Shown: positions 1-64,000 of the stretch, one piece after another
Layout of the letters: each line of letters begins with the position of its first letter
Position numbering within the stretch: the stretch's first letter is position 1
NCBI GenBank assembly: GCA_016235665.1
Contig: JACRJI010000013.1
Span: forward strand, 143,095 to 207,094
Length of the DNA stretch: 64,000 bases
Reading direction: 5' to 3'
Origin: a candidate division TA06 bacterium
GTDB taxonomy: Bacteria; Edwardsbacteria; AC1; EtOH8
Notes under the pieces: generated by a model
What the model saw: only the letters and a program-made list of their open reading frames with translations
Databases searched by the model: none
Told to the model about the DNA's origin: nothing
Translations under genes and position numbers: made by a program

Positions 1-265
1 ACCAGAAACGCCGCAAGTACATGTTGTGGACCATTGGTGTCTGGCTGGGTTCGCTGGCTGACGCCTATGTCAGCGCCCACCTGTACAAATTCAACCAGAA
101 CTCCGAACCGCGGATAACTTTTGTGATCGACCGGAATAAGCTGGCTCTGGCGGGACGGTTTTGACCCAACCCTTTCACCCCTTCCCGCATCGGGAAGGGG
201 CCGGGGGTTAGGTCGGAAAAACCATACTTACAAATGCATCCCATCTTGAATACAAGGAGAACCTA

Positions 266-1774
266 ATGCCGATAACAACCAACTTAATTCTTCTGGGCTT
301 CGGGCTGTTCCTGGCCTTCGCAGTCTTATGGCTGTTCCTGAGGGGCTTAAGCCGCTGGAAGTTCTTCCAAAGCCTGGGCCTGGTGCTGAACATCAGCGGG
401 CTGTACGTGGCTTTCCGGCTCTTTTTGCATTGGGGTCATATTCCCTTGAAAACGCAGACCCATACCCTGGTTCTTTCCATCGGGGTGTTTTTGGGATTCT
501 ATCTGGCCATCAAGATCTTCGAATACCTGGGATTTGACCTGTTGCTTTCCCACAGCAGAAAGGCCCAGGTACCGCTGCTGTTGCGGGACATCATGCGCTG
601 GATGCTGGCTATACTGGTGTTCTTCATCATCCTCAAGGTGAACCTGGGGGTCAACCTGGGGCCGCTGTTTGCCACCTCGGCCGCTTTGACCTTCATCCTG
701 GGCATCGCCATGCAGGACGTGCTGGGCAATCTGTTCGCCGGGATCGCCCTGAACCTGGAACGGCCCTTTGCCATCGGCGACTGGGTGATGATCAACAACC
801 AGGAGGGGCAGGTGGAGAACATGACCTGGCGGGCCACCCGGCTTAAGACCTTCACCGACGACTACGTGATCATTCCCAACGCCTCCATCGCCAAGAACGA
901 GATCATCAACTACAGCCATCCCACCCCCATCCACGCCCGGGAACTGGTGATCGGCGTTCCCTACACCGCCGCGCCCAGCCTGATCAAGCAGGTGATCTCC
1001 GGGGCCATGACCGAAGCCCACGGGGTGATCAAGGATCCCCAGCCCCGGGTCTGGCTGAAGGAGTACGACGACTATACCATCAACTACCGGGTCAAATTCT
1101 GGATCGACGATTTCGGAGACCTGTATGAGATCGAGGACGACGTGATGAGCCGGATCTGGTACCATTTCAAGCGCCACGGCATTGAATTCCCCTATCCCAT
1201 CAGCGACGTCCGGGTGACCCCGGCCAAGGTCCGGGAACCGGAGGAACTGCGCCGGGCGGAAGAACAGCAGGCCGGCCTGTATCTCAAACAGGTGCCGCTC
1301 TTCGCCGCCATTCCCGAAAAGGACCTGAAAAGGCTGGCCGCCAGCCTGCAGGCCAAGACCTTTGCGGCCGGCGAGCATCTGGTGCGGCAGGGCGATGAGG
1401 GCGGGTCGTTTTACATCATCAAGCAGGGAAAGGTGGAGGTGCTGGTGGCCGATCCCGAAGGCCGCCAGACCAGGGTGGCCGAACTGGAAACGGGCAAGTT
1501 CTTCGGCGAGATGTCCCTGCTGACCGGGGAGAAGCGCAGCGCCTCGATCCGGGCCGTCGGGGACGTGGAGGTGCTGGCGGTGGAGAAGAAGGACATCAGC
1601 CCGATACTGACGGCCAACCCCAAGATAGCCGAATCGCTTTCCAAGATGATCGAGCAAAGGCAGAAGGAGAACCTGGAGCGGATCGCCAAGTCCCGGGCCA
1701 TCTCCGAGGAGGAGCGGCGGGCCGCCAGCTCGGCCAGCATTCTGAAGAAGATCCGAAATTTCTTCGCGATGTAA
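266..1774 (+). CDS. MscS-family mechanosensitive channel fused to a C-terminal cyclic-nucleotide-binding (cNMP) domain
   Basis: Several N-terminal TM helices, then the MscS beta-domain region (GIAMQDVLGNLFAGIALNLERPF...GDWV...VENMTWRATRLKT), then a CAP/cNMP-binding fold (FAAGEHLVRQGDEGGSFYIIKQGKVEV...FGEMSLLTGEKRSASIRA). RBS AAGGAGA lies 6 nt upstream of the ATG. Confidence 0.85.
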   Translation: MPITTNLILLGFGLFLAFAVLWLFLRGLSRWKFFQSLGLVLNISGLYVAFRLFLHWGHIPLKTQTHTLVLSIGVFLGFYLAIKIFEYLGFDLLLSHSRKAQVPLLLRDIMRWMLAILVFFIILKVNLGVNLGPLFATSAALTFILGIAMQDVLGNLFAGIALNLERPFAIGDWVMINNQEGQVENMTWRATRLKTFTDDYVIIPNASIAKNEIINYSHPTPIHARELVIGVPYTAAPSLIKQVISGAMTEAHGVIKDPQPRVWLKEYDDYTINYRVKFWIDDFGDLYEIEDDVMSRIWYHFKRHGIEFPYPISDVRVTPAKVREPEELRRAEEQQAGLYLKQVPLFAAIPEKDLKRLAASLQAKTFAAGEHLVRQGDEGGSFYIIKQGKVEVLVADPEGRQTRVAELETGKFFGEMSLLTGEKRSASIRAVGDVEVLAVEKKDISPILTANPKIAESLSKMIEQRQKENLERIAKSRAISEEERRAASSASILKKIRNFFAM

Positions 1775-1882
1775 AACGAGAGGATTGCTTTTACCACGAT
1801 TGCGCCCCGCCACACTTCGACTGCGGCTTAAGCATGCTCTGTCCGGCGGCTCAGTGTCCGGCGGGGCTATAGCGCGCAGTAA

Positions 1883-3073
<1,191 letters not shown>

Positions 3074-3096
3074 AAAATCAATAGGGAGGAAAAATC

Positions 3097-3777
3097 ATGA
3101 ACCGGATAACATTTACCGGCATCATTTTCTGCCTGCTGGCTTTGACTTCCAACCTGTTTCCCAAGAGTCTGGTCCATGCCTCGCCCGGAAGCGGCAACAT
3201 AACCATCGAGACCAGGAACATAGATAACGCCCAGAAGGAACTGCAAAAAGCGGCCACTGAGCTGAAGGTCGTTTTCAAAAGCTACAGCGACTACAAGAAC
3301 AGCTCCAATAACAAGCGGGCCATCAGCGCCAACTGCCTGGTGGATAAAACCCAGGCGGTGGCGTTCATCAATCTGGTGGCTGGCTGGGGCTCGGTTCAGT
3401 CCCAGTCGTATTACGAGAACCAGGACGAGCTGGATCTGCCGGCCAAGGAGAAAAAACTTAAGGCCTTTCAAAGATACCTGGCCAAAATACTCACTTCGGC
3501 CAGCCCCGACCCCGACGTGGTGGCGTTGATCAGCCAGCAGGTGCAGAGCCTGGAATACGAGGTTAACCGGATCAAGGGGGAGGGCCAGGGCAAGTCGGCC
3601 AATATCTCCATCCAGATCCAGGAAAAAGGCTACAACCAGCAGCCTTTTGAATTCCTGGGGCCAAAGTCCTTCATCAAGACCGTGGCCATGGCCCTGGCGC
3701 TTCTTTGTCTGATGATGGGGGTGGTGCTGGGCTGGCTGATGGCCAAGTACAAATTCAAAAACAAAAAGACGGCCTGA
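3097..3777 (+). CDS. hypothetical secreted protein with N-terminal signal peptide and C-terminal TM anchor
   Basis: Hydrophobic N-terminus, coiled-coil-like middle, C-terminal TM helix followed by a basic tail (KYKFKNKKTA). RBS GGGAGG upstream. Confidence 0.6.
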   Translation: MNRITFTGIIFCLLALTSNLFPKSLVHASPGSGNITIETRNIDNAQKELQKAATELKVVFKSYSDYKNSSNNKRAISANCLVDKTQAVAFINLVAGWGSVQSQSYYENQDELDLPAKEKKLKAFQRYLAKILTSASPDPDVVALISQQVQSLEYEVNRIKGEGQGKSANISIQIQEKGYNQQPFEFLGPKSFIKTVAMALALLCLMMGVVLGWLMAKYKFKNKKTA

Positions 3778-3788
3778 TCCAACGTGGG

Positions 3789-3808
3789 TTGACAGGATTT
3801 ACATGATT
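3789..3808 (+). repeat. copy of the intergenic 20-mer TTGACAGGATTTACATGATT (34 nt upstream of ppx)
   Basis: Exact 20-mer shared with the reverse-strand copy at 6340..6359 and nearly identical to the copies at 6188 and 40051. Confidence 0.6.
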
Positions 3809-3842
3809 AACTGACCATTTAAAACAACTCGCCGATAGTGAC

Positions 3843-4775
3843 ATGCCCAAGATCGCGGCCATAGACATAGGCTCCAACGCCATCAGGATGGCGGTGGCGG
3901 AGGTCTCCGCCGCCGGACTTCCGCAAAACCTTAAGCACTACCGGGAACCAGTGCGGCTGGGAACGGATGTCTTCACTGCGGGCCGGGTCGGCCGGGAAAC
4001 CATCGAAGCAGCGCTGGCGGCCCTTAAAAAATACCAAGTGATCATAAACTCCATGGCAGCCCAGCCCGTCAGGGCCGTGGCCACCGAAGCCCTGCGCCGG
4101 GCCGGCAATTGCTCCGAGGTCCTTCAAACCATCGAACTTGAGACCGGCCTGAAAGTGGAGATAATATCTCCGCAGACCGAGGCTGAATTGGTGCTGAACG
4201 CTCTCTCCCAAAAAATAGATCTGACGGGAAGGAACGTTCTTCACCTGGAGTTGGGCGGGGGCAGCCTGGAACTGAGCACGGTACTAAACGGCACCCTGGC
4301 CGCTTCCCAAAGCTTTGAACTCGGAGCTATAAGGCTTTTGCAAAACATCAGAGCAACGAACAAGGACCAGGCGCTGTCCGACATCAAAAAACTGGCCGGA
4401 CCTGCACTTGTTTGGCTGGATGAAGCCCAGAAACAGCATCAAATGGATGTTCTGGTCGGCACCGGGGGAAGCCTGGAGCTTTTGGCTGATCTGGCGGTCC
4501 AGGTGACGGGCTCTGGCAAAAAGAACCACCTGCATCGTGGCAGCCTGGAAAGGATCGTGGACTCTCTGATTCCATTGGACCTGAAACAGAGAATGGACCG
4601 GTTCAACCTGAAACCAGACCGGGCGGACGTGGCCCTGCCGGCGGCGCTGCTGATCTTGGTCCTGCTGGGAAACACCAGACTGGACGAGATCCAAGTCCCC
4701 CGGGTGGGATTGAAAGACGGTTTGCTCATGGCAATAGCACAATCTCTAAATACAGGAAACAGCAATGACGGCTAA
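3843..4775 (+). CDS. ppx: Ppx/GppA-family phosphatase (exopolyphosphatase / guanosine pentaphosphate phosphohydrolase)
   Basis: N-terminal AAIDIGSNAIRMAVAEV actin-like ATPase fold motif, plus GTGGSLE, typical of the Ppx/GppA family. Confidence 0.8.
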   Translation: MPKIAAIDIGSNAIRMAVAEVSAAGLPQNLKHYREPVRLGTDVFTAGRVGRETIEAALAALKKYQVIINSMAAQPVRAVATEALRRAGNCSEVLQTIELETGLKVEIISPQTEAELVLNALSQKIDLTGRNVLHLELGGGSLELSTVLNGTLAASQSFELGAIRLLQNIRATNKDQALSDIKKLAGPALVWLDEAQKQHQMDVLVGTGGSLELLADLAVQVTGSGKKNHLHRGSLERIVDSLIPLDLKQRMDRFNLKPDRADVALPAALLILVLLGNTRLDEIQVPRVGLKDGLLMAIAQSLNTGNSNDG

Positions 4776-5457
4776 ATTCGTCGAAGGGCAGGAACTGCCG
4801 GGCAAGCTGATAGCGGTGGAAGGGCTGGACGGCTCGGGCAAGTCCACCCAGATCCACCTGGTCAAGCGCTGGCTGGAACTGGAGGGCTACAAGGTCTTCT
4901 TCACCGAGTGGAACTCCTCGCCCCTGGTCCGGCAGTCGGTGAAGAACGGGAAGCGGGAGCAGCTCTTGACCCCCACCACCTTTGCCCTGATCCACTGCAC
5001 CGATTTCGCGGACCGCTACGAGCGCCAGATCCTGCCGCTGCTCCACGCCGGGTACATCGTGCTGGCCGACCGCTACATCTACACCGCCTTCGCCCGGGAC
5101 GCGGTGCGGGGCTGCGACCGGGACTGGGTGAAAAGCCTGTACAGCTATGCGGTCCACCCCCACGTCACCTTCTTCTTCGACGTGCCGCTGGAGATGGCGC
5201 TGTCCCGGATCATGTCGGGGCGGGCCAAGCTGAAGCACTACGAGGCCGGCATGGACATGGGTTATTCTCCCGACATCCTCCAGAGCTTCAAGACCTTTCA
5301 GGGGAAGATGCGGGAGGAATACCTGCGGATGACCGAGGAGTTCGGGTTCATCAAGATAGACGTGGGCCGCCCGCCCGACCAGCTGCAGAAAGAGGTGCGG
5401 GGCCACATTCAGGAACGGATAGAGCTGGAGAGGTACAAATGGAAAACATCGCGCTGA
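4765..5457 (+). CDS. tmk: thymidylate kinase-like protein (copy 1)
   Basis: P-loop LIAVEGLDGSGKSTQ, DRY motif (LADRYIYT) and lid arginines. Overlaps the ppx stop by 11 nt. Confidence 0.75.
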   Translation: MTAKFVEGQELPGKLIAVEGLDGSGKSTQIHLVKRWLELEGYKVFFTEWNSSPLVRQSVKNGKREQLLTPTTFALIHCTDFADRYERQILPLLHAGYIVLADRYIYTAFARDAVRGCDRDWVKSLYSYAVHPHVTFFFDVPLEMALSRIMSGRAKLKHYEAGMDMGYSPDILQSFKTFQGKMREEYLRMTEEFGFIKIDVGRPPDQLQKEVRGHIQERIELERYKWKTSR

Positions 5458-6167
5458 CCCCCAAGAAATTCTACGGCCAGGGGCTTCCCAACGTCGACCC
5501 GGGAACACTCAACGGCAAGCTGATCGTGATAGAAGGGGCCGACGGCTCCGGGCGCACCACCCAGATCAACCTCCTCAGCGACTGGCTGGAGCGGCTGGGC
5601 TACGCCACCACCCGGGTGGGCCTTAAAAGATCGAAGCTGGTGGGGGCCGAGCTGGAGGAGGCCATGCAGGGCAACACTCTCAGCCCCATCACCCTGTCGC
5701 TGTTCTACGCCACCGACTTTGCCGACCAGCTGGAGAAGACCATCATCCCGGCCCTGAAGTCGGATTTCATCGTGCTGGCCGACCGCTACATCTACACCCT
5801 GATGGCCCGGGACATCGCCCGGGGGGTGGACCCGGCCTGGGTGCGCGAGGTCTACGGCATAGCCCTGGTCCCGGACGCGGTCTTTTACCTGAAGGCCGGC
5901 CCGGAGCTTCTGGCCGAGCGGAATTTCAAGAACAAGGGCGGACTGGACTACTGGGAATCCGGCATGGACATTCAGCGCAGCGGCGACCGCTACGAGTGCT
6001 TTATAAAATACCACCGCAAGATCCAAAACATCTTCGGGGAAATGCAGGAGCATTACGGGTTCGAGTCCGTCAATGCCGGAAGGGCGCCCAACACCATTTC
6101 CCAGGACCTGATCTCCAAGGTCAGGTTCATATTAAGCCCGCTGGAGTTGAACAGCCGGGAAGAATAG
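5439..6167 (+). CDS. thymidylate kinase-like protein (copy 2, divergent paralog)
   Basis: P-loop LIVIEGADGSGRTTQ and DRYIYT motif. The track ORF 4908..6167 is a spurious N-terminal extension overlapping copy 1. The ATG at 5439 gives a 242-aa protein overlapping copy 1 by 19 nt. Confidence 0.7.
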   Translation: MENIALTPKKFYGQGLPNVDPGTLNGKLIVIEGADGSGRTTQINLLSDWLERLGYATTRVGLKRSKLVGAELEEAMQGNTLSPITLSLFYATDFADQLEKTIIPALKSDFIVLADRYIYTLMARDIARGVDPAWVREVYGIALVPDAVFYLKAGPELLAERNFKNKGGLDYWESGMDIQRSGDRYECFIKYHRKIQNIFGEMQEHYGFESVNAGRAPNTISQDLISKVRFILSPLELNSREE

Positions 6168-6187
6168 GGATTTTTACTTTACCGGGG

Positions 6188-6359
6188 CAGACAGGATTAA
6201 CATGATTCCACGGATTTGATTTTATTCAAATAAATATCCATGGAGAACCTTGTATAGTCAATAATATTCGTGCCGTTTTGCCGCTGCAGCGGCACCCCGC
6301 CCACAGGCGGTGGCGTTTGTTTCGTGGGTTGGAATAAAAAATCATGTAAATCCTGTCAA
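6188..6359. repeat. MITE-like segment bounded by an 18-20 bp inverted repeat (GACAGGATTaACATGATT ... AATCATGTAAATCCTGTC)
   Basis: The inverted copies differ at one position and flank about 130 bp of non-coding DNA. That DNA contains a perfect 16-bp palindrome, TGCCGCTGCAGCGGCA. The same 20-mer recurs at 3789 and 40051. Confidence 0.4.
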
Positions 6360-6367
6360 AAATATTC

Positions 6368-6877
6368 ATGGAACTATACATACTAAGACACGGGCTGGCC
6401 GGGGAGTTCGGGGATCCCCGCTACTCCGACGACAGCCAGAGACCGCTGACCGCCGAGGGCAAGCGCAAGATGCTCCAGGCGGCGCTGGGCATGAAGGCCA
6501 TGGGTCTGTCCTTTGACTTGGCCTTTGCCAGCCCGTACCTGCGGGCCCGGCAGACCGCCGAGATCGTATGCCGGCTGCTGGACTGCCTTGATATCCTGCA
6601 GATCACCGAAAACCTGGAGCCCGGCCGGGATCCCAGAAAACTGATAGCCGAGATAAACGAGAATGCTCCGAAGAACAAAAGCGTGCTGATAGCAGGGCAC
6701 GAGCCATTTTTAAGCGGGCTGATAGCATATTTGATCTCCGGCAGCCACAGTCCCCAGGTAGAATTCAAGAAAGGGGCCTTGTGCAAGCTGGAGGCAGGAG
6801 AGTTGAAATACGGGCGCTGCGCCGCGCTTCACTGGCTGTTGACCAGCAAACAAATGGGGATGATGGTTGGCAAATAA
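6368..6877 (+). CDS. sixA: phosphohistidine phosphatase SixA (histidine-phosphatase superfamily)
   Basis: RHG catalytic motif at the N-terminus (LYILRHGLAGEF), about 170 aa, branch-1 histidine phosphatase topology. Confidence 0.75.
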   Translation: MELYILRHGLAGEFGDPRYSDDSQRPLTAEGKRKMLQAALGMKAMGLSFDLAFASPYLRARQTAEIVCRLLDCLDILQITENLEPGRDPRKLIAEINENAPKNKSVLIAGHEPFLSGLIAYLISGSHSPQVEFKKGALCKLEAGELKYGRCAALHWLLTSKQMGMMVGK

Positions 6878-6895
6878 AGATATATCGTTCGGCTC

Positions 6896-6924
6896 TTGAC
6901 AAAGCCCCTAAATTGAGTTACACT
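6896..6924 (+). promoter_or_regulatory. sigma-70-like promoter (TTGACA-17-TACACT) upstream of the peptidase array
   Basis: Consensus -35 with 17-nt spacer in an AT-rich 250-bp leader. Would give a ~200-nt 5' UTR. Confidence 0.35.
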
Positions 6925-7132
6925 AATTAATTAGAGATAAATAATTGCATATTGTGTAAAATATGCATCATTTCCCGGAAACCGAAATAGTTATAGAGTT
7001 ATCTAACTTATAATCCCCTTTACAGTCCATTGAATTTAAAGACCTTGCAGCTTTTGGTAAAACAGTCAAAGCGAAGAGATCCGGCACTATTCTTGCAGTA
7101 ATATTCTTCAATATATAAAACATGGAGAAAAC

Positions 7133-10100
7133 ATGAAACACCATGGCATAAAAATGGCTGTCATCGGCCTGATGATATTAGCCGTATCAGGGTCAGCCCA
7201 GGCCCAGTGGCTGTCCCTTACCCAGGCCGGACCGGCCCAAAAGCCGGTCAGCCTGTTGCAAAGCGGCAACAGCCAGATCGTTTTTGAGATCAATGTTCCC
7301 GGTTTCGAAAAAAGCACAGCCAGCACCAAGGGCGGGGACTTTGGCCTGCTGACCATTCCCGGGCAGGGCTACAATACCGCCGTCGGCCAGCCTAAGCTTC
7401 CGGTGATATCCGAATGGCTGGAGATACCCCAGGGCGCAACGGCCACGGCTGAATTTCAGATACTGGAAAGCCGGGAAGTAAGCCTGAAGGAACTGGGAAT
7501 AGAGCAAAAGATCGTCCCGGTGCAGTACCCGGTGCCCAAGATCGAAGGCGCCGCCGAAAAGATACCGTTTGCCATGGACGATAACATTTATTCCAAGGAC
7601 AAATTCTTCGGGCAGGCCAAAGTAACCCTTTCCCGTCCGGTAAGCATGCGTGCCAAGCGGGCGGTGCTGGCCAGTTTTAATCCCATATCCTATAACCCGG
7701 TAAGCGGAAGGCTGAAAATAGCCACCAGGGTCAAAGTGACTGTAAATCTTTCCGGATCGGACCAGGCCCGCACCAACAGCATTTACCAGAAATATTCCTC
7801 CAAACTATACGACAAACATGTGACGGGCATCACCATCAATGAGTTGGCCGTAAGCAAGGCAGGGAAAGCCGTTCTTCCGGCCCCGGTCAATCAGTTGATC
7901 ATAGTGGTGGATTCATTCTACACCGGCATCCAACCGCTGGTGGACTGGGACACCCGCAAGGGATATCATGTGACCGTGACCAGAACTTCGGAGATCCCCG
8001 GCGGGGCAGATACCACTCACATCCGGCAGTACATTCAGTCGGTCTATGACGGAGCCAACCCGCCGGATCTGGTCCTACTGGTGGGCGATGTTAACGGCAT
8101 ACCGGCCCATCGCAGCACCGAGGAGGATCTGCCCTATACCGACCTGTACTATTCCACCATGGCCGGAAGCGACATCGTCCCCGATCTTTATCTCAGCCGG
8201 ATCTCGGTGGCCAACACCCCCCAGCTGGGGTATTATCTTACCAAGTATCTAAACTACCAGCAGGGCAGTTGGGGGGCAAGCCAGGACTGGATGTCCAAGG
8301 CCTATTTTACCTCCACCAATGATCCTATGCATGTGCTGACCGACCTGACCGATAACTATTGCATGGCCCTGTCCCGGAGCCACGGCATCACCTGTGATTC
8401 GCTTTACGCTTATTACGGCACCGGCACCCCTATAGCCACGGCCTTCAACGACGGCAGGACGGTGATGGCCTATACCGGACATGGTTCCACAACCAGCTGG
8501 TCCGGCCCCAGTTTCACCCAGGCTGACATCAACGCCTTGACCAATGCCTATATGTCAACCTTCGTCACCAGCTTTGCCTGCCAGACAGGCGATTTCAGCT
8601 TGGGCGAGTGCTTTGGGGAGACCTGGATCAGGACTGCCAACAAAGGCGCCATCGCATTTTGGGGCTCCTCGGTCTATTCCTACTGGGACGAGGACGATAT
8701 TCTTCAGCGCCGGATGTTCGACGCCTTTCTGGACAGCGGTTATACTCTGATCGGCGGGATGACGGTCAAGGCCAAGCTGGACCTGGGCCGCTTTTACGGC
8801 TGGGATCAGGCGGTCAGCGTTACCGTGAACCGTTATTTTGAGCAATATAACATTTTTGGCAACGCCGGGGTGGACCTGTACACCCAACAGCCGGCCGCCC
8901 TGACGGTAACCCACCCCGACAGCATTTCAGCCTGGCCCAGCCAGCTAACTGTCAATGTCGATGCCGGAGGTCCGGTACAGGACGCATTGGTGGCCGTTTA
9001 CCGTCCCAGTACCAAAACCCTGCTGATCTCGGGTTATACTGATGCTGCCGGCAACATAACTTTCAACATAAACCCCGGGGGAGCGGTTGACAGTCTGGCG
9101 GTGACGGTCACCGCCCACAATTGCGCCCCGTATCAGGGCAAGATACAGACCTATTCCGGCGGGGCCTATGTGGCTCACCTGAAAAACACCGTTGACGATG
9201 CCACAGGGAACGGCGACGGTGTTTTGAACCCCAATGAGACTGCTGGGATACTTCTCTGGCTTAAGAATTTCGGGACCGACACCGCCAAGGCGGTCGGTGC
9301 CAAAATCAGAACCGGAGATGCCTACGTTTCCTTCATCGATTCTGTTGAAATTTACGGGGATATAGCTCCGGGAGATTCCATCGGCATTTTAGGATTTTCG
9401 CTGAATGTAGCAACTTCCGCCCCCGACAGCCACACCACCCTGTTCACTGTGGAATGCCGTGACAGCCGGGACACGGTCTGGCAGTCTGGCTTCATCCTGG
9501 TGATTAGGGCTCCTGAACTGGCTTATAAGTCCCACCTGGTGCTCGATCCGGCTGCCGGCGGTAACAACAACAGCATTCTGGAACCGGGAGAGAGCGACAG
9601 CATCCAGGTGACTATCAGCAACAGCGGAGGACAGACCGCCACCGGGACCACAGCACTGCTCAGCACTTCGGACCCGTACCTGACCATAACCGGGAACAGC
9701 GCTTCCTACGGGGACATTTCGTCCACCGGAGGCGCGGTCTCCGCCCCGGCCTATGCTGTGACGGTGGGCGCACCTCCGGCCTCTCCTTATTTCGCCTGGG
9801 TAAGGCTCAACATCAGCGCCTTAAGCGGAGGCTATGCCAGGACCGACAGTTTCCGGTTGGTGATAGGCGGAGCCGGGTTCTTTGATAATGTTGAGGATGC
9901 CGGCCTCACCGCAAAATATTCTGTACAATCGCAGTGGCACATAACCGGGCAAAGTTCTTACAGCCCGGGGCAAAGCTGGTGGTGCGGCGACAGCGCTTCC
10001 GGCCAATACAGCAGCCTGCTCGACGCCTCGCTGACAACGCCCGAGATCATACTGGGTCCCAAAAGCGAACTCAGTTTCTGGCATAAGTATGATACTGAGG

Positions 10101-10639
10101 CCACCTATGATTTCTGCAATGTGGAATACAGCACCAACAGCGGCAGCAGTTGGAACAATCTGGGTGCTTTTGACGGTTACCAGCCGGCTTGGGTTAAGCA
10201 AACATACGATCTATCGTCGATAACATCGGGGACGGTCATCAAAGTGAGATTCCATTTCACCTCCGACGGGTCGGTCACCGGCACCGGCTGGTATGTGGAT
10301 GACATAAGGATACAGGAGACCACCGGCGTTGCCGGCACCCAGACCGACCCCGGCCTGCCATCAGTAATAGTGCTGGGACTGGCCTATCCCAATCCCAGCT
10401 CAGGTGGGGCGCTGATCAAGTATCAGCTCCCGCAAAAAATAAACACCGAACTAAGGGTCTACAATATTGCCGGCCAGATGGTCAGGACCATCCAAATGGG
10501 GATCCAGAACCCAGGCAATCAAAGCGTTTTTTGGAACGGCAGGGATCAAAATGATAAAAAAGTGGCAGCCGGAATTTATTTTTACCAGCTTAATGCCGGC
10601 GGTTTTTCGGCCACCAAAAAATTAGTGGTGATAAAATAA
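7133..10639 (+). CDS. C25-family (gingipain-like) cysteine peptidase with a MAM/choice-of-anchor-J-like beta-sandwich domain and T9SS C-terminal sorting domain
   Basis: Signal peptide. C25 core region (LVLLVGDVNGIPAHRS, YTDLYYSTMAGSDIVPDLYLSRISV, catalytic His/Cys context GHGSTTSW...SFACQTGDF). Ig-like repeats. MAM-like domain (WWCGD...FWHKYDTEATYDFCNVEYSTNSGSSW...WYVDDIRI). Terminal T9SS type-A CTD (LRVYNIAGQMV...GIYFYQLNAGGFSATKKLVVIK). Confidence 0.85.
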   Translation: MKHHGIKMAVIGLMILAVSGSAQAQWLSLTQAGPAQKPVSLLQSGNSQIVFEINVPGFEKSTASTKGGDFGLLTIPGQGYNTAVGQPKLPVISEWLEIPQGATATAEFQILESREVSLKELGIEQKIVPVQYPVPKIEGAAEKIPFAMDDNIYSKDKFFGQAKVTLSRPVSMRAKRAVLASFNPISYNPVSGRLKIATRVKVTVNLSGSDQARTNSIYQKYSSKLYDKHVTGITINELAVSKAGKAVLPAPVNQLIIVVDSFYTGIQPLVDWDTRKGYHVTVTRTSEIPGGADTTHIRQYIQSVYDGANPPDLVLLVGDVNGIPAHRSTEEDLPYTDLYYSTMAGSDIVPDLYLSRISVANTPQLGYYLTKYLNYQQGSWGASQDWMSKAYFTSTNDPMHVLTDLTDNYCMALSRSHGITCDSLYAYYGTGTPIATAFNDGRTVMAYTGHGSTTSWSGPSFTQADINALTNAYMSTFVTSFACQTGDFSLGECFGETWIRTANKGAIAFWGSSVYSYWDEDDILQRRMFDAFLDSGYTLIGGMTVKAKLDLGRFYGWDQAVSVTVNRYFEQYNIFGNAGVDLYTQQPAALTVTHPDSISAWPSQLTVNVDAGGPVQDALVAVYRPSTKTLLISGYTDAAGNITFNINPGGAVDSLAVTVTAHNCAPYQGKIQTYSGGAYVAHLKNTVDDATGNGDGVLNPNETAGILLWLKNFGTDTAKAVGAKIRTGDAYVSFIDSVEIYGDIAPGDSIGILGFSLNVATSAPDSHTTLFTVECRDSRDTVWQSGFILVIRAPELAYKSHLVLDPAAGGNNNSILEPGESDSIQVTISNSGGQTATGTTALLSTSDPYLTITGNSASYGDISSTGGAVSAPAYAVTVGAPPASPYFAWVRLNISALSGGYARTDSFRLVIGGAGFFDNVEDAGLTAKYSVQSQWHITGQSSYSPGQSWWCGDSASGQYSSLLDASLTTPEIILGPKSELSFWHKYDTEATYDFCNVEYSTNSGSSWNNLGAFDGYQPAWVKQTYDLSSITSGTVIKVRFHFTSDGSVTGTGWYVDDIRIQETTGVAGTQTDPGLPSVIVLGLAYPNPSSGGALIKYQLPQKINTELRVYNIAGQMVRTIQMGIQNPGNQSVFWNGRDQNDKKVAAGIYFYQLNAGGFSATKKLVVIK

Positions 10640-10656
10640 ATCAACCTGCATGGAAT

Positions 10657-10689
10657 ACGGGCGTTTTCTGATCAAGAGAAAACGCCCGT
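10657..10689 (+). terminator. stem-loop (12-bp stem ACGGGCGTTTTC / GAAAACGCCCGT) downstream of the C25 peptidase gene
   Basis: Perfect inverted repeat with a 9-nt loop. T-tract is weak, so possibly only partial termination. Confidence 0.4.
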
Positions 10690-10711
10690 TGACTTTAAGC
10701 GAAAGGCAGAT

Positions 10712-13342
10712 ATGAATAAAATTGTATTTTGGGGATTGCTGGCGCTGGTAATCACCGGTCCGGCCGGTGCGGTCAAACAGCTGGCGGTGGTAAGGTACTC
10801 CAAGAAAGAAGAACTGAAAGACATCTTATCCTATGGCCGGCTGGACGTGTTGAAAATAAAACCCGGCTACGGTGTGGAATGCCTGGCGGATGATTCCGAA
10901 CTGGCCGTCTTAAAGGACAGGGGATGTGCCGTTGATGTGATCATTGACGACGTCATTGCCTACTACCGGAAGATCAAGTCCGGTTACAAGTCCGACTCCT
11001 TCGGCCCCTATTACAGCTACGCCGAGGCGGTGGCCGAGATGAACAGCCTGCATGCCCAGTACCCGTCACTGGTGTCCGCGCCGGAATCGCTGGGGGCCGG
11101 GTGGGAAGGCAGGCCGGTGTGGGCTTTTAAAGTATCCAACAGCCCCGCCTCGGACAACGGAAAACCGGGAGTGCTTTATACCGGCGTGCACCATGCCCGG
11201 GAGCCGATCACGGTGACCATAACCCTGGGATTTGCCAGATACCTCTGCCAGAATTACAGCACCGATCCCGGCATAAAAACGCTGGTGGATAACCGGCAGA
11301 TATGGTTCATACCGGTGGTCAATCCCGACGGCTATGTGTTCAACCAGACATATTCAGATTCCCTATGGCGCAAGAACCGCCGCAACAACGGGGACGGCAG
11401 CTACGGGGTGGACGTGAACCGGAATTATCCCTATATGTGGGGATATGACAATAGCGGCTCCAGCCCCACGCCGTCTTACGAGACTTACCGTGGCCCCTCG
11501 GCCGGTTCCGAGCCGGAAGTTCAGGCGGTGATGGGACTGATGATCAGGGAGGGATATTTTAAAACAGCGCTTAATTACCACAGTTACAGCAACCTGTGGA
11601 TATATCCCTGGGGCTATGCCAGCATCCAAGCCCCTGATTCATCGATCTTCCGCGATATCTCTATGGAGATTGCTGCCTACAACGGTTATGCCTACGGTAC
11701 TTCTTGGGAACTTTTATATAACACCAACGGGGATTCAGATGACTGGATGTATGGGGAGGAACTGGATAAACCAAGGTGCTTCGCCTTTACCCCGGAGGTG
11801 GGGGAGGATTTCTGGCAGGCTGATACCGCCGGCATCGTCGAGCAGTTCAACGAAAACCTGATACCCAACATAATGACGGCCCAGGCCGCCGGTGCCTATC
11901 CTGTCCCCACCGGAAAGACATCAATAGCCGGCGGAGACGGCGACACCCTGGCCGAGTCCGGGGAACTTTTGGACCTTTCGCTGGAGGTAAAGAACCGGGC
12001 CCTGGATGCAGAAGCCAACGGCATCACCGGAACCCTGGGAAGCAACGACCCCTACATGGAGATCAAGCAGGCTGCCGGGGCTTTTGGGGATATTTCGGCG
12101 CTTGCCACAAAGTATAACACAGTTCCTTTCACCATCAGCATAGATACTGTTTGCCCGGCCGGACACGCGGCTGATTTCGAGGTCAAACTTAAGGACACCG
12201 AAGGCTCCATTTATCCAGGGCAGGTCCGCCTTTCCATGACCGGCGGCATTGATACCATATTTCATAACGAGGTAGAGGCAGGGATCGGGGATTGGACCCA
12301 CAGCGGATCAGGTGATCTGTGGCATATCACCACCCATTCCAGCCACACCCCAAGCCACAGCTGGTACTGCGGCAATGAAGGCAGCTGGGTCTACAGTGAC
12401 GACATGAACTGCCGGCTGGTGTCCGGGCCCATCACCGCCAAGAGGTATTACACTTTGAGTTTCTGGCACCGCTACGGGTTGGAACTGGACTGGGATTATG
12501 GTTACGTGGAAGTATCCACAGACAACGGCGCCACCTGGATCCTGGCCGGACCTAGGTTCAACGGGACCTCCGGCTGGACCAAGCACACCATCGATCTCAG
12601 CGCTTACTCGGAAACGATCAGGCTGGGCTTCAGGCTTAATTCCGACAGCTACGTGACCGACGAAGGCTGGTACCTCGACGACATCGTGGTCACCGGAGAC
12701 ACCTCCAGCAACCGGCCTCCGGGAAAACCCCTGGCTGTTTCTCCCTCCGGAGGCGCCATAGTGCCCGACTCCCTGCCGTATTTGACCGTAAGCAATGCCA
12801 GCGATACCAATGGAGATCTTTTGTCCTATGGTTTCAACATTTACTCCGATTCTCTGCTGACCAGCATCTACGCCCAGGGAAAAAATGTGGCCTCAGGTTC
12901 CGGCAGCACGTCCTGGCAGTTGACCAAAGCTCTGGTCCCGGGTCATTACTGGTGGCGGGCTTATGCCGAAGACGGCAAGGAGAGAGGCTTGTTCTGCGAC
13001 AAGGCCCATTTCTCCTATGATCCCGACGGAATTCAGGGGGATCCGGATTCCCGGTTGATCCCGAAAACATTTTTCCTGGAACAAGGTTATCCCAATCCCA
13101 GCCGCGGCAGAGTGGAAATAACATACCAGTTGCCCCGGTCAGGAGCGGTTCAAACTAAAATCTACAATGTTTCCGGCCAGTTGGTAAGGGTTTTGGAAGC
13201 AGGCCCCAAGCCGGCCGGCTATCATGCGGTCCGCTGGGACGGGCGGGATGATCAGGGGCAGAACCTCGGTTCGGGGATATATTTCTGCAAACTGCAGACC
13301 GAAGGATTAAGCGCCACCCAAAGACTAACAGTCATCAGGTAA
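10712..13342 (+). CDS. M14-family zinc carboxypeptidase with MAM/CAJ-like domain and T9SS C-terminal sorting domain
   Basis: M14 motifs (HAREPIT, NPDGY, NRNYPYMWG). MAM-like domain (SWYCGNEGSW...FWHRYGLELDWDYGYVEVSTDNGATW...WYLDDIVV). T9SS CTD ending GIYFCKLQTEGLSATQRLTVIR. Confidence 0.85.
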   Translation: MNKIVFWGLLALVITGPAGAVKQLAVVRYSKKEELKDILSYGRLDVLKIKPGYGVECLADDSELAVLKDRGCAVDVIIDDVIAYYRKIKSGYKSDSFGPYYSYAEAVAEMNSLHAQYPSLVSAPESLGAGWEGRPVWAFKVSNSPASDNGKPGVLYTGVHHAREPITVTITLGFARYLCQNYSTDPGIKTLVDNRQIWFIPVVNPDGYVFNQTYSDSLWRKNRRNNGDGSYGVDVNRNYPYMWGYDNSGSSPTPSYETYRGPSAGSEPEVQAVMGLMIREGYFKTALNYHSYSNLWIYPWGYASIQAPDSSIFRDISMEIAAYNGYAYGTSWELLYNTNGDSDDWMYGEELDKPRCFAFTPEVGEDFWQADTAGIVEQFNENLIPNIMTAQAAGAYPVPTGKTSIAGGDGDTLAESGELLDLSLEVKNRALDAEANGITGTLGSNDPYMEIKQAAGAFGDISALATKYNTVPFTISIDTVCPAGHAADFEVKLKDTEGSIYPGQVRLSMTGGIDTIFHNEVEAGIGDWTHSGSGDLWHITTHSSHTPSHSWYCGNEGSWVYSDDMNCRLVSGPITAKRYYTLSFWHRYGLELDWDYGYVEVSTDNGATWILAGPRFNGTSGWTKHTIDLSAYSETIRLGFRLNSDSYVTDEGWYLDDIVVTGDTSSNRPPGKPLAVSPSGGAIVPDSLPYLTVSNASDTNGDLLSYGFNIYSDSLLTSIYAQGKNVASGSGSTSWQLTKALVPGHYWWRAYAEDGKERGLFCDKAHFSYDPDGIQGDPDSRLIPKTFFLEQGYPNPSRGRVEITYQLPRSGAVQTKIYNVSGQLVRVLEAGPKPAGYHAVRWDGRDDQGQNLGSGIYFCKLQTEGLSATQRLTVIR

Positions 13343-13370
13343 AATAAATATACTTCAAAGTAAGGGAGCC

Positions 13371-15014
13371 ATGAAAATAAAATTATTATTGATCCCGGTT
13401 ATGCTGTTGCTGCTGGTCCCGGCTGGTCTACAGGCCCAGTCCGGCAGTTTGATCCCGGTGAAGATCTACATCTCCTCCCACGATGATGTCTACAAGTTTC
13501 AGAAGCTGGGGGTGGGAATAGAGGAACTTAGGGACGGTTATATAGAAGCCCGTATTGCTAAATCCAAGTATGATGAGTTGATCTCTTTGGGCTGGAAAGT
13601 GGAGGGAAGATTGGTGAAAAAAATTGATCCCAAAATCGCTCTCCAATATCACAATTATATCCAAATGACCAATTTCCTCGATTCGATCCACGCCCTTTAT
13701 CCGGCTATCACGAAGAAGGTGTCAATCGGACAATCGGTCCAGGGCCGGGAACTGTGGGCGTTTCTGGTCACCGACAACCCGGACAGCGCGGAAAACGAAG
13801 CCGAGGTGCGGCTGGCCGCCAATATCCATGGCGATGAAACCGTTGGGCGGGAACTGTGCCTGGCGATGATAGATTCTCTAACGAAAGTGTATGGAGGCGT
13901 TTCCCCAATTACAGATATGGTGAACACCCGGGAAATTTGGTTCATGCCATCGTTAAATCCCGATGGTTATGAATTAGACCAGCGATATAACGCCAACGGC
14001 GTTGATCTTAACCGTAATTACCCTGTGCCAGATGGTTCGATCGGTGAGGATGGCACATATGTCAATGAAGTTGAAACACAATTGTTCATGGATTTTTGGT
14101 CAAGCAAACGGGCGGTGTTGTCCTTAAATTATCACGGTGGGGCTTTGGTCGCCAACTATCCCTGGGATTATACCGTCATCCGTTGCCCGGATGACCTGCT
14201 GGCGAAAGAAGTCTCTTTGGGTTATTCACGGCTGAATCCGCCGATGTACGCCAGTGCCGTTTTTGACAGCGGCGTGACCAACGGTTGGGATTGGTACTAT
14301 GTTTATGGGTCACTGCAGGACTGGTCGTATCATGGTACGTCTTGTTTGGATGTCACGATGGAAATAGGGACCAAATGGCCGGAGGCAAGTACTCTCCCGG
14401 CTTATTGGAGTGACAACCGCGGCGGCATGCTTTTCTTCATCCGCCAGGCTGGATTGGGACTTCAGGGCCTGGTCACAGATTCCGCCACCGGCCTGCCCCT
14501 GGACTTTGCCCAGGTTGAGGTGGCGGGGATTGACAAGCCGGTCTACTGCGATTCCATAGGGGACTATCACCGGATGCTGCTTTCGGGCGCTTACGATCTC
14601 ACTTTTTCCAAGGACGGATATTTCCCAAAGACCATCAGCGGTGTCCGGGTGAATTATGACAGCCTGACCAGCCTGGACGTGGCCCTGGTCAAGGATCCGG
14701 GGGGAGTAGAGGGCAATCCCTGCGAGATCGTGGCCCAGCGGATAAAACTGCTTAAGACCTATCCCAACCCCCTGCATAATTCAGTTACCGTTGCCTTCCA
14801 GTTATTTCAACGGTCAAGCTGCGATCTTAGAATATACAATGTTGCCGGCCAGCAGGTACGGAAAATACTTGACCGCACCATGGATCCCGGTATTTATGAT
14901 ATTAACTGGAATGGAATTGATGACGCCGGGCGGAAAACTGCCGACGGTGTTTATTGTTTTTGCTTGGATGCCGGGGGACAAAAAATTATGGGGAAAATGG
15001 TTAAGATCGATTGA
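13371..15014 (+). CDS. M14-family zinc carboxypeptidase with carboxypeptidase-regulatory-like domain and T9SS C-terminal sorting domain
   Basis: HGDETVGRE, NPDGYE and NRNYP motifs. CarbopepD_reg-like beta-sandwich (GLVTDSATGLPLDFAQVEVAGID...YDLTFSKDGYFPKT). CTD (LRIYNVAGQQV...GVYCFCL). Confidence 0.85.
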   Translation: MKIKLLLIPVMLLLLVPAGLQAQSGSLIPVKIYISSHDDVYKFQKLGVGIEELRDGYIEARIAKSKYDELISLGWKVEGRLVKKIDPKIALQYHNYIQMTNFLDSIHALYPAITKKVSIGQSVQGRELWAFLVTDNPDSAENEAEVRLAANIHGDETVGRELCLAMIDSLTKVYGGVSPITDMVNTREIWFMPSLNPDGYELDQRYNANGVDLNRNYPVPDGSIGEDGTYVNEVETQLFMDFWSSKRAVLSLNYHGGALVANYPWDYTVIRCPDDLLAKEVSLGYSRLNPPMYASAVFDSGVTNGWDWYYVYGSLQDWSYHGTSCLDVTMEIGTKWPEASTLPAYWSDNRGGMLFFIRQAGLGLQGLVTDSATGLPLDFAQVEVAGIDKPVYCDSIGDYHRMLLSGAYDLTFSKDGYFPKTISGVRVNYDSLTSLDVALVKDPGGVEGNPCEIVAQRIKLLKTYPNPLHNSVTVAFQLFQRSSCDLRIYNVAGQQVRKILDRTMDPGIYDINWNGIDDAGRKTADGVYCFCLDAGGQKIMGKMVKID

Positions 15015-15070
15015 GTAAATTCGCCGTTTTTTAAAGAGCGTTTTTCATTCTTGATTGGAAGGACCGAACC

Positions 15071-17995
15071 ATGAAATTAAAAGCACTATCGTTTTTACTG
15101 ATGGCGTTAGTTTCGGCAGTTGCCGGGACTGCCAACGAGCAGTTGATATCCGTTTCCCTTAAGGATCGGAATGATATTATCCGGTGGAGAGAAGAGAGAA
15201 TACCCACGCGGCTGTTTTTGTCGGGACAAGCCCTGTCGGTTGCCGATATCCAAACAGTAATCTATTTGAAAACCAGGGGCTATCAGGTTGAGGTTATCGG
15301 CCCATGGAACAATCAAGGCGCATACTGGGTCGCCAGGAACGGTATTCCGATAGGGAAAGGGGAGCCCGAAAAGGTGCTTTGGCAAAAGGGGAAATCAGTG
15401 ATAGGATACAACTCTTCCGGTAAGGAACTATCGTTGCCAGATCCTCACAGGTATCAGCCCTTTCCGGTAAAAGCGTTGCCAGCCAGATACTGGGATCAGA
15501 TATTATTAGTCCGGTCGGCCCCGGCCAGGCTGAAGTCCGATCCGGAAATACAGGTCCTGGTGGACCAGGTAAATTCCGATACTCTGACCGCGACCATCCA
15601 GAGACTTCAGGATTTTAAGACCAGACTGGCCCTTTCCGACAGCTGTTATGCCGCGGAGGAATGGTTGCTTCAAAAATTCAATTCCTACGGATACAGCGCC
15701 GAATATGACAGTTTCTACCACGCCCGAAGCCTTTATTTTGCCGAGCCCTGGCCCGGGGCAGGATACGACCGTAATGTATTGGCCAAGGCCCCCGGTTCTT
15801 CCAGGCCATTACAGGAGTTTGTTATCTGCGGCCACCTGGATGCCACCACCCTGGGCGGTTATTCCCACCCCATCGATACCAGTCTCTGCCGCACCGACGC
15901 TCCCGGGGCCGATGACAATGCCACGGGCAGCGCCGCCACTTTGGAAATTGCCCGGATCTGCCGGGGAACGTCATTCAACCCATCCCTAACTTATGCGTTA
16001 TGGGCGGCGGAGGAAAGCTATCTGCTGGGAAGTGACCACTATGCCGCCAGTACCCAAAACCTGGGCACCGATCTCCGGGGAGTGGTGAACATGGATATGG
16101 TGGGGTGGATGAATAGTACAGCTATTGATATAGATGTTGGAAGCAGCGACCCATTTTCTCAGTGGCTCAATGATTTGTATTCGGAGGCGGCGCTGATCTA
16201 CGCCCCGGAGCTGACCGTTTATCAAGGCATGGGGAACGGTTCCGATGATATGTCATTCGCCGACCGGGGTTACCCCGCGCTGATGCTGATCGCCGATTAT
16301 TATGCCGGCTTCAATCCCTATTATCATACCACAGAAGAGACGATAGACAAGATCAACCCCTTGCTATACACCGCAGTGACCAAAGCCTCGCTAGCGGTGA
16401 CCGCCATATTGGGGCTTTATCCCGGTCCGGTGGATTCTGTCAAATGCCGCGACCTGGGGGATGGCAGCAGACTGGTGGTCAGCTGGCAGCCCAGCCCGGA
16501 AGGTGATGTTACCGGATATAGGATATACCGGGGAAGAAGCAGCGGGAATTATGGCGATACAACTTGGGTGCCGGGACAGACGTCAAATATTGACACTATT
16601 GACGGATTGTATTCGGATTCAGCTTATTATTTCGCGGTGACGGCCATGGGATATAATAGCCGCGAAAGTTATGATGCCATGGAAGTCAGCGGAACCCCCA
16701 AGCTTCAACCCCAGGCTCCAGCCGGCCTGGCCGTAGTTCCGGTAGACTCCGGAAGCGCTTTGTTATGGGAGAACAATTTTGAACTCGATCTGGAGGGATA
16801 CAATGTCTACCGCAGGATAGATAATGGAACTTTTGACAGCCTGGCTTATACCACAGATACTTTTTTACTTGACAAGCCACTGTCCGGGGCCAGCCGTTAT
16901 TACTACAAGATAAAAGCCAGGGACACGGACGGCAACTGCAGCCAGTTTTCCGACTCGGTCTACTGCCGCCCAATTACGCTGGACCAGGGGATTCTTCTGG
17001 TTGACGAGACCAATAACTGGTCGACTGGGAGCTTTCCGAGGGACGTCCAGCAGGACAGCTTTTATAATTACATTATGTCAGGATATAAATACGAACAGTA
17101 CGAGTATGGAACCTCCCTGCAGAAGCCAATATTAGCGGACTTCGGAACGTACTCCACAGTGGCTTGGCTGGCCGATGATTACGCCGGGATGCTAGCTACT
17201 GGGGCGGTCAATGATCTGAGGAGCTACCTTGATAACGGTGGCAAACTGTGGTTGGCTGGTTGGAAACCTTCGGGGAATCTGCATAACAGCATAACCTATC
17301 CGGCGAACTATGTTGCCGGTGACTTGTCCTACGACTGTTTCAAGATTACGCATGCAGAGTTGTCGGGAACGGCGGACTCCTTTAAAACGGCCTTAGGCTT
17401 ATATGGTTACCCTGATATAACAATAGATACCCTGAAATATCCCTCCACCATCTGGGGAAAGACCTTGCGGAGCATAGAGGCCCTGACCCCGCTGGCCGGA
17501 GCGGACACCATATATGTGATGGACATGAAGAACAATGGCAGTACTTTTGAGGGCCGGGCCTGCGCGGTGCGGGACTCGGGCAAGACGGTGTTCTTTGGCT
17601 TCCCGCTGTACTTCATGGACCGGGAACAGGTAAAAGCAGCGGCCCAGAAGGTGATGGCGGAGTTCGGGGAGGAGCCGCTTGGGGCGGCGGGCAAGCCGGA
17701 GAACTTGGAGCGGATAACTGATTTCAGATTGTTCCAGAACTCACCCAACCCGTTCAAGAACCAGACGGCAATAAGTTATCAGCTTCCCCAAACGGGCCGG
17801 GTCAAACTGAACATCTATAACATCGCGGGCCAATTGGTGAAAACCCTGGTGAATGCAGAGCAAACAGCAGGCTGTTATTCAATTGCCTGGAATGGCAGCA
17901 ATGACAACGGAATGAATGTATCCAATGGTGTATATATATACCGGTTTCAGGCAGGAGATATGAGCCAAACCAGAAAAATGATAGTTTTAAAATAA
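15071..17995 (+). CDS. M28-family aminopeptidase with fibronectin-III-like repeats and T9SS C-terminal sorting domain
   Basis: M28 zinc ligand contexts (ICGHLDATT, GADDNATGSAATLEIARI, AAEESYLLGSDHY, GNGSDDMSFADRGYPAL). FN3-like repeats (VSWQPSPEGDVTGYRIYRG). CTD ending VYIYRFQAGDMSQTRKMIVLK. Confidence 0.85.
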   Translation: MKLKALSFLLMALVSAVAGTANEQLISVSLKDRNDIIRWREERIPTRLFLSGQALSVADIQTVIYLKTRGYQVEVIGPWNNQGAYWVARNGIPIGKGEPEKVLWQKGKSVIGYNSSGKELSLPDPHRYQPFPVKALPARYWDQILLVRSAPARLKSDPEIQVLVDQVNSDTLTATIQRLQDFKTRLALSDSCYAAEEWLLQKFNSYGYSAEYDSFYHARSLYFAEPWPGAGYDRNVLAKAPGSSRPLQEFVICGHLDATTLGGYSHPIDTSLCRTDAPGADDNATGSAATLEIARICRGTSFNPSLTYALWAAEESYLLGSDHYAASTQNLGTDLRGVVNMDMVGWMNSTAIDIDVGSSDPFSQWLNDLYSEAALIYAPELTVYQGMGNGSDDMSFADRGYPALMLIADYYAGFNPYYHTTEETIDKINPLLYTAVTKASLAVTAILGLYPGPVDSVKCRDLGDGSRLVVSWQPSPEGDVTGYRIYRGRSSGNYGDTTWVPGQTSNIDTIDGLYSDSAYYFAVTAMGYNSRESYDAMEVSGTPKLQPQAPAGLAVVPVDSGSALLWENNFELDLEGYNVYRRIDNGTFDSLAYTTDTFLLDKPLSGASRYYYKIKARDTDGNCSQFSDSVYCRPITLDQGILLVDETNNWSTGSFPRDVQQDSFYNYIMSGYKYEQYEYGTSLQKPILADFGTYSTVAWLADDYAGMLATGAVNDLRSYLDNGGKLWLAGWKPSGNLHNSITYPANYVAGDLSYDCFKITHAELSGTADSFKTALGLYGYPDITIDTLKYPSTIWGKTLRSIEALTPLAGADTIYVMDMKNNGSTFEGRACAVRDSGKTVFFGFPLYFMDREQVKAAAQKVMAEFGEEPLGAAGKPENLERITDFRLFQNSPNPFKNQTAISYQLPQTGRVKLNIYNIAGQLVKTLVNAEQTAGCYSIAWNGSNDNGMNVSNGVYIYRFQAGDMSQTRKMIVLK

Positions 17996-18114
17996 TAAAC
18001 AAATAACTTTACACTTAAAAAAGGTAGTTATTTAACCTTTCAATATTGTTATTGACAAAGTAACACTTTAGTGCTAACATTAAATAAAATTCTACATAAA
18101 AAGGAGGAATTAGC

Positions 18115-19194
18115 ATGAAACGTATTATTTCAATATTGATTTTTTTAACAGCCGTATCGTTTACAGGGTGTACCATAAATAATTATACCATTTTACCGAC
18201 TCAACCTGATAACAATACTACTGGCACTGAATCATTTTCGATGGCCATGTCTTTAAAGCCTGCAATCGACAGTGGGTACACTATAACCAGGATAGGGGTT
18301 AAGATTGCCAATGGTACTTTTACCGACTCTATGGATTTAACGATCTCGGGAGATTCGGCAAAGGGGACATTTACCGAGCTTGTTCCTGGCACATATACCA
18401 TTACGGTCAAGGCTTACCAAAACACAATGCTTGTGGCTCAGGGAACCGGTTCCGGCGTAGTAGTGGCGGGTGAGATGAATCAGGCCTATATTCATCTTCA
18501 GTTCGTAACCACTACTGGTGATCTTGAGATCCTAGTGGATTGGGGTACCGTGGACGAACCATTATCGGGGTTGGTAGCCTCTTATCCGTTTACCGGGAAT
18601 GCCAATGATGTCAGTGGCAACGGCCATAACGGGGTGGTGGTCGGAGCTACACTAACCTCGGACCGCTTTGGCAACACAAATTCCGCTTATTTGTTCAACG
18701 GCACCAGCAATATCATTACTCTTTGCCCAGCAAACCAGTTGAGCCTTTATGACCAGGATTTTACAGTATCTGCTTGGTTCAACGGAAGTTCATTCGTAAA
18801 CCGTGATGCGACAATATTGGGCAACGATTATGGGACAACGAGTTCTCAATTGGCATTGATGGTCCGTTATAATAAACCGTTGATGGCATTCATTTGGAAT
18901 GATACTTACGGCAAAAGCGCTATTCAGATTAATACTTGGTACCACATTGTCTTCCGCTATAAGAAAAGCATCGGGGAACAGGGAATATTTGTAAATGGAA
19001 TTCAAGATACCCTGAGTTTAGGGCACAGCGCATTCATTGGCACCGATACAGTCAGGGTCGGACGCTGGAACAGAGGAAGTTCTGCTGTCGGCTCAACTTA
19101 TTTTATGGGCATCCTTGATGATATCCAAATTTACAACCGGGCAATAAGTGATATTGAGATACAAACCCTATACCATGTGAACGGTTGGCAATAA
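18115..19194 (+). CDS. lipoprotein with LamG/concanavalin-A-like lectin domain (AT-rich gene)
   Basis: Lipobox LTAVSFTGC. LamG-like jelly-roll signature (GNGHNGVVVGATLTSDRFGNTNSAYLFNG...FTVSAWF...WYHIVF). GC content is far below the flanks. Strong RBS AAAGGAGG. Confidence 0.7.
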   Translation: MKRIISILIFLTAVSFTGCTINNYTILPTQPDNNTTGTESFSMAMSLKPAIDSGYTITRIGVKIANGTFTDSMDLTISGDSAKGTFTELVPGTYTITVKAYQNTMLVAQGTGSGVVVAGEMNQAYIHLQFVTTTGDLEILVDWGTVDEPLSGLVASYPFTGNANDVSGNGHNGVVVGATLTSDRFGNTNSAYLFNGTSNIITLCPANQLSLYDQDFTVSAWFNGSSFVNRDATILGNDYGTTSSQLALMVRYNKPLMAFIWNDTYGKSAIQINTWYHIVFRYKKSIGEQGIFVNGIQDTLSLGHSAFIGTDTVRVGRWNRGSSAVGSTYFMGILDDIQIYNRAISDIEIQTLYHVNGWQ

Positions 19195-19207
19195 AGATGC
19201 AAATCAA

Positions 19208-19247
19208 AAGAGACCCCGTCAATATTTGACGGGGTCTCTTTTTTTTA
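19208..19247 (+). terminator. rho-independent terminator (AAGAGACCCCGTCAA-tat-TTGACGGGGTCTCTT + T8)
   Basis: Perfect 15-bp stem followed by TTTTTTTT, immediately after the stop of the LamG lipoprotein gene. Confidence 0.85.
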
Positions 19248-19272
19248 TGTGATAATATTTTTAACAAACATA

Positions 19273-19306
19273 TTGCAAGGACAGGTTAAATTTGGTATCA
19301 TATAAT
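19273..19306 (+). promoter_or_regulatory. sigma-70-like promoter TTGCAA-17-TATCAT(ATAAT) for the flavoprotein/GGDEF genes
   Basis: Near-consensus hexamers with a 17-nt spacer, about 70 nt upstream of the coding start. Confidence 0.45.
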
Positions 19307-19377
19307 GTTTAAAACTATTTGCCGCAATTGCAGTTAGGTAAACCAAAATTCCTAAAGCACTGACTAAAAATATTGTT

Positions 19378-20580
19378 GTGATCGGAGGAGGTCCGGCCGG
19401 AATGATGGCCGCAGCCTCTGCCGCTAAAAATGGCGCAAATGTTGTGTTGCTGGAAAAAATGCCGGCTTTGGGCCGCAAATTGCTGCTTACCGGGCAGGGG
19501 CGCTGTAATGTCACAAATAACCTTGAACCCAAACAGTTCATTTACGACTGCGGTTCCGGCGCCCGCTTTTTGCATGGAGCCTTGAACCGTTTTTCCGGCC
19601 AGGATGCGTTGGATTTCTTTGAACAGCTGGGAGTGAAACTGGTGCTGGAGCGGGGAGGAAGGTATTTCCCGGAATCACAAAGGTCCATGGAAATACTGCT
19701 GGCCCTGCAAAAAGCCCTGAAGCAGGCCAGGGTGGATGTTGTTTGCTGTGCCAGGGTTTTGAATATTTCCAAACAGCCTGGCGGTTTTAAAATATCCACA
19801 CCCGATAAGAAATATACTGCGGATTCTTTGATAATAGCCACCGGTGGGAAGTCATATCCGGCCACCGGCTCCACCGGTGACGGTTATGGTTTTGCCCAAG
19901 AACTAGGGCACACTATCGTTCCCACCCGGCCCAGCGATGTGCCTCTGACGGTGAAGGAGGATTTTATCAAACAGCTTCAGGGGTTAAGCCTGAAGAATGT
20001 TGAACTGAAATTATGGCAGGGCCAGAAAAGGATTTCGTTATTCGGGGAGATGCTGTTCACCCATTACGGCATTTCCGGTCCGATGGCGCTGGATGCCAGC
20101 CGGGTGGCCGGCGGGTGGCTTAAAGACGGGCCGGTGCAATGTTCGCTGGACCTTAAGCCCGCCCTGTCAAACGAAGTGTTGGACCAGCGGCTGCTGCGCG
20201 ACATGGATTCCCAGGGCAGGAAGACCTACAAAAATCTTTTAAAAGGGCTGCTGCCGTCAAGCCTGATCCCGGTATTCTGCTTACTTTCCCGGATAAACCA
20301 GAACATCCTGGTCAACCAATTGAACAAAGAACAGCGGGGCGTGGTCAGAAAACTGATGAAGGGGATTCATTTCACCATCACCGGTTTAAGGGGCTATGAC
20401 GAAGCAGTGGTCACCGCTGGCGGAGTGGATCTCTCGGAGGTCAATCCCAAAACAATGGAATCCAAGAAAACGCCCGGCCTGTATTTTTGCGGGGAAGTAT
20501 TGGACCTGGACGGTCCTTGCGGGGGATACAACCTGCAGATAGCCTGGTCCACCGGGTTTGCGGCCGGGAACAGTGTCTAA
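19378..20580 (+). CDS. HI0933/BaiN-family NAD(P)/FAD-dependent flavoprotein
   Basis: N-terminal Rossmann GGGPAG dinucleotide fold (IVVIGGGPAGMMAA), HI0933-like middle and C-terminal regions. The true start is probably a non-ATG codon (GTG at 19378 or ATT at 19372). Confidence 0.75.
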   Translation: MIGGGPAGMMAAASAAKNGANVVLLEKMPALGRKLLLTGQGRCNVTNNLEPKQFIYDCGSGARFLHGALNRFSGQDALDFFEQLGVKLVLERGGRYFPESQRSMEILLALQKALKQARVDVVCCARVLNISKQPGGFKISTPDKKYTADSLIIATGGKSYPATGSTGDGYGFAQELGHTIVPTRPSDVPLTVKEDFIKQLQGLSLKNVELKLWQGQKRISLFGEMLFTHYGISGPMALDASRVAGGWLKDGPVQCSLDLKPALSNEVLDQRLLRDMDSQGRKTYKNLLKGLLPSSLIPVFCLLSRINQNILVNQLNKEQRGVVRKLMKGIHFTITGLRGYDEAVVTAGGVDLSEVNPKTMESKKTPGLYFCGEVLDLDGPCGGYNLQIAWSTGFAAGNSV

Positions 20581-20597
20581 AACCCAACTTGTTTTTG

Positions 20598-22229
20598 ATG
20601 TCCCAACAAAGGCATGACATAAACAAGGATCAGCGGCACCTGGAGGTGATGTCGGCTTGGGTGCGCTGGGCGGTGCTGTTCCTGGCGGCGCTGCTGACGG
20701 CGGTGCATCCCGAACAATTGGATTACAGAGGGCTGGGACTGATAATCGTTCTTGCTCTGGCGGCGGTTTACAACCTGCTGATAATCCTGGCCGGGGCCAA
20801 GGTCTTTGATATCTTAAGGCGCCAGCCCATCACCCTGATATTTGATCTGGTATTTGCCACACTGCTGATAGCATTTACCGGGGGCAGTCTAAGCCGGTTC
20901 TTCTATCTTTATTACCTGGCAGTGATCTGGGCGGCCCTGCTGGGGAACCGCCAGGGGGCCCTAAAAACTGCCGGCGCTTCTATCATATTATATATTTCAG
21001 TGGTGGCCTGGCGCCGGGAATTGTCTTGGGACCAATTGTTTTTGTACGACCTGTTCTTTAAGATAGGGTTGCTGTCCCTGACCGCCTTTTGGGCTGGGTT
21101 TCTTTCCGATCAGCAAAAACTCTGGCGCCGCCGTCATCAGGAGCTAAGTCAGGCGGCAGATGAGCTGACCCGCACCGCCTCCAACATCCAGTCGGTGGCC
21201 ATGTTCGGCATTGGGGCGCTGATCTCTTCATCCAAGAACATTGAGGAAACCCTGGGTCTGACCCTGGATGCCATAGAGGACATTGTAAAATCTGACCGCT
21301 GTTCCATCCTGTTGCTGGAATTCGGCACCAGGGAACTGGTACTGCGGGCAGCCCGGGGGATGAGGGCCGGGATGGTGGGCAAACTAAGACTGAAAGCCGA
21401 TCAAGGTATAGCCGGAGAAGTTTTGAAGACGGGAATTCCCAAGAACGTTCCCGACACCGATCTGGAGCCGATGTTCGTGCCATCGCCCAAGGGATACGAC
21501 AAGATCCGCTCCATGCTGGTGGTCCCTCTGATGGTCCGGGAAAAAAGGCTGGGAGTGATCAATATATCCGAGGTCAAGGGCAAAAGGGAGTTCACCTCCG
21601 GCGAGCTGGAGGCCATAAAGCTGATAGCCGATTACGCGGCCCTGGCCCTGGAGAACGCGGGCATCATGGAAGAGAAGGAGCGTGAGGCCACCACCGACGG
21701 TTTGACGGGGCTTTATAACTACCGCTATTTTTGGGAAGAACTTTTGGATTTAATGAAAGATGAACAGCAGCATCCCCTGTCCCTGATCTGGATGGACCTG
21801 GATCATTTCAAGGAATACAACGACGTCTTTGGCCACCTTAAAGGCAGCGAGATACTGAAGAGGATGGGCGATATGATCGGGACGGCCCTGGCCGGACAGT
21901 CTTCAGTGGTCTGCCGCTATGGCGGCGATGAATTTGCGGTTATTCTTAAAAACTCAGACCGGGGCCAGGCCTGCAGGGCAGCTGAGGCCATAAGGCTTTC
22001 CATCTACAGGACAGAATTCTCCCAAACCCGGCCAGGCGGGAAAAAACTTTCAGCCAGCTTGGGGGTGGCCGTTTTCCCGGGCGACGCCAAGGAAGGAAGA
22101 GAACTGATAGAAAAGGCCGATCAGGCCATGTATTTTGCCAAAGAACAGGGCAAGAACAGAGTGGCTTACTGGGATCGGGAAAAAATAAGTCTGACAAATG
22201 GATCAAAACATAAAAAGCAAATAAAATAA
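20598..22229 (+). CDS. membrane-anchored GAF-GGDEF diguanylate cyclase
   Basis: About 5 N-terminal TM helices, a GAF domain, and a GGDEF domain with an intact RYGGDEF active site. The upstream part of track ORF 20487 overlaps the preceding gene. ATG at 20598 chosen. Confidence 0.8.
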   Translation: MSQQRHDINKDQRHLEVMSAWVRWAVLFLAALLTAVHPEQLDYRGLGLIIVLALAAVYNLLIILAGAKVFDILRRQPITLIFDLVFATLLIAFTGGSLSRFFYLYYLAVIWAALLGNRQGALKTAGASIILYISVVAWRRELSWDQLFLYDLFFKIGLLSLTAFWAGFLSDQQKLWRRRHQELSQAADELTRTASNIQSVAMFGIGALISSSKNIEETLGLTLDAIEDIVKSDRCSILLLEFGTRELVLRAARGMRAGMVGKLRLKADQGIAGEVLKTGIPKNVPDTDLEPMFVPSPKGYDKIRSMLVVPLMVREKRLGVINISEVKGKREFTSGELEAIKLIADYAALALENAGIMEEKEREATTDGLTGLYNYRYFWEELLDLMKDEQQHPLSLIWMDLDHFKEYNDVFGHLKGSEILKRMGDMIGTALAGQSSVVCRYGGDEFAVILKNSDRGQACRAAEAIRLSIYRTEFSQTRPGGKKLSASLGVAVFPGDAKEGRELIEKADQAMYFAKEQGKNRVAYWDREKISLTNGSKHKKQIK

Positions 22230-22257
22230 TCATTCAATATAAAATTCGGAGAAGATC

Positions 22258-23541
22258 ATGAAATTAGCAGTAGTGGGGACCGGATATGTGGGCCTGGTCT
22301 CCGGAGTTTGTTTCGCGGAATGGGGGCATCAGGTGATCTGCGTAGACAACGACGCGTCAAAGATCGAAATGCTTAAAAATGGACAGATACCGATATACGA
22401 ACCGGGGCTGAAGGAACTGATGGATAAGAACCTGGCCCGCCTGTCCTTTACCACTTCCATTGAAGAAGCCACCGACCAATCCGATATCATCTTCATTGCC
22501 GTGGGTACGCCGCCCCGGCCCAACGGGGAGGCCGATCTTTCCGCAGTGGAGTCAGTGGCCGCAACCGTGGCCCGCCGGATGAAAAGCTACAAGCTGGTGG
22601 TGGAAAAATCAACCGTGCCGGTGCAGACCGGCGACCAGGTCAAAAGAACCATGGCCCAGAACAATGTGAACAAAGTGGAATTTGACGTGGCCTCCAACCC
22701 GGAATTCCTGAGGGAGGGCACGGCCATAGAGGATTCCTTAAAGCCAGACCGGGTGGTGTTCGGCACCGACTCCGAGAGGGCCCAAAAAATGCTGATGGAA
22801 CTGTACAGCCCCTTGGGCTGCCCCATTGTGGCCACCGACATCCAGAGCTCGGAGCTGATCAAACACGCCTCCAATTCATTCCTGGCCATGAAGATCTCGT
22901 TCATTAATGCGGTCTCGGTGGTTTGCGAAAAATCGGGAGCCAACGTAGAGGAGGTAGCCTATGGCATGGGCTTGGACAAAAGGATCGGCAGAAGCTTTCT
23001 GAACGCCGGCATCGGCTTCGGAGGTTTCTGCTTCCCCAAGGACCTTCAGGCTTTCATCCGGATCTCGGAAAAGCTGGGCTACGATTTCAAACTGCTGAAG
23101 GAGGTCGAGGGGATCAACGACCAGCAGAAGATGAATTTCGTCAAAAAAATTGAAGAGACGGTATGGAATATTTCGGGCAAGACCATCGGCATCCTGGGGC
23201 TGGCCTTTAAGCCCAATACCGACGACATGCGGTTCGCCCCGTCCATCGAGATTATCGAAGCCCTGCAAAGGGACGGAGCCAAGATCAAGGCCTACGATCC
23301 GGTGTCCATGGACCGGGCCAAGCAGGTGTTGAAGGACGTTCAATACTGCGACAATCCCTACGATGTCGCCAGTGATGCCGACTGCCTGGCCATAGTCACC
23401 GAATGGGATGAATTTAAAAAACTTGATTTGGCCAAGATCAGAACAATGCTGAAGGTTCCGGCCATAGTGGACGGGCGTAATATCTTCGATCCTTTCAAAA
23501 TGAAGGAAATGGGCTTCACTTACAAGGGGATCGGCAGATGA
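22258..23541 (+). CDS. ugd: UDP-glucose 6-dehydrogenase
   Basis: [29 protein letters not shown]-binding N-terminus. Catalytic Cys context ([10 protein letters not shown]). UDPG/MGDP dehydrogenase family architecture. Confidence 0.85.
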
Positions 23542-24494
23542 GGATCATTGTGGCCGGAGGGGCCGGCTTTTTGGGCTCCCACCTTTGCGACCGGCTGCTG
23601 GCTGATGGGCACCAAGTGATAGCGCTGGACAACCTGGTCACCGGGAGTCTGGAGAACATCAGCCACCTGCAGGGCCGGAGCGATTTCAGTTTCATCAAAC
23701 AGGATGTGACCAAGCTATTCCGGATCGAAGAGCCGGTGGATTTCGTCTTTGATCTGGCTTCGCCCGCCAGCCCCATTGATTTTGTGAAAATTCCAATTGA
23801 GATTCTGCTGGTGGGATCATACGGCGTGCATAATCTGCTGGAGCTGGCCCGGGAGAAGAGGGCCGGGTTCCTTTTAACATCTACCTCCGAGGTTTATGGC
23901 GATCCCATGGTGCATCCCCAGGGTGAGGATTACTGGGGCAACGTCAATCCTATCGGTCCGCGCAGCGTCTATGACGAGTCCAAACGCTATGCCGAGGCCA
24001 TGACTATGGCTTATCAACGGTTCCATCAGGTCGACACCAGGATCGTCAGAATATTCAACACCTACGGGCCGCGGATGCGGTTGGACGACGGGAGAGTGGT
24101 GCCTGCGCTGATAGACCAGGCCCGGCATAACCGCCCGCTGACGGTATTCGGCGATGGCAGCCAAACCCGCAGTTTTTGTTATGTCTCGGACCTGATCGAG
24201 GGTATCTATTTGACAATGAAATCGGCGGAGCACCAGCCGATAAACCTGGGCAACCCCCACGAGATGTCCATACTGGAATTCGCCCGGGACATTCAAAAAT
24301 ACACCGGCACCAAAGCCCCGATCGAGCATAAGCCCCTGCCGGCCGATGATCCCAAGGTTCGAAGACCGGATATCGGCAGGGCCAGGAAGATCCTGAACTG
24401 GGAGCCGGCGGTCGGCTTTGAAGAAGGGATAAAAAAGACAATAGAGTGGTTCGCCAATAAAAACAACAATAACAAAACAGATGTTTCCGGTTAA
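23538..24494 (+). CDS. UDP-glucuronate decarboxylase (UDP-xylose synthase-like) SDR
   Basis: [20 protein letters not shown] Rossmann fold, YxxxK (YDESKRY), very similar in layout to UXS/ArnA-C-terminal decarboxylases. 4-nt overlap with ugd. Confidence 0.75.
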
Positions 24495-26061
24495 AAAAGC
24501 CACCGGGTATCTGATCTTGGGTCTGATACTGTTGATCGGTCTGGTGTTGAGGATGGATGGCTTAAAATGGGGGATCCCGAAGGCGCCGTACTGGAGGTCT
24601 TACCATCCTGATGAAAGGGTAGCCTTTTATACTCTGCTGGAGATGACTACTTCCAACGGATCCCTCAATCCCCATTATTTTATCAACCCCACCTTTCATT
24701 ATTACCTGATAGGATCGGTCTGGTGGGCGGCAAAAATCATTAAATTAGTGCCTTCAGCTAAGGATATTGTAAACGAATCTCCTTCGGTAACCCTGGATGA
24801 TGTAACCAATATCTGGCTGTTGGCCCGTTCCATCAGCGTAGTGCTGGGAGTTCTGACGATTTGGCTGACCTTTCTTTTGGGCCGGGAGTTCTTTGAAAAT
24901 GATACTTATGCTCTGGCCGGAGCCTGGATGACAGCTGTTATGCCTACCATGGTGGTGCAGTCACATTATTTGACGGTCGACGGGCCAGTGGGATTCTGGT
25001 TTGTGGCGGCATTGTTGTTGATGATCAGGGCTTTCAGAAACGGGAGAATGTGGGGGTGGGCTGCCGCCGGTCTGGTAGCAGGAATCTCGATGGCCACCAA
25101 GTACAACGCCCTGGCTGGCATCATACCGGTATTTACAGCTCTTTTGATCCGGCAGATAATGAACCGTGATGAGAAGGTCGAGAAGATGCCTATCAGGGCT
25201 CTGATTTTTGCATCCTGCCTGATAACAGGTTTTTTACTAGGGTGTCCATATGCGGTGCTTTCCTTCAGCGAGTGGAAAGAGGGGATCAATGGTTTGATGT
25301 ATTACAACGTTTTGCCCACCCAATGGCTTTATCCCTGGTTTGTCACCAGCCGCCTTTCCCTGGGCTGGCCGTGTTGGGTAATGTTACTGGTCTCCCTGAC
25401 AGCAATTTTCATAAAACCTGATAAAACGGGGATTGTTCTTGCAGCCGGTGTATTTCCATTATTTCTGATCTACGGCTACAAGGCTTCGCCTTTTATGCGG
25501 CACATGGTACTGTTAGTACCCCTGATGATATTACTGATAATATATGCTTTCAAGAAAGGCGGCGAATATTTCAGAAATCGTAGTTTTAAAATAATGGCTG
25601 GAGGGTTAATCTTTTTGACATCACTTTATGCCTTGGCTAACAGCCTGGCCTGGGTAAAGGTGATGTCCGGACAGGATACCAGGGAGGAAGCGGCAGAATA
25701 CCTCATTCAAAGCGTACCTATAGGTTCGAATATTGGTTTGGCCGGGAGGTCCTGGTTCTATACTCCGCCCTTGGAGGAGGACCAATATAATCTTGTCCGT
25801 TTGGAATACAATCCGGACAAGCTTGGCTATTTATCTCCACAGCTGGTTGTGATAAGTGAATACGAATCAAAACAATACGCCTTTTGCCGGGTGGCTCCCG
25901 AGGTACGGGAGAGCTTTTTCAAAATGTTCAATGAACGTTACCATGTAAAAAAGACATTTAGAAGAATTCCTCAGTACTGTGGAATAAAATTCGATGACTA
26001 TCCTCTGGCCGACTGGAATTATTTTTATCCCGAGATAACAATTTACGAAAGGACCTATTAA
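24481..26061 (+). CDS. GT-C fold polytopic membrane glycosyltransferase (ArnT/PMT-like, GT39/GT83 family)
   Basis: About 12 TM helices with an N-terminal periplasmic-loop acidic motif (YHPDERVAF), soluble C-terminal domain. Confidence 0.6.
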
Positions 26062-26741
26062 TGAGGCTTTCAGTGATCATGCCGGTTTATAATGAAAAGG
26101 CCACCATCGAAAAAATAATATCCCGGGTCCAGGACGTTCCAGTTGAGAAGGAACTGGTGATTGTGGACGACTATTCCAACGACGGCACACGGGAGATTCT
26201 TAAAAATTATGAAGGGAAGCCGGGCATCAAGATATGCTGGCATCCCCACAACCTGGGCAAAGGGGCCGGCGTTCGCACCGGTATTCGGGAATGCACCGGA
26301 GATTACATCATCATTCAGGATGCCGATCTGGAATATGACCCAAATGATGTTTTACACATGGTTCAGATTGCCCAGTTAAAAAATGCCGATGTTGTTTTTG
26401 GCAACAGATTTATGGGCCTTCACACAGGACTTTATTTTTGGAATGCCCTGGCCAACAAGTTTTTAACTTTCATGACCAATCTGGTCTATAATGCCTGGAT
26501 TGAGGATATGGAAACCTGTTATAAGCTGGTGCGCCGGGAAAAATTGCAACGATTGACGTTGAAAAGCAAAGGGTTTGACATAGAACCCGAGATAACCGGC
26601 AAACTGCTCAAACAGAAATTGAAGATATATGAAGTCCCCATCTCATACGATGGGCGGACCTATGAGGAAGGAAAGAAGATACGTGCCCGTGACGGAATCA
26701 TCGCCCTGTATACTTTACTAAAATATCGTTTCATAGATTAA
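26061..26741 (+). CDS. GT2 glycosyltransferase, DPM1/ArnC-like polyprenyl-phosphate sugar transferase (soluble form)
   Basis: SVIMPVYNE, VIVDDYSNDGT and QDADLEYDP motifs of GT-A polyprenol-phosphate glycosyltransferases. Confidence 0.75.
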   Translation: MRLSVIMPVYNEKATIEKIISRVQDVPVEKELVIVDDYSNDGTREILKNYEGKPGIKICWHPHNLGKGAGVRTGIRECTGDYIIIQDADLEYDPNDVLHMVQIAQLKNADVVFGNRFMGLHTGLYFWNALANKFLTFMTNLVYNAWIEDMETCYKLVRREKLQRLTLKSKGFDIEPEITGKLLKQKLKIYEVPISYDGRTYEEGKKIRARDGIIALYTLLKYRFID

Positions 26742-26758
26742 CATTATAAAAAGGTCGT

Positions 26759-27679
26759 ATGCTTAATAAAGTCACTACCATCAGGCAGGAAAAGGAAAAA
26801 GAATTTGTTGTCTGCAACAACTGTGGATCAAATCAACCGGTAAAATGCTTCGTCATTCAGGGGTTTCAAATAGTGGACTGCACCAAATGCGGTTTGCGTT
26901 ATGTGAACCCCCGATTGACCTCTGAAGCCATTAAGGTTCTCTACACTATTGATTATTTTAAAAGTGACGACTCAGTAGTGTATGGGTATGATGATTACAT
27001 CGCTGAACATGATACCATAATAAAAACATTCCAAAAACGCTGGAATAAATTGTCCGGTTATCTCCCCAAAACCGGTTCAATGCTTGATATTGGTGCCGCC
27101 TGTGGTTTTCTGATGGAAGTGGCCAAATATAACGGCTGGCAGTCCCGGGGGCTTGAAGTATCAGCCGATATGGCGAAGTTGGGCCATGATCAATACGGGC
27201 ATGATATTATGGTAGGGGCTCTCACGCACCCCGAACTTCAGCCCTCCAGTTATGATCTGATCACTATGTGGGATACCATAGAACACTCCCCGGATCCGGT
27301 TGGCGACTTGAAAAGAATTGGGAGATTGCTGAAACCCGGCGGTGTTTTGTCACTGATCACTCCAGATAGCGGAAGCCTGCATGCTAGAATATTCGGATCA
27401 AAATGGGTTGAATATCAGCGGCCACAGGAACATATCTATTTTTTCTCTCATCAATTGCTTGAAAAAATATTAAAACAGAATGGATTTGAAATCGCATGGT
27501 CCGGTACTGCCGGTAAATATGTAAGTTGGAAGTTTGCCCTGAACAGATTGCGCTGTTATTGGCCGGGTCTTATAAAAGTAGCAGAGTGGATCATGAAAAA
27601 AACAGGTATATATGAAACATTTACGTATATTGATCCCAAAGATAAGATGTCCATAGTGGCCAGAAAGAAAAAGGGGTAG
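26759..27679 (+). CDS. class I SAM-dependent methyltransferase with N-terminal CxxC...CxxC zinc ribbon
   Basis: CNNCGS...CTKCG zinc ribbon followed by a Methyltransf_11/23-like fold (LDIGAACGFLME, motif I). Confidence 0.7.
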   Translation: MLNKVTTIRQEKEKEFVVCNNCGSNQPVKCFVIQGFQIVDCTKCGLRYVNPRLTSEAIKVLYTIDYFKSDDSVVYGYDDYIAEHDTIIKTFQKRWNKLSGYLPKTGSMLDIGAACGFLMEVAKYNGWQSRGLEVSADMAKLGHDQYGHDIMVGALTHPELQPSSYDLITMWDTIEHSPDPVGDLKRIGRLLKPGGVLSLITPDSGSLHARIFGSKWVEYQRPQEHIYFFSHQLLEKILKQNGFEIAWSGTAGKYVSWKFALNRLRCYWPGLIKVAEWIMKKTGIYETFTYIDPKDKMSIVARKKKG

Positions 27680-27682
27680 CAG

Positions 27683-29338
27683 ATGGGCCGGAAATCAAAA
27701 CAGAATAAAACAGCTGCACCCCTTGCAGCACCCAAAGGCAAATTGCACCGATTAACGGGCTTTATTGAAAACCATCGTCTATTAGTGTTGTTCGCATGTT
27801 TAGTCATCGTGCTGTTGGCGGCTCTGATATCTTTTGATCCTAAACAATCCACTGGTGGTGATAACGGCACCTATATTTCCCTGACCCGGTCTTTGCTGGA
27901 TGGAAAGGGTTATCGTGATCTGTATATGCCGGGCGAACCGTACCATCACCAATACCCTTTTGGATATCCCTTATTGTTGGCAGCGATCGGCGCTTTTTTT
28001 AACCAATCATTTTTGATGTATAATATATTTTCGGTAATCTGCCTGATCGCAGGTTGTTGGGTAGTGTATGGATTAATGCACCGTTTATCCGGGAGCGAGG
28101 GTGATTGGCGGTCAGTATTACCGGTGACGATTGTGTTGCTGACAGGGCTAAATCCTTCTCTGCTTGAATTCTCACACTTGGCCCTGACAGAGATCCCGTA
28201 TTGTTTTTTTAGTTTGACTGGTTTGTTGCTGATCCTGCGGTCTGAACGCGAGCAGGGACTGTCCTATGTGTTATTGATCTTGGGACTAATTGTTTCGGCC
28301 TACAGCTATTATATTCGCCCCAACGGCATAACCTTACTTGGAGCGATAGTGATATATTTTATGTTTCGACGCAATTGGAAGGCGGTGATAATTACCGCAA
28401 TCGGAGCGTTGATTTTGTTGCTGCCTTGGACCGTTTACAACCACCAAACCGGTAGCGGTATGGGACAATCGGTAAGCATATTTTTCACCAAGGATGTTTA
28501 TAATCTTGACGCTGGAAGATTGGGATTTTTTGATATGTTGGGGCGGATGGTGGAAAATTGGCAAATATATTTCGGGTCTGTTTTACCGGCCATGTTTTTG
28601 CCGGTGGCTGGGACAGCGATCTCCGGTTTAGCCGGAGGCGGTAGAATTGCCGTTGCTGTGATCTGCTTCGGAATACTTATGACCGGCATAGTGACACAAT
28701 GGCGCCGGCAAGGGGTGCTTATTGGTTTGTATCTGACTGGGTATATACTTTTGACTTTAGTTTGGCATCCCACGGTCAGCAGCGACCGCTATCTTGTCCC
28801 GGTATATCCGTTGTTGTTATATTTTAGTTTATTTGGAGTAATTTGGCTGACGAACCAAATTGATGTTGTTTTAACCAAAGCAGTCATACCAGTACTGACG
28901 ATGATACTGCTGATAGCCGCAGCGGCCATTATTCTTCCCGAGGTAGCCAGCAATATGGAGATGCAGTCCGCCTACCGTAAGGGAGACCATCTGGCCGGAT
29001 ACGATCCGGCCTGGCGCAGTTTCTTCACCGCCGCGGAGTGGGTCAAAGCCAGCACCACGGAAAACAGCATCGTGGTTTCCCGCAAACCATCATTGTTCTT
29101 CCTTTCAGCTCAGAGGAAAACATTCTGCTATCCTTTCACCGCCAACCGGGATTCGGTTTTGAAAGTGATAGACCGGGCCGATTACGTGATGGTGGAACCG
29201 GTCAGCGGCACCGGGCAAAAATACCTGATCCCGGCCATCCAGCCGCTGCTGGACAAGAAATATAAAATCATATATGCCCAGGGCGAACCGCCCACCTATG
29301 TACTGCAGATAATAAAGGAGAATCCCAATGCCAGATAA
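27683..29338 (+). CDS. GT-C fold polytopic membrane glycosyltransferase (ArnT/PMT_2-like)
   Basis: Multiple TM helices, first periplasmic loop with D-x-Y motifs (GDNGTYISLTRSLLDGKGYRD), C-terminal soluble domain. Confidence 0.6.
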   Translation: MGRKSKQNKTAAPLAAPKGKLHRLTGFIENHRLLVLFACLVIVLLAALISFDPKQSTGGDNGTYISLTRSLLDGKGYRDLYMPGEPYHHQYPFGYPLLLAAIGAFFNQSFLMYNIFSVICLIAGCWVVYGLMHRLSGSEGDWRSVLPVTIVLLTGLNPSLLEFSHLALTEIPYCFFSLTGLLLILRSEREQGLSYVLLILGLIVSAYSYYIRPNGITLLGAIVIYFMFRRNWKAVIITAIGALILLLPWTVYNHQTGSGMGQSVSIFFTKDVYNLDAGRLGFFDMLGRMVENWQIYFGSVLPAMFLPVAGTAISGLAGGGRIAVAVICFGILMTGIVTQWRRQGVLIGLYLTGYILLTLVWHPTVSSDRYLVPVYPLLLYFSLFGVIWLTNQIDVVLTKAVIPVLTMILLIAAAAIILPEVASNMEMQSAYRKGDHLAGYDPAWRSFFTAAEWVKASTTENSIVVSRKPSLFFLSAQRKTFCYPFTANRDSVLKVIDRADYVMVEPVSGTGQKYLIPAIQPLLDKKYKIIYAQGEPPTYVLQIIKENPNAR

Positions 29339-30287
29339 GATCAATCTCTCGGTGGTGATTCCGGTCTACAACGAGGAAGAGAACATAGCCGAACTTTCAT
29401 CGCGGCTAACCAAGGTTTGTCAGTCCCTGGGAAAAAGCTACGAAATACTGTATGTGGACGATGGAAGCAGGGACGGGACGCTTGAAGCCATTAAAAAAGC
29501 AAAGTTGAAGGATAATAATATTTATGCAATCAGCCTGGCTAAAAACTTTGGCAAGTCGGGTGCCTATGCCGCCGGCTTCCATGAAGCCAAAGGGGACGTG
29601 ATAATCACCATGGACGGTGACCTTCAGGACCGGCCAGAACAGATCCCGGATTTTCTTAAAAAGATCGAAGAGGGATACGACCTGGTCACCGGCTGGAAGT
29701 ATACCGGGAAGGGGAAAAGGGCTTTGTCTTCAATCCTTTTCAACGGTCTGGTGCAAAGGCTCACTAAACTCAGAAGTATTCATGATACAAATTGTCCCTT
29801 TAAGGCCTACAAAGCCGAGATCGTAAGCAGCCGGGAAGAGAACAAGAACGCGGGATTGTGGATCTATGGCAATCTATACCGCTTCATTCCAGCCATGGCC
29901 TTTTGGAAGGGTTACCGGGTGACCGAGATCAAAGTTGAGAATGATCCCCGCCGATACGGGCATACAAAATACGGGCCAACTAGATTTGTCGGAGGATTTT
30001 TAGATCTCTTAACTATTGTATTTATCACCCAATACATAAAAAGACCTTTATATTTTTTTGCAATGATTGGTTTGTCCCTTCTATGCACCGGATTTTTATT
30101 TGACTTAGGCATAGTCCTATATGGCATTGTTTATGAAGGCAGGGTTGGCCATTTTGCAATGTTGATTTTGGGTCTTATTTGCATAGTGATTGGCATCCAG
30201 TTCATTTTTACGGGACTGCTGGCGGAAATGATAGTCCGCCTGCATCAGGAACAGCGAAGAGATATTCCTGTTTACAGGAAACAATAA
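29328..30287 (+). CDS. GT2 glycosyltransferase, ArnC/GtrB-like undecaprenyl-phosphate sugar transferase with C-terminal TM helices
   Basis: LSVVIPVYNEEENI, YVDDGSRDGT, MDGDLQDRPEQIP plus two C-terminal TM helices, as in ArnC/GtrB. Confidence 0.8.
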   Translation: MPDKINLSVVIPVYNEEENIAELSSRLTKVCQSLGKSYEILYVDDGSRDGTLEAIKKAKLKDNNIYAISLAKNFGKSGAYAAGFHEAKGDVIITMDGDLQDRPEQIPDFLKKIEEGYDLVTGWKYTGKGKRALSSILFNGLVQRLTKLRSIHDTNCPFKAYKAEIVSSREENKNAGLWIYGNLYRFIPAMAFWKGYRVTEIKVENDPRRYGHTKYGPTRFVGGFLDLLTIVFITQYIKRPLYFFAMIGLSLLCTGFLFDLGIVLYGIVYEGRVGHFAMLILGLICIVIGIQFIFTGLLAEMIVRLHQEQRRDIPVYRKQ

Positions 30288-30302
30288 TCTTTCGCAATAT
30301 AT

Positions 30303-31646
30303 TTGTTATTGGTGAAGAAAATATTTAAAAATCATTTTTTGCTGTTAGTTTTAACTGCGGCAAGCTTTTTTGCTTACAATGGACAGGACCTTCCTGATTA
30401 CGACGATGCGGCCATAACTTACCGCTATGCCGAAAACCTCGCGTCAGGCAATGGGTTTGTATATAACGTTGGGGAAAGGGTGCTGGGAACGACCACGCCG
30501 CTGTTCACTTTGTTGTTGGCGCTGGGAATAAAGCTGGGGACAAAGGTTCACTTGGTGTCTGCAATATTTTCTTTTCTATCCCTGGCTGCATCGGTATTGC
30601 TGTTATACCGCAAAAGCAATCTTCCCGGGAAGTTCTTTGTATTGTTTCTGCTTAATGTCCAGATAATGATAGGCGCGACCTGCGGAATGGAATGCGGGTT
30701 GTATTTTTTAATAGCATTGGCTGTTTTTTTGCTTTGGCAGGGCAAACACTATCTTTGGTCCGGTTTGGCAGGGGGGCTGGCTATGCTGACAAGGCCTGAC
30801 GGTATATTGGTGATTATTGCGCTCTTGGCTGCCTCTTTTTGGTCAGTTAAAAAGGGGATATCAGGGAAGCCTCTTTTACTGCTGTTGCTGGGTTTTTCGA
30901 TTGTGGCCGCTCCATGGCTGGTGTTCAGCTGGAGGTATTTTGGCGATATCCTGCCGATGAGTTTTTATGCCAAGGTCCACGGAGGGGTGAATGTTGATAT
31001 CCTATGGAGTCTTATTTACAAAAGCTTTTATCTGGTGCCATTTTTCATCATGGGGTTTTATTCCATGATGAAAAAGGCAAAGCAGGGGTGCTATGAGATC
31101 AGATTTTACCTGGCTGTCTGGTTCGTTCTTTATGCCCTGGCCTTCATCTTGATGAATCTGACCGAGAGAATGGTGTGGTATGTTTACCCGTTGGAAATGA
31201 TATATGTGTTGTTCTCATTGGACGGCTTGCAAATGGCTGGGCGTGCGATTGGTCACAGAAAAATACGCCCGGTCTGGCTGTTCGTTCCCTTTATCGCTGT
31301 TGCATTGTCATTTTACGGGTACGGACTCTACACCTATCACCGCTGGTTGAACGGGAAGGAAACAGCCAAGATTGAAGCCGGAGTCTGGTTATCTCAGAAT
31401 ACCCCCCAAAACGCCGTGGTGGCATGCCATACATCTCTGGGACAGGTGGGGTATTATTCCCGGAGAAAGATGGTGGACAATGCCGGATTGATAAATCCAA
31501 AATACGATTTTGAAACATTGATAAAAACATACCAGCCGGATTATATAAAAAGCCAGAAAGTGCTCAGCTTTTCCGGTTACATATTGGTTTATTGCCAGCC
31601 CATCAAAGGATTTGATGATTATATGATGATATATCAACGTATTTGA
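30303..31646 (+). CDS. polytopic membrane protein, putative GT-C-type glycosyltransferase
   Basis: TTG start per track. 10-12 TM helices. N-terminal DDAxITYRYAENLASGNGFVYN motif typical of some GT-C families. Final gene of the glycosylation cluster. Confidence 0.45.
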   Translation: MLLVKKIFKNHFLLLVLTAASFFAYNGQDLPDYDDAAITYRYAENLASGNGFVYNVGERVLGTTTPLFTLLLALGIKLGTKVHLVSAIFSFLSLAASVLLLYRKSNLPGKFFVLFLLNVQIMIGATCGMECGLYFLIALAVFLLWQGKHYLWSGLAGGLAMLTRPDGILVIIALLAASFWSVKKGISGKPLLLLLLGFSIVAAPWLVFSWRYFGDILPMSFYAKVHGGVNVDILWSLIYKSFYLVPFFIMGFYSMMKKAKQGCYEIRFYLAVWFVLYALAFILMNLTERMVWYVYPLEMIYVLFSLDGLQMAGRAIGHRKIRPVWLFVPFIAVALSFYGYGLYTYHRWLNGKETAKIEAGVWLSQNTPQNAVVACHTSLGQVGYYSRRKMVDNAGLINPKYDFETLIKTYQPDYIKSQKVLSFSGYILVYCQPIKGFDDYMMIYQRI

Positions 31647-31653
31647 AGGATTC

Positions 31654-32826
31654 ATGAGAAAAAAGAATATAATAATCCTGGGCTCCACAGGGTCAATCGG
31701 AACTCAGACCATGGAGGTCATCACTAAATATCCGCAGCTTTTCAAAGTGGTGGGCCTGGCGGCCAATTCACGTTTTGATCTTTTGGCCCTGCAGATAAAA
31801 CAATTCAAACCCCGGATGGTCTGCATCGGCGATACGGCTACCGGCCTGGCGGAGATAGACGGCCCGGGCTCAAAGTTCAAATTGGTCAAAGGTCCGCAGG
31901 GCTTAAAACAACTGGCTGCTCTCTCCGGAGCCGATATGGTAGTGAACGCCCTGGTGGGCTCGGCCGGACTGGAGCCGACTCTGGCCGCAATCCGGGCCGG
32001 GCACGACGTGGCCCTGGCCAATAAGGAAACCCTGGTGGCCGGGGGGTCATTGGTGATGCGGGCGGTTAAAAAGCACCAGATCCGGCTGTTGCCCATAGAC
32101 AGTGAGCACGTGGCCCTGCACCAGTGCCTGGACGGCCGGGATGCCAAGATGGTCAAGAACCTGATACTGACGGCCTCGGGCGGGCCCTTCCGCAGCCACA
32201 GCCCCAGGCAGTTGAGCCGGGTTAAATCCCGGCATGCCCTGAACCACCCCACCTGGTCCATGGGACGGAAAGTGACCGTTGACTCCGCCACCCTGATGAA
32301 CAAGGGGTTGGAGATGATAGAGGCCCATTACCTTTTCGGCATCCCGCCGGAACGGATCAAAATAGTCATCCACCCCGAATCCATAATCCACTCCATGGTG
32401 GAGTTCAAAGACGGCTCCATCATGGCCCAGTTGTCCACTCCCGACATGCGGCTGCCGATCCAATATGCCCTGACCCATCCCCAAAGGCTGCCCTCGCTGG
32501 TGAAGGACTGCCGGCTGGATGAACTTGGCAAGCTCACTTTTCATAAACCGGACCGGATGACCTTCAAATGCCTGGACCTGGCCTATCTGGCTTTGAAACG
32601 GGGGGGAGTGATCCCGGCGGTGATGAATGCCGCCAACGAAATAGCAGTACAGGCCTTTTTGGAAGGCAGGATAAGTTTTCTGCAGATCCCGGAATTGATC
32701 TCCGGAGTGATGGAAAAACACCAGGCCGCCGTGGTCAGGTCAGTTTCGGATGTCGTTTCCGCCGACCATTCAGCCCGGCTGATGGCGCAGGAGGATCTAA
32801 CCAGTTTCAGACCAAATAAACATTGA
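31654..32826 (+). CDS. dxr: 1-deoxy-D-xylulose 5-phosphate reductoisomerase
   Basis: IIILGSTGSIGTQT N-terminus, conserved LANKE...SEH...NKG motifs. Confidence 0.9.
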   Translation: MRKKNIIILGSTGSIGTQTMEVITKYPQLFKVVGLAANSRFDLLALQIKQFKPRMVCIGDTATGLAEIDGPGSKFKLVKGPQGLKQLAALSGADMVVNALVGSAGLEPTLAAIRAGHDVALANKETLVAGGSLVMRAVKKHQIRLLPIDSEHVALHQCLDGRDAKMVKNLILTASGGPFRSHSPRQLSRVKSRHALNHPTWSMGRKVTVDSATLMNKGLEMIEAHYLFGIPPERIKIVIHPESIIHSMVEFKDGSIMAQLSTPDMRLPIQYALTHPQRLPSLVKDCRLDELGKLTFHKPDRMTFKCLDLAYLALKRGGVIPAVMNAANEIAVQAFLEGRISFLQIPELISGVMEKHQAAVVRSVSDVVSADHSARLMAQEDLTSFRPNKH

Positions 32827-32931
32827 CAATCCGGCACCGGGTCTGTTATTCTTAAATGTTACAGGTGGCCTGAACCCTGCCTGGCAGAAGAGACCGATGC
32901 TCAACTAATCAACCAATAACTACCGACCGAC

Positions 32932-33615
32932 ATGGATTCAAAAATATTAGAATATATCCTGATAATCCCCCCGGTGCTGTTCGCCATCACCATTCACGAA
33001 GTGGCCCATGGGTTCATCGCTTTTAAAAGAGGCGATTCCACCGCTTTCCTGATGGGCAGGCTGAACCTGAATCCCCTGAAGCACCTGGACCTTTTCGGCA
33101 GTTTCATTTTCCCGGCCATGCTGATATTTTTCAAGGCTCCTTTTGTGTTCGGCTGGGCCAAGCCGGTGCCGGTGAACTTTTTCGCCCTGAAAAACCCCAA
33201 GCGGGACATGATCTGGGTCTCGGCGGCCGGGCCGGGCAGCAACCTGCTGGTGGCAGCAGCGGCCGGGCTTTTCTTCCGCCTGCTTTATCCCTTTTACGGG
33301 GGGCCGGAGACGATGCTGCACCCGGTGCTGGTGATCCTGTTCTATTTTGTACTAATAGACACCGCCCTGGCTGTGTTCAACCTGATCCCCATCCCGCCGC
33401 TGGACGGTTCCAAGATCCTGGCCGGGCTGCTGCCCGGGCCGCTTTCGGTCAAGTATTTGAGCTTGGAAAAATACGGGATGTTCATCTTTATGGCGCTGAT
33501 AATCATCATCCAGTTGACGAAGATCAATTTCCTTTCCTACGTGCTGGCCCTGCCGGTGGTCCTGATCTCGCAGTTCTTCGGGGGGCCGGAACTGTTTCAG
33601 TTCATGCCCCGGTAG
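32932..33615 (+). CDS. stand-alone M50-family (site-2-protease-like) membrane metalloprotease
   Basis: HEVAHG zinc motif in the first TM helix, NLIPIPPLDGSKIL second motif. No PDZ domain. Confidence 0.8.
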   Translation: MDSKILEYILIIPPVLFAITIHEVAHGFIAFKRGDSTAFLMGRLNLNPLKHLDLFGSFIFPAMLIFFKAPFVFGWAKPVPVNFFALKNPKRDMIWVSAAGPGSNLLVAAAAGLFFRLLYPFYGGPETMLHPVLVILFYFVLIDTALAVFNLIPIPPLDGSKILAGLLPGPLSVKYLSLEKYGMFIFMALIIIIQLTKINFLSYVLALPVVLISQFFGGPELFQFMPR

Positions 33616-33644
33616 AAAAACAGAAACCATATATCAACGGTAAT

Positions 33645-35360
33645 ATGCACAATTACAGCAACAAGCATTATCCGGTCCGTGAGGGCCTGGGACTGATCAC
33701 TATCAAAGGGATGCTGGCCCGCTCGGCAGGATTGTATCCCTACAAAACAGCCCTCCAGATCAAACGGGGGAACGATTTTTACAAGGTTACCTACCGGGAT
33801 CTTAAGGAGAGAGCGGAACAACTGGCCGCCGGTCTGGCCAGCAAGGGGATAAAATTCGGCGATCGGGTGGCTTTGATCGGCGAGAATTGTCCGGAATGGG
33901 TGGAGGGCTACATGGCCCTGGCCAGCCTGGGGGCGGTGATAGTCCCATTAGACACCCAGCTCAAGGCCCAGGAGATCAGGCACATTCTGACCGATTCCGA
34001 GGCGGCGGCCATAATCGCCACCAATAGTTTCAAGGAAGCGGTGGACGAGGCAACCAGCAAACTTTCCAGCCTGAAGCATCTGTTCTCATTGAACAATCTT
34101 CCGGCGCTGTACGAAACGCCGGAACCAAAGGGGCTCAAGCGCCAGGTCCAGCTGGACGACCTGGCGGCCATCATCTACACCTCCGGCACCACCGGGCAGT
34201 CCAAAGGGGTGATGCTCAGCCACAAGAACATCATGTCCGACGTGGACGGAAGCTACCAGATCTTCCACTACGACCATCATGACAACTTCATCTCGGTGCT
34301 GCCGCTGCACCATACCTTTGAGGCCACGGCCGGGATGCTGGTGCCCCTTTACGTGGGGGCCACCATTACCTACGCCCAATCGCTGAAATCGCGGGACATC
34401 ATCAACGACATCCGGGACAGCCAGGCCACCATGATGGTGGGGGTTCCGCTGCTGTTCGAGAAGATGTACCAGGGCATCACCCGGGCGGTCAAGGAAAAGC
34501 CGCTGTTGACCAGGATGGCCTTCTCCACCTCCAACGGACTGGTCCGGTCCATCAAGTCTGTCACCGGCAAAAGGGCCGGGGGAAAGGTCTTCCAGTCTTT
34601 GCGGGAAAAGGCCGGGCTGTCCAGCCTAAGACTTTTCGTTTCGGGCGGAGCGGCACTGAATGTGGAGGTGGGAAAAGGATTTGAGACCCTGGGTTTTGAG
34701 ATCGTCCAGGGTTACGGCCTGACCGAATCCTCACCGGTGCTGACCATCAACACCGTCAAGAATCCGGATCACGCCTCGGTGGGGGCTCCCATCTCCTGCG
34801 TGGAACTGAAGATCATAGATCCCGACGGCAACGGGATCGGCGAGATCGCGGCAAAGGGGCCCAACGTGATGCTGGGCTATTATAAGAACCCCAAGGCCAC
34901 CGAGGCGGTGATGAAGGACGGATGGCTGCTGACCGGGGACCTGGGGTACATCGACAAGCGGGGCTGTTTGTACATCACCGGCCGGGCCAAGAACCTGATC
35001 GTCTCCGCCGCAGGCAAGAACATCTACCCCGAAGAGGTGGAGGCCCAGCTGCTGAACAGCCCGTTCGTGGCCGAAGTTCTGGTGATCGGCGAAAAGAACC
35101 CCCAGACCGAGCGGGAAGAGGTCCACGCCATCATCTATCCCAATTACGAGGCCCTGGACGAATATGCGGCCAAGCACAAAGTTACCCTGGATACGGCCCA
35201 GATAGAAAAGATATTAAAGGAAGAGGTCAGGCACCAGTGCAGCCACCTGGCCGATTACAAGCGGGTCAAGCATTTCTCCCTTAGAGAGGAGGAGTTCCCC
35301 AAGACCACCACCAGAAAGATCAAGAGGTATCTGTTCGTCGGGAAAAAAGTACAGGTGTAG
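33645..35360 (+). CDS. long-chain fatty-acid--CoA ligase (AMP-binding superfamily)
   Basis: AMP-binding motif IYTSGTTGQSKGV, GYGLTE and GDLGYIDKRGCLYITGRAKN motifs. Confidence 0.85.
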   Translation: MHNYSNKHYPVREGLGLITIKGMLARSAGLYPYKTALQIKRGNDFYKVTYRDLKERAEQLAAGLASKGIKFGDRVALIGENCPEWVEGYMALASLGAVIVPLDTQLKAQEIRHILTDSEAAAIIATNSFKEAVDEATSKLSSLKHLFSLNNLPALYETPEPKGLKRQVQLDDLAAIIYTSGTTGQSKGVMLSHKNIMSDVDGSYQIFHYDHHDNFISVLPLHHTFEATAGMLVPLYVGATITYAQSLKSRDIINDIRDSQATMMVGVPLLFEKMYQGITRAVKEKPLLTRMAFSTSNGLVRSIKSVTGKRAGGKVFQSLREKAGLSSLRLFVSGGAALNVEVGKGFETLGFEIVQGYGLTESSPVLTINTVKNPDHASVGAPISCVELKIIDPDGNGIGEIAAKGPNVMLGYYKNPKATEAVMKDGWLLTGDLGYIDKRGCLYITGRAKNLIVSAAGKNIYPEEVEAQLLNSPFVAEVLVIGEKNPQTEREEVHAIIYPNYEALDEYAAKHKVTLDTAQIEKILKEEVRHQCSHLADYKRVKHFSLREEEFPKTTTRKIKRYLFVGKKVQV

Positions 35361-35469
35361 GACTACGAAACTGTCCGCAACCATTCTCCGGCACTGTGTA
35401 AACGTTTTATAGACCGGGAATCCATAAAGCAGGCAATCTCCCAATCAAAAACAACGGAGACCTTCAGCC

Positions 35470-38289
35470 ATGTTGTTTTCCAAGAAAAAAGAAGAAAAGG
35501 CGCCCCTCAGTCCCATGGAAAATCTCAAGAAGGAGGAGGAAGCCCTGATCACCCAGGTGGAGCAGGGCCGCCGCAGCTACACCTCGCTGGACCAGCTTTT
35601 GGCCGACCGCAAGGCCATGCTGGAAGATGTCAATCACCGGCTGGCAGAGTCTTTGGGCGAAGAGATGTCCATGACCCAGAGGATGGAGGAAGCGCAGGGC
35701 AAGCTGGACGACATCAACCGCAAGCTGGACGACCGCACCAAGGAGGATTCCAACCTGGCCACCAAGATATGGGAGAAACGGGCCGAGCTTCTGAAGATAA
35801 ACCAGCAGATGGGGGAGGACAATAAAAAACTGGCGGCCATAGAGGAAAAGAGCCAGGGCCTGCAGGCCGATCTGATGCTGCTGGAGCAGTCCCATTCCGA
35901 ACAGCAGAGCCAGGCCGACAGCTGGAAGGCCGAACTGGCCAAGCTGCAGCAGGCCATTAAAGAGCGCCAGGCCGAGCAGGTTGAGGTCGATTCCAAGTTC
36001 AAGGAGCATGAAGCCAGGCTGGCCGAAGTGGACGGGACCCTGAAGTCCTGGCAGGACCAGGCGGCCGAGGCCGAAGGCCGGGTCGGCAAATTCAAGGCGG
36101 AGGAGGAAGCCTTAAAACAAAAGATCGAGGAGATCAGCAACCAGCAGGCGGCCATCCTGTCCGACCTGACCATGGCCGAGCAGGAAAAGAACGACATGCT
36201 GGCCGAAGCCCAAAAGAGCCGGGAGGAAGCCGAAGCCGTGAGGGCGGAGATCAAAATTTTGGTTTTGCAGAAGGACGAACTGGTCAAAGGCATCGAAGAG
36301 GTCAAGCACTCTGAATCACAGGTACTGGAGCGGCATCAGACCCTTAAGCAGGAAGAGGACCAGATCCGGCAGAGGATCGCCGGACTTCAGGCCCAGGAAT
36401 CGTCGGTCACTACCAAGGTGGAAGCCTTGAACGGGGCCCTGGCCGACTCGGAATCCAAGCTTCAGGCCCTGGCACAGGACCATCACAATCACCGCCAGCA
36501 AATAGAGAGCATGACGGCAGGGCTGTCTTCCAAGGAAAAGGAATTGTCCGAAAAACAGCAGCAGCATGAAGGCCTGATTAAGGCGATGGAACAGATGGAA
36601 ACGGAGAAGACCCAGGCCGCCGCCATGCTGGAGGAGATACAGACCAATGTCTTTAAGGCGGAAACCAGGCAGGCCGAGCTGGAACAGCGCAATGCCGAAC
36701 TGGTTCAGATAGTAGAGGCCGATACGGCCAAGGCCGCCGGACTGGAAAAGGAGATCGCCCAGCGCCAGCACGAGGTGGCGGCGGTGCGGGAACTGGAAAG
36801 CTACCTGGCCGACATTCGCGGCCAGATAGAAGAAGCAAAACAGCACCTGCAGAAGATCGGAGAGGACCGGGTCCAGGGCGAGCAGCAGATGGAACAACTG
36901 TCTTTGCAAAAACAGGAATTGGAGTCACAGGTAAAACAGCAGATGGAAGAACTGGACTCCAAAAAACAGGAAGCTGAGTCCCAAGCCGGCCAGTGGGAAT
37001 CCAGACTGAACGAGCACAATCAAAAAATGGCGGAGCTTGAACCGCAGCGAATCCAGATGGAAGAGGCGGTCACAGCCTTGTTCCGGCAAAAAGAGGAACT
37101 GGAGCAGGGCATAGCCGGGCTGAAGAACGAGACCCAGTTGCTGGAAGAGGCCAATCAGGAGCTCAACCAACTGAAAGCCGAGCGCAAGGAGCTTCAGGCC
37201 GAGGTCAAGAAGATAAAACAGCAGAAACAGGAATTTGCCCAGTCGGCCGAGGAAAGCCAGGCCAAACTGGATAAGTCGGAAGCCCGGCTGGAAAAGGTGA
37301 AAACCGAGGAAGCCCAGTTGAAGGAAAGTCTGGCCGCCGCCAAAAAGGAAGTGGCTGATATCGGTAAGGAACGGGCCGAGCTGGAGAAATACCTGCACCA
37401 GAAGCAGGACCTGCTGGCCGAACAAAAAGGATTGAAATCCAGCGTGGACGCCCTGAAGGCCGAGCTGGCTGCTTCCCAGGAGCAGCTGGATGTGCTTAAG
37501 GAAGAGGAGAAGGGCTGGAGCCTGAGGCTGGAGGATAACAAGAAACAGGCCCAACAGATGGAAAATCTGCTGGAAACATTAAGGACTGACGAGGAAAAGG
37601 TTAAGCACCGTCTGGAAGAGGCCGGACAGGCTGCCGAAAAGATCGCGGTCATTGAGCAGGAGATTTCAGGCAAAAAGAACGAGATAGATGAATTGAATGC
37701 CCAGGCCGATGAGGCCCGCAGCCGGATGGAGGCCTTGAAGAAGGAACAGGCCGAAATGGAGCAGGAGAAGGCCCGCCGCCGCGAAGAGGAGATGTCGGCT
37801 TTGACCAAGCTGAAATCCAAGGTAAGGCCCCAGGGGCTTGGGGCCGGGACGACCCCATCCCCGGCACCCGCCACCCCAGCCATTGCTCCGATCCCGGAAC
37901 AGCCATTGGCGGCGGAGCGCCCGGCCCTGGCCGCCCGGCCATTGTCGCCGTTTGCCGGAAAGCCGCCGGAACCGGCCAAGCCGCTGGGCCTGCCCAAGGC
38001 TGCCCCGGCCCTGTTGAAACCGGCCTCGCCGCTGTCCGCTCCCCATCAGGCGGTACTGCCGATCAAAGAGCACACGTCCCCGCTAAAGCCAGTTTCCCCC
38101 TTCTCCAACCCGCAGGCCCGGCCGGGACTTGCGCCCAAAGTGGCGGTCAATCCCCTGGGCAGGATGCCATTGCCGGTAAAACCCCAGACCGGTCTACGGC
38201 CGCCCGTGCCCCCGGTGGCCCACCGGCCCGCGCCGCTGAGCCCGCCCAGACCTTTGGAAAAACCCAAGGGGGATGTCTCCTTCAGCTGA
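35470..38289 (+). CDS. 939-aa coiled-coil protein with proline-rich C-terminal tail
   Basis: About 780 residues of uninterrupted heptad-like E/K/Q/L-rich sequence followed by a ~150-aa P/A/L-rich low-complexity tail. Many spurious overlapping ORFs on both strands stem from this low-complexity composition. Confidence 0.7.
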   Translation: MLFSKKKEEKAPLSPMENLKKEEEALITQVEQGRRSYTSLDQLLADRKAMLEDVNHRLAESLGEEMSMTQRMEEAQGKLDDINRKLDDRTKEDSNLATKIWEKRAELLKINQQMGEDNKKLAAIEEKSQGLQADLMLLEQSHSEQQSQADSWKAELAKLQQAIKERQAEQVEVDSKFKEHEARLAEVDGTLKSWQDQAAEAEGRVGKFKAEEEALKQKIEEISNQQAAILSDLTMAEQEKNDMLAEAQKSREEAEAVRAEIKILVLQKDELVKGIEEVKHSESQVLERHQTLKQEEDQIRQRIAGLQAQESSVTTKVEALNGALADSESKLQALAQDHHNHRQQIESMTAGLSSKEKELSEKQQQHEGLIKAMEQMETEKTQAAAMLEEIQTNVFKAETRQAELEQRNAELVQIVEADTAKAAGLEKEIAQRQHEVAAVRELESYLADIRGQIEEAKQHLQKIGEDRVQGEQQMEQLSLQKQELESQVKQQMEELDSKKQEAESQAGQWESRLNEHNQKMAELEPQRIQMEEAVTALFRQKEELEQGIAGLKNETQLLEEANQELNQLKAERKELQAEVKKIKQQKQEFAQSAEESQAKLDKSEARLEKVKTEEAQLKESLAAAKKEVADIGKERAELEKYLHQKQDLLAEQKGLKSSVDALKAELAASQEQLDVLKEEEKGWSLRLEDNKKQAQQMENLLETLRTDEEKVKHRLEEAGQAAEKIAVIEQEISGKKNEIDELNAQADEARSRMEALKKEQAEMEQEKARRREEEMSALTKLKSKVRPQGLGAGTTPSPAPATPAIAPIPEQPLAAERPALAARPLSPFAGKPPEPAKPLGLPKAAPALLKPASPLSAPHQAVLPIKEHTSPLKPVSPFSNPQARPGLAPKVAVNPLGRMPLPVKPQTGLRPPVPPVAHRPAPLSPPRPLEKPKGDVSFS

Positions 38290-38298
38290 TAGGATCAT

Positions 38299-39186
<888 letters not shown>

Positions 39187-39208
39187 AACAAATATATTTA
39201 CCGGGACG

Positions 39209-39296
39209 CTGGCTTCGGCACAAGCTCAGCCGAGCGATTTTTGCAGACATTGTAGTAAACCCTTCGGCACTGGCTTCGGCAATTGCTCAGCCCGGC
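39209..39296 (+). repeat. two tandem copies of a REP-like element GGCTTCGGCAnnnGCTCAGCC (39211..39231 and 39272..39292)
   Basis: Direct imperfect repeats 61 bp apart in the xerD-DOMON intergenic region. A third copy lies at 60923..60942. Confidence 0.55.
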
Positions 39297-39373
39297 GGCT
39301 CATGGCAGGTTCTGCCGAACTATATTATGGATCTTTTTGTCTCAAAACCAACAATATATACAAGGAGTCAACC

Positions 39374-39994
39374 ATGAAGAAAATATTACTGGCATCAGTG
39401 CTGGTTCTTCTTGCCGTTTCCGCTTTTGCCCAGAAGCCCCACGGCATCGTCAACCTTAAAACCGTTGACGTGATAATTGACGGCAAGGTAACCGAGGGCG
39501 AGTATCCCACCCACTATACGGATTCCTACACCGGCATCGGTGTCAGCTGGGTTTCGGACGGAAAATTGCTTTATGTGGCATTGGAAAGCCCGCATAAGGG
39601 CTGGGCGGCCATCTCATTTGGCGAGCATAAGATCCGGGGAAGCGCCATGATCATCGCCTATCATGACCCTTCGGGCCGCCGGGTGGACGAGCACATGGGC
39701 AGCTGGGTCTCCACCCACAAGGCCATAGAAAAGCCGAAATTAGTGGACTTCAAGACCGCCAAGACCAATTCCGGGATGATAGTTGAATTCTCCATGCCCC
39801 TGGCCCTTTCCAACGGGCAGGCCATAGTTCCGGGACAGCCGATGCCATTCGTTCTGGCCTATCACAAGAGCAAGACCTCGTTCAAAGGCCGGCCCAGCCG
39901 CAAGTCTTCCGGGATGCTGGTCCTGGGCAGGGCTGAGCAGGAAGGACAGGGAGAACCTGAGACGGCGGCCCCGGCTGATACCACGAAAAAGTAA
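39374..39994 (+). CDS. secreted DOMON-like domain protein (paralog 1)
   Basis: Signal peptide, then an all-beta ~170-aa domain with a DOMON-like pattern (GEYPTHYTDSYTGIGVSWVSDGKLLYVALESPHKGWAAISFG...AMIIAYHD). About 35% identity to the downstream paralog. Confidence 0.55.
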   Translation: MKKILLASVLVLLAVSAFAQKPHGIVNLKTVDVIIDGKVTEGEYPTHYTDSYTGIGVSWVSDGKLLYVALESPHKGWAAISFGEHKIRGSAMIIAYHDPSGRRVDEHMGSWVSTHKAIEKPKLVDFKTAKTNSGMIVEFSMPLALSNGQAIVPGQPMPFVLAYHKSKTSFKGRPSRKSSGMLVLGRAEQEGQGEPETAAPADTTKK

Positions 39995-40004
39995 ATGATA
40001 TATA

Positions 40005-40042
40005 CGGGCTTTCGGACAAATGTCTGAAGGCCCGATTTTCTT
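40005..40042 (+). terminator. rho-independent terminator (CGGGCTTTCGGACA-aa-TGTCTGAAGGCCCG + ATTTTCTT)
   Basis: 13-bp stem with 2 G-U/mismatch positions followed by a T-rich tract after the DOMON paralog 1 stop. Confidence 0.7.
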
Positions 40043-40050
40043 GCCAGGGA

Positions 40051-40070
40051 TAGACAGGATTTACAAGATT
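40051..40070 (+). repeat. copy of the intergenic motif (tAGACAGGATTTACAaGATT), about 50 nt upstream of the second DOMON gene
   Basis: 17/20 identity to the 3789 copy. Lies between a terminator and the next start codon. Confidence 0.5.
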
Positions 40071-40121
40071 TCAACGGAGCATTAAATAAAAACAGCTACT
40101 CCAAAATACTTTTAGGAGAAG

Positions 40122-40697
40122 ATGATGAAGAACATCAAAGCATTATTGCTGTTGCTGCTGTTGCCGGGACTGCTGTTTGCCGTCAAAAAGGACATCCAGA
40201 AGATCCCGGTGATAGTCCGCTCAGAGGCGAAGGTTGACGGAGTGATCGCCAAGGGAGAATATCAGTCCTCTTTCACCGATACCAAGACCGGCATCACCGT
40301 GCACTGGCAGGCCGACAGCGCCAACCTGTACTGCGCCATGCAAAGCCCGGGACAGGGCTGGCTGTCGATCGGCTTCGGCTCTGGCGGGATGAAAGGCGCT
40401 GTTATGATCATAGCCTATCAGACAGCAGAAGGGAAATGGGCGGCTGAAGAACATCTGGGCAAAGCCTTTTTCCGGCATGCCCGGGCCGAAAACACGAGAC
40501 TTATCGCGGCCAGGGCCGGGATCATTGACGGACATACCGTAATGGAATTCTGCCTGCCGCTGTCCCTTTCCAACGGAAAGACCATCAACAGCGCCGGGGA
40601 GCTGCCGTACATCCTGGCCTATCACCAGGACAAGCCACAGCTTTCCAAACACAGCAAAAAATCATCGGGCCTGCTGGTCTTGACTTCGGGTAAATAG
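40122..40697 (+). CDS. secreted DOMON-like domain protein (paralog 2)
   Basis: Signal peptide. Conserved blocks shared with paralog 1 (GEYQSSFTDTKTGITVHWQADSANLYCAMQSPGQGWLSIGFG...AVMIIAYQ...LAYHQDK...SSGLLVL). Confidence 0.55.
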   Translation: MMKNIKALLLLLLLPGLLFAVKKDIQKIPVIVRSEAKVDGVIAKGEYQSSFTDTKTGITVHWQADSANLYCAMQSPGQGWLSIGFGSGGMKGAVMIIAYQTAEGKWAAEEHLGKAFFRHARAENTRLIAARAGIIDGHTVMEFCLPLSLSNGKTINSAGELPYILAYHQDKPQLSKHSKKSSGLLVLTSGK

Positions 40698-40752
40698 CGG
40701 CTATAATTGGAAAGAGACCGAATTCCCAACCGCAATCCAAAGAAGAGGCGTT

Positions 40753-41037
40753 ATGGCTAAAATGACCGAGGTTCCGGGGAACAACAGGAAGCACCAGGTG
40801 GTGCTTTATGCCCTGTCCACCTGCATCTGGTGCAAGAAGACCAAGAAGCTGCTGGACGACCTGGACATTCATTACCGCTATGTATTTGTGGACCTGCTGA
40901 CCGGCAGGGAAGAACAGGAGATCATGGACCAGGTCAGGGAATTCAATCCAGGCTGCACTTTTCCCACCATGGTGATAGACAACGAAAAAGTGATAGTGGG
41001 CCTGAAAGAGCCGGAGATAAAGAAGGTTTTGGAATGA
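40753..41037 (+). CDS. glutaredoxin-like thioredoxin-fold protein (CxxC)
   Basis: VVLYALSTCIWCKKTKKLL CxxC active site in a ~90-aa glutaredoxin/NrdH-like fold. ATGA overlap with the downstream gene. Confidence 0.75.
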   Translation: MAKMTEVPGNNRKHQVVLYALSTCIWCKKTKKLLDDLDIHYRYVFVDLLTGREEQEIMDQVREFNPGCTFPTMVIDNEKVIVGLKEPEIKKVLE

Positions 41038-41534
41038 GGACGGCAGGGGAGATCGAGGCGGAGATCCTGGAGCTGGCCCAAAAAGAGGGCTACACCCTGA
41101 ACCCGGACCGGGAGATCAGGGAAGGGATCATAGAGGGCATCGCAGTCAATGAAGAGCGGCTGGGATACTGGAACTGCCCCTGCCGCAGGGCTTCGGGCGA
41201 CCGCAACACCGATCTGGACATAGTGTGCCCCTGCCAGTACCGGGACGCCGATCTGAAAGAACACGGCCGGTGTTACTGCGCGCTGTATGTCAACCAAGAG
41301 TATCTTGGCCGGGGATCGCCGCCGGAGCCGATACCGGAGAGAAGGCCTATTTCCAAGGTTCAAAAGGTTGTAAAGGCGGAAAATGTTCAAGAGGTTCCGC
41401 CGGGGAAGGAAGAAGACATAAAGGTTTGGAGATGCACGGTCTGCGGGTATCTCTGCGCCAGAAGCGAGGCCCCGCCCATCTGTCCCATCTGCCGGGCCAA
41501 GAAGGAGAGGTTCGAGGAATTTAGCCTTGTATAA
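41034..41534 (+). CDS. ferredoxin-thioredoxin reductase catalytic-subunit-like protein fused to a C-terminal rubredoxin-type zinc ribbon
   Basis: FTR-C signature CPC(x16)CPC(x14)CYC, including WNCPCRR...DIVCPCQYRD...HGRCYCALYV. C-terminal CTVCGY...CPICRA rubredoxin knuckles. The track ORF 40830 is in-frame upstream read-through. ATG at 41034 overlaps the glutaredoxin stop. Confidence 0.7.
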   Translation: MRTAGEIEAEILELAQKEGYTLNPDREIREGIIEGIAVNEERLGYWNCPCRRASGDRNTDLDIVCPCQYRDADLKEHGRCYCALYVNQEYLGRGSPPEPIPERRPISKVQKVVKAENVQEVPPGKEEDIKVWRCTVCGYLCARSEAPPICPICRAKKERFEEFSLV

Positions 41535-41555
41535 ATGTTATTTTAAGTATTTTAT

Positions 41556-41595
41556 GAAAAATCCCCCAAAAAATATTTTTGGGGGATTTTTCATT
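41556..41595 (+). terminator. rho-independent terminator (GAAAAATCCCCCAAAAAA-ta-TTTTTGGGGGATTTTTC)
   Basis: Perfect long stem with flanking T-run after the FTR-rubredoxin gene. Confidence 0.85.
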
Positions 41596-41647
41596 AGTTG
41601 TTTTATCTTAAATATTTGACAAAAATGGTTAAAATTACAAGCAATCC

Positions 41648-41661
41648 TGACATAAATGTCA
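41648..41661 (+). promoter_or_regulatory. 14-bp perfect palindrome TGACATAAATGTCA (candidate enhancer-binding-protein site, UAS-1)
   Basis: About 200 bp upstream of a sigma-54-type promoter. A second near-identical palindrome lies 101 bp downstream. Confidence 0.4.
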
Positions 41662-41749
41662 AAAGGCATGACAAATAGGTCATGGTAACATAACAATATA
41701 AAATGCAATGTGTTGAAAAGTAAAAAAATCTTAATAACGCGTCGAACAG

Positions 41750-41763
41750 GACATTTATGTCAG
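41750..41763 (+). promoter_or_regulatory. palindrome GACATTTATGTCAG (candidate UAS-2)
   Basis: 13/14 identical to the reverse complement of UAS-1. Centre lies about 95 bp upstream of the -24 element. Confidence 0.4.
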
Positions 41764-41848
41764 GTTTTTAATAAAAAAGTATTAATTATTAAAAACAATC
41801 AAATTAATAACTATATGAACAACAAATGATTAGATTACGTATAAAATT

Positions 41849-41863
41849 ATGGCACAGTAATTG
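41849..41863 (+). promoter_or_regulatory. sigma-54 (-24/-12) promoter TGGCAC-N5-TTGC
   Basis: Exact match to the RpoN consensus TGGCACnnnnnTTGC, about 58 nt upstream of the first small secreted paralog. Confidence 0.6.
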
Positions 41864-41920
41864 CTATTATAATAGAATGAATAAACTTAGAAAATACTAA
41901 CTTTAAACAAAGGGTTTAAA

Positions 41921-42250
41921 ATGAAAAAAGCAATTTTCGGGGTTCTGTTTGTTGCGATAATTGCTTCACTTGCTTTTGCCGGGATATTTCTTTGTTATGG
42001 CTATGCAAGTGTTGGCGAAGGCTGGACAATTTCATGTCCAAGTATAAGCAACACGGGAACAGATATAACAGATTCAGATGGGTATTTTTCAATTACTAGA
42101 GGTGATGTACCAGCTGGCACCGAGTATTATTTGAAAGCCACTAAAACGGGGTATATAGCAATGTATAGTGCAATTTATACCTTCGGTGGTTCGACATATG
42201 GTGATAATTTAGGAAATGTTGCATTTCATAAGGGACTGCCAGTGGAATAA
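41921..42250 (+). CDS. small secreted protein, paralog family member 1 (109 aa)
   Basis: Sec signal peptide MKKAIFGVLFVAIIASLAFA. Family motifs GWTISCPS, YYLKA and GG..G.V.F. AT-rich coding sequence. Confidence 0.7.
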   Translation: MKKAIFGVLFVAIIASLAFAGIFLCYGYASVGEGWTISCPSISNTGTDITDSDGYFSITRGDVPAGTEYYLKATKTGYIAMYSAIYTFGGSTYGDNLGNVAFHKGLPVE

Positions 42251-42432
42251 GGAAATAACATTACCGAATGTATTCTAAATTTATTCACAAATCCTCCTGG
42301 CTTAGTTTACAAAGTCAAAAGGGACTCACAGCATTAGAGAGAAATGGTATCAATAAAGCAGTGCGGCACCTTTGGAATTACATTCTGCTTAAAGTGTAAT
42401 AACTTAGAGGGAACTTTAGAAAGGATTTATTA

Positions 42433-42780
42433 ATGAAGAAGATTTTACTTGGTGTAATTCTTGTAGCAAGCATTGCTTCAGTTGCTTTTGCTTTGCCTTG
42501 GATGGTAACAGCTACTTCAACCAATGTTAAAGGATGGACGATTTCTGTACCCGGCGCACCGACCTCAATTCCAAATGTTGCAAATCAAGGCGACTCAGGG
42601 TCAGGTTTTTATATACAATGGTCAGGCACTGCTCCAGCAACTGGCGGCTATTATTGCAAAGCAGATTCAACCGGAAAAGCCTCAAGATATTATGGTTGGT
42701 GGTGGTATGATGTTACTTATGGGGATACACAACTTGGAGCAATTACATTCGGGACCAGGCTGCCAGCTAATCCATATTAA
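42433..42780 (+). CDS. small secreted protein, paralog family member 2 (115 aa)
   Basis: Signal peptide MKKILLGVILVASIASVAFA. Family motifs GWTISVPG, YYCKADSTG and G..TF. Confidence 0.65.
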   Translation: MKKILLGVILVASIASVAFALPWMVTATSTNVKGWTISVPGAPTSIPNVANQGDSGSGFYIQWSGTAPATGGYYCKADSTGKASRYYGWWWYDVTYGDTQLGAITFGTRLPANPY

Positions 42781-42982
42781 TCAATAGTAATAAAGTTAAC
42801 AATCAATAAAAATCCCTCTAAGTTATTTCTCTTTTCACATAGGATAAACTGTCTGTTTTATTATAAGTAACATTTAAATACTATGGAAAATGAAACAATC
42901 TGGCATAACGGTAAAAGTTATAACAAATAACAATAACAAAAACTAAAAAAGTGAGTGGTAAAACTCAAGAAAGGACCGGTAA

Positions 42983-43321
42983 ATGAAAAAAGCGATCATC
43001 ATCCTATCACTTCTCGTACTATGTGCCAGTTCAATAGCACTAGCAGTACCTGCCTGGTGCAATGGGAAGGCAAAATTGGGGATAAAATATTTAAATGGCT
43101 GGACAATACAAGTAAGTAACGGGACTTATGGTTGGGCGATAGCGCAGCCAGACTCAGGGTATTTTGGCATGTCATACTCTACGCATCCGCCTGCCGGTTA
43201 TTTTTCTTTTACAGCAGATTCCTCTGGCCAATCACGGCTATTTTCAAATGAATACTATTATGACGGATCTTCCTATGGGGTGCAGTACGGTACGGTACCA
43301 TTTTATACTTCGCCCAGATAA
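42983..43321 (+). CDS. small secreted protein, paralog family member 3 (112 aa)
   Basis: Signal peptide MKKAIIILSLLVLCASSIALA. Motifs NGWTIQVS, FTADSSG and YG..P. Confidence 0.65.
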   Translation: MKKAIIILSLLVLCASSIALAVPAWCNGKAKLGIKYLNGWTIQVSNGTYGWAIAQPDSGYFGMSYSTHPPAGYFSFTADSSGQSRLFSNEYYYDGSSYGVQYGTVPFYTSPR

Positions 43322-43406
43322 ACGATAAACGTACATTCACGTTTAGTTTTTCAATGAACTGAAACTTACTGCCAGTTCAATAATAAATATACATCATGCG
43401 AAAATT

Positions 43407-43421
43407 ATGGTATGGTAATTG
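43407..43421 (+). promoter_or_regulatory. sigma-54-like promoter TGGTAT-N5-TTGC upstream of paralog 4
   Basis: GG and GC dinucleotides at canonical -24/-12 spacing within an ~85-bp leader that is ~80% identical to the leader of paralog 1. Confidence 0.45.
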
Positions 43422-43480
43422 CGTTAATAATGTATTGAATAAACTTAAAAAACACTAACTTAAAAAACAAAGGACTTCAA

Positions 43481-43813
43481 ATGAAAAAAGCAATTTTCGG
43501 GATTCTGTTTATCTCAATATTTGTAGCAGGGGCATTTGCTGCATTGTTTCTATGCGATGGAAAAGCAAGTTTAGGAACTGGTTGGACAATATCATGTCCT
43601 TCAATTGCTGGCACTGGAACATGGACAACCACCTCAGATAGTTTATTTGCAATAGTTAGAACTACGACACCACAGACAGGAACCTACTACTATTTAAAAG
43701 CAGAAAGCGGATCAACAACGCGTTATTCTGATTGGTACCAATATGGAGGTGGCATGGATCACCTAGGCTTAGTGAACTTTAATTTAACTAGACCTCCTCT
43801 AATGGAACAATAA
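43481..43813 (+). CDS. small secreted protein, paralog family member 4 (110 aa)
   Basis: Signal peptide MKKAIFGILFISIFVAGAFA, nearly identical to member 1. Motifs GWTISCPSI, YYYLKAESG and GG....G.V.F. Confidence 0.7.
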   Translation: MKKAIFGILFISIFVAGAFAALFLCDGKASLGTGWTISCPSIAGTGTWTTTSDSLFAIVRTTTPQTGTYYYLKAESGSTTRYSDWYQYGGGMDHLGLVNFNLTRPPLMEQ

Positions 43814-43842
43814 ATTAAAATATTTTAAGTTTATTCATAAAA

Positions 43843-43878
43843 CCCCGGACTTTGTTCCCAAAGTCCGGGGTTTTATCT
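43843..43878. terminator. bidirectional rho-independent terminator (CCCCGGACTTTG-ttcc-CAAAGTCCGGGG + TTTTAT)
   Basis: Perfect 12-bp stem with T-run on + and A-run on - sides, between convergent genes. Confidence 0.8.
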
Positions 43879-43900
43879 TGGCGCAGAGCGGCCGGCTGGT

Positions 43901-44404
43901 TTAAAACGGCGCGAAGCGGTTGGCCTCCCAGTAGGAGGCTTGTAAAAACTGCTGCTGCTTGATCAGTGCCTCCAAATGCAGCTCTTCCCAGCGGATCAGG
44001 GCGTTGAACAGCCGCTTGATCTTGAGCTCCTTGGCCTGGCGGCGGTAATTCTTGTAGCCCTCGATGGAATTCTGCTCCAGCAGTATCCCGATGGACAGGG
44101 CCGACATCTCGTAGTGCTTGTCGCCCACCCGTTGCTTGAACTCGGGGCTGAAGATGGGGCTTTCCTGGGCCGGGTCCACCTTGGACTTGATCCGGGGAGG
44201 CTTTAACTTCATACTTCCCTGCTTTTGATGATCGGAGAACATCAGCTCCAGGGTCTTGTGATGCGACAGCTCGTCCTCGGCCAGCTGGCCGAACATCTGT
44301 TTGGCCTTGGGATCCTCGGTGCGCTGGGCCGCAGTAGTGTAGTGATGATAGCCGTCGTTCTCAAACTGCATGGCCTCCACCAGGGAGCGGGAAAAATCAT
44401 CCAT
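43901..44404 (-). CDS. rubrerythrin/ferritin-like di-iron protein
   Basis: Two E..H-type four-helix-bundle motifs (EDELSHH, EELHLE). Start moved to the ATG at 44404, which has the RBS AAAGGAG 7 nt upstream. The track ORF starts 26 codons earlier. Confidence 0.65.
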   Translation of the reverse strand: MDDFSRSLVEAMQFENDGYHHYTTAAQRTEDPKAKQMFGQLAEDELSHHKTLELMFSDHQKQGSMKLKPPRIKSKVDPAQESPIFSPEFKQRVGDKHYEMSALSIGILLEQNSIEGYKNYRRQAKELKIKRLFNALIRWEELHLEALIKQQQFLQASYWEANRFAPF

Positions 44405-44439
44405 GACAATTTCTCCTTTTGTATCTTGGGTTTTGTTTG

Positions 44440-44994
44440 TTATTCGTTGGTTTCCAAAGTGAATTCCTGGATCCCAAACCAAAAGCCCACGTCCTTGATG
44501 TGGTCCAGCTCGGCCTGGATCAGGTTGTAGTGGGCCTCTTCCATTTCGGCCAGCCGGGCGTACATGGCCTGGGCGTTCTTGTCCTCGGCCTTCTGGCCTT
44601 CGCGCTTGTAGAAGCTGGCGGCCTTTTTCTCCATCTCCAAAGCCAGGTTCAAGGCGGAAAGATCATCGGAGCTTCCCTGTCCTGCCGGAGCCAGTTCTTT
44701 GGGCGAAGACAGATGGGGGAGGATCTCCTCGATGTCCGAAGGCTGGAATTTGGCCTTGACCCATTTCTGCCCGGCCATCAAGGTGTCCAGCTCTTTTTCC
44801 AGAATGTTCAGATGCCCCAACTCGTCCTGGCAGAGACGCAGGAACATGTCCTTGCCGGAAACGTTCTTGGTCTGGCGGGCGAATTTGAGGTATGTCTCCA
44901 GGGCGCTCTTTTCCGACTGGATGGCCTTTTGCAGGGCGTCCCGGCCGGCCCCGGTGGTTTTGACGGGCTTGGACGGCTTGGTTTGCTTTTTCAT
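44440..44994 (-). CDS. rubrerythrin/ferritin-like di-iron protein (second copy)
   Basis: DELGHL and EEAHYN ferritin-like helices. Start taken at MKKQTK. Confidence 0.65.
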   Translation of the reverse strand: MKKQTKPSKPVKTTGAGRDALQKAIQSEKSALETYLKFARQTKNVSGKDMFLRLCQDELGHLNILEKELDTLMAGQKWVKAKFQPSDIEEILPHLSSPKELAPAGQGSSDDLSALNLALEMEKKAASFYKREGQKAEDKNAQAMYARLAEMEEAHYNLIQAELDHIKDVGFWFGIQEFTLETNE

Positions 44995-45084
44995 GGAATG
45001 TCCTTTGCTATTTTGGAACGATTGACTCAATGAGCCATTCTAATACAAATACGGACGATTTGCAAGGCAGGTTGCTATCTTTTC

Positions 45085-45112
45085 ATTGCCACGACCTTAA
45101 GGTCGTGGCAAT
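45085..45112. promoter_or_regulatory. 28-bp perfect palindrome ATTGCCACGACC-TTAA-GGTCGTGGCAAT
   Basis: Perfect 12-bp arms. Lies just downstream of glnS (- strand) and ~95 bp upstream of the rubrerythrin operon start. Terminator without U-tract, or operator. Confidence 0.4.
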
Positions 45113-45122
45113 ATTATCCGGT

Positions 45123-46805
45123 TTACTTCTTCTGTTCCTTTGACCAGCTGTCCTTCAAGCCCACCGTGCGGTTGAAGACAGGCTTGTCCTTGGTGGAATT
45201 CTTTGAATCCACGCAGAAATATCCCTGGCGCAGGAACTGGAACTTTTCGCCCGGTTTGGCGTTCCGTAATCCCGGCTCCAGCTTGCAGTCCTTCAGCACG
45301 GTCAAAGAATTCGGGTTGACCGGACTTTCGGTGGAGGGAGTGGGATCGGTGAAGAGCTGCTCGTACAAACGCACCTCGCCGGAAACCGCGTCCGCGGCGC
45401 TGACCCAGTGCAGGGTGCTTTTCACCTTGCGGCCGTCGGGGGAGTCGCCGCCTTTGGTGGCCGGGTCATATTCGCATCTTAGTTCTGTGATATTGCCTTT
45501 ATCATCCTTTACCGCCTCTATGCATTTTATGTAATAGGCGTGCTTAAACCGCACCTCCTTGCCGGGGGAGAGACGGAAAAAGCCCTTGGGCGGGGTTTCC
45601 ATGAAATCCTCCTGCTCGATATACAGCTCGCGGCCGAATGGCACCCGGCGCTTGCCGGCCGAGGCGTCCTCGGGGTTGTTGTCGCATTCGATCATCTCGC
45701 TTTGGCCCGCCGGATAGTTTTCGATCACAACCTTCAACGGCCGCAGCACGGCCATCACCCGGGGGGCGGTCTTGTTCAGTTCCTCGCGGATGTAGTGCTC
45801 CAGCAGGGCGATGTCCACCAGGCTGTCGCGTTTGGCCACCCCTATCCGGTCGCAGAAATTTTTGATCGAAGCTGAAGTGTAGCCCCGGCGCCTTAATCCC
45901 GCCAAAGTGGGCAGACGGGGGTCGTCAAAGCCCTCCACCACGCCGTCCCTGACCAGTTCGATGAACTTGCGCTTGCTCATCACGGTGTAGTTCATGTTAA
46001 GCCGGGCAAATTCTATCTGCCGGGGATGATAGATGCCCAGCTGGTCCAAAAACCAGTCGTAGAGCGGCCGGTGGTCCTCGTACTCCAGCGAGCAGAGGGA
46101 ATGGGTGATGCCCTCAATTGAATCCTCCAGGCCGTGGGCCCAGTCGTACATGGGGTAGATCTTCCATTTGGCGCCCTGGCGGTGGTGTTCCTGATGCAGG
46201 ATGCGGTACATCACCGGGTCACGCATGTTCAGATTGGGGTGGGCCATGTCAATCTTGGCCCGTAGGGTCTTGGCCCCGTCGGGGAATTCCCCGGCCTTCA
46301 TGCGGCTGAACAGGTCCAGATTCTCCTCGACCGTGCGGTCGCGGTTGGGGCTGTTCTGGCCCGGCTCGGAAAGGTTTCCCCGGGTCTTGCTAACTTCTTC
46401 GGCGCTCAGGTCGCAGACGTAGGCCTTGTTCTTCTTGATCAGCTCCACCGCCCAGTCATACATCTTTTCAAAGTAATCCGAGCCGAAGAACAGCCGGTCG
46501 CCGAACTCGGCCCCGATCCATTTGACGTCCTCGATGATGGCGTCAACGAACTCCTGCTCCTCCTTGGCCGGGTTGGTGTCGTCGAAGCGGAGGTTGAACA
46601 GCCCGCCGAACTCCTTGGCGATGCCGTAGTCTATCCAGATGGCCTTGGCGTGGCCGATGTGGAGGTAGGCGTTGGGCTCCGGGGGGAAGCGGGTGTGAAC
46701 CTTGGCAAAGCGGCCGCTCTTAAGGTCCTCGGCCACGGCCTCGCGGATGAAGTTGGTAGCGGCCGCGCCTTCGATGGGGGTCTTGATGTTTTCGGTGTTG
46801 CTCAT
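45123..46805 (-). CDS. glnS: glutaminyl-tRNA synthetase
   Basis: Class I HIGH motif (LHIGHAKA), VMSKR-type KMSKS motif, GlnRS anticodon-binding C-terminus. Start at MSNTEN. Confidence 0.9.
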
Positions 46806-46917
46806 TTTTTTAATTTTATGCTTGACTTTTAGTATATTTTGCAGTATATTACTAGAGTCATCTACCAATGGAGGTAGAAGGACATCGGGAGCCGCTCGCA
46901 AGGGCGGCTGCTGTCAT

Positions 46918-47421
46918 TTATACCCTTTTTTCGTAATGTTTTGTTAATGTCTTATTGTATTCTTCATCTACATGGAATGCAGTAACCCAGTAATACTTTG
47001 TTTTTTTATGTTGTAAAATCAAACAATAATTGTATTCTCTTAGCCAAATATTTCTACGTACCCCTTTATTTTGGGGACCTTCCTTATAATCAAAAATTGT
47101 AATTTCGGGTCTTGTTCCGCTAGTCATAATAACTTTAGCCCATGGTAATCTTTCGGCACGCCGGTAATCTGGAAGCCTTTCTTTAATTCCGCCTTCAGAC
47201 AATTGATCTTTACTAACAACATGCCAAAATCCCTCTTCTTTGCCCTGTCCATCTTCATTTATCGTTCTATTATAATCGACACGTAGGTTATTGTGAAAGG
47301 TTGAATTCCATTTAAAATCGGTGACAAAAATTTTATAAAGTTCATCTACGATAGTACTCCATTCACCAGCCATTGGTAATAAGGGTGGCAAAAAACTGCC
47401 ATTGTCGTTACTTTGTGGCAT
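46918..47421 (-). CDS. hypothetical 167-aa protein (no recognisable family), AT-rich, translationally coupled to the DUF3800 gene
   Basis: 14-nt overlap with the stop of the upstream DUF3800 gene. GC content is far below the genome average. No signal peptide or TM segment. Confidence 0.55.
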   Translation of the reverse strand: MPQSNDNGSFLPPLLPMAGEWSTIVDELYKIFVTDFKWNSTFHNNLRVDYNRTINEDGQGKEEGFWHVVSKDQLSEGGIKERLPDYRRAERLPWAKVIMTSGTRPEITIFDYKEGPQNKGVRRNIWLREYNYCLILQHKKTKYYWVTAFHVDEEYNKTLTKHYEKRV

Positions 47422-48124
47422 TATTTTTCTCTCTCGGCAAAAAAGTAAAAATATTAAACTTATCTTCCCATGGTGCTGTTGTTTCTGTTAAAGTAAGTTT
47501 AACTTTTGCTTTTATCAACTCTATTAGTGAAAGTTTAGCTGTACTTTCTATTAAACCTCTATTTACATAAGAGAGTGCACCAATAAAGAAATCTGCAATT
47601 TGTAATATTTCACTTTCTTTTGATCTAATTTGTTGCATTATATTAATTATCTCATGCGAATTGGTTGGATAACTATTCTTTAAAATATCTTTTAATGTGT
47701 TTATTTTTATTTGACTTTGGGTGTCCTTAATATCCATAAAAATATTATATACGGACTCGCATGTAATCATATTGCGCAGTAAGTAATAATACATTTTATA
47801 ATAAAATGAGTCATGGCTACCTTGATTATAATATTGATGATCAAGGTTTTTTTTATTTTTTACGACAACACATCTAAAACCTAAATCGTTTTGGGAGAAA
47901 AAATATTCAATTATATCTCTATAATAATCTAATCGTGAGTTTGATACTTTTTGCCATTTTAATTCCCCACGACAGCTATGCTTTTCTTTTAATTGACGTA
48001 ACTCTTCTGTTATATGTCGAACTTTTTCTATAGGACATTTTACAGCCCCTAATAGCATGACTTCTTGCTTGTCATGCTCCAGATGACAGCTTTCATCACA
48101 ATAAATATTAATAATAGAAGCCAT
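47408..48124 (-). CDS. DUF3800-family protein
   Basis: N-terminal IINIYCDES (DES motif) and C-terminal LQIADFFIGAL (QxxD motif), which from memory are the two signature motifs of Pfam DUF3800. AT-rich. Start placed at MASIIN. Confidence 0.65.
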   Translation of the reverse strand: MASIINIYCDESCHLEHDKQEVMLLGAVKCPIEKVRHITEELRQLKEKHSCRGELKWQKVSNSRLDYYRDIIEYFFSQNDLGFRCVVVKNKKNLDHQYYNQGSHDSFYYKMYYYLLRNMITCESVYNIFMDIKDTQSQIKINTLKDILKNSYPTNSHEIINIMQQIRSKESEILQIADFFIGALSYVNRGLIESTAKLSLIELIKAKVKLTLTETTAPWEDKFNIFTFLPREKNNATK

Positions 48125-48149
48125 GCTCGATTCTCTTAAGGTTGTTAAT

Positions 48150-49610
48150 TTATCCAACATTAACCGTTAGCATTTCTATACTCTTTTGAACTCTTTTCAA
48201 TGTCTCCTCTTTCCCTAGTATCTCCGCCAGTTCCGTGGCCCCGCCGGGGGTGACCTCGCGGCCGGAGAGGGCTATGCGCAGAGGCGTAAGGAAGGTGTTG
48301 GCCTTTACCCCCAGCGTCTCTACCACCACATACAGCGCCTGCTTGATGGTCTCATGGTCCCAGCTTCCCAGTTTCTCCAGTTCCGCCCGGCAGGTCTTAA
48401 GGTATTCCAGGGAATTCATCAGGTCGGTCTTGGCCTTTTTGTTGACGAACATTTCCTTTGCATATTCCGGCAGGGCATCGATGAAATCCACCCGGGCCGG
48501 GATGTCCGACAGCACCACGGTGCGCTGTTGCATCAGACCGGACAGCTTGCGCAGGTCAATTCCCGGGCTTTTGACGGCCTGCTGCAGCCAAGGCAGGGCT
48601 GCTTCGTAAAAGATCTCGGGCGTCATTTTGCGGATATACTCGCCGTTCATCCATTTCAACTTCTCCACGTCGAAGATGGCCGGGGAATTGTTCAGCCCGG
48701 CCACGGAGAAGACCTTCTTCAACTCATCCAATGAAAATATCTCCCGTTCATCCTTGGGGTTCCATCCCAGCAGGGCGATGTAATTGACGATAGCCTCCTT
48801 GAGATACCCCTGATTATAGAAATCTTCGAAGGAGGCGTCGCCCTCGCGCTTGGAAAGCTTCTTTCCTGCTGCCTTCATGATCAAGGGCAGGTGGATGTAG
48901 GCCGGGATCTCCCATTCCAGGGCCTGATAGATCAGGTTGTACTTGGGGGCCGAGGACAGGTATTCGCTGCCGCGGATGACGTGCGATATCTGCATCAGGT
49001 GGTCGTCCACCACGTTGGCGAAGTTGTAGGTGGGCAGGCCGTCTGACTTCAACAGGATCCCGTCCTCCAAGGTGGAGTTCTCCACCGTCACTGTGCCGTA
49101 GACCAGGTCGTCAAAGCTGGTGGAGCCCCCGCGGGGGATCTTCTGGCGAATCACTGAAGGCTCGCCCGAGGCCGCCCGTTTCTTGGCCTCTTCCGGACCG
49201 ATGTCCCGGCAGGGGTCCTGGAATTTGACGGCAGTATTGTTCCCGCCGGCTTCCTGGCGCAGGGACTCCAGCTTCTCCTTGCTGCAGAAACAGTAATAGC
49301 CGCCGTCCCTGGCGATAAGCTTTTCGGCCCATTCCTTATAGATGCTTTTCCGCTGGCTCTGGACATAGGGGCCGAAGGGGCCGCCGATATCCGGGCCCTC
49401 GTCATGTTCCAGACCCACCAGTTTCATTGTATTATAGATCACCTCGACCGAGCCCTCCACCAGCCGTTCCTGGTCGGTGTCCTCGATCCGCAGGATGAAC
49501 TTACCGTTCATGGTGCGGGCGATCAGGTAGGCATAGAGGGCGGTGCGAAGATTGCCGATGTGCATGTAGCCGGTGGGGCTGGGGGCGAAGCGGGTGCGGA
49601 CAGTAGGCAT
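48150..49610 (-). CDS. gltX: glutamyl-tRNA synthetase
   Basis: RTRFAPSPTGYMHIGNLRTALYAYL (HIGH), KLSKR KMSKS-like motif, GluRS architecture. Start at MPTVRTRF. Confidence 0.9.
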   Translation of the reverse strand: MPTVRTRFAPSPTGYMHIGNLRTALYAYLIARTMNGKFILRIEDTDQERLVEGSVEVIYNTMKLVGLEHDEGPDIGGPFGPYVQSQRKSIYKEWAEKLIARDGGYYCFCSKEKLESLRQEAGGNNTAVKFQDPCRDIGPEEAKKRAASGEPSVIRQKIPRGGSTSFDDLVYGTVTVENSTLEDGILLKSDGLPTYNFANVVDDHLMQISHVIRGSEYLSSAPKYNLIYQALEWEIPAYIHLPLIMKAAGKKLSKREGDASFEDFYNQGYLKEAIVNYIALLGWNPKDEREIFSLDELKKVFSVAGLNNSPAIFDVEKLKWMNGEYIRKMTPEIFYEAALPWLQQAVKSPGIDLRKLSGLMQQRTVVLSDIPARVDFIDALPEYAKEMFVNKKAKTDLMNSLEYLKTCRAELEKLGSWDHETIKQALYVVVETLGVKANTFLTPLRIALSGREVTPGGATELAEILGKEETLKRVQKSIEMLTVNVG

Positions 49611-49943
49611 TGTTGTGATATGGGATTTGATGTTTGGAATTTTGGGGGCGCTTTTCATCCTGAGACTTGTCCTTAGCCGGGCTGCTTGCATTGCTGACGC
49701 GTGCTTGACCAACCGAAGGATGCTCTTTCATCCCTCATCCAGCCAAGCGGGAAGGTGTCTCGGGATGACAGCGGATAAGTTAAATAATGATACCAAATAT
49801 GCCGGGCAAAGTCAAAGGTAAATGGCACTAATTCAAAGGGTTTATTGATATTTTATTAACTTGATTTTAGTAAATAAATATGATATAATAAACATTTGCA
49901 TTAAAGTCATATTTGTAACCCATTAAACTGCATTAGGTTATAT

Positions 49944-51035
49944 ATGAAGCCTCAAGCCAGGCCCAACATCCAGGGTATCAGCCCATACATCCCGGGCAAG
50001 CCCATCGAAGAAGTGCGCCGGGAGCTGGGCATAAGGGGTCAGATCATCAAGCTGGCCTCCAACGAAAACCCGCTGGGGCCTTCGCCCAAGGCGGTCAAAG
50101 CCCTGCGCAAATCGCTTAAGGAGATCAACCTTTATCCCGATGACGGGTGCTTTGCCTTGAGCAAGAGGCTGGCCTCCCATCTGGGAGTCAACGAGGACCA
50201 GCTGATCTTCGGCAACGGCTCGGTGGATGTGATAGAGTTCATCACCAAGACCTTCGTGGCTCCCGGCGACCATGTGGTCATCGCCGAGGGGGCTTTCATC
50301 ATGTACAAGATAGCGGCCAAGATGGCCGACGCCAGGCCCTCGCTGATACCCCTGAAAAATTACCTCCACGACCTGGACGCCATGGCGGCGGCCGTCACCC
50401 CCCAGACCAAGGTGGTCTACATCGCCAACCCCAACAATCCCACCGGCACCATGCTGACCGAAGCCCAGGTCAAGGCCTTCATGAAGAAGATCCCGGAGAG
50501 CTGCGTGGTGGTGTTCGACGAAGCCTATTCCGAATACATCGACCGGCCAGATTTTCCCGATACCATCAAACTGCTCAAGGACTGGCCCAACGCCATAGTG
50601 CTCCACACCTTTTCCAAGATCTACGGCCTGGCCGGATTGAGGGTGGGCTACGGGGTGGGAAGCCCCGAGCTGATCGCCCAGATCCGCAAGGTGCGCCTGC
50701 CTTTCAACATCAGCCTAAGCGGGCAGGTGGCCTGCCTGGCGGCTTTGGACGATGCCAAACATCTGGCCAAAAGCAAGAAGCTCAACACCGAGGGCAAAGA
50801 ATATCTGTACAAACAATTACAGGTCTTAGGGGTTTCCTATGTTCCGTCAGAAGGGAACTTCATCCTGATAGACCCCAAGACGGACTCCATGCCGGTCTTT
50901 ACCGCCCTGCAGAAACTGGGGGTCATCGTCCGGCCGGTCAAGAACTACGGATACCAGACCGAACTGCGGGTGACCATCGGCACCGCCCGGCAGAACCGGA
51001 AGCTGATAGGGGCGTTGAAGAAGGTGCTGAAATAG
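49944..51035 (+). CDS. hisC: histidinol-phosphate aminotransferase
   Basis: KLASNENPLGPSP motif. PLP lysine context (TFSKIYGLAGLRVGY). Confidence 0.85.
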   Translation: MKPQARPNIQGISPYIPGKPIEEVRRELGIRGQIIKLASNENPLGPSPKAVKALRKSLKEINLYPDDGCFALSKRLASHLGVNEDQLIFGNGSVDVIEFITKTFVAPGDHVVIAEGAFIMYKIAAKMADARPSLIPLKNYLHDLDAMAAAVTPQTKVVYIANPNNPTGTMLTEAQVKAFMKKIPESCVVVFDEAYSEYIDRPDFPDTIKLLKDWPNAIVLHTFSKIYGLAGLRVGYGVGSPELIAQIRKVRLPFNISLSGQVACLAALDDAKHLAKSKKLNTEGKEYLYKQLQVLGVSYVPSEGNFILIDPKTDSMPVFTALQKLGVIVRPVKNYGYQTELRVTIGTARQNRKLIGALKKVLK

Positions 51036-51187
51036 GGTCTTTTCAATCAACCGGCGACAATCAGAAGTGTTCCATTGGCGGTACCCAGTATCCACTAGTC
51101 AGTAATCTATAACCGGTGAATACTGGATAGTGAATAGTGGATAGTGTATAGTCAAAACGACTTTATAATCTGTAACAAGCAATTCAG

Positions 51188-51874
51188 TTGATGTCTCGCA
51201 AACCGGTGATAGCCATAGACGGCCCGGAGGCCACCGGCAAAAGTAAAACCGACAGGATGGTTGCCCAGAAGCTGGGGTACCTGTACATCGACACCGGGGC
51301 CATGTACAGGGCAGCCGGTTTAAAGGCCCTGCGTCTGGGGATCTCATTCAGCGACCGGGAAGCCATAGCCAAAATGATGGAACAGACGGACATCAGCCAG
51401 GAGGTCACTTCCAACGGCCCGGCCACTTTTCTGGACGGGGTTGATGTCAGCGGGCTGATCCGCAGCCCGGAGGTCTCCCAGGCCGCCTCGGACATATCGG
51501 CCATCACTTCGGTCCGCCAAAGGCTGGTGGCGCTGCAGCAGCGGATGGGCCGGGCGGGCGGGGTGGTGATGGAGGGCCGGGACATAACCACGGTGGTCTT
51601 TCCCACGGCCGAGGTCAAGGTCTTCATGAAGGCCTCCATCCAACAGCGGGCCTGCAGGCGCAAAGCCGAACTGGAGGCCAACGGCATGACCATGGACCTG
51701 AAAGAACTGGAGAAGCAGATAGAGAACCGCGACCGGCAGGACAGCCAGAGGGACGACAGCCCCCTGACCTGCACCCGGGATTCATTGGTAATAGATACTT
51801 CAACCCTGACCATAGACCAGCAGGTGGAGATGGTGATGGCCCGGGCGGAAAAGATACAAAAGGAGCAGGCATGA
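51188..51874 (+). CDS. cmk: cytidylate kinase
   Basis: IAIDGPEATGKS P-loop, GAMYRA motif. Confidence 0.85.
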   Translation: MMSRKPVIAIDGPEATGKSKTDRMVAQKLGYLYIDTGAMYRAAGLKALRLGISFSDREAIAKMMEQTDISQEVTSNGPATFLDGVDVSGLIRSPEVSQAASDISAITSVRQRLVALQQRMGRAGGVVMEGRDITTVVFPTAEVKVFMKASIQQRACRRKAELEANGMTMDLKELEKQIENRDRQDSQRDDSPLTCTRDSLVIDTSTLTIDQQVEMVMARAEKIQKEQA

Positions 51875-52509
51875 TCTGGGAAAGCCGGGCCTTCAATTCC
51901 CGGGCATACCGGCTGACCTGGCACTGCCTGAACATCATTTTCAGCGCGCTTTTCCGGTGGAAGGTGGAGGGCCGGGAGAACATCCCCCGGCAGGGACCCC
52001 TGATCATCGCTTCCAACCACATCGCCCTGATCGACCCGCCGTACGTGGGGGCCTGTGTGCCCAGGGAGATCGCCTTCATGGCCAAGAAGGAGCTGTTCGT
52101 CTTTCCCCCATTAAGGGCGTTGATCACCAGCCATAACGCCTTTCCCATCAGGCGGGGCGGCTGGGATTCCCAGGTATTCAGGCTGCTGAAGGAAAAACTT
52201 GATCAGGGCCTGGCGGTGCTGGTCTTTCCCGAAGGCACCCGCAGTCGGACCGATGAATTTTTGGAACCAAAACCGGGCATAGGGCTTCTGGTCAGGCAGC
52301 AGCTGGTCCCGGTGGTTCCCTGTTTCATCCGGGGTACCAACCTGGGATGGAGGGACCTGCTTTCCGGAAAACATCAGCTGACGACCAAATTCGGCCGTCC
52401 GATAACCCCGGCCGAGATAGAAGCGTTCCCCTCCGACAAGGAAGGGTACATCGGCCTGAGCTGCCTGATCATGCAGAGGATAGCCGAGCTGAAGGAAAGT
52501 TCCCGATGA
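51871..52509 (+). CDS. plsC: 1-acyl-sn-glycerol-3-phosphate acyltransferase
   Basis: NHxxxxD (SNHIALID) and FPEGTRS acyltransferase motifs. 4-nt overlap with cmk. Confidence 0.8.
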   Translation: MIWESRAFNSRAYRLTWHCLNIIFSALFRWKVEGRENIPRQGPLIIASNHIALIDPPYVGACVPREIAFMAKKELFVFPPLRALITSHNAFPIRRGGWDSQVFRLLKEKLDQGLAVLVFPEGTRSRTDEFLEPKPGIGLLVRQQLVPVVPCFIRGTNLGWRDLLSGKHQLTTKFGRPITPAEIEAFPSDKEGYIGLSCLIMQRIAELKESSR

Positions 52510-53336
52510 AGATAAAAGTGGCCCAAAGCGCCGGGTTCTGCTTCGGGGTGAAACGGGCGGTGAACCTGGCTTTTGAGATAGCCAAGAAATCTAAAACGCC
52601 GGTATATACCCTGGGACCCATCATTCACAATCCCCAGGTGGTGGCCCAGCTGGAGGCCTGCGGGGTCAAGGCGGTCAGCAGCCCATCCAGAATCAAAAAG
52701 GGCACGGTCATCATCCGCTCCCACGGGGTGCACCCCAAGGTCATGGCCGGCCTCAGGAAAAAAGGGATCAGGATCGTGGACGCCACCTGCCCCTTTGTGA
52801 CCAAGGCCCAGAAAGCCGCGGCCCTGCTTAAATCCGAAGGACGCCAGGTGGTGATAGTGGGAGAGGCCGAGCATCCCGAGGTGGTGGCCTTAAAGGGGTA
52901 TGCCGGCCCCAACTCGGTGGTCTACAACCACAACGATTTCAAGGTCCAGAAGAAACTGGGGGTGCTGGCCCAGACCACGCTTTCGGCCGGGGATTTTATA
53001 GAGGCCCTGATATCTTTCGGGAGGAAGGCCGAAGACATCCACATCGTCAACACCATCTGTCAGGCTACCAAAGTGCGGCAGCAGGATACCATGAGGCTGG
53101 CCAAGGATTCCGACGTGATGATCGTGGTGGGCGGACGCAACTCGGCCAACACTTCGCGCCTGCTGGAACTCTGCCGTAAAGTGGGCCGTCCGGCTTATCA
53201 TGTGGAAACAGAACGGGAGCTGAAGGCCAAATGGTTCCAAAACTGCTCCAAGGCCGGGGTCACGGCCGGGGCGTCCACTCCGGACAGCATGGTCAAAAAA
53301 GTTGTGGACCGGATCAAGGAACTTAAATCTAAATAA
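52506..53336 (+). CDS. ispH: 4-hydroxy-3-methylbut-2-enyl diphosphate reductase
   Basis: MKIKVAQSAGFCFGVKRAV N-terminus and three conserved Cys. ATGA overlap with plsC. Confidence 0.85.
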   Translation: MKIKVAQSAGFCFGVKRAVNLAFEIAKKSKTPVYTLGPIIHNPQVVAQLEACGVKAVSSPSRIKKGTVIIRSHGVHPKVMAGLRKKGIRIVDATCPFVTKAQKAAALLKSEGRQVVIVGEAEHPEVVALKGYAGPNSVVYNHNDFKVQKKLGVLAQTTLSAGDFIEALISFGRKAEDIHIVNTICQATKVRQQDTMRLAKDSDVMIVVGGRNSANTSRLLELCRKVGRPAYHVETERELKAKWFQNCSKAGVTAGASTPDSMVKKVVDRIKELKSK

Positions 53337-53438
53337 GGTACAGCGTAAAGCTCACAGCTTAGAGCGGTTTTACAGAAAAAATGGCAAGGCTGGCATTAGT
53401 CGGCCTATTTTATACCGAAAGGAGTTTTAATAAAACTC

Positions 53439-55151
53439 ATGGCAAAAACCAAACAACCAAGCGAGGAGCTTCTGTCACAGGACCACCTGCTGGAGCAGGA
53501 TGATCAGGAGGGTTCGGGCGAGTTCCGGAAACTGCTGGAGGAATTCACCAGCAACAGGAAATTCGAGGAGGGCGAGATCGTCACCGGCACCGTCCTGCGG
53601 ATCTCCGGGGAATCGGTGATCGTGGACGTCGGGTTCAAATCCGAGGGGATCGTCCCGGTGGTGGAATTTTTGGACCGGACCGCCATCGAGATCGGAAAAA
53701 AGGTAGACCTGCTGTTGGAGCAGGTGGAGGACCAGGACGGGCAGATCGTGCTGTCCAAGATCAAGGCCGACTTCATCAAGGTCTGGGACAAGGTCCAGAA
53801 ATCCCTGGACAGCGAGGTGGTGGTGGACGGCAAAGTGCTGCGCAAGGTCAAGGGCGGATTGATCATCGACCTGATGGGCGTGGACGCCTTCCTGCCGGGC
53901 TCCCAGATCGGCCTCCGGCCGCTGGAGACCATCGACAGCCTGCTGGGGCAGACCATTCCCTTGAAGATCATCAAGATCAACAAAAAGAAGCGCAACATAG
54001 TGGTCTCGCGCCGGGTGGTGCTGGACGCCGACCGCGACAAGCAGCGGGCGGTGATCCTGGCCGAGATAGACAAGGGACAGGTGCGCGAGGGCATCGCCAA
54101 GAACATCACCGATTTCGGGGTGTTCGTGGACCTGGGCGGCCTGGACGGCCTGCTCCATATCACCGACATGTCGTGGGGCCGGATCAGCCATCCTTCGGAA
54201 CTGGTCCAGATCGGCCAAAAGGTCAAGGTCAAGATCCTGGAATACGACCGCGAAAGGTCCCGGGTCTCTCTGGGCTTGAAGCAGCTGACCACCCATCCCT
54301 GGGAGAGCATCGAGTCCAAGTTCCCGGTGGGCACCAAGATCTTCGGCAAGATCGTATCCATCACCGATTACGGCGCCTTCATAGAGCTGGAGAAGGGGGT
54401 GGAGGGACTGATCCACATCTCCGAGATGTCCTGGACCCGCCAGGTGAAGCATCCTTCCAAGATAGTCTCCATCGGGGACTCGGTGGAAGCGATGGTGCTG
54501 AAGATAGACAAGGCCGAGCAGAAGATATCGCTGGGCCTGCGCCAGCTGGGGCCGGATCCCTGGACCAGCATCGAGGCCAAGTATCCAATAGGGGCCAAGG
54601 CGGTGGGCAAGGTCCGCAACATCACCAACTTCGGCATCTTTGTGGAGCTGGAGGACGGGATCGACGGCCTGATCCACATCTCCGACATCTCCTGGACCAA
54701 GCGCATCAAGCACCCCGGCGATGTGGTCAAGAAGGGCGATGACGTCAACGTGGTGGTCACCAACATCGACAAGGAGAACCACCGGATATCGCTGGGCATC
54801 AAGCAGATGGAGGAGGACCCCTGGAACACGGTCGGCCAGAGCTTTACCCTGGGCCAGACGGTGCACTGCAAGGTGAACCGGCCGCTGGAGCGGGGCTTGC
54901 TGGTGGACATGGACAAGGGTTTTGAGGGCTTCGTGCCGGTCTCGGAACTGGACAAGGTAGACGAGACCAAGCTGGAAGAGACCTTCAAGGGCGGCGAGGA
55001 GATGGACCTCAAGATCATCGAGATCGACGTCAACAACCGCCGGATAGCCCTTTCCCAGAAGGCTTTGATATCGGGCCAGGAGGCCGAGGACATCAAGCCG
55101 TATCTGAAGGAAGCGCCCAAGGAAGCCCCGGGGGCCGCACAGGTTCAGTAG
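53439..55151 (+). CDS. rpsA: 30S ribosomal protein S1
   Basis: Six consecutive S1 RNA-binding repeats (G.V..I.D.G.FV). Classic cmk-plsC-ispH-rpsA context. Confidence 0.9.
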   Translation: MAKTKQPSEELLSQDHLLEQDDQEGSGEFRKLLEEFTSNRKFEEGEIVTGTVLRISGESVIVDVGFKSEGIVPVVEFLDRTAIEIGKKVDLLLEQVEDQDGQIVLSKIKADFIKVWDKVQKSLDSEVVVDGKVLRKVKGGLIIDLMGVDAFLPGSQIGLRPLETIDSLLGQTIPLKIIKINKKKRNIVVSRRVVLDADRDKQRAVILAEIDKGQVREGIAKNITDFGVFVDLGGLDGLLHITDMSWGRISHPSELVQIGQKVKVKILEYDRERSRVSLGLKQLTTHPWESIESKFPVGTKIFGKIVSITDYGAFIELEKGVEGLIHISEMSWTRQVKHPSKIVSIGDSVEAMVLKIDKAEQKISLGLRQLGPDPWTSIEAKYPIGAKAVGKVRNITNFGIFVELEDGIDGLIHISDISWTKRIKHPGDVVKKGDDVNVVVTNIDKENHRISLGIKQMEEDPWNTVGQSFTLGQTVHCKVNRPLERGLLVDMDKGFEGFVPVSELDKVDETKLEETFKGGEEMDLKIIEIDVNNRRIALSQKALISGQEAEDIKPYLKEAPKEAPGAAQVQ

Positions 55152-55193
55152 TTTTTAAGGACTTGGATCAAGGCACGGGTCTTTGATCATAAA

Positions 55194-55229
55194 GCGGGCC
55201 GGATGAAAATCCGGCCCGCTGTTGTTTAT
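55194..55229 (+). terminator. rho-independent terminator (GCGGGCCGGA-tgaaaa-TCCGGCCCGC + TGTTGTTTAT)
   Basis: Perfect 10-bp GC-rich stem followed by T-rich tract after rpsA. Confidence 0.8.
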
Positions 55230-55404
55230 AAAGCGGTGTAGTGATCTCTACCTTGTCTCTTCCCATTGAGGAAAGAGGTATTTGTTTTTGGTTGAATTGG
55301 CAAGTGACTACTTTATTGTTGACTTATGTTTCCATTTAGTTGTATCATTTATGATCAATCACCAAACTTAATAATTGTCAGAATCCCAATAAAGGAATAA
55401 CCTG

Positions 55405-56034
55405 ATGACCAGATCTGTTATAATGTTTACATTGTTACTTGGTATCTATAGTATATCGAATGGAGATACGCTGGACGTTAAAACGCCCGGAAAATTTAAT
55501 GGAAGGTATCATATATCGTTTGGTCTTGTTAATTATTACACTGCCAATGTATTTACATTTCCAAACAACCTGGATAGTACAAGAAACGATAGTTTTAACA
55601 GCTTTGATTGTAAAGGATTGTCAGTTTGCCTTAGATATACACTCAACAAAAATGTTGATTTTACTGCCGAATACTGGAGGTGGACTGGAATGTCCGGGAA
55701 ACCTTATGCAAGAGATTTAATATATCCTAAAGTGGATGGGTTTGGTTTGGGGATACAACATAATATTAATGAATTCTGTGACCTATTTGATCCCATTATC
55801 AAAGCCAATATCAATTATTATCGCGAAACAATTGATCAATATACAGATAGTACGGGTTCTATGAATCTGTTTTCAGAGTATACTTTTGGTTTTTGTGCAG
55901 TCATTGGTAGTGATTGGAAAATATCAAAACACTTCTCAATACCAGGTACTATAGGATATCACTTTATAAAAGGGAATAAAGATTTTTCTGGATTGGATTT
56001 TAATTTTGGAGTAAGCTATAACTTTGGGAAATAA
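55405..56034 (+). CDS. AT-rich hypothetical secreted protein, probable small outer-membrane beta-barrel
   Basis: Signal peptide, alternating hydrophobic/hydrophilic beta-strand pattern, aromatic-rich C-terminus (GVSYNFGK). GC much lower than neighbours. Confidence 0.5.
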   Translation: MTRSVIMFTLLLGIYSISNGDTLDVKTPGKFNGRYHISFGLVNYYTANVFTFPNNLDSTRNDSFNSFDCKGLSVCLRYTLNKNVDFTAEYWRWTGMSGKPYARDLIYPKVDGFGLGIQHNINEFCDLFDPIIKANINYYRETIDQYTDSTGSMNLFSEYTFGFCAVIGSDWKISKHFSIPGTIGYHFIKGNKDFSGLDFNFGVSYNFGK

Positions 56035-56133
56035 CCAATAAATTCAAAGTAGTTTTTGTGAAAAAAGCTAAAGAAGAAACAACGGAGATAGTTTTTGTGA
56101 TGGCGAGGGAATTGGTTTCATAAAAAGCAAACA

Positions 56134-56166
56134 GGCCCCGATGACTATTTATCGGGGCTTTTCATT
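56134..56166 (+). terminator. rho-independent terminator (CCCCGAT-gactattt-ATCGGGG + CTTTTCATT)
   Basis: 7-bp GC stem plus T-tract after the AT-rich OMP-like gene. Confidence 0.65.
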
Positions 56167-56173
56167 AATTTGC

Positions 56174-56202
56174 TTGACAAGCAGGCTCAGACATAATATC
56201 AT
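56174..56202 (+). promoter_or_regulatory. sigma-70-like promoter TTGACA-17-TATCAT upstream of cdsA
   Basis: Consensus -35, 17-nt spacer, near-consensus -10. Confidence 0.45.
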
Positions 56203-56311
56203 TTAACAGTACTAACCATTCAACAACAAAAGGCACAAAGCATGCCCTGAGCCAGCCGAAGGGAACACAAAATATTTAGTGCCGATCAACGACAAATATT
56301 CAGGCATTGCA

Positions 56312-57175
56312 ATGGAACAAACAAATAAACAAGAGTTCAGACCCAAGGATCGAAGCGCAAAAAATATATTCTCCGGTCTGGGATTAAGGTCACTGGTGGC
56401 GGTGCTGGGCATTCCGGCCCTGCTGGCCACGGTCTACTACGGAGGCTGGTGGCTGGGAGCGGCGGTGCTGGCCCTGTCCCTGCTGGGGCTTTGGGAGTTT
56501 TACGGACTGGCCCGGGCTAAGGGAATTATACCTCTCACTGCCTGGGGCCTGGCAGGAGGGGCCCTCTTATGGCACTGTTTTATCAATCCAACTTTCATTG
56601 CCGCCGGAGCATTGACGCTTTGGCTGCTTCTTTTATTCAGCTGGATGGTGGTCAAGGGCGGGGTGGACGGATCGCTGGTCCGGGCCGGAGCGACTGTCTT
56701 TGGGGTGGTCTACGTTGCCGGACTTTTGGGACACCTGCTGTTGCTTCGCAATCTGGATGACGTCCTGGGCTTTAAGCTGGCGGTGCTGACCATGGCCCTG
56801 ATCTGGATCGGGGACACCGGGGCCTATTTCACCGGGATGGCCTTTGGCAAAAGGCCGCTGGCTTCAAAGATCAGCCCCAAGAAATCAATGGAAGGACTGG
56901 CTGGCGGAGCGTTGTTTACTTTGGCCGCGGCTTTTCTGATCGCAAGGTTTTGGATATGGGAACTGTCCGCCTGGCAGGCCCTGGTGATCGGGCTGGGGGT
57001 GGTCATCTTCGGCACTTTGGGGGATCTGTTCGAATCACTGCTCAAACGCGATGCCGGGGTCAAGGATTCCGGTAACCTGCTGCCGGGCCACGGCGGGGTG
57101 CTGGACCGCTTTGACAGCATGATGTTCGCTCTGCCGTTTGTTTACTGGTTCTGCAGGATATTTGTCCTGGGATGA
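56312..57175 (+). CDS. cdsA: phosphatidate cytidylyltransferase
   Basis: Polytopic membrane protein with the CTP_transf_1 signature (KRDAGVKDSGNLLPGHGGVLDRFDS). ATG at 56312 preferred over GTG at 56279. Confidence 0.8.
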   Translation: MEQTNKQEFRPKDRSAKNIFSGLGLRSLVAVLGIPALLATVYYGGWWLGAAVLALSLLGLWEFYGLARAKGIIPLTAWGLAGGALLWHCFINPTFIAAGALTLWLLLLFSWMVVKGGVDGSLVRAGATVFGVVYVAGLLGHLLLLRNLDDVLGFKLAVLTMALIWIGDTGAYFTGMAFGKRPLASKISPKKSMEGLAGGALFTLAAAFLIARFWIWELSAWQALVIGLGVVIFGTLGDLFESLLKRDAGVKDSGNLLPGHGGVLDRFDSMMFALPFVYWFCRIFVLG

Positions 57176-57288
57176 AGCGGGGATACAATGCCACAGAGGT
57201 ACGGAGACACAGAGGCTTTATAAAACGGACATTTGAATATTTTGTATCGTTTAGAATTTTGAAATTAGTAATTAGATTTTGATAAAAA

Positions 57289-58869
57289 ATGCCCTCAACA
57301 GATTTCCTGATAATCGGTTCCGGCATAGCCGGGCTGACCTTCGCTCTAAAAGTCGCCGATCACGGCCGGGTGGTGATCGTCACCAAAAAGGACGACACCG
57401 AGTCCAACACCAACTATGCCCAGGGCGGCATAGCCGCTGTGTTCGGCCAGGATGACAGCTCCTCCAGCCATGTCAAGGATACCCTTGAGGCCGGGGCCGG
57501 GCTTTCCCACCCGGAAGCGGTTCAGGCCATGGTCTCCGAGGGTCCGGCCCTGGTGGAAAAGCTTTCCCGGCTGGGGGTGGCCTTCACTAAAGGACAGGCC
57601 GGAGATCTGGACCTGGGGCGCGAGGGGGGACACTCCAAACGCCGGATCGTCCACGCCAAGGACTATACCGGACAGGAGGTGGAACGGGCCCTGGTGCACC
57701 AGATCCGCAGCCATCCCCACATCACCATCCTGGAGCACCATCTGGCCATAGATCTGATCATGTCCCAAAGCGGCGGGGAAGAGGCCTGCCGCGGTGCCTA
57801 CGTGCTTGAGCCAAAGACCGGAAAGATCCTGGAGTATGCAGCGGGCGTCACCCTGCTGGCGGCCGGAGGCTGCGGGCAGGCCTTTCTGCACACCACCAAC
57901 CCGGCCATCGCCACCGGGGACGGCATAGCCATGGCTTACCGGGCCGGGGCCGCCGTGGCCAACATGGAGTTCATGCAGTTTCATCCCACCACCCTGTATC
58001 AGGATTCGCTGGACGAGAACGAGAGATCGTTCTTGATCTCCGAAGCGGTGCGGGGCGAGGGCGCGGTATTGCGCGACCTGAAGGGCCGGGCCTTCATGCC
58101 GGAATATCACAAGCTGGCCGACCTGGCTCCCCGCGATGTGGTGGCCCGGGCCATAGACAGCGAGCTGAAGGCCTCCGGAGATTTCCACGTCAACCTGGAC
58201 ATTGCCCCGATAGGGCTGGAGAAGTTCCATGACCGGTTCCCCAATATCAGCCAGGGCTGCGCCCAGCGGGGCATTGATCTTTTAAAAAACCTGATCCCGG
58301 TGGTGCCGGCGGCCCACTACATGTGCGGCGGAGTGAAGACCGGCCTGGACGGACGGACCAGCATCAAAGGTTTGTATGCCGCCGGGGAGACTGCCTGCAC
58401 CGGCGTCCACGGGGCCAACCGGCTGGCCTCGAACTCCCTGCTGGAGGCGCTGGTTTTTGCCGACCGGGCGGCCACGGCCGCCGTCAGGGAAAAACCGGAA
58501 GCGTCTGCTGTTCCGGCCTGGGATTACGTCGGTTCTGTTCCCAGCCGGGAGAAGGTGGTGATCCGGCAGAACCGGCTTTCCATCCGCTGGCTGCTGTGGA
58601 ATTACGCCGGGATCGTGCGGAACGACAAAAGGCTGTGGTGGGCCAAAAACCGCCTGCAATCCATTATGGACGAGATCCACGATTATTACTGGAAGTACCA
58701 TGTCAGCCCCGACCTGGTGGAACTGCGCAACATTGCGGCCGTGGCTAAAATGATCATAGACTGCGCCATCCAGCGCAAGGAGTCGCGGGGCCTGCATTAC
58801 AACCAGGATCATACAGAACGGGATGATGTGAATTACGGGAAGGACACAGTGATAAGGATGGCGGAATGA
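57289..58869 (+). CDS. nadB: L-aspartate oxidase
   Basis: DFLIIGSGIAGL FAD fold, succinate-dehydrogenase/fumarate-reductase flavoprotein family motifs (HYMCGGV, RLASNSLLE). Confidence 0.85.
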   Translation: MPSTDFLIIGSGIAGLTFALKVADHGRVVIVTKKDDTESNTNYAQGGIAAVFGQDDSSSSHVKDTLEAGAGLSHPEAVQAMVSEGPALVEKLSRLGVAFTKGQAGDLDLGREGGHSKRRIVHAKDYTGQEVERALVHQIRSHPHITILEHHLAIDLIMSQSGGEEACRGAYVLEPKTGKILEYAAGVTLLAAGGCGQAFLHTTNPAIATGDGIAMAYRAGAAVANMEFMQFHPTTLYQDSLDENERSFLISEAVRGEGAVLRDLKGRAFMPEYHKLADLAPRDVVARAIDSELKASGDFHVNLDIAPIGLEKFHDRFPNISQGCAQRGIDLLKNLIPVVPAAHYMCGGVKTGLDGRTSIKGLYAAGETACTGVHGANRLASNSLLEALVFADRAATAAVREKPEASAVPAWDYVGSVPSREKVVIRQNRLSIRWLLWNYAGIVRNDKRLWWAKNRLQSIMDEIHDYYWKYHVSPDLVELRNIAAVAKMIIDCAIQRKESRGLHYNQDHTERDDVNYGKDTVIRMAE

Positions 58870-58969
58870 ACGCTTATGACCACAATATAACTATCTGGGC
58901 AATTCATCCAACTACGTATGCCTTAGGCTACTTCGTCGGACGCGTGAATTGCCCCAATGAGTACCACCA

Positions 58970-59848
58970 ATGACACAAAAACCCTCATATTTCTGGCCGG
59001 TGATGGCCCTGGGTGTGATAGGGATATCCTTCGGCTCCATCCTGATCAAGCTGTCCACCGCCCAGCCGCTGGCCATAGCCTTTTACAGGCTGTTGTTCTC
59101 CGGACTGCTGATGCTGCCGTTCTATTTCCACCAACCGGGGCCGAAAAGAATATCCCCGGGCGATCTGGGCTGGATCGCCCTGTCCGCCTTGTTCCTGAGC
59201 CTGCACTTCGTGACCTGGGTCTATTCCCTCAGCTTTACCTCGGTCACCAGTTCGGTGGTGCTGGTGACCATAAATCCCCTGTTCGTCAGCATCCTGGGCT
59301 GGGTCTTAATGAGGGAGAAGACCGGACCCCGGATACTGGCCGCCATCGCGGTGGTGGTGGCCGGCGGGGCCATCATCGGGGGAAGGGCGCTGGCGGCGGG
59401 CGGGATGGGAAACCTGGGCAACCTGCTGGCCCTGGCCGGGGCGCTGATGGCCTCGGGCTATCTGCTGACCGGGCGGCACCTGCGGAAGAGGCTGAGCCTG
59501 GTGACCTATACCACCATTTGTTATTCCATGACGGCAGTAATACTATTGATGGCTTCCCTGGTTGCCAAGACGCCGCTGGGCGGTTTCTCCAGGATAAATT
59601 ATCTTTACTTTGCGCTGATGGCCATCGGCCCGCAGCTGTTGGGACACAGCATTTTCAACTGGGGGCTTAAGTATCTGCCCACCCCGCGGATCGCCATGCT
59701 GATCATAGCCGAACCGGTGGGCGCGACCATTCTGGCTTTTCTGGTGCTTAAGCAGATGCCGTCAATCTTTGAGATGATAGGTGCGGTGTTCATCATGGCG
59801 GGGGTGTATATCTCGGCGCAGGAAGGTAAAGGGTCCGCAGTCGCATAA
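58970..59848 (+). CDS. EamA/DMT-family transporter
   Basis: Ten TM helices in two EamA repeats. Confidence 0.75.
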   Translation: MTQKPSYFWPVMALGVIGISFGSILIKLSTAQPLAIAFYRLLFSGLLMLPFYFHQPGPKRISPGDLGWIALSALFLSLHFVTWVYSLSFTSVTSSVVLVTINPLFVSILGWVLMREKTGPRILAAIAVVVAGGAIIGGRALAAGGMGNLGNLLALAGALMASGYLLTGRHLRKRLSLVTYTTICYSMTAVILLMASLVAKTPLGGFSRINYLYFALMAIGPQLLGHSIFNWGLKYLPTPRIAMLIIAEPVGATILAFLVLKQMPSIFEMIGAVFIMAGVYISAQEGKGSAVA

Positions 59849-59862
59849 AGTATAAGGAGTAA

Positions 59863-59899
59863 CAAAAAAGCCCTGACGATCTCTCGTCAGGGCTTTTAA
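59863..59899. terminator. bidirectional rho-independent terminator (AGCCCTGACGA-tctc-TCGTCAGGGCT flanked by A6 / T4)
   Basis: Perfect 11-bp stem between convergent eamA (+) and OMP (-) genes. Confidence 0.8.
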
Positions 59900-59917
59900 C
59901 TTGGGTCTTGGATCTAT

Positions 59918-60673
59918 CTAAAACGAATCGTAATACGCCAGTTTCACCGTTCTGCCGATCCTGCCGGCATCGGTGTCTTGCTCTCCGTTTCTCAGGACAT
60001 TCTTCAGGTCGGCCTCCAGCATCAGGCGGTTGCTGAACAGCCAGCGCAATCCCACGTTCAGGTAGCCATAGCCTTCACCGTACTGGTCGTCGTTGAGATT
60101 GTCGTTAAATGCGCCGTCATATTCGGCCACCATCCAAAGCTCTGGGTTCAGGGATTTTTCCAAGCCAACGTAAAAATCAACTTCGTTGTCTTCGCTGTGG
60201 CGCTCTTCCAGGCTGTAGCTGGCCCCGCCGTGAAAGGCCAGGGTGCCCAGGAATTTGTAGTTCTTGCTGGCTGCGGCATAGAATCCGCGGGATTTGATGA
60301 AATAGCGGCTTCCGGCCCAGTAGCCGAATCCCTGGTTGTCAAACCCTACCGCAATGGCCGGCATGGCGTAGCTCTCGTCAAAGATGCGGTACTTGACCTG
60401 GAATCCCGGTTGGGGGTTCCAATTGATGTTGCCGTAGCCGATGATATTGTCCCCGCCGTAGGAGAAACCAAGATTAAGGCGGTCAAAAAGCCCAAAGCTC
60501 AGGCCGAACAGCAGACCGCCCACCGGCTGCATTCGCAGATTGACCGAGTATTGGGCCCGGTTCAAAGTGCCGGCGGTGGGCATGTCCACCAACTGCTCAA
60601 ACTGCAGGGCCAGACAGGGCAAAGCCGCCAGCAACAGCAGGGAAGATACAAGCAATATCCGCAATGTTTTCAT
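59918..60673 (-). CDS. outer-membrane beta-barrel protein (hypothetical)
   Basis: Signal peptide MKTLRILLVSSLLLLAALPCLA, amphipathic beta-strands, C-terminal ...LAYYDSF ending in Phe. The track ORF carries a spurious 91-codon N-terminal extension. Confidence 0.65.
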   Translation of the reverse strand: MKTLRILLVSSLLLLAALPCLALQFEQLVDMPTAGTLNRAQYSVNLRMQPVGGLLFGLSFGLFDRLNLGFSYGGDNIIGYGNINWNPQPGFQVKYRIFDESYAMPAIAVGFDNQGFGYWAGSRYFIKSRGFYAAASKNYKFLGTLAFHGGASYSLEERHSEDNEVDFYVGLEKSLNPELWMVAEYDGAFNDNLNDDQYGEGYGYLNVGLRWLFSNRLMLEADLKNVLRNGEQDTDAGRIGRTVKLAYYDSF

Positions 60674-60830
60674 ATTCCCTCTTATAAATTGTGTGTATGC
60701 TTTAGGACTATACAATATATAGTGATTATATAACAAAAATAGCCGAAAAATCAAGCAAAATCGGAAGAAAACTGGGAAACCTTTTCCCACGCTTGCACGC
60801 CAAAGCGCTTCAGCGCGCAGGCACGAGATA

Positions 60831-60878
60831 AACGAAAAAACACGAAAAAATACCATATACTTTTTATAGTGTATGGTA
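60831..60878 (-). terminator. candidate terminator of dnaE (hairpin TACCATATAC/GTGTATGGTA followed by a U-rich tract on the - strand)
   Basis: 10-bp AT-rich stem with one mismatch plus TTTTTTCGTGTTTTTT on the - strand. Confidence 0.35.
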
Positions 60879-60922
60879 AAAGAAAATGAATCCGCGTTTA
60901 TCTGCGTAAATAGTTCGACTAA

Positions 60923-60942
60923 GGCTTCGGCAGGGCTCAGCC
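60923..60942 (+). repeat. third copy of the REP-like element GGCTTCGGCAgggGCTCAGCC
   Basis: Matches the two copies downstream of xerD at 18/21 positions. Lies in the dnaE 3' intergenic region. Confidence 0.5.
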
Positions 60943-60987
60943 GCACCGCTCACTACGGCGTCCGCGTCCTATTAAAGGTGCCCTGGT

Positions 60988-63900
60988 TCAGTCGTTCTGG
61001 CCGTTGCGCTGGTAGTTGTTTCTCTTGCGGGGCGGGGCCGGGTTCCATTTGCCGCCCAGTTTAAAGTGCGGGCCCTGGAGCAGTTCGGTCAACCCGGTGA
61101 ACAACTGGTGTTCTACTTTCACTTTTATGTTCTTGGGCTTGATCTTCACCGGCAGGCCGTTCTCCCCCTTAACCGAGAATACCACCGGGCAGTTCCCGGG
61201 GTGCCCGTCCAACAGTTTGGTCAGGGCCTGGTTGAATTTCTGGTCCAATTGGTCTTCTTCCAGGGAGATCTCCAAGAACTCCACCAGTTTTCCGCTGACC
61301 TGCTCCAGCGGGAACAGGTCGGCCACCACTAATTTGGGGTATTCATTTTCCTTGGTGGAAACGCTGCCGGCCACCAGCACCAGGGTGTCCTCTTTTATGA
61401 ACTCCCGCTTGCTTTCGAACAGGTCGGCAAAGACCACTATTTCGCAGAAGCCGGTCAGATCCTCCAGGCTGACGAAGCCCATGGGCTTTGAACCTTTGGG
61501 AGTGTAGATCTTGAAGCTGGAGATCAGCCCGCCCACTATCACCTGGTCGTTGTCGTCAAGCTCGGCCAGCTGGCTGATGGTGTGGGTGGCCAGGCTTTTC
61601 AGCTCGGCGGTGTGCTTCTCCAAAGGATGCCCTGAAAGATAGAATCCCAGCGCTTCCTTCTCGTAGACCAGAAAAGCCTTGCGGTCGATGGGATGGGGGG
61701 CTTTGGCCGGAGCCGCCTGGGCCTTGGCGGCGGCCGGAGGGACTGACACGCCGGCGTCGAACATCAGGGTCTGGCCCTTCATCTGATCCTCCCGGGCCTG
61801 GGCCGCCCGGATCATCAGGTCGTCCAGCCTTTCCAGCAGGGCGGTGCGGTCGGGATCCAGGCTGTCGAAACAGCCGGCCTTGATCAGGCTCTCCAAGGCC
61901 TTGCGGTTGACCAGACGGGCGTCGGCCCGCTCCAATACCTGTTCTATGGAAACGAAATCGCCGCCGGCCTGGCGGGCCTTGATGACCGACTCCACCGCCG
62001 AGGAACCAACGTTCTTGACCACTCCCATGCCCAGCCGGATCGATCCTTCTTCCGGGGAATAGGCGTAGAGGCTTTTGTTGATGTCCGGGGGCAGGAGGGT
62101 CAGCTTGGACTCGCGGCAGTTGGCCATGAAGGCCATGGTCTTGGCGGTGTCGCCCATCACGCTGGTCAGCAGAGCGGCCATGTATTCCAAGGGATGGTGG
62201 GCTTTGAGATAGGCGGTCTGGTAGGCCAGCACCGCGTATCCGGCGGCGTGTGACTTGTTGAAGCCGTAGCCGGCAAACTTGGCCAGGGTGTCGAATATCT
62301 TTTCGGCCTTTTCCTTGGGTATCTTGTTCACAGTATGGCAGCCCTTGATAAAGGCCGGGCGGTGCTTCTCCAGGTCCTCCTGCTTCTTCTTGCTGATGGC
62401 CTTGAGCATCAGGTAGCCGGCCCCCAGGCTGTAGCCGGCCAGGGCCTGCACCGCCTGCATCACCTGTTCCTGGTAGATCATCACTCCGTAGGTGTCCCTG
62501 CAGATGGGCTCCAGCAGGGGATGCTCGAACTCGATCCTCTCCTGGCCGTTCTTGCGCTTAAGGAAATCCTCGATCAGGTCCATGGGGCCGGGACGGAACA
62601 GGGAGATGATGGCGATCAGGTCCTCGATGGAGGCGGTTTTGAATCTGACTGTCAGGTCCCGCATCCCCGCCGATTCCAGCTGGAACAGGCCGATGGTGTC
62701 GCCCCGCCGCAGCAGTTCAAAGGTAAGGGCGTCGTCGTAGGGGATTTTTTCAATATCGATCTTAACGTCCTTGGCGGCCAGCATCTCCAGGGTCTGCTCG
62801 ATCACGGTCAGGTTGCGGAGGCCCAGAAAATCCATCTTCAGCAGGCCACACTTCTCCAGCCAGCCCATGTCGAACTGGGTGGAGATGTCTCCGGTCTTGG
62901 GGCTTTTGAACAGAGGCAGGTAGTCGGTCAGCCGGCCGGGGGTGATCACCACCCCGGCGGCGTGGGTGGAGGCGTTGCGGATCCGGCCCTCCACCGCCTG
63001 GGCCACCTCTATCACTTCCACGAACCGGGGATCGGATTTTATCAATTTCACCAGGTCGGGGGTGGTCTTCAGCGACTCGGAGATGGTCTTGCCGAAGGGG
63101 ATCAGCTTGGCCAGCCGGTCGGCCTCGCTGTAGGCCAGCTTGTAGGCCCGGGCCACGTCCCGGATGGCCGCCTTGGCCTGCATGGTGCCGAAGGTGATGA
63201 TCTGGCAGACGCTGTCCTTGCCGTATTTCTCGATCACGTAGTCTATCATCCGGTCCCGCTTGTTGTCGCCGAAGTCGATGTCGATGTCGGGCATGCTGAT
63301 CCGCTCTGGGTTCAAAAAACGCTCGAATAGAAGGTGGTATTGCAGGGGATCGACGTCCGTTATCCCCAGGCTGTAAAGCACCAGGCTGCCCACCGCCGAG
63401 CCGCGGCCCGGGCCCACCGGGATCTGGCTCTTTTTGGCGTAATCCACGAAATCCTTGACCACCAGAAAGTATCCGGCAAAGTTCATCTTTTCGATGATCT
63501 CCAGCTCCCGCAACAACCGCTCCCGCTGGCCGGGGGTGGGCTGGCCGAACCTTTTGCTGAGTCCGGTCTCGGCCAGGTGCTTAAGATAAGCGTTCTGGCT
63601 GGGAAATTCCGCCGGGACATTGAAGTGGGGCAGATGCAGCTTGCCGCAGGTCAGCTGGTCCAGGGTCAGGTTGCAGCGCTCGGCTATGGCCACGGTGTTT
63701 TCCAGGGCTCCGGGAATATGTCCGAAAAGTTTGACCATCTCCTCGGGCGAGCGGAAATAAAAACTCTGGTTGGAGAACTTCAGCCGCTTCTCGTCGTCCA
63801 GGGTGGTGCCGGTCTGGATGCAGAGCAGCACATCGTGGACCTTGGCGTCCTTGGCTTCAAGATAATGGACGTCGTTGGTGGCCACCAGGCCGATCCCCAG

Positions 63901-64000
63901 CTCCTGGCTCAGGGCGATCAACCCGGGGTTGATCACCTTTTCATCCTCCATCCCGTGGTCCTGGATCTCCAGGTAAAAATCCGGCCCGAATAGGTCCTTG
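60988..64000 (-). CDS. dnaE: DNA polymerase III alpha subunit (5'-partial, continues beyond window end)
   Basis: Pol III alpha palm/fingers/OB-fold regions (HAAGVVI, GLLKMDFLGLRNLT, NKSHAAGYA). Reading frame is open through position 64000, so the PHP N-terminus lies outside the window. Confidence 0.9.
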   Translation of the reverse strand, partial: KDLFGPDFYLEIQDHGMEDEKVINPGLIALSQELGIGLVATNDVHYLEAKDAKVHDVLLCIQTGTTLDDEKRLKFSNQSFYFRSPEEMVKLFGHIPGALENTVAIAERCNLTLDQLTCGKLHLPHFNVPAEFPSQNAYLKHLAETGLSKRFGQPTPGQRERLLRELEIIEKMNFAGYFLVVKDFVDYAKKSQIPVGPGRGSAVGSLVLYSLGITDVDPLQYHLLFERFLNPERISMPDIDIDFGDNKRDRMIDYVIEKYGKDSVCQIITFGTMQAKAAIRDVARAYKLAYSEADRLAKLIPFGKTISESLKTTPDLVKLIKSDPRFVEVIEVAQAVEGRIRNASTHAAGVVITPGRLTDYLPLFKSPKTGDISTQFDMGWLEKCGLLKMDFLGLRNLTVIEQTLEMLAAKDVKIDIEKIPYDDALTFELLRRGDTIGLFQLESAGMRDLTVRFKTASIEDLIAIISLFRPGPMDLIEDFLKRKNGQERIEFEHPLLEPICRDTYGVMIYQEQVMQAVQALAGYSLGAGYLMLKAISKKKQEDLEKHRPAFIKGCHTVNKIPKEKAEKIFDTLAKFAGYGFNKSHAAGYAVLAYQTAYLKAHHPLEYMAALLTSVMGDTAKTMAFMANCRESKLTLLPPDINKSLYAYSPEEGSIRLGMGVVKNVGSSAVESVIKARQAGGDFVSIEQVLERADARLVNRKALESLIKAGCFDSLDPDRTALLERLDDLMIRAAQAREDQMKGQTLMFDAGVSVPPAAAKAQAAPAKAPHPIDRKAFLVYEKEALGFYLSGHPLEKHTAELKSLATHTISQLAELDDNDQVIVGGLISSFKIYTPKGSKPMGFVSLEDLTGFCEIVVFADLFESKREFIKEDTLVLVAGSVSTKENEYPKLVVADLFPLEQVSGKLVEFLEISLEEDQLDQKFNQALTKLLDGHPGNCPVVFSVKGENGLPVKIKPKNIKVKVEHQLFTGLTELLQGPHFKLGGKWNPAPPRKRNNYQRNGQND

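Follow-up and report, generated by a model that had tools for sequence, protein, structure and literature searches.

A putative hypervariable surface-glycosylation locus with its own UDP-sugar branch in a candidate division TA06 bacterium

Introduction

The mycobacterial proteins PpgS (Rv3631) and Rv3779 form a polyprenyl-phosphate-GalNAc system, and the Rhizobium proteins RgtE and RgtA-D use Dod-P-GalA. In both, a short GT2 enzyme (PpgS or RgtE) makes a polyprenyl-phosphate sugar from a UDP-sugar (UDP-GlcA-derived in Rhizobium), and GT-C transferases consume the product. The gene ugd belongs to arn operons, whose pathway comprises Ugd, ArnA, ArnB, ArnC, ArnD, ArnE/F, and ArnT.

Three-component periplasmic glycosylation systems include the GtrA/GtrB/Gtr type, ArnC-ArnE/F-ArnT, and Lactococcus Csd (PMC8035078, PMC11127046). 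The pentofuranose system of Citrobacter youngae O1/O2 consists of PPPRS/UbiA, a phosphatase, the SDR epimerase ORF13, a GT136 GT-C transferase, and a MATE flippase, with a route that begins at PRPP and yields furanoses (PMC11127046). Proteins are O-glycosylated by the Streptococcus mutans Pgf operon, which encodes the GT2 enzyme PgfS, the epimerase PgfE, the GT-C transferases PgfM1 and PgfM2, and also the adhesins that serve as acceptors (PMC12041528). In Pseudomonas aeruginosa, the GT-C transferase TfpW arabinosylates a pilin encoded next to its own gene (bioRxiv 10.1101/2020.04.19.049825).

Here we describe an eight-gene cluster (22258-31646, + strand) within a window of 64,000 nt from an uncultured candidate division TA06 bacterium (GCA_016235665.1, contig JACRJI010000013.1, 143,095-207,094). 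An earlier note had read these genes as a lipid-carrier glycosylation cluster fed by UDP-xylose.

Results

Cluster organization

Eight + strand ORFs coincide exactly with the span given earlier for the cluster (Table 1). Spacing through the eight genes, 5' to 3', is -4, -14, -1, +17, +3, -11, and +15 nt, and no convincing terminator was found between them, the sole strong terminator-like hairpin nearby lying upstream. This tight packing without a strong internal terminator indicates an operon-like arrangement, as the earlier note had supposed. The upstream hairpin is the likely limit of the transcription unit, and promoter-like hexamers lie 3' of it at 19273-19306.

Table 1. Features of the cluster and its flanks (window coordinates).
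Feature	Position	Strand	Basis	Remarks
Terminator-like hairpin	19206..19242	+	17 bp stem + T run	Strong; ends upstream Laminin_G gene
HI0933-like flavoprotein	19378..20580	+	Pfam + synteny	
GAF-GGDEF diguanylate cyclase	20487..22229	+	Pfam	Membrane protein
Ugd, UDP-glucose 6-dehydrogenase	22258..23541	+	Pfam/TIGR profiles	Makes UDP-GlcA
UXS, UDP-glucuronate decarboxylase / UDP-xylose synthase	23538..24494	+	Match to human UXS1	SDR
GT-C1, PMT_2-family GT-C transferase	24481..26061	+	PMT_2 + AF2 model	Accessory gene
GT2a, DPM1/PpgS-like polyprenyl-phosphate glycosyltransferase	26061..26741	+	Glycos_transf_2	Soluble; DAD motif
Recombinant cassette	26336..28994	+	GT2a C-terminal two-thirds, methyltransferase, GT-C2 TM domain	Lineage-specific
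Zinc-ribbon SAM methyltransferase	26759..27679	+	Methyltransf_23	Cytoplasmic
GT-C2, ArnT-like GT-C fold	27683..29338	+	AF2 model	Core GT-C of locus; chimeric
GT2b, ArnC/GtrB/PgfS-like polyprenyl-phosphate glycosyltransferase	29328..30287	+	Full-length matches	
GT-C3, AftB-like GT-C	30303..31646	+	Family profile	Accessory insertion; conserved D34-D35 motif
dxr, DXP reductoisomerase	31654..32826	+	7 nt 3' of GT-C3	Isoprenoid precursor supply

Wherever the retrieved sequence of a TA06/Edwardsbacteria relative extends far enough upstream, the flavoprotein gene is conserved as the opening gene of the syntenic block. As the longest cyclase ORF overlaps this gene and its orthologues measure 534-540 aa, the actual start of the cyclase probably lies around 20600. 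The GGDEF gene of relatives abuts or overlaps ugd (by 4 nt in L002 and L004). On the right, dxr flanks the variable region and is kept in all relatives; we infer a functional tie to carrier-lipid supply. Elsewhere the window encodes an OMP beta-barrel protein as well as T9SS cargo proteins, which indicates an organism with an outer membrane.

Nucleotide-sugar branch

Ugd carries all three UDPG_MGDP_dh domains (TIGR03026, 470 bits vs a cut-off of 190) and is 90-94% identical to its counterparts in relatives. The SDR matches human UXS1 (4gll, 2b69) with an E value of 6e-99 and 334 bits, compared with 128 bits (3e-36) for the next-best family, the epimerases, about 90 bits for ArnA, and 76 bits for the U4kpxs model (cut-off 294). 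Identities as epimerase, ArnA-C, U4kpxs, and apiose synthase were all ruled out. The SDR is a bona fide UXS and not the plain UDP-glucose 4-epimerase that the earlier note had named as a refuting outcome, and Ugd and UXS would most likely give UDP-GlcA and UDP-Xyl. Profile scans found no ArnA-N, ArnB, or ArnD, leaving the cluster without an ArnB-type aminotransferase or formyltransferase domain, in agreement with the earlier reading.

Glycosyltransferases and methyltransferase

GT2a (226 aa) has no TM helices, and its best PDB match is the Dol-P-Man synthase of P. furiosus (5mlz, 3.5e-18). The PpgS model matches it at 2.8e-17, yet at 63 bits vs a cut-off of 370. GT2b (319 aa) has two C-terminal TM helices and matches ArnC (2e-46) and GtrB (1e-35) over its full length; the PgfS model matches at 3e-42, below its equivalog cut-off (145 vs 500 bits). 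By sequence, both are of the Dol-P/Und-P-sugar synthase type, one soluble and DPM1-like and one membrane-anchored and ArnC-like, as first proposed.

GT-C1 scores 50 bits against PMT_2 (cut-off 26), and its AF2 model (pLDDT 89.6) matches STT3, ALG12, ALG9, AglB, ArnT, and Pmt4; its first outer loop contains an invariant D44-E45. GT-C2 has no Pfam match; the top structural match of its AF2 model (pLDDT 91) is ArnT (5f15, 7e-8), and hhalign ties it to GT-C1 (99.2%) and GT-C3 (99.6%). The GT-C3 family profile matches mycobacterial AftB (9dlf) at 3.7e-14, with the AftB equivalog model at 27 bits vs a cut-off of 1050. Elsewhere, GT-C3 turned up in L112 and two further contigs only. Its start is placed 12 codons later in the NCBI annotation. 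By sequence or fold, the catalytic acidic motifs of all three transferases sit in the first outward-facing loop, and none of the three falls into an unrelated family.

The methyltransferase (Methyltransf_23, 84.8 bits) bears in its translation the N-terminal four-Cys zinc ribbon noted before (C19-x2-C22 ... C41-x2-C44). It is accessory among relatives, with a 79% identical copy in L109. In L026, a different methyltransferase of 196 aa lies right after GT2a, such that the slot directly 3' of GT2a has been filled repeatedly, by two non-orthologous forms.

A mosaic locus among relatives

Eight related TA06/Edwardsbacteria loci share an invariant core, ugd-uxs-GT2a-GT-C2-GT2b. GT-C1, GT-C3, and the methyltransferase vary, the presence or absence of the two GT-C genes being gene-precise, as do pilin-like and T9SS cargo genes that lie between GT-C2 and GT2b in three relatives (L010, L026, L112). 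The window holds no pilin-like gene. L109 and L026 contain both GT2 genes with GT-C2 as the only GT-C; the earlier claim that each GT2 is paired with a GT-C therefore does not hold up.

Nucleotide homology to five relatives ends at 26335 and restarts at 28947-28997. Only the N-terminal 92 codons of GT2a are conserved, the rest lying inside the intervening cassette. The GT-C2 TM domain (residues 61-430) is 25-34% identical to relatives, compared with 69-95% for the C-terminal periplasmic domain (residues 431-551). GT-C2 is thus chimeric, and the window carries a recombinant cassette. This mosaic, hypervariable nature was absent from the earlier reading.

Linkage of uxs and GT2a beyond the clade

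Because much of the TA06 synteny runs on into housekeeping genes of unrelated function (dxr, M50, acyl-CoA synthetase), gene adjacency inside this clade is by itself weak evidence. GT2a shows the most consistent linkage to uxs, and in L026 and L109, as in the window, uxs overlaps the glycosyltransferase gene that follows it. In at least five lineages of differing base composition, GT2a again adjoins uxs or ugd. L008 (GC 0.62) has the order ugd-uxs-GT-C2-like-GT2a-GT-C1-like, and in three loci with GC of about 0.70 (L065, L073, L086) uxs is followed by GT2a after about 23-50 nt. In L094, uxs and ugd adjoin a GT87 GT-C, GT2a, and an AglB/STT3 gene.

At about 50% identity, the GT2a family has a very broad distribution, with at least 546 metagenome matches. 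About 90% of wider family loci have neither ugd nor uxs nearby, and no gene neighbourhood is conserved across the family, so xylose specificity is not family-wide. In a neighbour-joining tree without support values, most of the GT2a members linked to ugd/uxs group into a few clades close to that of the window. One clade (L035, L077, L042) has ugd but no uxs linked to it, making UDP-GlcA or another derivative an alternative donor.

The recurrence of uxs-GT2a adjacency in unrelated lineages favours a route from UDP-Xyl to polyprenyl-P-xylose. Such a route has not been described previously, the known UndP-Xylf being derived from PRPP. For the xylose-type decoration proposed earlier, xylose is the predicted sugar on the basis of gene linkage. 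A GT-C3 family member in L110 adjoins UbiA and an SDR, the layout of the pentofuranose three-component system (PMC11127046), consistent with a pentose-type donor.

Comparison with described systems

Like three-component systems, the TA06 locus combines in one operon a GT2 polyprenyl-phosphate sugar synthase and a GT-C with an outward catalytic loop. Unlike them, it has no linked flippase, has two GT2 genes (one for an enzyme without TM helices) and as many as three GT-C genes, and includes an Ugd/UXS branch of its own, which implies that the donor is a pentose (or uronate) derived from a UDP-sugar. As predicted for TA06, the C. youngae system relies on a GT-C that works extracytoplasmically with a lipid-linked pentose (there including UndP-Xylf), and its UbiA + SDR setting recurs around the GT-C3 homologue of L110. 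The TA06 locus, however, yielded no UbiA-type enzyme, and with a UDP-GlcA decarboxylase as its SDR it is predicted to use xylopyranose as donor, by way of UDP-Xyl and a GT2.

The Arn pathway shares Ugd, a UDP-GlcA-decarboxylating SDR, an ArnC-like GT2, and an ArnT-like GT-C, but the TA06 SDR is of the UXS type and no formyltransferase, aminotransferase, or deformylase accompanies it. Pgf resembles the locus in its SDR, its GT2, its GT-C enzymes (two in Pgf), and, counting relatives, candidate acceptors encoded inside the locus. The Pgf GT-Cs are instead YfhO-type and its sugar is GalNAc, and protein acceptors in TA06 are conjectural. TfpW and AftB, the latter similar to GT-C3, use a polyprenyl-P-pentose, although theirs is D-Araf from PRPP. 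The pairing of a short GT2 with GT-C transferases, and the resemblance of GT2a to PpgS, recall the mycobacterial and Rhizobium systems, from which the locus differs by a decarboxylase in place of a 4-epimerase.

Discussion

Our data suggest that the locus probably directs polyprenyl-phosphate-dependent extracytoplasmic glycosylation, with its own nucleotide-sugar branch, and forms a hypervariable surface-glycan locus driven by recombination. The general idea of the earlier note, GT-C-dependent glycosylation fed by UDP-GlcA/UDP-Xyl, thus remains the best reading, and its gene identities hold.

We consider it unlikely that the locus modifies lipid A or the LPS core in the manner of ArnC-ArnT or RgtE-RgtA-D, adding a neutral or acidic lipid-linked sugar (Xyl, GlcA) on the periplasmic face and changing surface charge and peptide resistance. 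An outer membrane and the place of ugd in arn operons would fit, as would ArnC enzymes being the best characterised relatives of GT2b and ArnT the top structural match of GT-C2. Yet membership in the Arn pathway fails, with the ArnC and ArnT equivalog models far under cut-off (181 vs 529 and 19 vs 567 bits) and ArnA-N, ArnB, and ArnD missing. Furthermore, ArnT matches the GT-C1 model no better than do STT3, ALG, and Pmt enzymes. The hypervariability and modularity of the locus, and the pilin and T9SS cargo genes that relatives carry in it, would be unusual for a lipid A modification locus. The lipid half of the earlier envelope lipid or protein acceptor lacks specific support, and protein is at least as much indicated.

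Also unlikely is a role like that of Gtr-type serotype conversion, in which side chains would be added to an exopolysaccharide or O-antigen-like polymer after polymerisation, with the upstream diguanylate cyclase coupling the regulation of this step to that of biofilm formation. The conserved GGDEF gene, overlapping ugd in relatives, and cassette-like variability reminiscent of O-antigen and Gtr diversity agree with this, and the best-known three-component class decorates polysaccharides (PMC11127046, PMC8035078); against it, Wzx/Wzy, an ABC transporter, and an initiating transferase were not found among the window ORFs scanned (mostly at least 200 aa). Its mechanism is that of the favoured explanation, the acceptor being the only difference. 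Quite improbable is the use of ordinary donors (Und-P-Glc, Und-P-Man, Und-P-GlcNAc), with Ugd and UXS feeding a separate cytoplasmic Leloir pathway elsewhere. The many GT2a-family loci without ugd or uxs, the far-reaching TA06 synteny, and the GC3 of ugd/uxs (0.69-0.72 vs 0.45-0.54 for the glycosyltransferase genes) would accord with it. It is opposed by the recurrent uxs/ugd-GT2a adjacency, the overlap of uxs with the following gene, and the lack of another glycosyltransferase in the cluster able to consume UDP-Xyl.

In the favoured model of extracytoplasmic glycosylation, Ugd and UXS would supply UDP-GlcA/UDP-Xyl, and GT2a would move xylose (less likely GlcA) onto undecaprenyl phosphate. The methyltransferase may modify this lipid-linked donor or its UDP precursor at the cytoplasmic face. 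The donor would cross the membrane by an unlinked flippase, no candidate being present in the cluster or among annotated window genes. Transfer to an acceptor would fall to the core enzyme GT-C2, with GT-C1 and GT-C3 as optional additions serving the same or further acceptors, and GT2b may provide a second lipid-linked sugar. The pilin-like and T9SS cargo genes inside the locus in three relatives favour secreted proteins, namely a type IV pilin-like and a T9SS cargo protein, as acceptors, with LPS or another glycan as the alternative. Cassette exchange would alter the sugar or linkage added while the GT-C2 periplasmic domain is retained. As recombination has reshuffled the cluster among close relatives, the locus resembles a site of surface-sugar diversification.

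Gene content and layout of the cluster

The eight ORFs that the earlier note had placed at 22258-31646 were borne out in every point of coordinates and gene make-up. Spacing from ugd to GT-C3 was -4, -14, -1, +17, +3, -11, and +15 nt, with dxr beginning 7 nt further, and the interval had no room for an additional + strand ORF of at least 80 aa. The sole convincing terminator-like hairpin between 19 and 36 kb lay upstream of the cluster. Because the genes are so closely packed and the hairpin is confined to the upstream side, the physical layout fits one transcription unit. Such a unit may start at the HI0933-like gene, taking in a membrane GAF-GGDEF diguanylate cyclase. Scans of the window with Rfam (gathering thresholds) and for tRNAs returned nothing.

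GT-C3 matched NCBI protein HZA73_08760, from a candidate division TA06 MAG, at 100% identity, and the nearest relatives of GT-C1 carried TA06 or Candidatus Edwardsbacteria annotation. The window further encodes an outer-membrane beta-barrel protein and several T9SS cargo proteases. The host belongs to the diderms of the FCB radiation.

Features of the cluster, its surroundings, and related loci (window coordinates unless a locus handle is given)
Feature	Coordinates	Strand	Annotation and evidence
ugd	22258-23541	+	UDP-glucose 6-dehydrogenase; three UDPG_MGDP_dh domains; TIGR03026 470 bits (cut-off 190)
uxs	23538-24494	+	Predicted UDP-xylose synthase
GT-C1	24481-26061	+	PMT_2 GT-C; 50 bits vs 26; D44-E45 invariant; AF2 pLDDT 89.6
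GT2a	26061-26741	+	Soluble DPM1/PpgS-like GT2; 226 aa, 0 TM; DAD motif; DPMS 5mlz 3.5e-18
MT	26759-27679	+	SAM methyltransferase; Methyltransf_23; C19xxC22...C41xxC44; no TM helix
GT-C2	27683-29338	+	ArnT-like GT-C; no Pfam match; AF2 pLDDT 91; ArnT 5f15 E 7e-8
GT2b	29328-30287	+	ArnC/GtrB/PgfS-like GT2; 319 aa, 2 C-terminal TM; ArnC 2e-46, GtrB 1e-35
GT-C3	30303-31646	+	AftB-like GT-C; family profile vs AftB 9dlf 3.7e-14; DD motif
Terminator-like hairpin	19206-19242
HI0933-like gene	from 19378		Possible start of transcription unit
dxr	31654-33615		Span covers dxr (31654-32826) and the short RseP-like M50 peptidase gene after it
ispH, cdsA	52347-53336, 56279-57175		Isoprenoid/lipid genes
Secreted-protein array	7133-19194		Five proteins, same orientation
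Coiled-coil protein	35470-38289		939 aa; no Pfam match
DOMON and fusion proteins	39302-41534
Tandem paralogues	41921-43813		Four, 109-115 aa; signal peptide; no Pfam match
Class Ic aminoacyl-tRNA synthetases	45123-49712	-	GlnRS-like and GluRS-like, DUF3800 gene between
Pilin-like/T9SS cargo pair	L010:13932-15928; L026:11622-13618; L112:7042-9034		Between GT-C2 and GT2b orthologues
Paralogous clusters	L027:2356-8904; L028:5082-11641		One metagenome
Locus with oligosaccharyltransferase	L094:1042-10192
Locus with UbiA-family gene	L110:431-9482

Nucleotide-sugar supply

The SDR encoded by uxs matched human UXS1 across residues 2-307 (334 bits, 6e-99), compared with 128 bits for the best epimerase, the next family, and about 90 bits for ArnA. 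Scores under the model cut-offs were far too low for Ralstonia-type U4kpxs (76 vs 294), GalE (114 vs 262), and RmlB. In the alignment implied by the UXS1 match, the translation carried a segment (15 protein letters not shown) and KVRRPDI at what we take to be the human UXS1 motif positions. TSE, YxxxK, and RRPD could be read in it, corresponding to the catalytic Thr/Ser-Glu, YxxxK, and Arg of decarboxylating SDRs. Because of the UXS1 score gap, the missed epimerase and U4kpxs cut-offs, and these motifs, the SDR is assigned as a predicted UXS, which answers the earlier note's question of whether it was a UXS, an ArnA-C, or a UDP-GlcA 4-epimerase. The same score gap excluded GalE, UDP-GlcA 4-epimerase, ArnA-C, U4kpxs, and apiose synthase. 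Ugd scored 566 against the TuaD equivalog, short of the 700 cut-off. From sequence and fold, ugd and uxs are predicted to encode the supply of UDP-GlcA and UDP-Xyl.

Lipid-carrier and membrane glycosyltransferases

Sequence and fold identify GT2a and GT2b as two polyprenyl-P sugar synthase homologues. The DPMS match of GT2a spanned residues 1-207 and included the motif QDADLEY, with weaker matches to AglJ and PpgS models, while the ArnC and GtrB matches of GT2b covered residues 5-310.

PDB searches with the single sequences of GT-C1 and GT-C2 and with a GT-C2 profile yielded no match, so these two folds were assigned using AF2 models and Foldseek. The GT-C1 model matched STT3, ALG12, ALG9, AglB, ArnT, and Pmt4. 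The GT-C2 model matched ArnT first, followed by ALG12, AglB, STT3, and PglB, and hhalign linked GT-C2 to both GT-C1 (99.2%) and GT-C3 (99.6%). All three proteins were polytopic with an acidic motif in the first extracytoplasmic loop, as expected of the GT-C fold. Residues D60 of GT-C2 and D34-D35 of GT-C3 were each present in at least 90% of family sequences. With K/R-rich N-termini and the acidic motif following TM1, sequence and fold place the catalytic loops of the three GT-C enzymes facing outward. By the same evidence the methyltransferase is cytoplasmic; its comparison with the PDB gave no informative match.

Comparison with known systems

Membership in the Ara4N (Arn) pathway was rejected. 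GT2b (181 bits) and GT2a (47 bits) missed the ArnC equivalog NF007986 (cut-off 529), GT-C1 reached 18.9 bits against the ArnT equivalog NF009784 (cut-off 567), and GT-C2 and GT-C3 did not match the latter. The ArnA formyltransferase domain (ArnA-N), ArnB aminotransferase, and ArnD deformylase were absent from the cluster and flanking genes, as the earlier note had held for the Ara4N-specific enzymes. The PgfS, PpgS, and AftB equivalog thresholds were missed as well.

Three-component systems that combine a lipid carrier with GT-C enzymes have been described for hexoses, amino sugars, and uronates, and since 2024 for PRPP-derived pentofuranoses. The locus would work alike, but without a linked flippase: no GtrA-like, ArnE/F SMR-like, MATE, or Wzx-like Pfam family occurred among the annotated window genes. 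A flippase gene might lie in another part of the genome. The window genes scanned also gave no match to a UbiA-family polyprenyl-phosphate phosphoribosyltransferase. The one lipid-linked xylose donor on record is UndP-Xylf, formed from PRPP via a UbiA-type enzyme and an SDR epimerase (PMC11127046). Full-text literature searches, of incomplete coverage and hence suggestive only, revealed no description of polyprenyl-P-xylose (Und-P or Dol-P) made from UDP-Xyl by a GT2.

Core and accessory genes among relatives

Eight related loci from TA06/Edwardsbacteria (L002, L004, L009, L010, L026, L109, L112, and L001, which is identical to the window) were compared. Where sequence reached, all shared a left flank of HI0933-like, GGDEF, ugd, and uxs genes and a right flank of dxr, M50 peptidase, and acyl-CoA synthetase genes. 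Between uxs and dxr, only GT2a, GT-C2, and GT2b were invariant, and all other genes were optional. GT-C1 was present in the window, L002, L004, L009, L010, and L112 and absent from L026 and L109. GT-C3 was restricted to the window and L112, and the 306-aa methyltransferase to the window and L109, with a different 196-aa methyltransferase occupying the same slot in L026. Two gene-precise indels, GT-C1 and GT-C3, separated the window from its closest relative, L109 (80-89% nucleotide identity). The earlier interpretation, a xylose-type decoration via two parallel GT2/GT-C pairs, was thus upheld in part: the Ara4N enzymes are absent and a predicted UXS is present, but the pairing fails, as L109 and L026 each contain two GT2 genes and one GT-C.

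Three of the loci (L010, L026, and L112) additionally carried a 172-175 aa type IV pilin-like gene (prepilin G/FSLLE motif, PF07963) overlapping a 492-493 aa T9SS cargo gene (Por_Secre_tail, W-rich repeats). This pair was absent from the rest, including the window, where a six-frame scan found no prepilin motif. The encoded proteins are possible acceptors. Their placement within the locus resembles P. aeruginosa pilA-tfpW (bioRxiv 10.1101/2020.04.19.049825) and the Pgf operon of S. mutans, whose adhesin acceptors are encoded within it (PMC12041528).

The dxr gene formed a fixed right border to the variable region in all relatives, and ispH and cdsA also lie near the cluster. These isoprenoid and lipid genes may reflect a link to carrier-lipid supply or plain synteny.

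Distant GT-C1 homologues in WOR-3, Stahlbacteria, and the fetched loci L006 and L007 showed no uxs linkage. Two paralogous metagenomic clusters, L027 and L028, comprised an SDR, short GT2, DUF2304, GT-C, ArnC-like GT2, GT-C2-like GT-C, and GT4, with YfhO and LPG_synthase_TM genes nearby. They were rejected as uxs loci: the layout is like that of the window, but the SDR is not UXS (29-30% identity) and belongs to another sugar branch.

A recombinant cassette and a chimeric GT-C

Alignment by blastn of the window to L002, L004, L009, L010, and L026 revealed homology that ended exactly at 26335 and returned at 28947-28997. The first position is at about codon 92 of GT2a, directly past the DADLEY motif, and the second is the beginning of the GT-C2 C-terminal domain. 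Identity differed accordingly between domains. The N-terminal part of GT2a was 89% identical to L109 and 83-89% elsewhere, whereas its C-terminal part was 93% identical to L109 and 50-53% elsewhere. Similarly, the GT-C2 TM domain was 76% identical to L109 but only 29-34% elsewhere by tblastn, in contrast to 93% (L109) and 69-93% (elsewhere, up to 95% in the alignment) for the C-terminal periplasmic domain.

The GT-C2 family consists of discrete TM-domain types A, B, and C upon a common C-terminal domain, with 25-29% identity between the window's TM domain and types B and C in the alignment. Searching exhaustively with HMMER for the type-A TM domain returned 4049 relatives. The best of these, P0277 (45% identity), has a TM domain nearer to the window's than those of the syntenic "orthologues". 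In outsiders such as P0277, both GT-C2 domains diverged in step (TM 45%, C-terminal 49%). Because of the break and return of homology, the contrast in domain identity, and this in-step divergence, the C-terminal part of GT2a, the methyltransferase, and the GT-C2 TM domain evidently form a cassette (26336-28994) exchanged by recombination. GC3 was 0.45-0.54 in the interior genes versus 0.63-0.79 in the flanks. The mosaic and low interior GC3 are the signature of a hypervariable surface-glycan locus. Since the three cassette pieces are co-inherited, our data suggest that they handle the same lipid-linked donor.

Linkage of uxs and GT2a in other lineages

As synteny within TA06 is too broad to decide the uxs link, other lineages were examined. 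In one locus (L008; GC 0.62; Ugd and UXS only 63-64% identical), ugd and uxs were followed by a GT-C2-like gene, GT2a (49%), and a GT-C1-like gene. When metagenomes were scanned with the GT2a alignment, the family proved very common (at least 546 matches at about 50% identity) and mostly without ugd/uxs linkage, and clustering the neighbours of 80 GT2a-family loci revealed no conserved neighbourhood. Of the 80 loci kept, roughly six to eight carried ugd, a true uxs (49-54% identity), or both directly upstream, most clearly L065, L073, and L086 (GC about 0.70). In a neighbor-joining tree, most linked members grouped into a small number of clades close to that of TA06; one clade was ugd-linked without uxs. 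This recurrence outside TA06 and the tree grouping favour, but do not prove, that a GT2a subgroup uses UDP-GlcA-derived sugars, which would be xylose where uxs is adjacent.

In L094, one strand carries a Wzx-like flippase gene with uxs and ugd, and the other a GT87 GT-C and a GT2a homologue, followed by an AglB/STT3-type oligosaccharyltransferase. This may be a xylose-related step of an N-glycosylation pathway in another lineage.

In L110, a GT-C3 homologue (32% identity) directly follows a UbiA-family gene. Also near the homologue are radical-SAM genes, a PMT_2 GT-C, an SDR epimerase, and a short GT2 with DUF2304. The region resembles a PRPP-type pentofuranose three-component system with a second lipid-carrier system alongside. 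The UbiA and SDR genes adjoining the homologue follow the PRPP-type layout (PMC11127046). Judging from this single observed context, pentosyl donors may be what the GT-C3 family is adapted to.

Other features of the window

Just upstream of the cluster, and partly syntenic in L026 and L109, is an array encoding four proteins with T9SS sorting domains (a C25 gingipain-like peptidase, two M14 carboxypeptidases, and an M28 peptidase) and one with Laminin_G_3. Downstream, a 939-aa protein forms a near-continuous E/K/Q-rich coiled coil, which accounts for an extreme AT skew (0.42), and ends in a proline-rich tail. In relatives the protein is conserved downstream of the locus, at 88% in L026 and at about 40% in Edwardsbacteria, with a XerC-like recombinase next. 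Beyond it are two DOMON-domain proteins and a fusion of a ferredoxin-thioredoxin-reductase catalytic chain with a rubredoxin-like domain. The four tandem paralogues, which share the motif GWTIS...G.YY.KA, occupy the part of the window with the lowest GC (0.39). GC is also low (0.43) at 46-48 kb.

Proposed route and implications

In the mechanism we propose, GT2a would make polyprenyl-P-xylose, the methyltransferase would methylate this donor or its precursor, and an unlinked flippase would export it. GT-C2, plus GT-C1 and GT-C3 where present, would then transfer the sugar, with GT2b supplying a second donor. The acceptor may be a pilin-like or T9SS cargo protein, LPS or lipid A, or a polysaccharide.

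A fuller version of this nucleotide-sugar route is conceivable, though we consider it rather unlikely as a whole. Here, a DPM1-like GT2 would make polyprenyl-phospho-xylose directly from UDP-Xyl, O-methylated in some alleles, and modular GT-Cs would xylosylate secreted pilin-like and T9SS cargo proteins. The donor-handling TM domain of the GT-C and the sugar-selecting half of the GT2 would be swapped between strains as a cassette, while the periplasmic acceptor-side domain is kept. This ugd-uxs-GT2-GT-C module would likewise function in unrelated bacteria, and alongside an AglB-type oligosaccharyltransferase.

Beyond the earlier note, the analysis distinguishes core from accessory genes, delineates a recombinant cassette with a chimeric GT-C, and identifies a uxs-GT2a(-GT-C) module outside the clade. 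If true, a UDP-xylose-fed version would constitute a new donor class, polyprenyl-P-xylopyranose, and would provide a function for many bacterial UXS genes whose product lacks a known destination. The locus is also a natural experiment: whole GT-C genes come and go between close relatives, and the exchanged cassette replaces only the TM domain of a GT-C and the C-terminal portion of the partner GT2. Comparison of such loci could tell donor- from acceptor-specificity parts, and could reveal how surfaces are varied in uncultured bacteria of the FCB group.

What the first reader, a model, noticed from the sequence alone, without database searches (positions are those of the whole stretch)
41535..43880. 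Family of four tandem, diversified ~110-aa secreted paralogs in a low-GC islet
There are four consecutive small ORFs (109, 115, 112 and 110 aa). Each has a typical Sec signal peptide (MKKAI.. ...AFA) and shares short blocks (GWTIS[CV]P, YY[LC]KA.SG, GG..G.V.F), but the mature regions are otherwise strongly diverged. Each sits behind its own long AT-rich leader. The genes and leaders are much lower in GC than the surrounding genome. The pattern (conserved leader and signal peptide, hypervariable ~90-aa mature domain, tandem amplification) resembles bacteriocin-like, lectin-like or surface-antigen multigene families. I do not recognise the family.
Basis: seen in the sequence. Interest (0 to 1): 0.75.

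Follow-up and report, generated by a model that had tools for sequence, protein, structure and literature searches.

The report
Inducible cassettes for small secreted proteins
A strain-variable, low-GC islet in a candidate-division TA06 genome carries four genes for small exported beta-sandwich proteins of a very rare family; it is unusual because a conserved sigma-54 switch drives it and each gene sits between matching sequences predicted to tie the two ends of its mRNA together.

Summary
Four + strand ORFs (109, 115, 112 and 110 aa) are true paralogs with Sec-type signal peptides. They lie in a 2.3-kb islet with GC3 0.26-0.38, against 0.70-0.82 in the flanking genes.

- **Family:** rare (22 representatives among 1.84 billion proteins) and absent from Pfam and NCBIfam. 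AlphaFold models (pLDDT 85-90) give a 7-strand transthyretin-like/CarboxypepD_reg-like sandwich.
- **Not hypervariable:** three old subtypes each recur in other metagenomes, and every measurable dN/dS is 0.08-0.39.
- **The locus does vary:** the same chromosomal site holds 0, 1 or 4 copies in relatives, and two otherwise identical strains differ by a recombined allele.
- **Promoter:** a perfect sigma-54 promoter (the only one in 64 kb) sits behind three conserved GACAT-N2-ATGTC-type sites. Six loci share this module.
- **Bracketing repeat:** every family gene is flanked by a covarying inverted repeat linking its 5' and 3' UTRs (10 independent arm sequences; 0 of 200,000 permutations match).

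My best reading is inducible, self-contained expression cassettes with an mRNA end-clamp. They make abundant exported binding or structural modules. Protein function is unproven, and nothing supports a bacteriocin.

The parts
41535..43839 (+). Accessory low-GC islet. It is inserted between the FTR/rubredoxin gene (ends 41534) and the shared bidirectional terminator/rubrerythrin gene.
   Evidence: The closest GTDB genomes, L004 and L005 (FTR 85-90% identical), have FTR followed within about 115-160 nt by the same terminator and rubrerythrin. They carry no family gene within 10 kb. GC is 0.24-0.44 against about 0.56 in the flanks.
41554..41594 (+). Intrinsic terminator of the upstream FTR/rubredoxin gene
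   Evidence: A 19-bp perfect stem followed by a T-run (I4).
41649..41660 (.). Upstream site 1, GACATAAATGTC (a palindrome with 5-nt half-sites); a putative enhancer-binding-protein site
   Evidence: This pattern has only two matches in 64 kb. The site is invariant in 6 loci and lies 201-202 nt upstream of the promoter in the window, L003, L025 and L001.
41670..41681 (.). Upstream site 2, GACAAATAGGTC, starting 21 nt (two helical turns) after site 1
   Evidence: Its position and GAC..GTC half-sites are conserved in the 6-locus alignment.
41750..41761 (.). Upstream site 3, GACATTTATGTC, 100 nt upstream of the promoter
   Evidence: It forms an 18-nt inverted repeat with site 1 (I7).
41850..41865 (+). 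Sigma-54-type promoter TGGCACagtaaTTGCT; predicted transcription start about 41876
   Evidence: It is the only perfect TGGCAC-N5-TTGCW in the window. The same element lies 69-72 nt before the ATG in L003, L025 and L001.
41878..41892 (+). p1 5' UTR arm (TGAATAAACTTAGAA)
   Evidence: It is 93% complementary to 42273-42287 (I17). The helix is present in the whole-transcript minimum-energy fold with P>0.5.
41921..42250 (+). p1, 109 aa, subtype A (locus tag HZA73_08810)
   Evidence: AF2 pLDDT 84.8.
42273..42287 (+). p1 3' UTR arm (TTCTAAATTTATTCA)
42364..42379 (+). Degenerate sigma-54-like element before p2 (CGGCACctttgGAATTA). The -24 element is kept and the -12 GC is lost. It sits 69 nt before the ATG, as in L001 and L003.
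   Evidence: Read from the sequence and compared in position. Function is doubtful; p2 may instead be read through from the p1 promoter, since no terminator lies after p1.
42391..42418 (+). p2 5' UTR arm
   Evidence: 28 nt, 86% complementary to 42807-42834 (I1). Duplex energy -30.2 kcal/mol, z -4.7.
42433..42780 (+). p2, 115 aa, subtype B (HZA73_08815)
   Evidence: It is 84% identical to P0005, with omega 0.08.
42807..42834 (+). p2 3' UTR arm
42938..42957 (+). p3 5' UTR arm
   Evidence: Duplex with 43334-43351, -16.4 kcal/mol, z -2.3. It is in the minimum-energy fold with 17 pairs.
42983..43321 (+). p3, 112 aa, subtype C (annotated 'DUF4148', a spurious match to the signal peptide)
   Evidence: AF2 pLDDT 90.3.
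43334..43351 (+). p3 3' UTR arm
43408..43423 (+). Sigma-54-type promoter of p4 (TGGTATggtaaTTGCG), with GG and GC retained
   Evidence: It lies within a 65-nt stretch 82% identical to the p1 promoter and leader (D2).
43436..43462 (+). p4 5' UTR arm
   Evidence: 27 nt, 81% complementary to 43811-43837 (I3). The core 15 bp pairs 43436-43450 with 43823-43837.
43481..43813 (+). p4, 110 aa, subtype A (HZA73_08825)
43811..43837 (+). p4 3' UTR arm
43837..43876 (.). Bidirectional intrinsic terminator shared with the convergent rubrerythrin gene; also present at the empty site in L004 and L005
   Evidence: An 18-bp perfect stem (I6). Homologous sequence is seen.

Best explanation
The islet is an accessory, strain-variable array of four self-contained expression cassettes. 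Each cassette encodes a Sec-exported, roughly 90-aa single-domain beta-sandwich protein. The fold is transthyretin-like/CarboxypepD_reg-like, and the family is rare and unannotated.

**Proposed expression path (inferred):**
1. An unidentified enhancer-binding protein binds three GACAT-N2-ATGTC-type sites 100-200 nt upstream.
2. It activates sigma-54 promoters. These are intact before p1 and p4 and degenerate before p2 and p3, which may be read through.
3. The transcript starts 2-3 nt before a 5' arm. That arm pairs with a complementary arm just after the stop codon, so the mRNA ends are clamped together. This probably protects the message from 5'-end-dependent decay or defines an RNase III processing stem.
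4. The protein is exported by Sec and cleaved after AxA.

**Proposed protein role (weakest part).** The mature proteins most likely act as abundant, non-enzymatic binding or structural modules in the periplasm or envelope.

**Shown here:** paralogy, fold, rarity, purifying selection, presence/absence and allele mosaicism, conservation of the promoter and upstream sites, and covariation of the arms.

**Inferred only:** sigma-54 usage, the transcription start, RNA-level pairing, cellular location and protein function.
For: **Paralogy and organism:**

**Fold.**
- AF2 pLDDT is 84.8 for p1 and 90.3 for p3, both with 7 strands.
- Sub-threshold PF13620 hits occur in 5 of 20 members.
- hhalign to the PF13620-like neighbours in L002 gives 95.7% probability.

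**Rarity:** 22 representatives with E<1e-3 among 1.84 billion proteins.

**Selection:** every computable omega is 0.08-0.39.

**Locus dynamics.**
- Empty site in L004 and L005.
- Single copy in L003 and L025.
- L003 and L025 are 100% identical in the flank but 58-90% identical across leader, gene and terminator.
- GC3 is 0.26-0.38 against 0.70-0.82.

**Promoter.**
- It is the only perfect sigma-54 consensus in 64 kb.
- A relaxed pattern hits 3 times in the window, 2 of them before family genes. It hits exactly once in each of L001, L003 and L025, always 69-72 nt before the ATG, and never in L004-L009.

**Upstream sites.**
- Only two exact matches exist in the window.
- The architecture is conserved in six loci, including two that drive other secreted proteins.

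**Clamp.**
- Inverted repeats bracket p1, p2 and p4.
- All 15 genes tested show it, with at least 10 unrelated arm sequences.
- Cognate duplexes average -26.6 kcal/mol against -12.9 +/- 4.3 for non-cognate pairs; 0 of 200,000 permutations match.
- The helix is present in every whole-transcript minimum-energy fold with P>0.5.
- It is absent from the other 47 ORFs of the window (median z -0.1) and from the neighbours in L076.

**Precedent:** single-gene 5'/3' UTR pairings are known for hbs, icaR and RNAIII (PMC7821165, PMC5737220).
Against: - No rpoN or enhancer-binding-protein gene is present in the window or in any lineage locus I hold. Sigma-54 use therefore rests on sequence alone.
- p2 and p3 lack a proper -12 GC.
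- Sense and antisense duplex energies are similar. The arms could therefore act at the DNA level or on the other strand.
- The p1 and p4 arms are short and AT-rich, so their energy z-scores are modest (-1.7 and -1.3).
- Transcript ends are predicted, not mapped.
- Nothing tested here reveals what the proteins bind or where they end up.
- The conserved residues are fold-core positions.
- Pfam membership fails the gathering score (13.9-24.6 bits against 32.3).
Confidence: 0.55

Rival explanations
1. The bracketing inverted repeats act on DNA, not RNA. They would be recombination substrates that invert the coding segment relative to its fixed promoter (phase variation), or that promote cassette exchange at this hotspot.
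For: - The repeats flank the coding sequence while the promoter lies outside them.
- The strand test shows no preference for the sense RNA.
- The locus shows copy-number change and allele replacement.
- A 22-nt direct repeat (77% identical) marks both islet borders (D3).
Against: - All family genes seen with a recognisable sigma-54 promoter are in the ON orientation: p1, p4, L001, L003, L025 and L077.
- Arm sequences differ between cassettes (at least 10 classes). A sequence-specific invertase is therefore unlikely, and 15-28 bp is short for RecA.
- The duplicated p1/p4 unit and the indel relative to the empty site both extend beyond the arms.
- The 5' arm begins 2-3 nt after the predicted start, and the 3' arm abuts the terminator. 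That placement fits a transcript feature.
Confidence: 0.2
2. The proteins are periplasmic immunity or inhibitor proteins, forming an 'orphan immunity' array. They would neutralise incoming toxins, lysozymes or proteases from competitors.
For: - They are small, Sec-exported beta-sandwich proteins without a lipobox or T9SS tail, so they are periplasmic by default in a diderm.
- The array is low-GC and varies between strains by presence/absence and by allele mosaic.
- In L001 the neighbour is a secreted C11 peptidase.
- A candidate defence islet (PDC-M04) lies 3 kb away.
Against: - No similarity to known immunity or inhibitor families, and no PADLOC hit.
- No cognate effector genes are present.
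- An enhancer-dependent sigma-54 promoter shared with large T9SS or BNR-like secreted proteins points to a secretome regulon rather than constitutive immunity.
- The L001 protease adjacency does not recur elsewhere.
Confidence: 0.12
3. The proteins are subunits of a surface fibre, pilus or matrix layer that is produced in bulk on induction.
For: - The genes carry features typical of strongly expressed genes: a dedicated enhancer and sigma-54 promoter, a putative mRNA-stabilising clamp, an AAAGG Shine-Dalgarno sequence and a strong terminator.
- Fold neighbours include CnaB-type pilin domains, usher C-terminal domains and biofilm-associated proteins.
- Deep allelic divergence within conserved flanks resembles pilin loci.
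Against: - No assembly machinery (usher, chaperone, sortase, secretin) lies next to any of the loci.
- The models are complete 7-strand sandwiches with no missing strand.
- There is no class-III pilin signal peptide.
- The K88 fimbrial hit (E 0.14) covers only the signal peptide.
Confidence: 0.1
4. The proteins are Sec-dependent bacteriocins.
For: They are small secreted proteins in a diversified tandem family, in a strain-variable islet.
Against: - No immunity, ABC-transporter or processing genes lie in or beside the islet. The neighbours are FTR/rubredoxin and rubrerythrin.
- No hit to any bacteriocin family.
- Sec alone delivers a protein only to the periplasm of a diderm.
- Several loci carry a single gene with no partner.
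- Purifying selection is as strong as on ordinary genes.
Confidence: 0.04

Closest known systems
Carboxypeptidase regulatory-like / transthyretin-like domains (Pfam PF13620, PF13715; structure 5aq0, transthyretin-like domain of human carboxypeptidase D)
   Same: - The sequence motif is similar: G.(A/T)...G(W/A)T(I/V) ... D..G.F ... P.G.Y.L.A...G.
- PF13620 hits are sub-threshold.
   Different: - Here the domain is a stand-alone secreted protein, not part of a carboxypeptidase, a TonB-dependent receptor or an adhesin.
- Scores are far below Pfam's gathering threshold.
- It has its own GWTI signature and a Pro-rich C-terminal tail.
Stand-alone small transthyretin-fold proteins, such as Kustc1130 (hydrazine dehydrogenase assembly factor, 6hif_Y), ExsB pilotin (2yjl) and nematode TTR-52/transthyretin-like secreted proteins (3uaf)
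   Different: There is no detectable sequence homology, the organisms and partners are unrelated, and no partner is identified here.
X-module of type II dockerin (XDoc) in cellulosomal scaffoldins (5g5d_B, 4u3s_B)
   Different: The X-module is an internal stabilising domain next to a dockerin in Firmicutes. No dockerin or cohesin is present here.
5'UTR-3'UTR base-pairing within one bacterial mRNA: B. subtilis hbs (14 nt, protects from RNase Y), S. aureus icaR (RNase III substrate, blocks the ribosome-binding site), RNAIII/hld (PMC7821165; PMC5737220)
   Same: Complementary stretches of 15-28 nt in the 5' and 3' UTRs of the same gene are predicted to close the transcript.
   Different: - The known cases are single genes and are not conserved among orthologs (PMC7821165).
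- Here the pairing is a family-wide trait kept by covariation across at least 10 arm classes and several lineages.
- The arms spare the Shine-Dalgarno sequence, and the 5' arm starts at the predicted 5' end.
- Nothing has been tested experimentally.
Sigma-54 / bacterial enhancer-binding-protein promoters, such as NtrC-glnA, ZraR-zraP and PilR-pilA
   Same: - A TGGCAC-N5-TTGC element.
- Paired palindromic sites spaced 21 nt apart, 100-200 nt upstream.
- AT-rich DNA in between.
- Products that are exported or envelope proteins.
   Different: - The activator is unknown.
- The site sequence GACAT-N2-ATGTC is not one I can assign to a characterised activator.
- The one candidate regulator found beside such a site is a 1551-aa kinase-TPR-GAF-AAA+ protein in an unrelated contig (L029).

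Membership tests
Pfam CarboxypepD_reg (PF13620) / transthyretin clan | HMM score at or above the gathering threshold (32.3 bits) | tested here: not met
   p1 scores 13.9 bits. The best family member reaches E 6.4e-5, and only 5 of 20 members score at all. The L002 neighbours score 19.9-24.6 bits.
Pfam CarboxypepD_reg (PF13620) / transthyretin clan | Seven-strand transthyretin-like beta-sandwich fold | tested here: met
   [not shown]
Pfam CarboxypepD_reg (PF13620) / transthyretin clan | Profile-profile link to proteins that match the whole PF13620 model | tested here: inconclusive
   hhalign of A2 against the L002 trio gives 95.7% probability and E 8.5e-9 over 104 columns. The alignment includes the signal peptides, which inflate the score.
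Sigma-54-dependent promoter with enhancer | -24 GG / -12 GC element matching TGGCAC-N5-TTGC, at a conserved distance from the gene | tested here: met
   There is a perfect match at 41850-41865, the only one in 64 kb. The element lies 69-72 nt before the ATG in the window (p1, p4), L001, L003 and L025, and is absent from L004-L009.
Sigma-54-dependent promoter with enhancer | Upstream activator sites about 100-200 nt upstream, conserved | tested here: met
   Three GACAT-N2-ATGTC-type sites are present, with sites 1 and 2 spaced 21 nt apart, and they are conserved in 6 loci.
Sigma-54-dependent promoter with enhancer | rpoN and a cognate enhancer-binding protein encoded in the genome | not testable with these tools
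   No GAFTGA or RpoN-box motif occurs in the window or in any lineage locus held. The rest of the 209-kb contig and the MAG could not be read.
Sigma-54-dependent promoter with enhancer | Transcription start about 12 nt downstream of the GC, and dependence on sigma-54 | not testable with these tools
   This needs 5'-end mapping or genetics.
Bacteriocin locus (e.g. Sec-dependent lactococcin-972-like, or class II) | Adjacent immunity and/or ABC-transport or processing genes | tested here: not met
   The neighbours are DOMON, glutaredoxin, FTR/rubredoxin, rubrerythrins and glnS. Single-gene loci occur in L001, L003 and L025.
Bacteriocin locus (e.g. Sec-dependent lactococcin-972-like, or class II) | Sequence membership of a known bacteriocin family | tested here: not met
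   No Pfam or NCBIfam bacteriocin hit was found. The only matches are faint NprX/Phr hits to the signal peptide.
Pilins / fimbrial subunits | Class-III (prepilin) signal peptide, or adjacent chaperone-usher, sortase or secretin genes | tested here: not met
   The signal peptide is the classical AxA type. No assembly genes occur in any locus. The Fimbrial_K88 hit (E 0.14) covers residues 1-54 only.
Bacterial lipoproteins | Lipobox [LVI][ASTVI][GAS]C at the end of the signal peptide | tested here: not met
   The first Cys follows IFL, LFL or PAW, is absent in subtype B, and is not conserved across the family.
T9SS cargo | C-terminal Por_Secre_tail / FlgD_ig-type sorting domain | tested here: not met
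   The proteins end 5-10 residues after the last strand and have no C-terminal sorting domain. Other proteins in the window and loci do carry one.
Integron gene cassettes | Promoterless ORF followed by an attC site with RYYYAAC/GTTRRRY cores | tested here: not met
   Each gene has its own promoter-like leader. The repeats bracket the ORF instead of lying together at its 3' side, and no core-site motif is seen in the arms. An integrase was not searched for.
Intramolecular 5'UTR-3'UTR mRNA interaction (hbs/icaR type) | Complementarity between the 5' and 3' UTR of the same gene beyond chance, kept by compensatory change | tested here: met
   Ten independent arm classes were compared. The cognate partner is the best in 9 of 10 rows and 10 of 10 columns, and 0 of 200,000 permutations match. 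The helix is in all 9 whole-transcript folds.
Intramolecular 5'UTR-3'UTR mRNA interaction (hbs/icaR type) | The pairing acts in the sense RNA (G-U tolerated, A-C not) | tested here: inconclusive
   Sense and antisense duplex energies are similar across 15 genes.
Intramolecular 5'UTR-3'UTR mRNA interaction (hbs/icaR type) | Both arms lie inside the transcript, and pairing affects stability or translation | not testable with these tools
   The arm positions fit the predicted start (+2/+3) and the terminator, but this has not been mapped.

The most novel reading that the evidence does not exclude
This gene family travels as a modular 'plug-and-play' expression cassette: enhancer, sigma-54 promoter, 5' arm, coding sequence, 3' arm, terminator. 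Its defining cis element is an end-to-end mRNA clamp that co-evolves with each gene. That would be the first family-wide, covariation-supported 5'/3' UTR closure of bacterial mRNAs. It would represent a new class of cis-acting mRNA architecture for mobile accessory genes, controlling message lifetime or RNase III maturation. It would also mark a previously unseen regulon of secreted proteins in TA06 and related FCB-group lineages.
Probability: 0.35. Interest if true: 0.8.

Novelty: new variant of a known kind. Interest (0 to 1): 0.62.

Why it matters
**mRNA biology.** Natural 5'/3' UTR pairing in bacterial mRNAs is known from only a handful of single genes, and a 2021 review says its generality is open (PMC7821165). 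Here a whole gene family keeps such pairing through at least 10 independent sequence changes, across several uncultured lineages. That gives a ready-made comparative data set and a design rule that can be tested directly with reporters.

**Regulation in an uncultured phylum.** The finding defines a candidate enhancer-binding site and a sigma-54 regulon of secreted proteins in candidate division TA06.

**Protein family.** It adds a rare family of stand-alone transthyretin-fold secreted proteins. Its locus behaves like a strain-variable contingency locus, with 0-4 copies and recombined alleles.

**Limits.** The protein's function is still unknown, and nothing has been verified experimentally.

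Tried and rejected
- **Family libraries.** Pfam, NCBIfam, PHROGs and PADLOC scans of p1-p4 found nothing above threshold. NCBI's 'DUF4148' label for p3 is a signal-peptide artefact.
- **RNA families.** An Rfam E-value scan of 41400-44000 gave only sub-threshold hits on the terminator hairpins.
- **Related-locus searches.** I used the flanking FTR gene instead.
- **Viral contigs.** IMG/VR scans with p1 and p3 found no relatives.
- **Metagenome pattern scan.** I used the single metagenome scan on the pattern 'upstream site plus promoter'. It returned 49 stretches. None encodes a family member, and most look like chance or unrelated NtrC-type promoters. Only L034, L052 and perhaps L029 look related. 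The collection evidently does not hold the contigs that carry the family.
- **Structure library.** The AFDB50 fold library was unavailable.
- **Positive selection.** A dN/dS test was rejected as evidence: omega is below 1 wherever it could be computed.
- **Strand test for the arms.** The G-U asymmetry test was inconclusive. Three G-U mismatches I first read as support for the sense strand do not hold up in the overall comparison.
- **Disulfide.** A conserved disulfide (C25-C40 in p1) is not family-wide, since the Cys positions do not co-occur consistently.
- **Literature.** Searches on TA06 and on mRNA circularization found no description of this family or of the clamp.

Full report
**1. What is there.**

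The + strand carries four ORFs:

| Gene | Coordinates | Length |
|---|---|---|
| p1 | 41921-42250 | 109 aa |
| p2 | 42433-42780 | 115 aa |
| p3 | 42983-43321 | 112 aa |
| p4 | 43481-43813 | 110 aa |

 tblastn of each protein against the window finds only these four. p1 and p4 are 54% identical (E 4e-28); the other pairs are 27-37% identical.

Each starts with MKK, a hydrophobic core and A-x-A, which is the pattern of a signal-peptidase-I substrate. This is read from the sequence, as no predictor was available. GWTI, a Pro, a Tyr, an Ala and two Gly are invariant or nearly so.

The region is compositionally foreign. Coding GC3 is 0.26-0.38, against 0.70-0.82 in the flanking genes, and the four leaders (386, 182, 202 and 159 nt) have GC 0.24-0.34.

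The proteins are identical to HZA73_08810, _08815 and _08825, plus a 'DUF4148' protein, of a candidate division TA06 MAG.

**2. What the proteins are.**

- **No library match.** No Pfam, NCBIfam, PHROG or PADLOC family is matched above threshold.
- **Rare family.** The word-indexed search of 5.8 billion clusters found 7 non-self relatives. An exhaustive HMMER profile search of 1.84 billion representatives found 22 proteins with E<1e-3. Nearly all are 107-128 aa with the same signal-peptide-plus-domain layout.
- **Confident models.** AlphaFold models of the two most different paralogs have pLDDT 84.8 for p1 and 90.3 for p3, above 90 over the mature domain. Both show the same seven strands.
- **Faint sequence link.** Sub-threshold hits to CarboxypepD_reg (PF13620) occur in 5 of 20 members.
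- **Linked neighbours.** In two other contigs (L002, L026) a subtype-C member sits next to 2-3 tandem 121-131-aa secreted proteins. Those in L002 match PF13620 end to end at E 3e-5 to 9e-4 and align to the family by hhalign (95.7%, with the caveat that signal peptides are included).

The family is therefore a divergent, stand-alone, exported transthyretin-like domain. It fails Pfam's score threshold, so I file it at fold level only. The conserved residues are fold-core positions, and nothing marks an active or metal-binding site.

**3. The paralogs are old, not hypervariable, but the locus is dynamic.**

- **Subtypes.** The relatives fall into three subtypes that mirror the window's paralogs:
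  - A: p1, p4, P0007-P0009
  - B: p2, P0005, P0006
  - C: p3, P0010-P0016

  
- **Selection.** Nei-Gojobori estimates give omega 0.08-0.39 for every pair where it could be computed. Synonymous sites are saturated between p1 and its positional counterpart P0007 (dS > 2), while the flanking genes of the same two genomes have dS 0.2-0.5. The divergence is therefore ancient and under purifying selection.
- **Variable content at one site.** The chromosomal site between the FTR/rubredoxin gene and the convergent rubrerythrin gene differs between relatives:
  - empty in the two closest GTDB genomes, L004 and L005 (FTR 85-90% identical, same terminator)
  - one subtype-A gene in L003 and L025
  - a subtype-B gene next to rubrerythrin in L024
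  - four genes in the order A-B-C-A in the window

  In L001 a single subtype-B gene lies before the same rubrerythrins and glnS, but with a different upstream neighbour.
- **Recombined allele.** L003 and L025 are 100% identical through FTR up to the first upstream site. Identity then drops to 58-90% across leader, gene, terminator and the first ~150 nt of rubrerythrin, and then returns to 98-100%. That is the footprint of an imported allele.

Other low-GC islets in the window have the same GC3, including a candidate defence system. This is consistent with a shared accessory gene pool.

**4. Regulation: a sigma-54 promoter and a conserved enhancer.**

- **Promoter.** TGGCACagtaaTTGCT at 41850-41865 is the only perfect TGGCAC-N5-TTGCW in 64 kb on either strand. 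A relaxed pattern ([TC]GG[CT]A[CT]-N5-TTGC) hits three times in the window:
  - before p1
  - before p4 (43408)
  - before a 1168-aa T9SS protease-like gene (7082)

  It hits exactly once in each of L001, L003 and L025, always 69-72 nt before the family ATG, and never in the 20-kb loci L004-L009.
- **Upstream sites.** Upstream lie GACATAAATGTC (41649), GACAAATAGGTC (41670, 21 nt later) and GACATTTATGTC (41750). The exact pattern occurs only twice in the window. Site 1 is 201-202 nt from the promoter in four loci.
- **A shared module.** A six-locus alignment shows that the whole architecture is conserved. It includes two contigs where the module drives other secreted proteins: a 611-aa T9SS cargo in L034 and a BNR-like protein in L052.
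- **A lead on the activator.** In an unrelated contig (L029) such a site directly follows a 1551-aa kinase-TPR-GAF-AAA+ (GAFTGA) activator gene and precedes a sigma-54-like promoter. This is a lead only.
- **Weak points.** p2 and p3 keep a -24-like element but lack the -12 GC, and no terminator follows p1-p3, so they may be read through. No rpoN or activator gene is in the sequence I could read. Use of sigma-54 is therefore inferred.

**5. An unexpected feature: every gene is bracketed by a covarying inverted repeat.**

- **In the window.** The repeat finder reported arms flanking p1, p2 and p4, and RNAduplex adds p3:

| Gene | 5' arm | 3' arm | Match |
|---|---|---|---|
| p1 | 41878-41892 | 42273-42287 | 15 nt, 93% |
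| p2 | 42391-42418 | 42807-42834 | 28 nt, 86% |
| p3 | 42938-42957 | 43334-43351 | -16.4 kcal/mol |
| p4 | 43436-43462 | 43811-43837 | 27 nt, 81% |

  
- **In relatives.** The same holds for every relative with both flanks available: L001, L002, L003, L024, L025, L026, L076 and L078. It also holds for three of the five neighbouring CarboxypepD_reg-like genes tested in L002 and L026.
- **Placement.** The 5' arm ends 14-33 nt before the ATG, leaving the AAAGG Shine-Dalgarno sequence free. It begins 2-3 nt after the start predicted from the sigma-54 element. The 3' arm begins up to about 24 nt after the stop and abuts the terminator.
- **Covariation.** The arm sequences are unrelated between classes. 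Examples are UGAAUAAACUUAGAA, UAAUAACUUAGAGGGAAC, CCAAAAGCAAAAGGC, AACCUAUAGCAAGGGGU and CCUAACAGUUUUCAAA.
- **Statistics.** With one gene per class (10 classes), cognate duplexes average -26.6 kcal/mol against -12.9 +/- 4.3 for non-cognate pairs. The cognate partner is best in 9 of 10 rows and 10 of 10 columns, and 0 of 200,000 permutations reach the observed sum.
- **Whole-transcript folds.** In folds of nine 420-476-nt transcripts, the minimum-energy structure always contains the long-range helix (14-36 pairs, P>0.5).
- **Specificity.** The other 47 ORFs of the window (median z -0.1) and the neighbours of P0017 in L076 show nothing similar.
- **Precedent.** Single-gene cases exist: hbs (a 14-nt pairing that protects against RNase Y), icaR (an RNase III substrate) and RNAIII. 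They are described as not conserved among orthologs (PMC7821165, PMC5737220).
- **Interpretation.** I read the repeat as an mRNA end-clamp that stabilises or matures the message.
- **Caveat.** Sense and antisense energies are similar, so a DNA-level role such as inversion or recombination is not excluded. Against that role: all genes with a recognisable promoter are in the ON orientation, the arm sequences differ between cassettes, and the units of duplication and insertion extend beyond the arms.

**6. Function of the proteins.**

This is the weak point. In a diderm that uses T9SS tails for secretion, a plain Sec signal without a lipobox or sorting tail implies a periplasmic or envelope location. 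Stand-alone domains of this fold act by binding partners; Kustc1130, ExsB and TTR-52 are fold neighbours.

The strong, inducible expression apparatus is shared with large secreted proteins. Together with the strain-level turnover, this suggests abundant binding or structural modules at the cell's interface with its surroundings.

The immunity-array, fibre-subunit and bacteriocin readings are ranked lower, for the reasons given under the rival explanations. None is formally excluded except by the absence of partner genes.

**7. Verdict.**

It is partly wrong: the family is neither hypervariable nor bacteriocin-like.

The protein is a new family within a known fold. The sigma-54/enhancer module is a new instance of a known mechanism. 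The family-wide covarying 5'/3' UTR bracket is, as far as the searched literature shows, undescribed.

Noticed in passing
window 46918-48160 (- strand): A second low-GC islet (GC3 0.22-0.27) lies between glnS and gltX. It encodes a two-gene candidate anti-phage system: PADLOC PDC-M04A (249 aa, E 1.5e-90) and PDC-M04B (166 aa, E 1.6e-37).
   Followed up: partly
window 6946-6967 and 7082-7097 (+), upstream of ORF 7133-10639: A sigma-54-like element, CGGCACtattcTTGCA, sits 51 nt before a 1168-aa T9SS-tailed protein that looks like a gingipain/C25 peptidase (not checked against any family library). A different palindrome (TGCATAT-N8-ATATGCA) lies about 130 nt upstream. This suggests a second enhancer-dependent secreted-protein gene.
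   Followed up: no
window about 24480-31650 (+): A long low-GC stretch (GC 0.43-0.47) encodes a run of membrane glycosyltransferase-like proteins (ArnT/PMT-type), GT2-like proteins and a methyltransferase-like protein. It is probably a variable surface-glycan locus.
   Followed up: no
window 55405-56034 (+) and 18115-19194 (+): Two more low-GC ORFs encode exported proteins. One is a 209-aa outer-membrane-beta-barrel-like protein (GC3 0.28), between rpsA and cdsA. The other is a 359-aa protein with an N-terminal signal peptide and a candidate lipoprotein cysteine (GC 0.44).
   Followed up: no
L002 789-2164 and L026 329-1431: Tandem 121-131-aa Cys-rich secreted proteins are linked to a subtype-C family member and to a thioredoxin-like protein; those in L002 match PF13620 over its whole length, sub-threshold. 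Three of the five also carry bracketing 5'/3' arms (z -4.4 to -5.6), so the clamp extends beyond the family.
   Followed up: partly
L029 357-5417: A 1551-aa Ser/Thr-kinase-TPR-GAF-sigma-54-AAA+ activator gene ends at 5012. It is followed at once by GACATAAATGTC, a sigma-54-like promoter (TGGCATtataaTTGCT) and a roughly 50-aa Pro-rich secreted peptide. It could be a model for the activator of the GACAT-N2-ATGTC sites.
   Followed up: no
L003 1735-2550 versus L025: Two contigs are 100% identical in the FTR gene but diverge to 58-90% identity exactly across the family leader, gene, terminator and the 3' end of rubrerythrin. Identity then returns to 98-100%. This is a recombination mosaic.
   Followed up: yes
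window 41539-41560 and 43821-43842: A 22-nt direct repeat (77% identical; TATTTTAAGT.TT.T..AAAA) sits at both borders of the islet, each time just before a terminator hairpin. The left copy resembles a 3' arm, so it may be a scar of cassette gain.
   Followed up: no
window 41034-41534 and loci L010-L020: The flanking fusion protein (ferredoxin-thioredoxin-reductase catalytic subunit plus rubredoxin) has 45-53% identical relatives in several Candidatus Methanoperedens archaeal genomes. This is a possible inter-domain transfer.
   Followed up: no

What the first reader, a model, noticed from the sequence alone, without database searches (positions are those of the whole stretch)
41849..43421. 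Canonical sigma-54 (-24/-12) promoters drive the small secreted paralogs, and members 1 and 4 share an almost identical 85-bp leader
TGGCACAGTAATTGC lies 58 nt upstream of member 1 and is an exact TGGCAC-N5-TTGC RpoN consensus. Member 4 has TGGTATGGTAATTGC at the same offset, inside a leader ~80% identical to that of member 1 (ATTATGG..GTAATTGC..TAATA...GAATAAACTTA.AAAA.ACTAACTT.AAA.CAAAGG). The leader similarity is much higher than the similarity of the coding regions, which suggests duplication with diversifying selection on the mature protein while regulation is kept. Member 2 has a weaker GG-N10-GC candidate (TGGTATCAATAAAGCA). Sigma-54 control means an enhancer-binding protein and a specific signal govern this family.
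Basis: seen in the sequence. Interest (0 to 1): 0.6.

Follow-up and report, generated by a model that had tools for sequence, protein, structure and literature searches.

The report
Sigma-54 promoters plus mRNA end-pairing helices
Two of four small secreted-protein genes in an uncultured TA06 bacterium sit behind conserved sigma-54-type promoters, and the "conserved leader" is one arm of a helix in which the start of each mRNA pairs with the sequence just after its stop codon, a layout kept across the whole gene family.

Summary
TGGCACagtaaTTGC (41850-41864) is the only exact TGGCAC-N5-TTGC in the window. Member 4 has TGGTATggtaaTTGC at the same offset. The m1/m4 leaders are 75% identical, against 59-61% for the coding DNA.

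The sigma-54 reading is supported for m1 and m4 only. Two syntenic single-gene loci from other metagenomes keep TGG..TTGC while the spacer and flanks vary. Three conserved TGACA-N4-TGTCA palindromes lie 120-220 nt upstream and look like enhancer sites. No rpoN or activator gene could be found or searched for. The m2 site is at chance level, and m3 lacks the -12 GC. dN/dS of 0.24-0.31 gives no sign of diversifying selection.

The main new result explains the conserved leader. It starts about 2 nt after the predicted start site and is the 5' arm of a 13-22 nt inverted repeat whose other arm follows the stop codon. Thirteen of 15 family genes, from the window and six related contigs, have such a pair. 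The arm sequences differ between genes, with compensatory changes. The helix appears in every full-length minimum-energy fold.

I read this as a 5'UTR/3'UTR closing helix that protects or processes the mRNA, like B. subtilis hbs but conserved across a family. Nothing has been tested experimentally.

The parts
41554..41594 (+). Terminator hairpin of the upstream ferredoxin-thioredoxin-reductase/rubredoxin gene. It marks the left edge of the AT-rich island.
   Evidence: 19-nt perfect arms followed by a T run
41643..41710 (.). Conserved far-upstream block holding two TGACA-N4-TGTCA-type palindromes: 41648-41661 TGACATAAATGTCA and 41669-41682 TGACAAATAGGTCA, 21 bp apart. Candidate enhancer (UAS) about 200-220 nt upstream of the predicted start.
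   Evidence: Nearly invariant in window, L001 and L002 while the flanks vary. Motif clustering.
41749..41762 (.). Third palindrome, GGACATTTATGTCA, 101 bp from the first and about 120 nt upstream of the predicted start. Candidate proximal enhancer site.
   Evidence: three of the six window matches with at most one mismatch lie within 115 bp; 1.35 expected for the whole window
41850..41864 (+). Sigma-54-type -24/-12 element of m1, TGGCACagtaaTTGC. Predicted start is about 41876.
   Evidence: Conserved in L001 and L002.
41878..41892 (+). m1 5' arm of the closing helix, TGAATAAACTTAGAA. It begins 2 nt after the predicted start.
41921..42250 (+). m1 CDS (HZA73_08810, 109 aa). Secreted transthyretin-like beta-sandwich protein.
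42273..42287 (+). m1 3' arm, TTCTAAATTTATTCA. 14 of 15 positions pair with the 5' arm; there is one C-A mismatch. No terminator follows.
42345..42359 (+). m2 'weak candidate', TGGTATcaataAAGC. A bare GG-N10-GC, judged to be chance.
   Evidence: The implied start would be 27 nt upstream of the m2 5' arm. No orthologue was available to test conservation.
42398..42412 (+). m2 5' arm, AATAACTTAGAGGGA
42433..42780 (+). m2 CDS (115 aa)
42813..42827 (+). m2 3' arm, TCCCTCTAAGTTATT. Perfect 15/15 complement of the 5' arm.
42938..42947 (+). m3 5' arm, AAAAACTAAA. The weakest pair in the set: 10 nt, matched or exceeded by 14 of 1000 shuffles.
42983..43321 (+). m3 CDS (112 aa)
43342..43351 (+). m3 3' arm, TTTAGTTTTT. 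It overlaps the T run after a small hairpin, which may be a weak terminator.
43408..43422 (+). Sigma-54-type element of m4, TGGTATggtaaTTGC. Predicted start is about 43434.
43436..43450 (+). m4 5' arm, TGAATAAACTTAAAA
43481..43813 (+). m4 CDS (HZA73_08825, 110 aa)
43823..43837 (+). m4 3' arm, TTTTAAGTTTATTCA. Perfect 15/15. It carries the change that compensates the G-to-A difference in the m4 5' arm.
43838..43876 (.). Strong terminator hairpin directly after the m4 3' arm. It is shared with the convergent rubrerythrin gene.
   Evidence: -33.6 kcal/mol

Best explanation
The locus is an AT-rich island in a candidate division TA06 genome. It holds four paralogous genes for about 110-aa secreted transthyretin-like beta-sandwich proteins.

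(1) Transcription. m1, and its duplicate m4, are transcribed from sigma-54-type -24/-12 promoters. The m1 promoter is probably activated from three TGACA-N4-TGTCA palindromes 120-220 nt upstream by an unidentified enhancer-binding protein. m2 and m3 have no credible promoter of this type. They are probably read through from m1, since no terminator follows m1 or m2.

(2) The conserved leader. It is mainly the 5' arm of a long-range RNA helix. The first nucleotides of the transcript pair with a complementary 13-22 nt stretch 7-39 nt after the stop codon. In four cases this stretch lies directly before the terminator. The whole roughly 420-nt mRNA is thereby closed into a panhandle, and the ribosome-binding site stays free. 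This helix is a family-wide trait.

(3) Proposed role. The helix shields both mRNA ends from 5'-end-dependent and 3' exonucleolytic decay. In arrays it also delimits each cistron as a stable unit.

Shown: the motifs, their conservation, the complementarity and its covariation, and the predicted folds. Inferred: use of sigma-54, the start site, enhancer function, existence of the helix in vivo, and its stabilising effect.
For: Promoter:
- Exact consensus found once in the window, against 0.20 expected.
- The only two TGGYAY-N5-TTGC sites lie on the coding strand at the same offset upstream of m1 and m4.
- In the syntenic loci L001 and L002, TGG and TTGC are invariant. Three of the five spacer bases, and the sequences on both sides, vary.
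- In 1.16 Mb of fetched loci the motif occurs only in L001, L002 and one unrelated hit.
- The palindrome cluster is conserved and statistically unusual.
- The distance from the C of the -12 GC to the 5' arm is 13-14 nt in all four genes, so a start at +12 puts the mRNA 5' end 1-2 nt before the helix.
[quoted passage not shown] This genome has outer-membrane and T9SS cargo proteins.

Helix:
- Longest exact 5'/3' complement per gene: m2 15, m4 15, L001 18, L002 13 (15 with a G-U pair), L174a 20, L174c 17, L175b 22, L176a 14, L176d 19, L174d 11, m3 10. m1 pairs 14/15 and L177 20/22.
- Control pairing the 5' region of one gene with the 3' region of another: mean 6.9, maximum 10, n=196. Shuffles average about 7.
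- Among 161 window ORFs, only family genes exceed 11.
- An annotation-free scan finds only two exact inverted repeats of 13 nt or more with 250-700 nt spacing in the window. Both flank family genes.
- Arms differ between genes, with compensatory changes. m4 has G>A in the 5' arm and C>T in the 3' arm. m2 has AGGG/CCCT where m1 has AAAA/T-rich, plus a matched 1-nt deletion in both arms.
- The helix is in the MFE fold of 13 of 13 full-length RNAs, with pair probability 0.90-0.99.
- A terminator directly follows the 3' arm in m4, L001, L002 and L176a.
- Precedent: the hbs 14-nt 5'/3'-UTR interaction just upstream of the terminator protects that mRNA (PMC5737220).
Against: - No rpoN or enhancer-binding-protein gene was seen in the 64-kb window or in 10 kb to its left. 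The rest of the genome could not be searched.
- Promoter conservation rests on only four related sequences.
- AT-rich -10-like hexamers (TATAAT, AATAAT, TATATT, TATAGT) lie 3-5 nt before the 5' arm in all four, so a sigma-70-type start is not excluded.
- m4 has no palindrome of its own.
- Family members outside the m1 clade have the helix but no sigma-54 motif and no recognisable promoter next to the arm. The link between helix and primary 5' end is therefore inferred only for the m1 clade.
- There are no expression or structure-probing data.
- Translating ribosomes could open a helix that encloses the ORF.
Confidence: 0.6

Rival explanations
1. The helix is real at the RNA level, but it is a processing stalk rather than a shield. 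As with the stems that flank 16S/23S rRNA or phage T7 early mRNAs, RNase III would cut the 13-22 bp duplex to release each cistron from a polycistronic precursor, or to trigger decay as in icaR.
For: Family genes occur in arrays without terminators between them: m1-m2-m3, L174c-d, L176a-d. Members outside the m1 clade show no promoter next to the 5' arm. In L176, the 3' arm of gene a also pairs with the 5' arm of gene c, so gene b is enclosed as well. icaR 5'/3' pairing creates an RNase III substrate (PMC7821165).
Against: Single-gene loci (L001, L002) keep the helix even though nothing needs to be excised. In the m1 clade the predicted primary 5' end already coincides with the helix. Several duplexes (13-15 bp) are short for efficient RNase III cleavage (general knowledge, not tested here).
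Confidence: 0.2
2. The TGGCAC-N5-TTGC block is not a sigma-54 promoter. Transcription starts from an AT-rich sigma-70-type -10 element just upstream of the 5' arm. The conserved block AAAATTrTGGyAy..AyAATTGC would then be a palindromic operator for a repressor or activator.
For: Every m1-clade leader has a TAnAnT-like hexamer 3-5 nt before the arm. AATTAT...AGTAATT in m1 becomes AATTGT...GACAATT in L002, so A>G and T>C change together at mirror positions. rpoN is unverified.
Against: The -10-like hexamers are not conserved in position or sequence and are expected in DNA that is nearly all A/T. No -35 element is present (one search gives at best 9/12, and there are fewer promoter-like sites than in shuffles). 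A palindrome does not explain the invariant GG and the terminal GC, which lie in its loop and outside it. The match to the 10-base sigma-54 core is exact.
Confidence: 0.12
3. The inverted repeats act on DNA, not RNA. They would be recombination sites for gene inversion (an on/off switch), or terminal repeats of small mobile gene cassettes.
For: Inverted repeats of 13-22 bp bracket about 420-bp units. The window has four units where relatives have one. A XerD-type tyrosine recombinase gene lies 2.4 kb upstream at 38299-39186.
Against: The arms differ in sequence between units within the same genome, which does not fit one recombinase or transposase recognising them. All three syntenic loci have the gene in the same orientation. 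The arms keep fixed positions relative to the ATG, the stop codon and the terminator. The recombinase gene is an ordinary XerD-like housekeeping type.
Confidence: 0.05

Closest known systems
Sigma-54 (RpoN) -24/-12 promoters with upstream enhancer sites for bacterial enhancer-binding proteins (e.g. glnAp2/NtrC; consensus TGGCAC-N5-TTGCW)
   Same: Exact core consensus and strict GG-N10-GC spacing. AT-rich region between -12 and the start. Clustered palindromes 120-220 nt upstream. The regulated genes encode exported proteins, which fits the 'bacterial exterior' theme of PMC3162934.
   Different: Neither the sigma factor, the activator nor the signal is identified. The TGACA-N4-TGTCA palindrome does not match the NtrC or NifA sites I recall (from memory, not tested). 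The m4 copy has TGGTAT and no enhancer site of its own.
B. subtilis hbs mRNA 5'/3'-UTR long-range interaction (Braun, Durand & Condon 2017, PMC5737220)
   Same: A fully complementary stretch of about 14 nt in the 5' UTR pairs with a sequence just upstream of the terminator. The ribosome-binding site is left free. The effect is protection from ribonuclease attack.
   Different: In hbs the 5' partner lies inside a long structured leader, and the 3'UTR is reported as not conserved between close relatives (PMC7821165). Here the 5' arm sits at the very 5' end of the predicted transcript. The helix is kept, with covariation, in 13 of 15 genes of a protein family from the window and six other contigs.
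[quoted passage not shown]
   Same: Intramolecular pairing of the 3'UTR with the 5'UTR of the same mRNA, forming double-stranded RNA.
   Different: In icaR the 3'UTR pairs with the Shine-Dalgarno sequence, blocks translation and recruits RNase III. Here the arm lies 15-25 nt upstream of the Shine-Dalgarno sequence and does not cover it.
RNase III processing stalks that flank rRNAs and phage early mRNAs
   Same: Complementary sequences on both sides of a functional RNA unit form a long-range stem that encloses it.
   Different: Those stems are usually longer and are known cleavage sites. Cleavage here is untested.
Transthyretin-like / carboxypeptidase regulatory-like beta-sandwich domains (the encoded proteins)
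   Same: The AlphaFold model (pLDDT 90) matches the transthyretin-like domain of carboxypeptidase D, the scaffoldin X-module and HIU hydrolase. It has a GYF...G.YYLKA..GY motif like that I recall for CarboxypepD_reg (from memory; that model did not match the paralogs).
   Different: These are stand-alone 90-aa domains with a signal peptide. They have no Pfam hit. The family is very small: 18 representatives among 1.84 billion.

Membership tests
Sigma-54-dependent promoter | GG and GC doublets exactly 10 nt apart, within TGGCAC-N5-TTGCW | tested here: met
   m1 and L001 match exactly. L002 has TGGCAT and m4 has TGGTAT with TTGC. Not met for m3 (no GC). m2 has only the bare doublets.
Sigma-54-dependent promoter | Intergenic position, correct strand and plausible distance to the gene, conserved among orthologues | tested here: met
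   56-58 nt before the ATG in all four genes. The motif is an island of conservation between variable flanks. It is absent from 1.1 Mb of unrelated loci except for one hit.
Sigma-54-dependent promoter | rpoN gene present in the genome | not testable with these tools
   No Sigma54 domains in any window ORF or in L178. The prior is high for diderm bacteria.
Sigma-54-dependent promoter | Cognate AAA+ enhancer-binding protein and its upstream binding sites | tested here: inconclusive
   Three conserved palindromes at about -120, -200 and -221. No activator gene was found nearby. m4 lacks sites of its own.
Sigma-54-dependent promoter | Transcription start about 12 nt downstream of the GC, dependent on RpoN | not testable with these tools
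   Indirect only: the 5' arm of the closing helix begins 13-14 nt after the C of GC in all four genes.
5'UTR/3'UTR long-range interaction (hbs type) | Extended complementarity between the leader and the region after the stop codon of the same gene, above chance | tested here: met
   13 of 15 genes. Exact runs of 10-22 nt, against a mean of 6.9 and a maximum of 10 in mismatched controls. Unique among window ORFs.
5'UTR/3'UTR long-range interaction (hbs type) | Complementarity maintained by compensatory change | tested here: met
   Arm sequences are unrelated or diverged between genes but each pair matches. Specific double changes occur in m4 and m2 relative to m1, L001 and L002. A formal covariation count was not possible because the arms cannot be aligned across clades.
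5'UTR/3'UTR long-range interaction (hbs type) | Both arms lie within one transcript, with the 3' arm upstream of the terminator | tested here: inconclusive
   A terminator directly follows the 3' arm in 4 of 13 genes. The 5' end is predicted only for the m1 clade. No transcript data are available.
5'UTR/3'UTR long-range interaction (hbs type) | The helix forms and affects mRNA stability in vivo | not testable with these tools
   Only thermodynamic prediction: in the MFE fold of 13 of 13 RNAs, pair probability 0.90-0.99.
Invertible DNA segment / mobile cassette | Shared repeat sequence recognised by one recombinase; both orientations or empty sites observed | tested here: not met
   Arms differ between units of one genome. 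Orientation is the same in all three syntenic loci. Read-level data were not available.

The most novel reading that the evidence does not exclude
The closing helix defines a portable expression module of 5' arm, leader, ORF and 3' arm. A small secreted-protein gene could then be duplicated or dropped into any transcription unit and still yield a discrete, end-protected mRNA, whether as a primary sigma-54 transcript or after RNase III-type excision. This would be a family-wide, covariation-supported bacterial counterpart of closed-loop mRNAs. In members without a terminator, the helix followed by its T-rich tail might even serve as a long-range terminator.
Probability: 0.2. Interest if true: 0.8.

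Novelty: new variant of a known kind. Interest (0 to 1): 0.58.

Why it matters
Sigma-54 promoters are routine, and finding one in a TA06 genome only extends a known system to an uncultured phylum. The helix is the more useful result.

Only a few bacterial 5'UTR/3'UTR interactions are known (hbs, icaR, RNAIII/hld). They were found one gene at a time, and hbs is reported not to be conserved even in close relatives. Here the interaction is conserved, with compensatory evolution, across a whole protein family in several uncultured organisms. That is the kind of comparative evidence that has been lacking for a selected role of mRNA end-pairing in bacteria.

It also gives a simple design to test: 13-22 nt arms, a free ribosome-binding site, and an optional terminator. 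Finally, it shows that 'conserved leader' signals next to promoters can be RNA structure rather than regulation of transcription.

Tried and rejected
- DNA pattern scans of metagenome contigs and genome contigs with the leader motif AATAAACTTANNAAANNCTAAC returned 171 loci. tblastn showed none encodes a family member.
- Protein searches found very few relatives. The contig of P0003, a fifth m1-clade gene, had no DNA available.
- I looked for rpoN and activator genes in all window ORFs and by extending the contig to the left. The right-hand look-up failed. A literature search for TA06 plus sigma-54 found nothing.
- Rfam gave no family at gathering score, only terminator-like noise.
- RNAduplex energies between the 5' and 3' flanks were too noisy to use because large interior loops are allowed. 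I replaced them with exact-complement statistics.
- A MAFFT alignment of the arms for a formal covariation count misplaced the m2 indel, so I abandoned it.
- The NCBI label 'DUF4148' for m3 was not reproduced by Pfam.
- I found no shared promoter motif upstream of the 5' arms outside the m1 clade.
Full report
**Setting**

The window comes from a candidate division TA06 MAG. m1 is HZA73_08810 and m4 is HZA73_08825, on a 208,797-nt contig. The genome is about 56% GC. It encodes T9SS-sorted proteases and an outer-membrane beta-barrel protein.

The finding lies in an AT-rich island at 41540-43880 (37-43% GC). On the left is a ferredoxin-thioredoxin-reductase/rubredoxin gene that ends in a terminator hairpin. 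On the right is a convergent rubrerythrin gene. The island holds four same-strand ORFs of 109-115 aa with signal peptides and no Pfam match.

A profile of the family finds only 18 representatives among 1.84 billion proteins. An AlphaFold model (pLDDT 90) has a transthyretin-like / carboxypeptidase-regulatory-type beta-sandwich fold.

**Observation check**

- TGGCACagtaaTTGC is at 41850-41864. It is the only exact TGGCAC-N5-TTGC in the window, where 0.20 are expected.
- TGGTATggtaaTTGC is at 43408-43422. Together these are the only two TGGYAY-N5-TTGC matches (0.78 expected). Both are on the coding strand and end 56 and 58 nt before the ATGs of m1 and m4.
- Relaxed matches with up to two mismatches are not enriched: 47 observed against 70 expected.
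- The 85-nt leaders are 75% identical. The coding DNA is 59-61% identical, and 55% in the mature part.

**Is it a sigma-54 promoter?**

Two other metagenome contigs are syntenic. L001 carries DOMON, glutaredoxin and FTR-rubredoxin genes, then one family gene, then a minus-strand gene cut off by the contig end. L002 carries the 3' part of the FTR-rubredoxin gene, one family gene and a rubrerythrin gene. Their upstream regions carry TGGCACagtaaTTGC (L001) and TGGCATgacaaTTGC (L002).

In the three-way alignment, the block AAAATTrTGGCAy-nnn-AATTGC is an island of conservation. The 13-14 nt after it and the sequence before it vary freely. TGG and TTGC never change, while three of the five spacer bases do.

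Across 1.16 Mb of fetched loci, TGGCAY-N5-TTGC occurs only in L001, L002 and one unrelated cyanobacterial locus.

Further upstream is a 68-nt, nearly invariant block (41643-41710) with two palindromes 21 bp apart: TGACATAAATGTCA and TGACAAATAGGTCA. A third, GGACATTTATGTCA, lies 101 bp from the first. Three of the six window matches to TGACA-N4-TGTCA with at most one mismatch fall within these 115 bp, against 1.35 expected for the whole window. Their centres are about 221, 200 and 120 nt upstream of the predicted start. Enhancer-binding proteins typically bind at such distances (general knowledge).

What is missing is the sigma factor itself. No RpoN or AAA+ activator domain occurs in any window ORF or in 10 kb to the left. 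I had no means to search the rest of the genome. [quoted passage not shown]

I put the sigma-54 reading of m1 and m4 at about 0.75.

**m2 and m3**

- The m2 site TGGTATcaataAAGC (42345-42359) has AAGC instead of TTGC. By my estimate from base composition, a bare GG-N10-GC is expected about 0.7 times by chance in the four upstream regions. The site would also start transcription 27 nt before the m2 helix arm, unlike the 1-2 nt seen in the m1 clade.
- m3 has TGGCAT at 42901 but TAAA where the -12 element should be.
- No terminator follows m1 or m2, so read-through from the m1 promoter is the simplest expectation.
- Nine family genes in L174-L177 have no suitably placed GG-N10-GC. L174 is a second locus of the same genome.

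Sigma-54 control is therefore a trait of the m1 clade, not of the family.

**What the conserved leader is**

The most conserved part of the leader is TGAATAAACTTAGAA (41878-41892). Its reverse complement lies just after the stop codon:

| Gene | 3' arm | Match to 5' arm |
|---|---|---|
| m1 | TTCTAAATTTATTCA, 42273-42287 | 14/15 |
| m4 | TTTTAAGTTTATTCA, 43823-43837 | 15/15 |
| L001 | — | 18/18 |
| L002 | — | 13, or 15 with a G-U pair |

m2 has a different pair, AATAACTTAGAGGGA with TCCCTCTAAGTTATT (15/15).

Genes in other contigs have pairs that are unrelated in sequence:

| Gene | 5' arm | Match |
|---|---|---|
| L174a | ATAAAGCTGGAAAAGAATCA | 20/20 |
| L174c | TGTTAGCAATAAAAAGC | 17/17 |
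| L175b | AAAATAACAAACTAAAAGTAAA | 22/22 |
| L176a | AATTGGAAAAGCAG | 14/14 |
| L176d | AACCAAAAGCAAAAGGCAA | 19/19 |
| L177 | — | 20/22 |
| L174d | — | 11, plus extensions |
| m3 | — | 10 |

Thirteen of 15 genes have a pair of their own. L176b lacks its own pair, but it is bracketed by the 3' arm of L176a and the 5' arm of L176c, which are complementary.

Controls:

- The 5' flank of one gene against the 3' flank of another gives a mean longest complement of 6.9 and a maximum of 10 (n=196). Dinucleotide shuffles average about 7.
- Among 161 window ORFs of at least 80 aa, only family genes exceed 11.
- An annotation-free scan finds just two exact inverted repeats of 13 nt or more with 250-700 nt spacing in the 64 kb. 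They flank m2 and m4.

Geometry and folding:

- The 5' arm starts 35-53 nt before the ATG and leaves the AAGG(A/G) ribosome-binding site free.
- The 3' arm starts 7-39 nt after the stop codon.
- A strong terminator hairpin follows the 3' arm directly in m4, L001, L002 and L176a.
- In full-length folds of 408-460 nt, the closing helix is in the minimum-energy structure for 13 of 13 genes, with pair probabilities of 0.90-0.99.

Compensatory changes are visible within the alignable clade:

- m4 has A where the others have G in the 5' arm, and T where they have C in the 3' arm.
- m2 has GAGGG/CCCTC where m1 has GAAAA and a T-rich partner.
- m2 also has a matched one-base deletion in both arms.

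Arms that differ between units of one genome argue against a recombinase or transposase site. The fixed relation to the ATG, the stop codon and the terminator argues for an mRNA-level element.

**How the two features fit together**

With the C of the -12 GC at 41864, the start is expected near 41876, and the helix arm begins at 41878. The same 13-14 nt distance holds in m4, L001 and L002. The predicted transcript would therefore have at most 1-2 unpaired nucleotides at its 5' end, followed by a duplex with its own 3' UTR.

A paired 5' end is a classical protection against 5'-end-dependent RNases (general knowledge). The hbs mRNA of B. subtilis shows experimentally that a 14-nt 5'/3'-UTR interaction just upstream of the terminator restrains RNase Y cleavage and 3' decay.

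My best explanation (0.6) is this. Sigma-54-dependent, enhancer-activated transcription of m1, and of its duplicate m4, produces panhandle mRNAs whose ends are mutually protected. m2 and m3 are expressed by read-through, each as its own helix-closed unit.

**Rivals**

- RNase III-type processing stalk (0.2). This is an RNA-level variant. It is favoured by the arrays and by the lack of promoters next to the arms outside the m1 clade.
- A sigma-70-type start from AT-rich -10-like hexamers, with the conserved block acting as a palindromic operator (0.12). One possible compensatory pair, AATTAT/AGTAATT against AATTGT/GACAATT, fits this. It does not explain the invariant GG and GC.
- DNA-level inversion or mobile cassette (0.05).

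**Selection**

dN/dS is 0.12/0.50 for the mature parts of L001 and L002. It is 0.54/1.75 for m1 and m4, with dS saturated. This is ordinary purifying selection. The leader is more conserved than the CDS because it is packed with functional non-coding elements, not because the protein is diversifying.

**Comparison and novelty**

The promoter is a new instance of a well-known kind. 5'/3'-UTR pairing is known from hbs, icaR and RNAIII. A review notes that these cases are few, that the hbs 3'UTR is not conserved among close relatives, and that the generality of the mechanism is open. A helix of this type kept with covariation throughout a protein family, and placed at the extreme 5' end of a predicted sigma-54 transcript, is a new variant. 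Everything about its function is inferred from sequence.

Noticed in passing
window 7082-7096 (+): A second sigma-54-like site, cCGGCACtattcTTGCa (one mismatch). It lies in the intergenic region 37 nt before the ATG (7133) of a C25 peptidase gene that heads a cluster of T9SS-sorted proteases (7133-17995). A TTGACA-type -35 element also lies in the same region at 6887.
   Followed up: partly
L174 1675-3979 (same genome, second locus; HZA73_03815/03820): Three further family genes, each with its own flanking helix (20/20, 17/17, 11+ nt). They lie upstream of a radical SAM gene. None has a sigma-54 motif.
   Followed up: yes
L176 1177-1190 and 1741-1754: The 3' arm of gene a is also complementary to the 5' arm of gene c. 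Alternative pairing could therefore enclose gene b, which has no arms of its own.
   Followed up: partly
window 41844-41864; L002 619-639: Inside the sigma-54 box, AATTAT..AGTAATT (m1) becomes AATTGT..GACAATT (L002). Two mirror positions change together, which hints at a palindromic operator overlapping the promoter.
   Followed up: partly
window 35470-38289 (+): A 939-aa ORF with no Pfam hit and a very strong purine/A skew (AT skew up to 0.43). It encodes a long E/K/Q-rich protein that looks coiled-coil (judged by eye), with a proline-rich C-terminal tail.
   Followed up: partly
window 46918-48160 (-): A 31% GC insert between the GlnRS and GluRS-like genes. It carries a DUF3800 protein and a 167-aa protein with no family. 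It looks horizontally acquired.
   Followed up: no
L178 4661-4672 / 5090-5101: A 12-nt inverted repeat brackets a 23S_rRNA_IVP-family gene (4698-5060) with the same geometry as the family helices. At this length it may be chance.
   Followed up: no
window 41921-43813 versus flanks; L001, L002: The family genes are 37-45% GC inside a 56% GC genome, although the locus is syntenic in three organisms. The low GC is therefore not simply recent transfer.
   Followed up: partly
leaders of most family genes: A recurrent A-rich (A)TAAAC(A) motif lies between the 5' arm and the Shine-Dalgarno sequence, for example TAAACAAT, CAATAAAC and GAAATAAAC. It could be a translational enhancer or a protein-binding site.
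   Followed up: no
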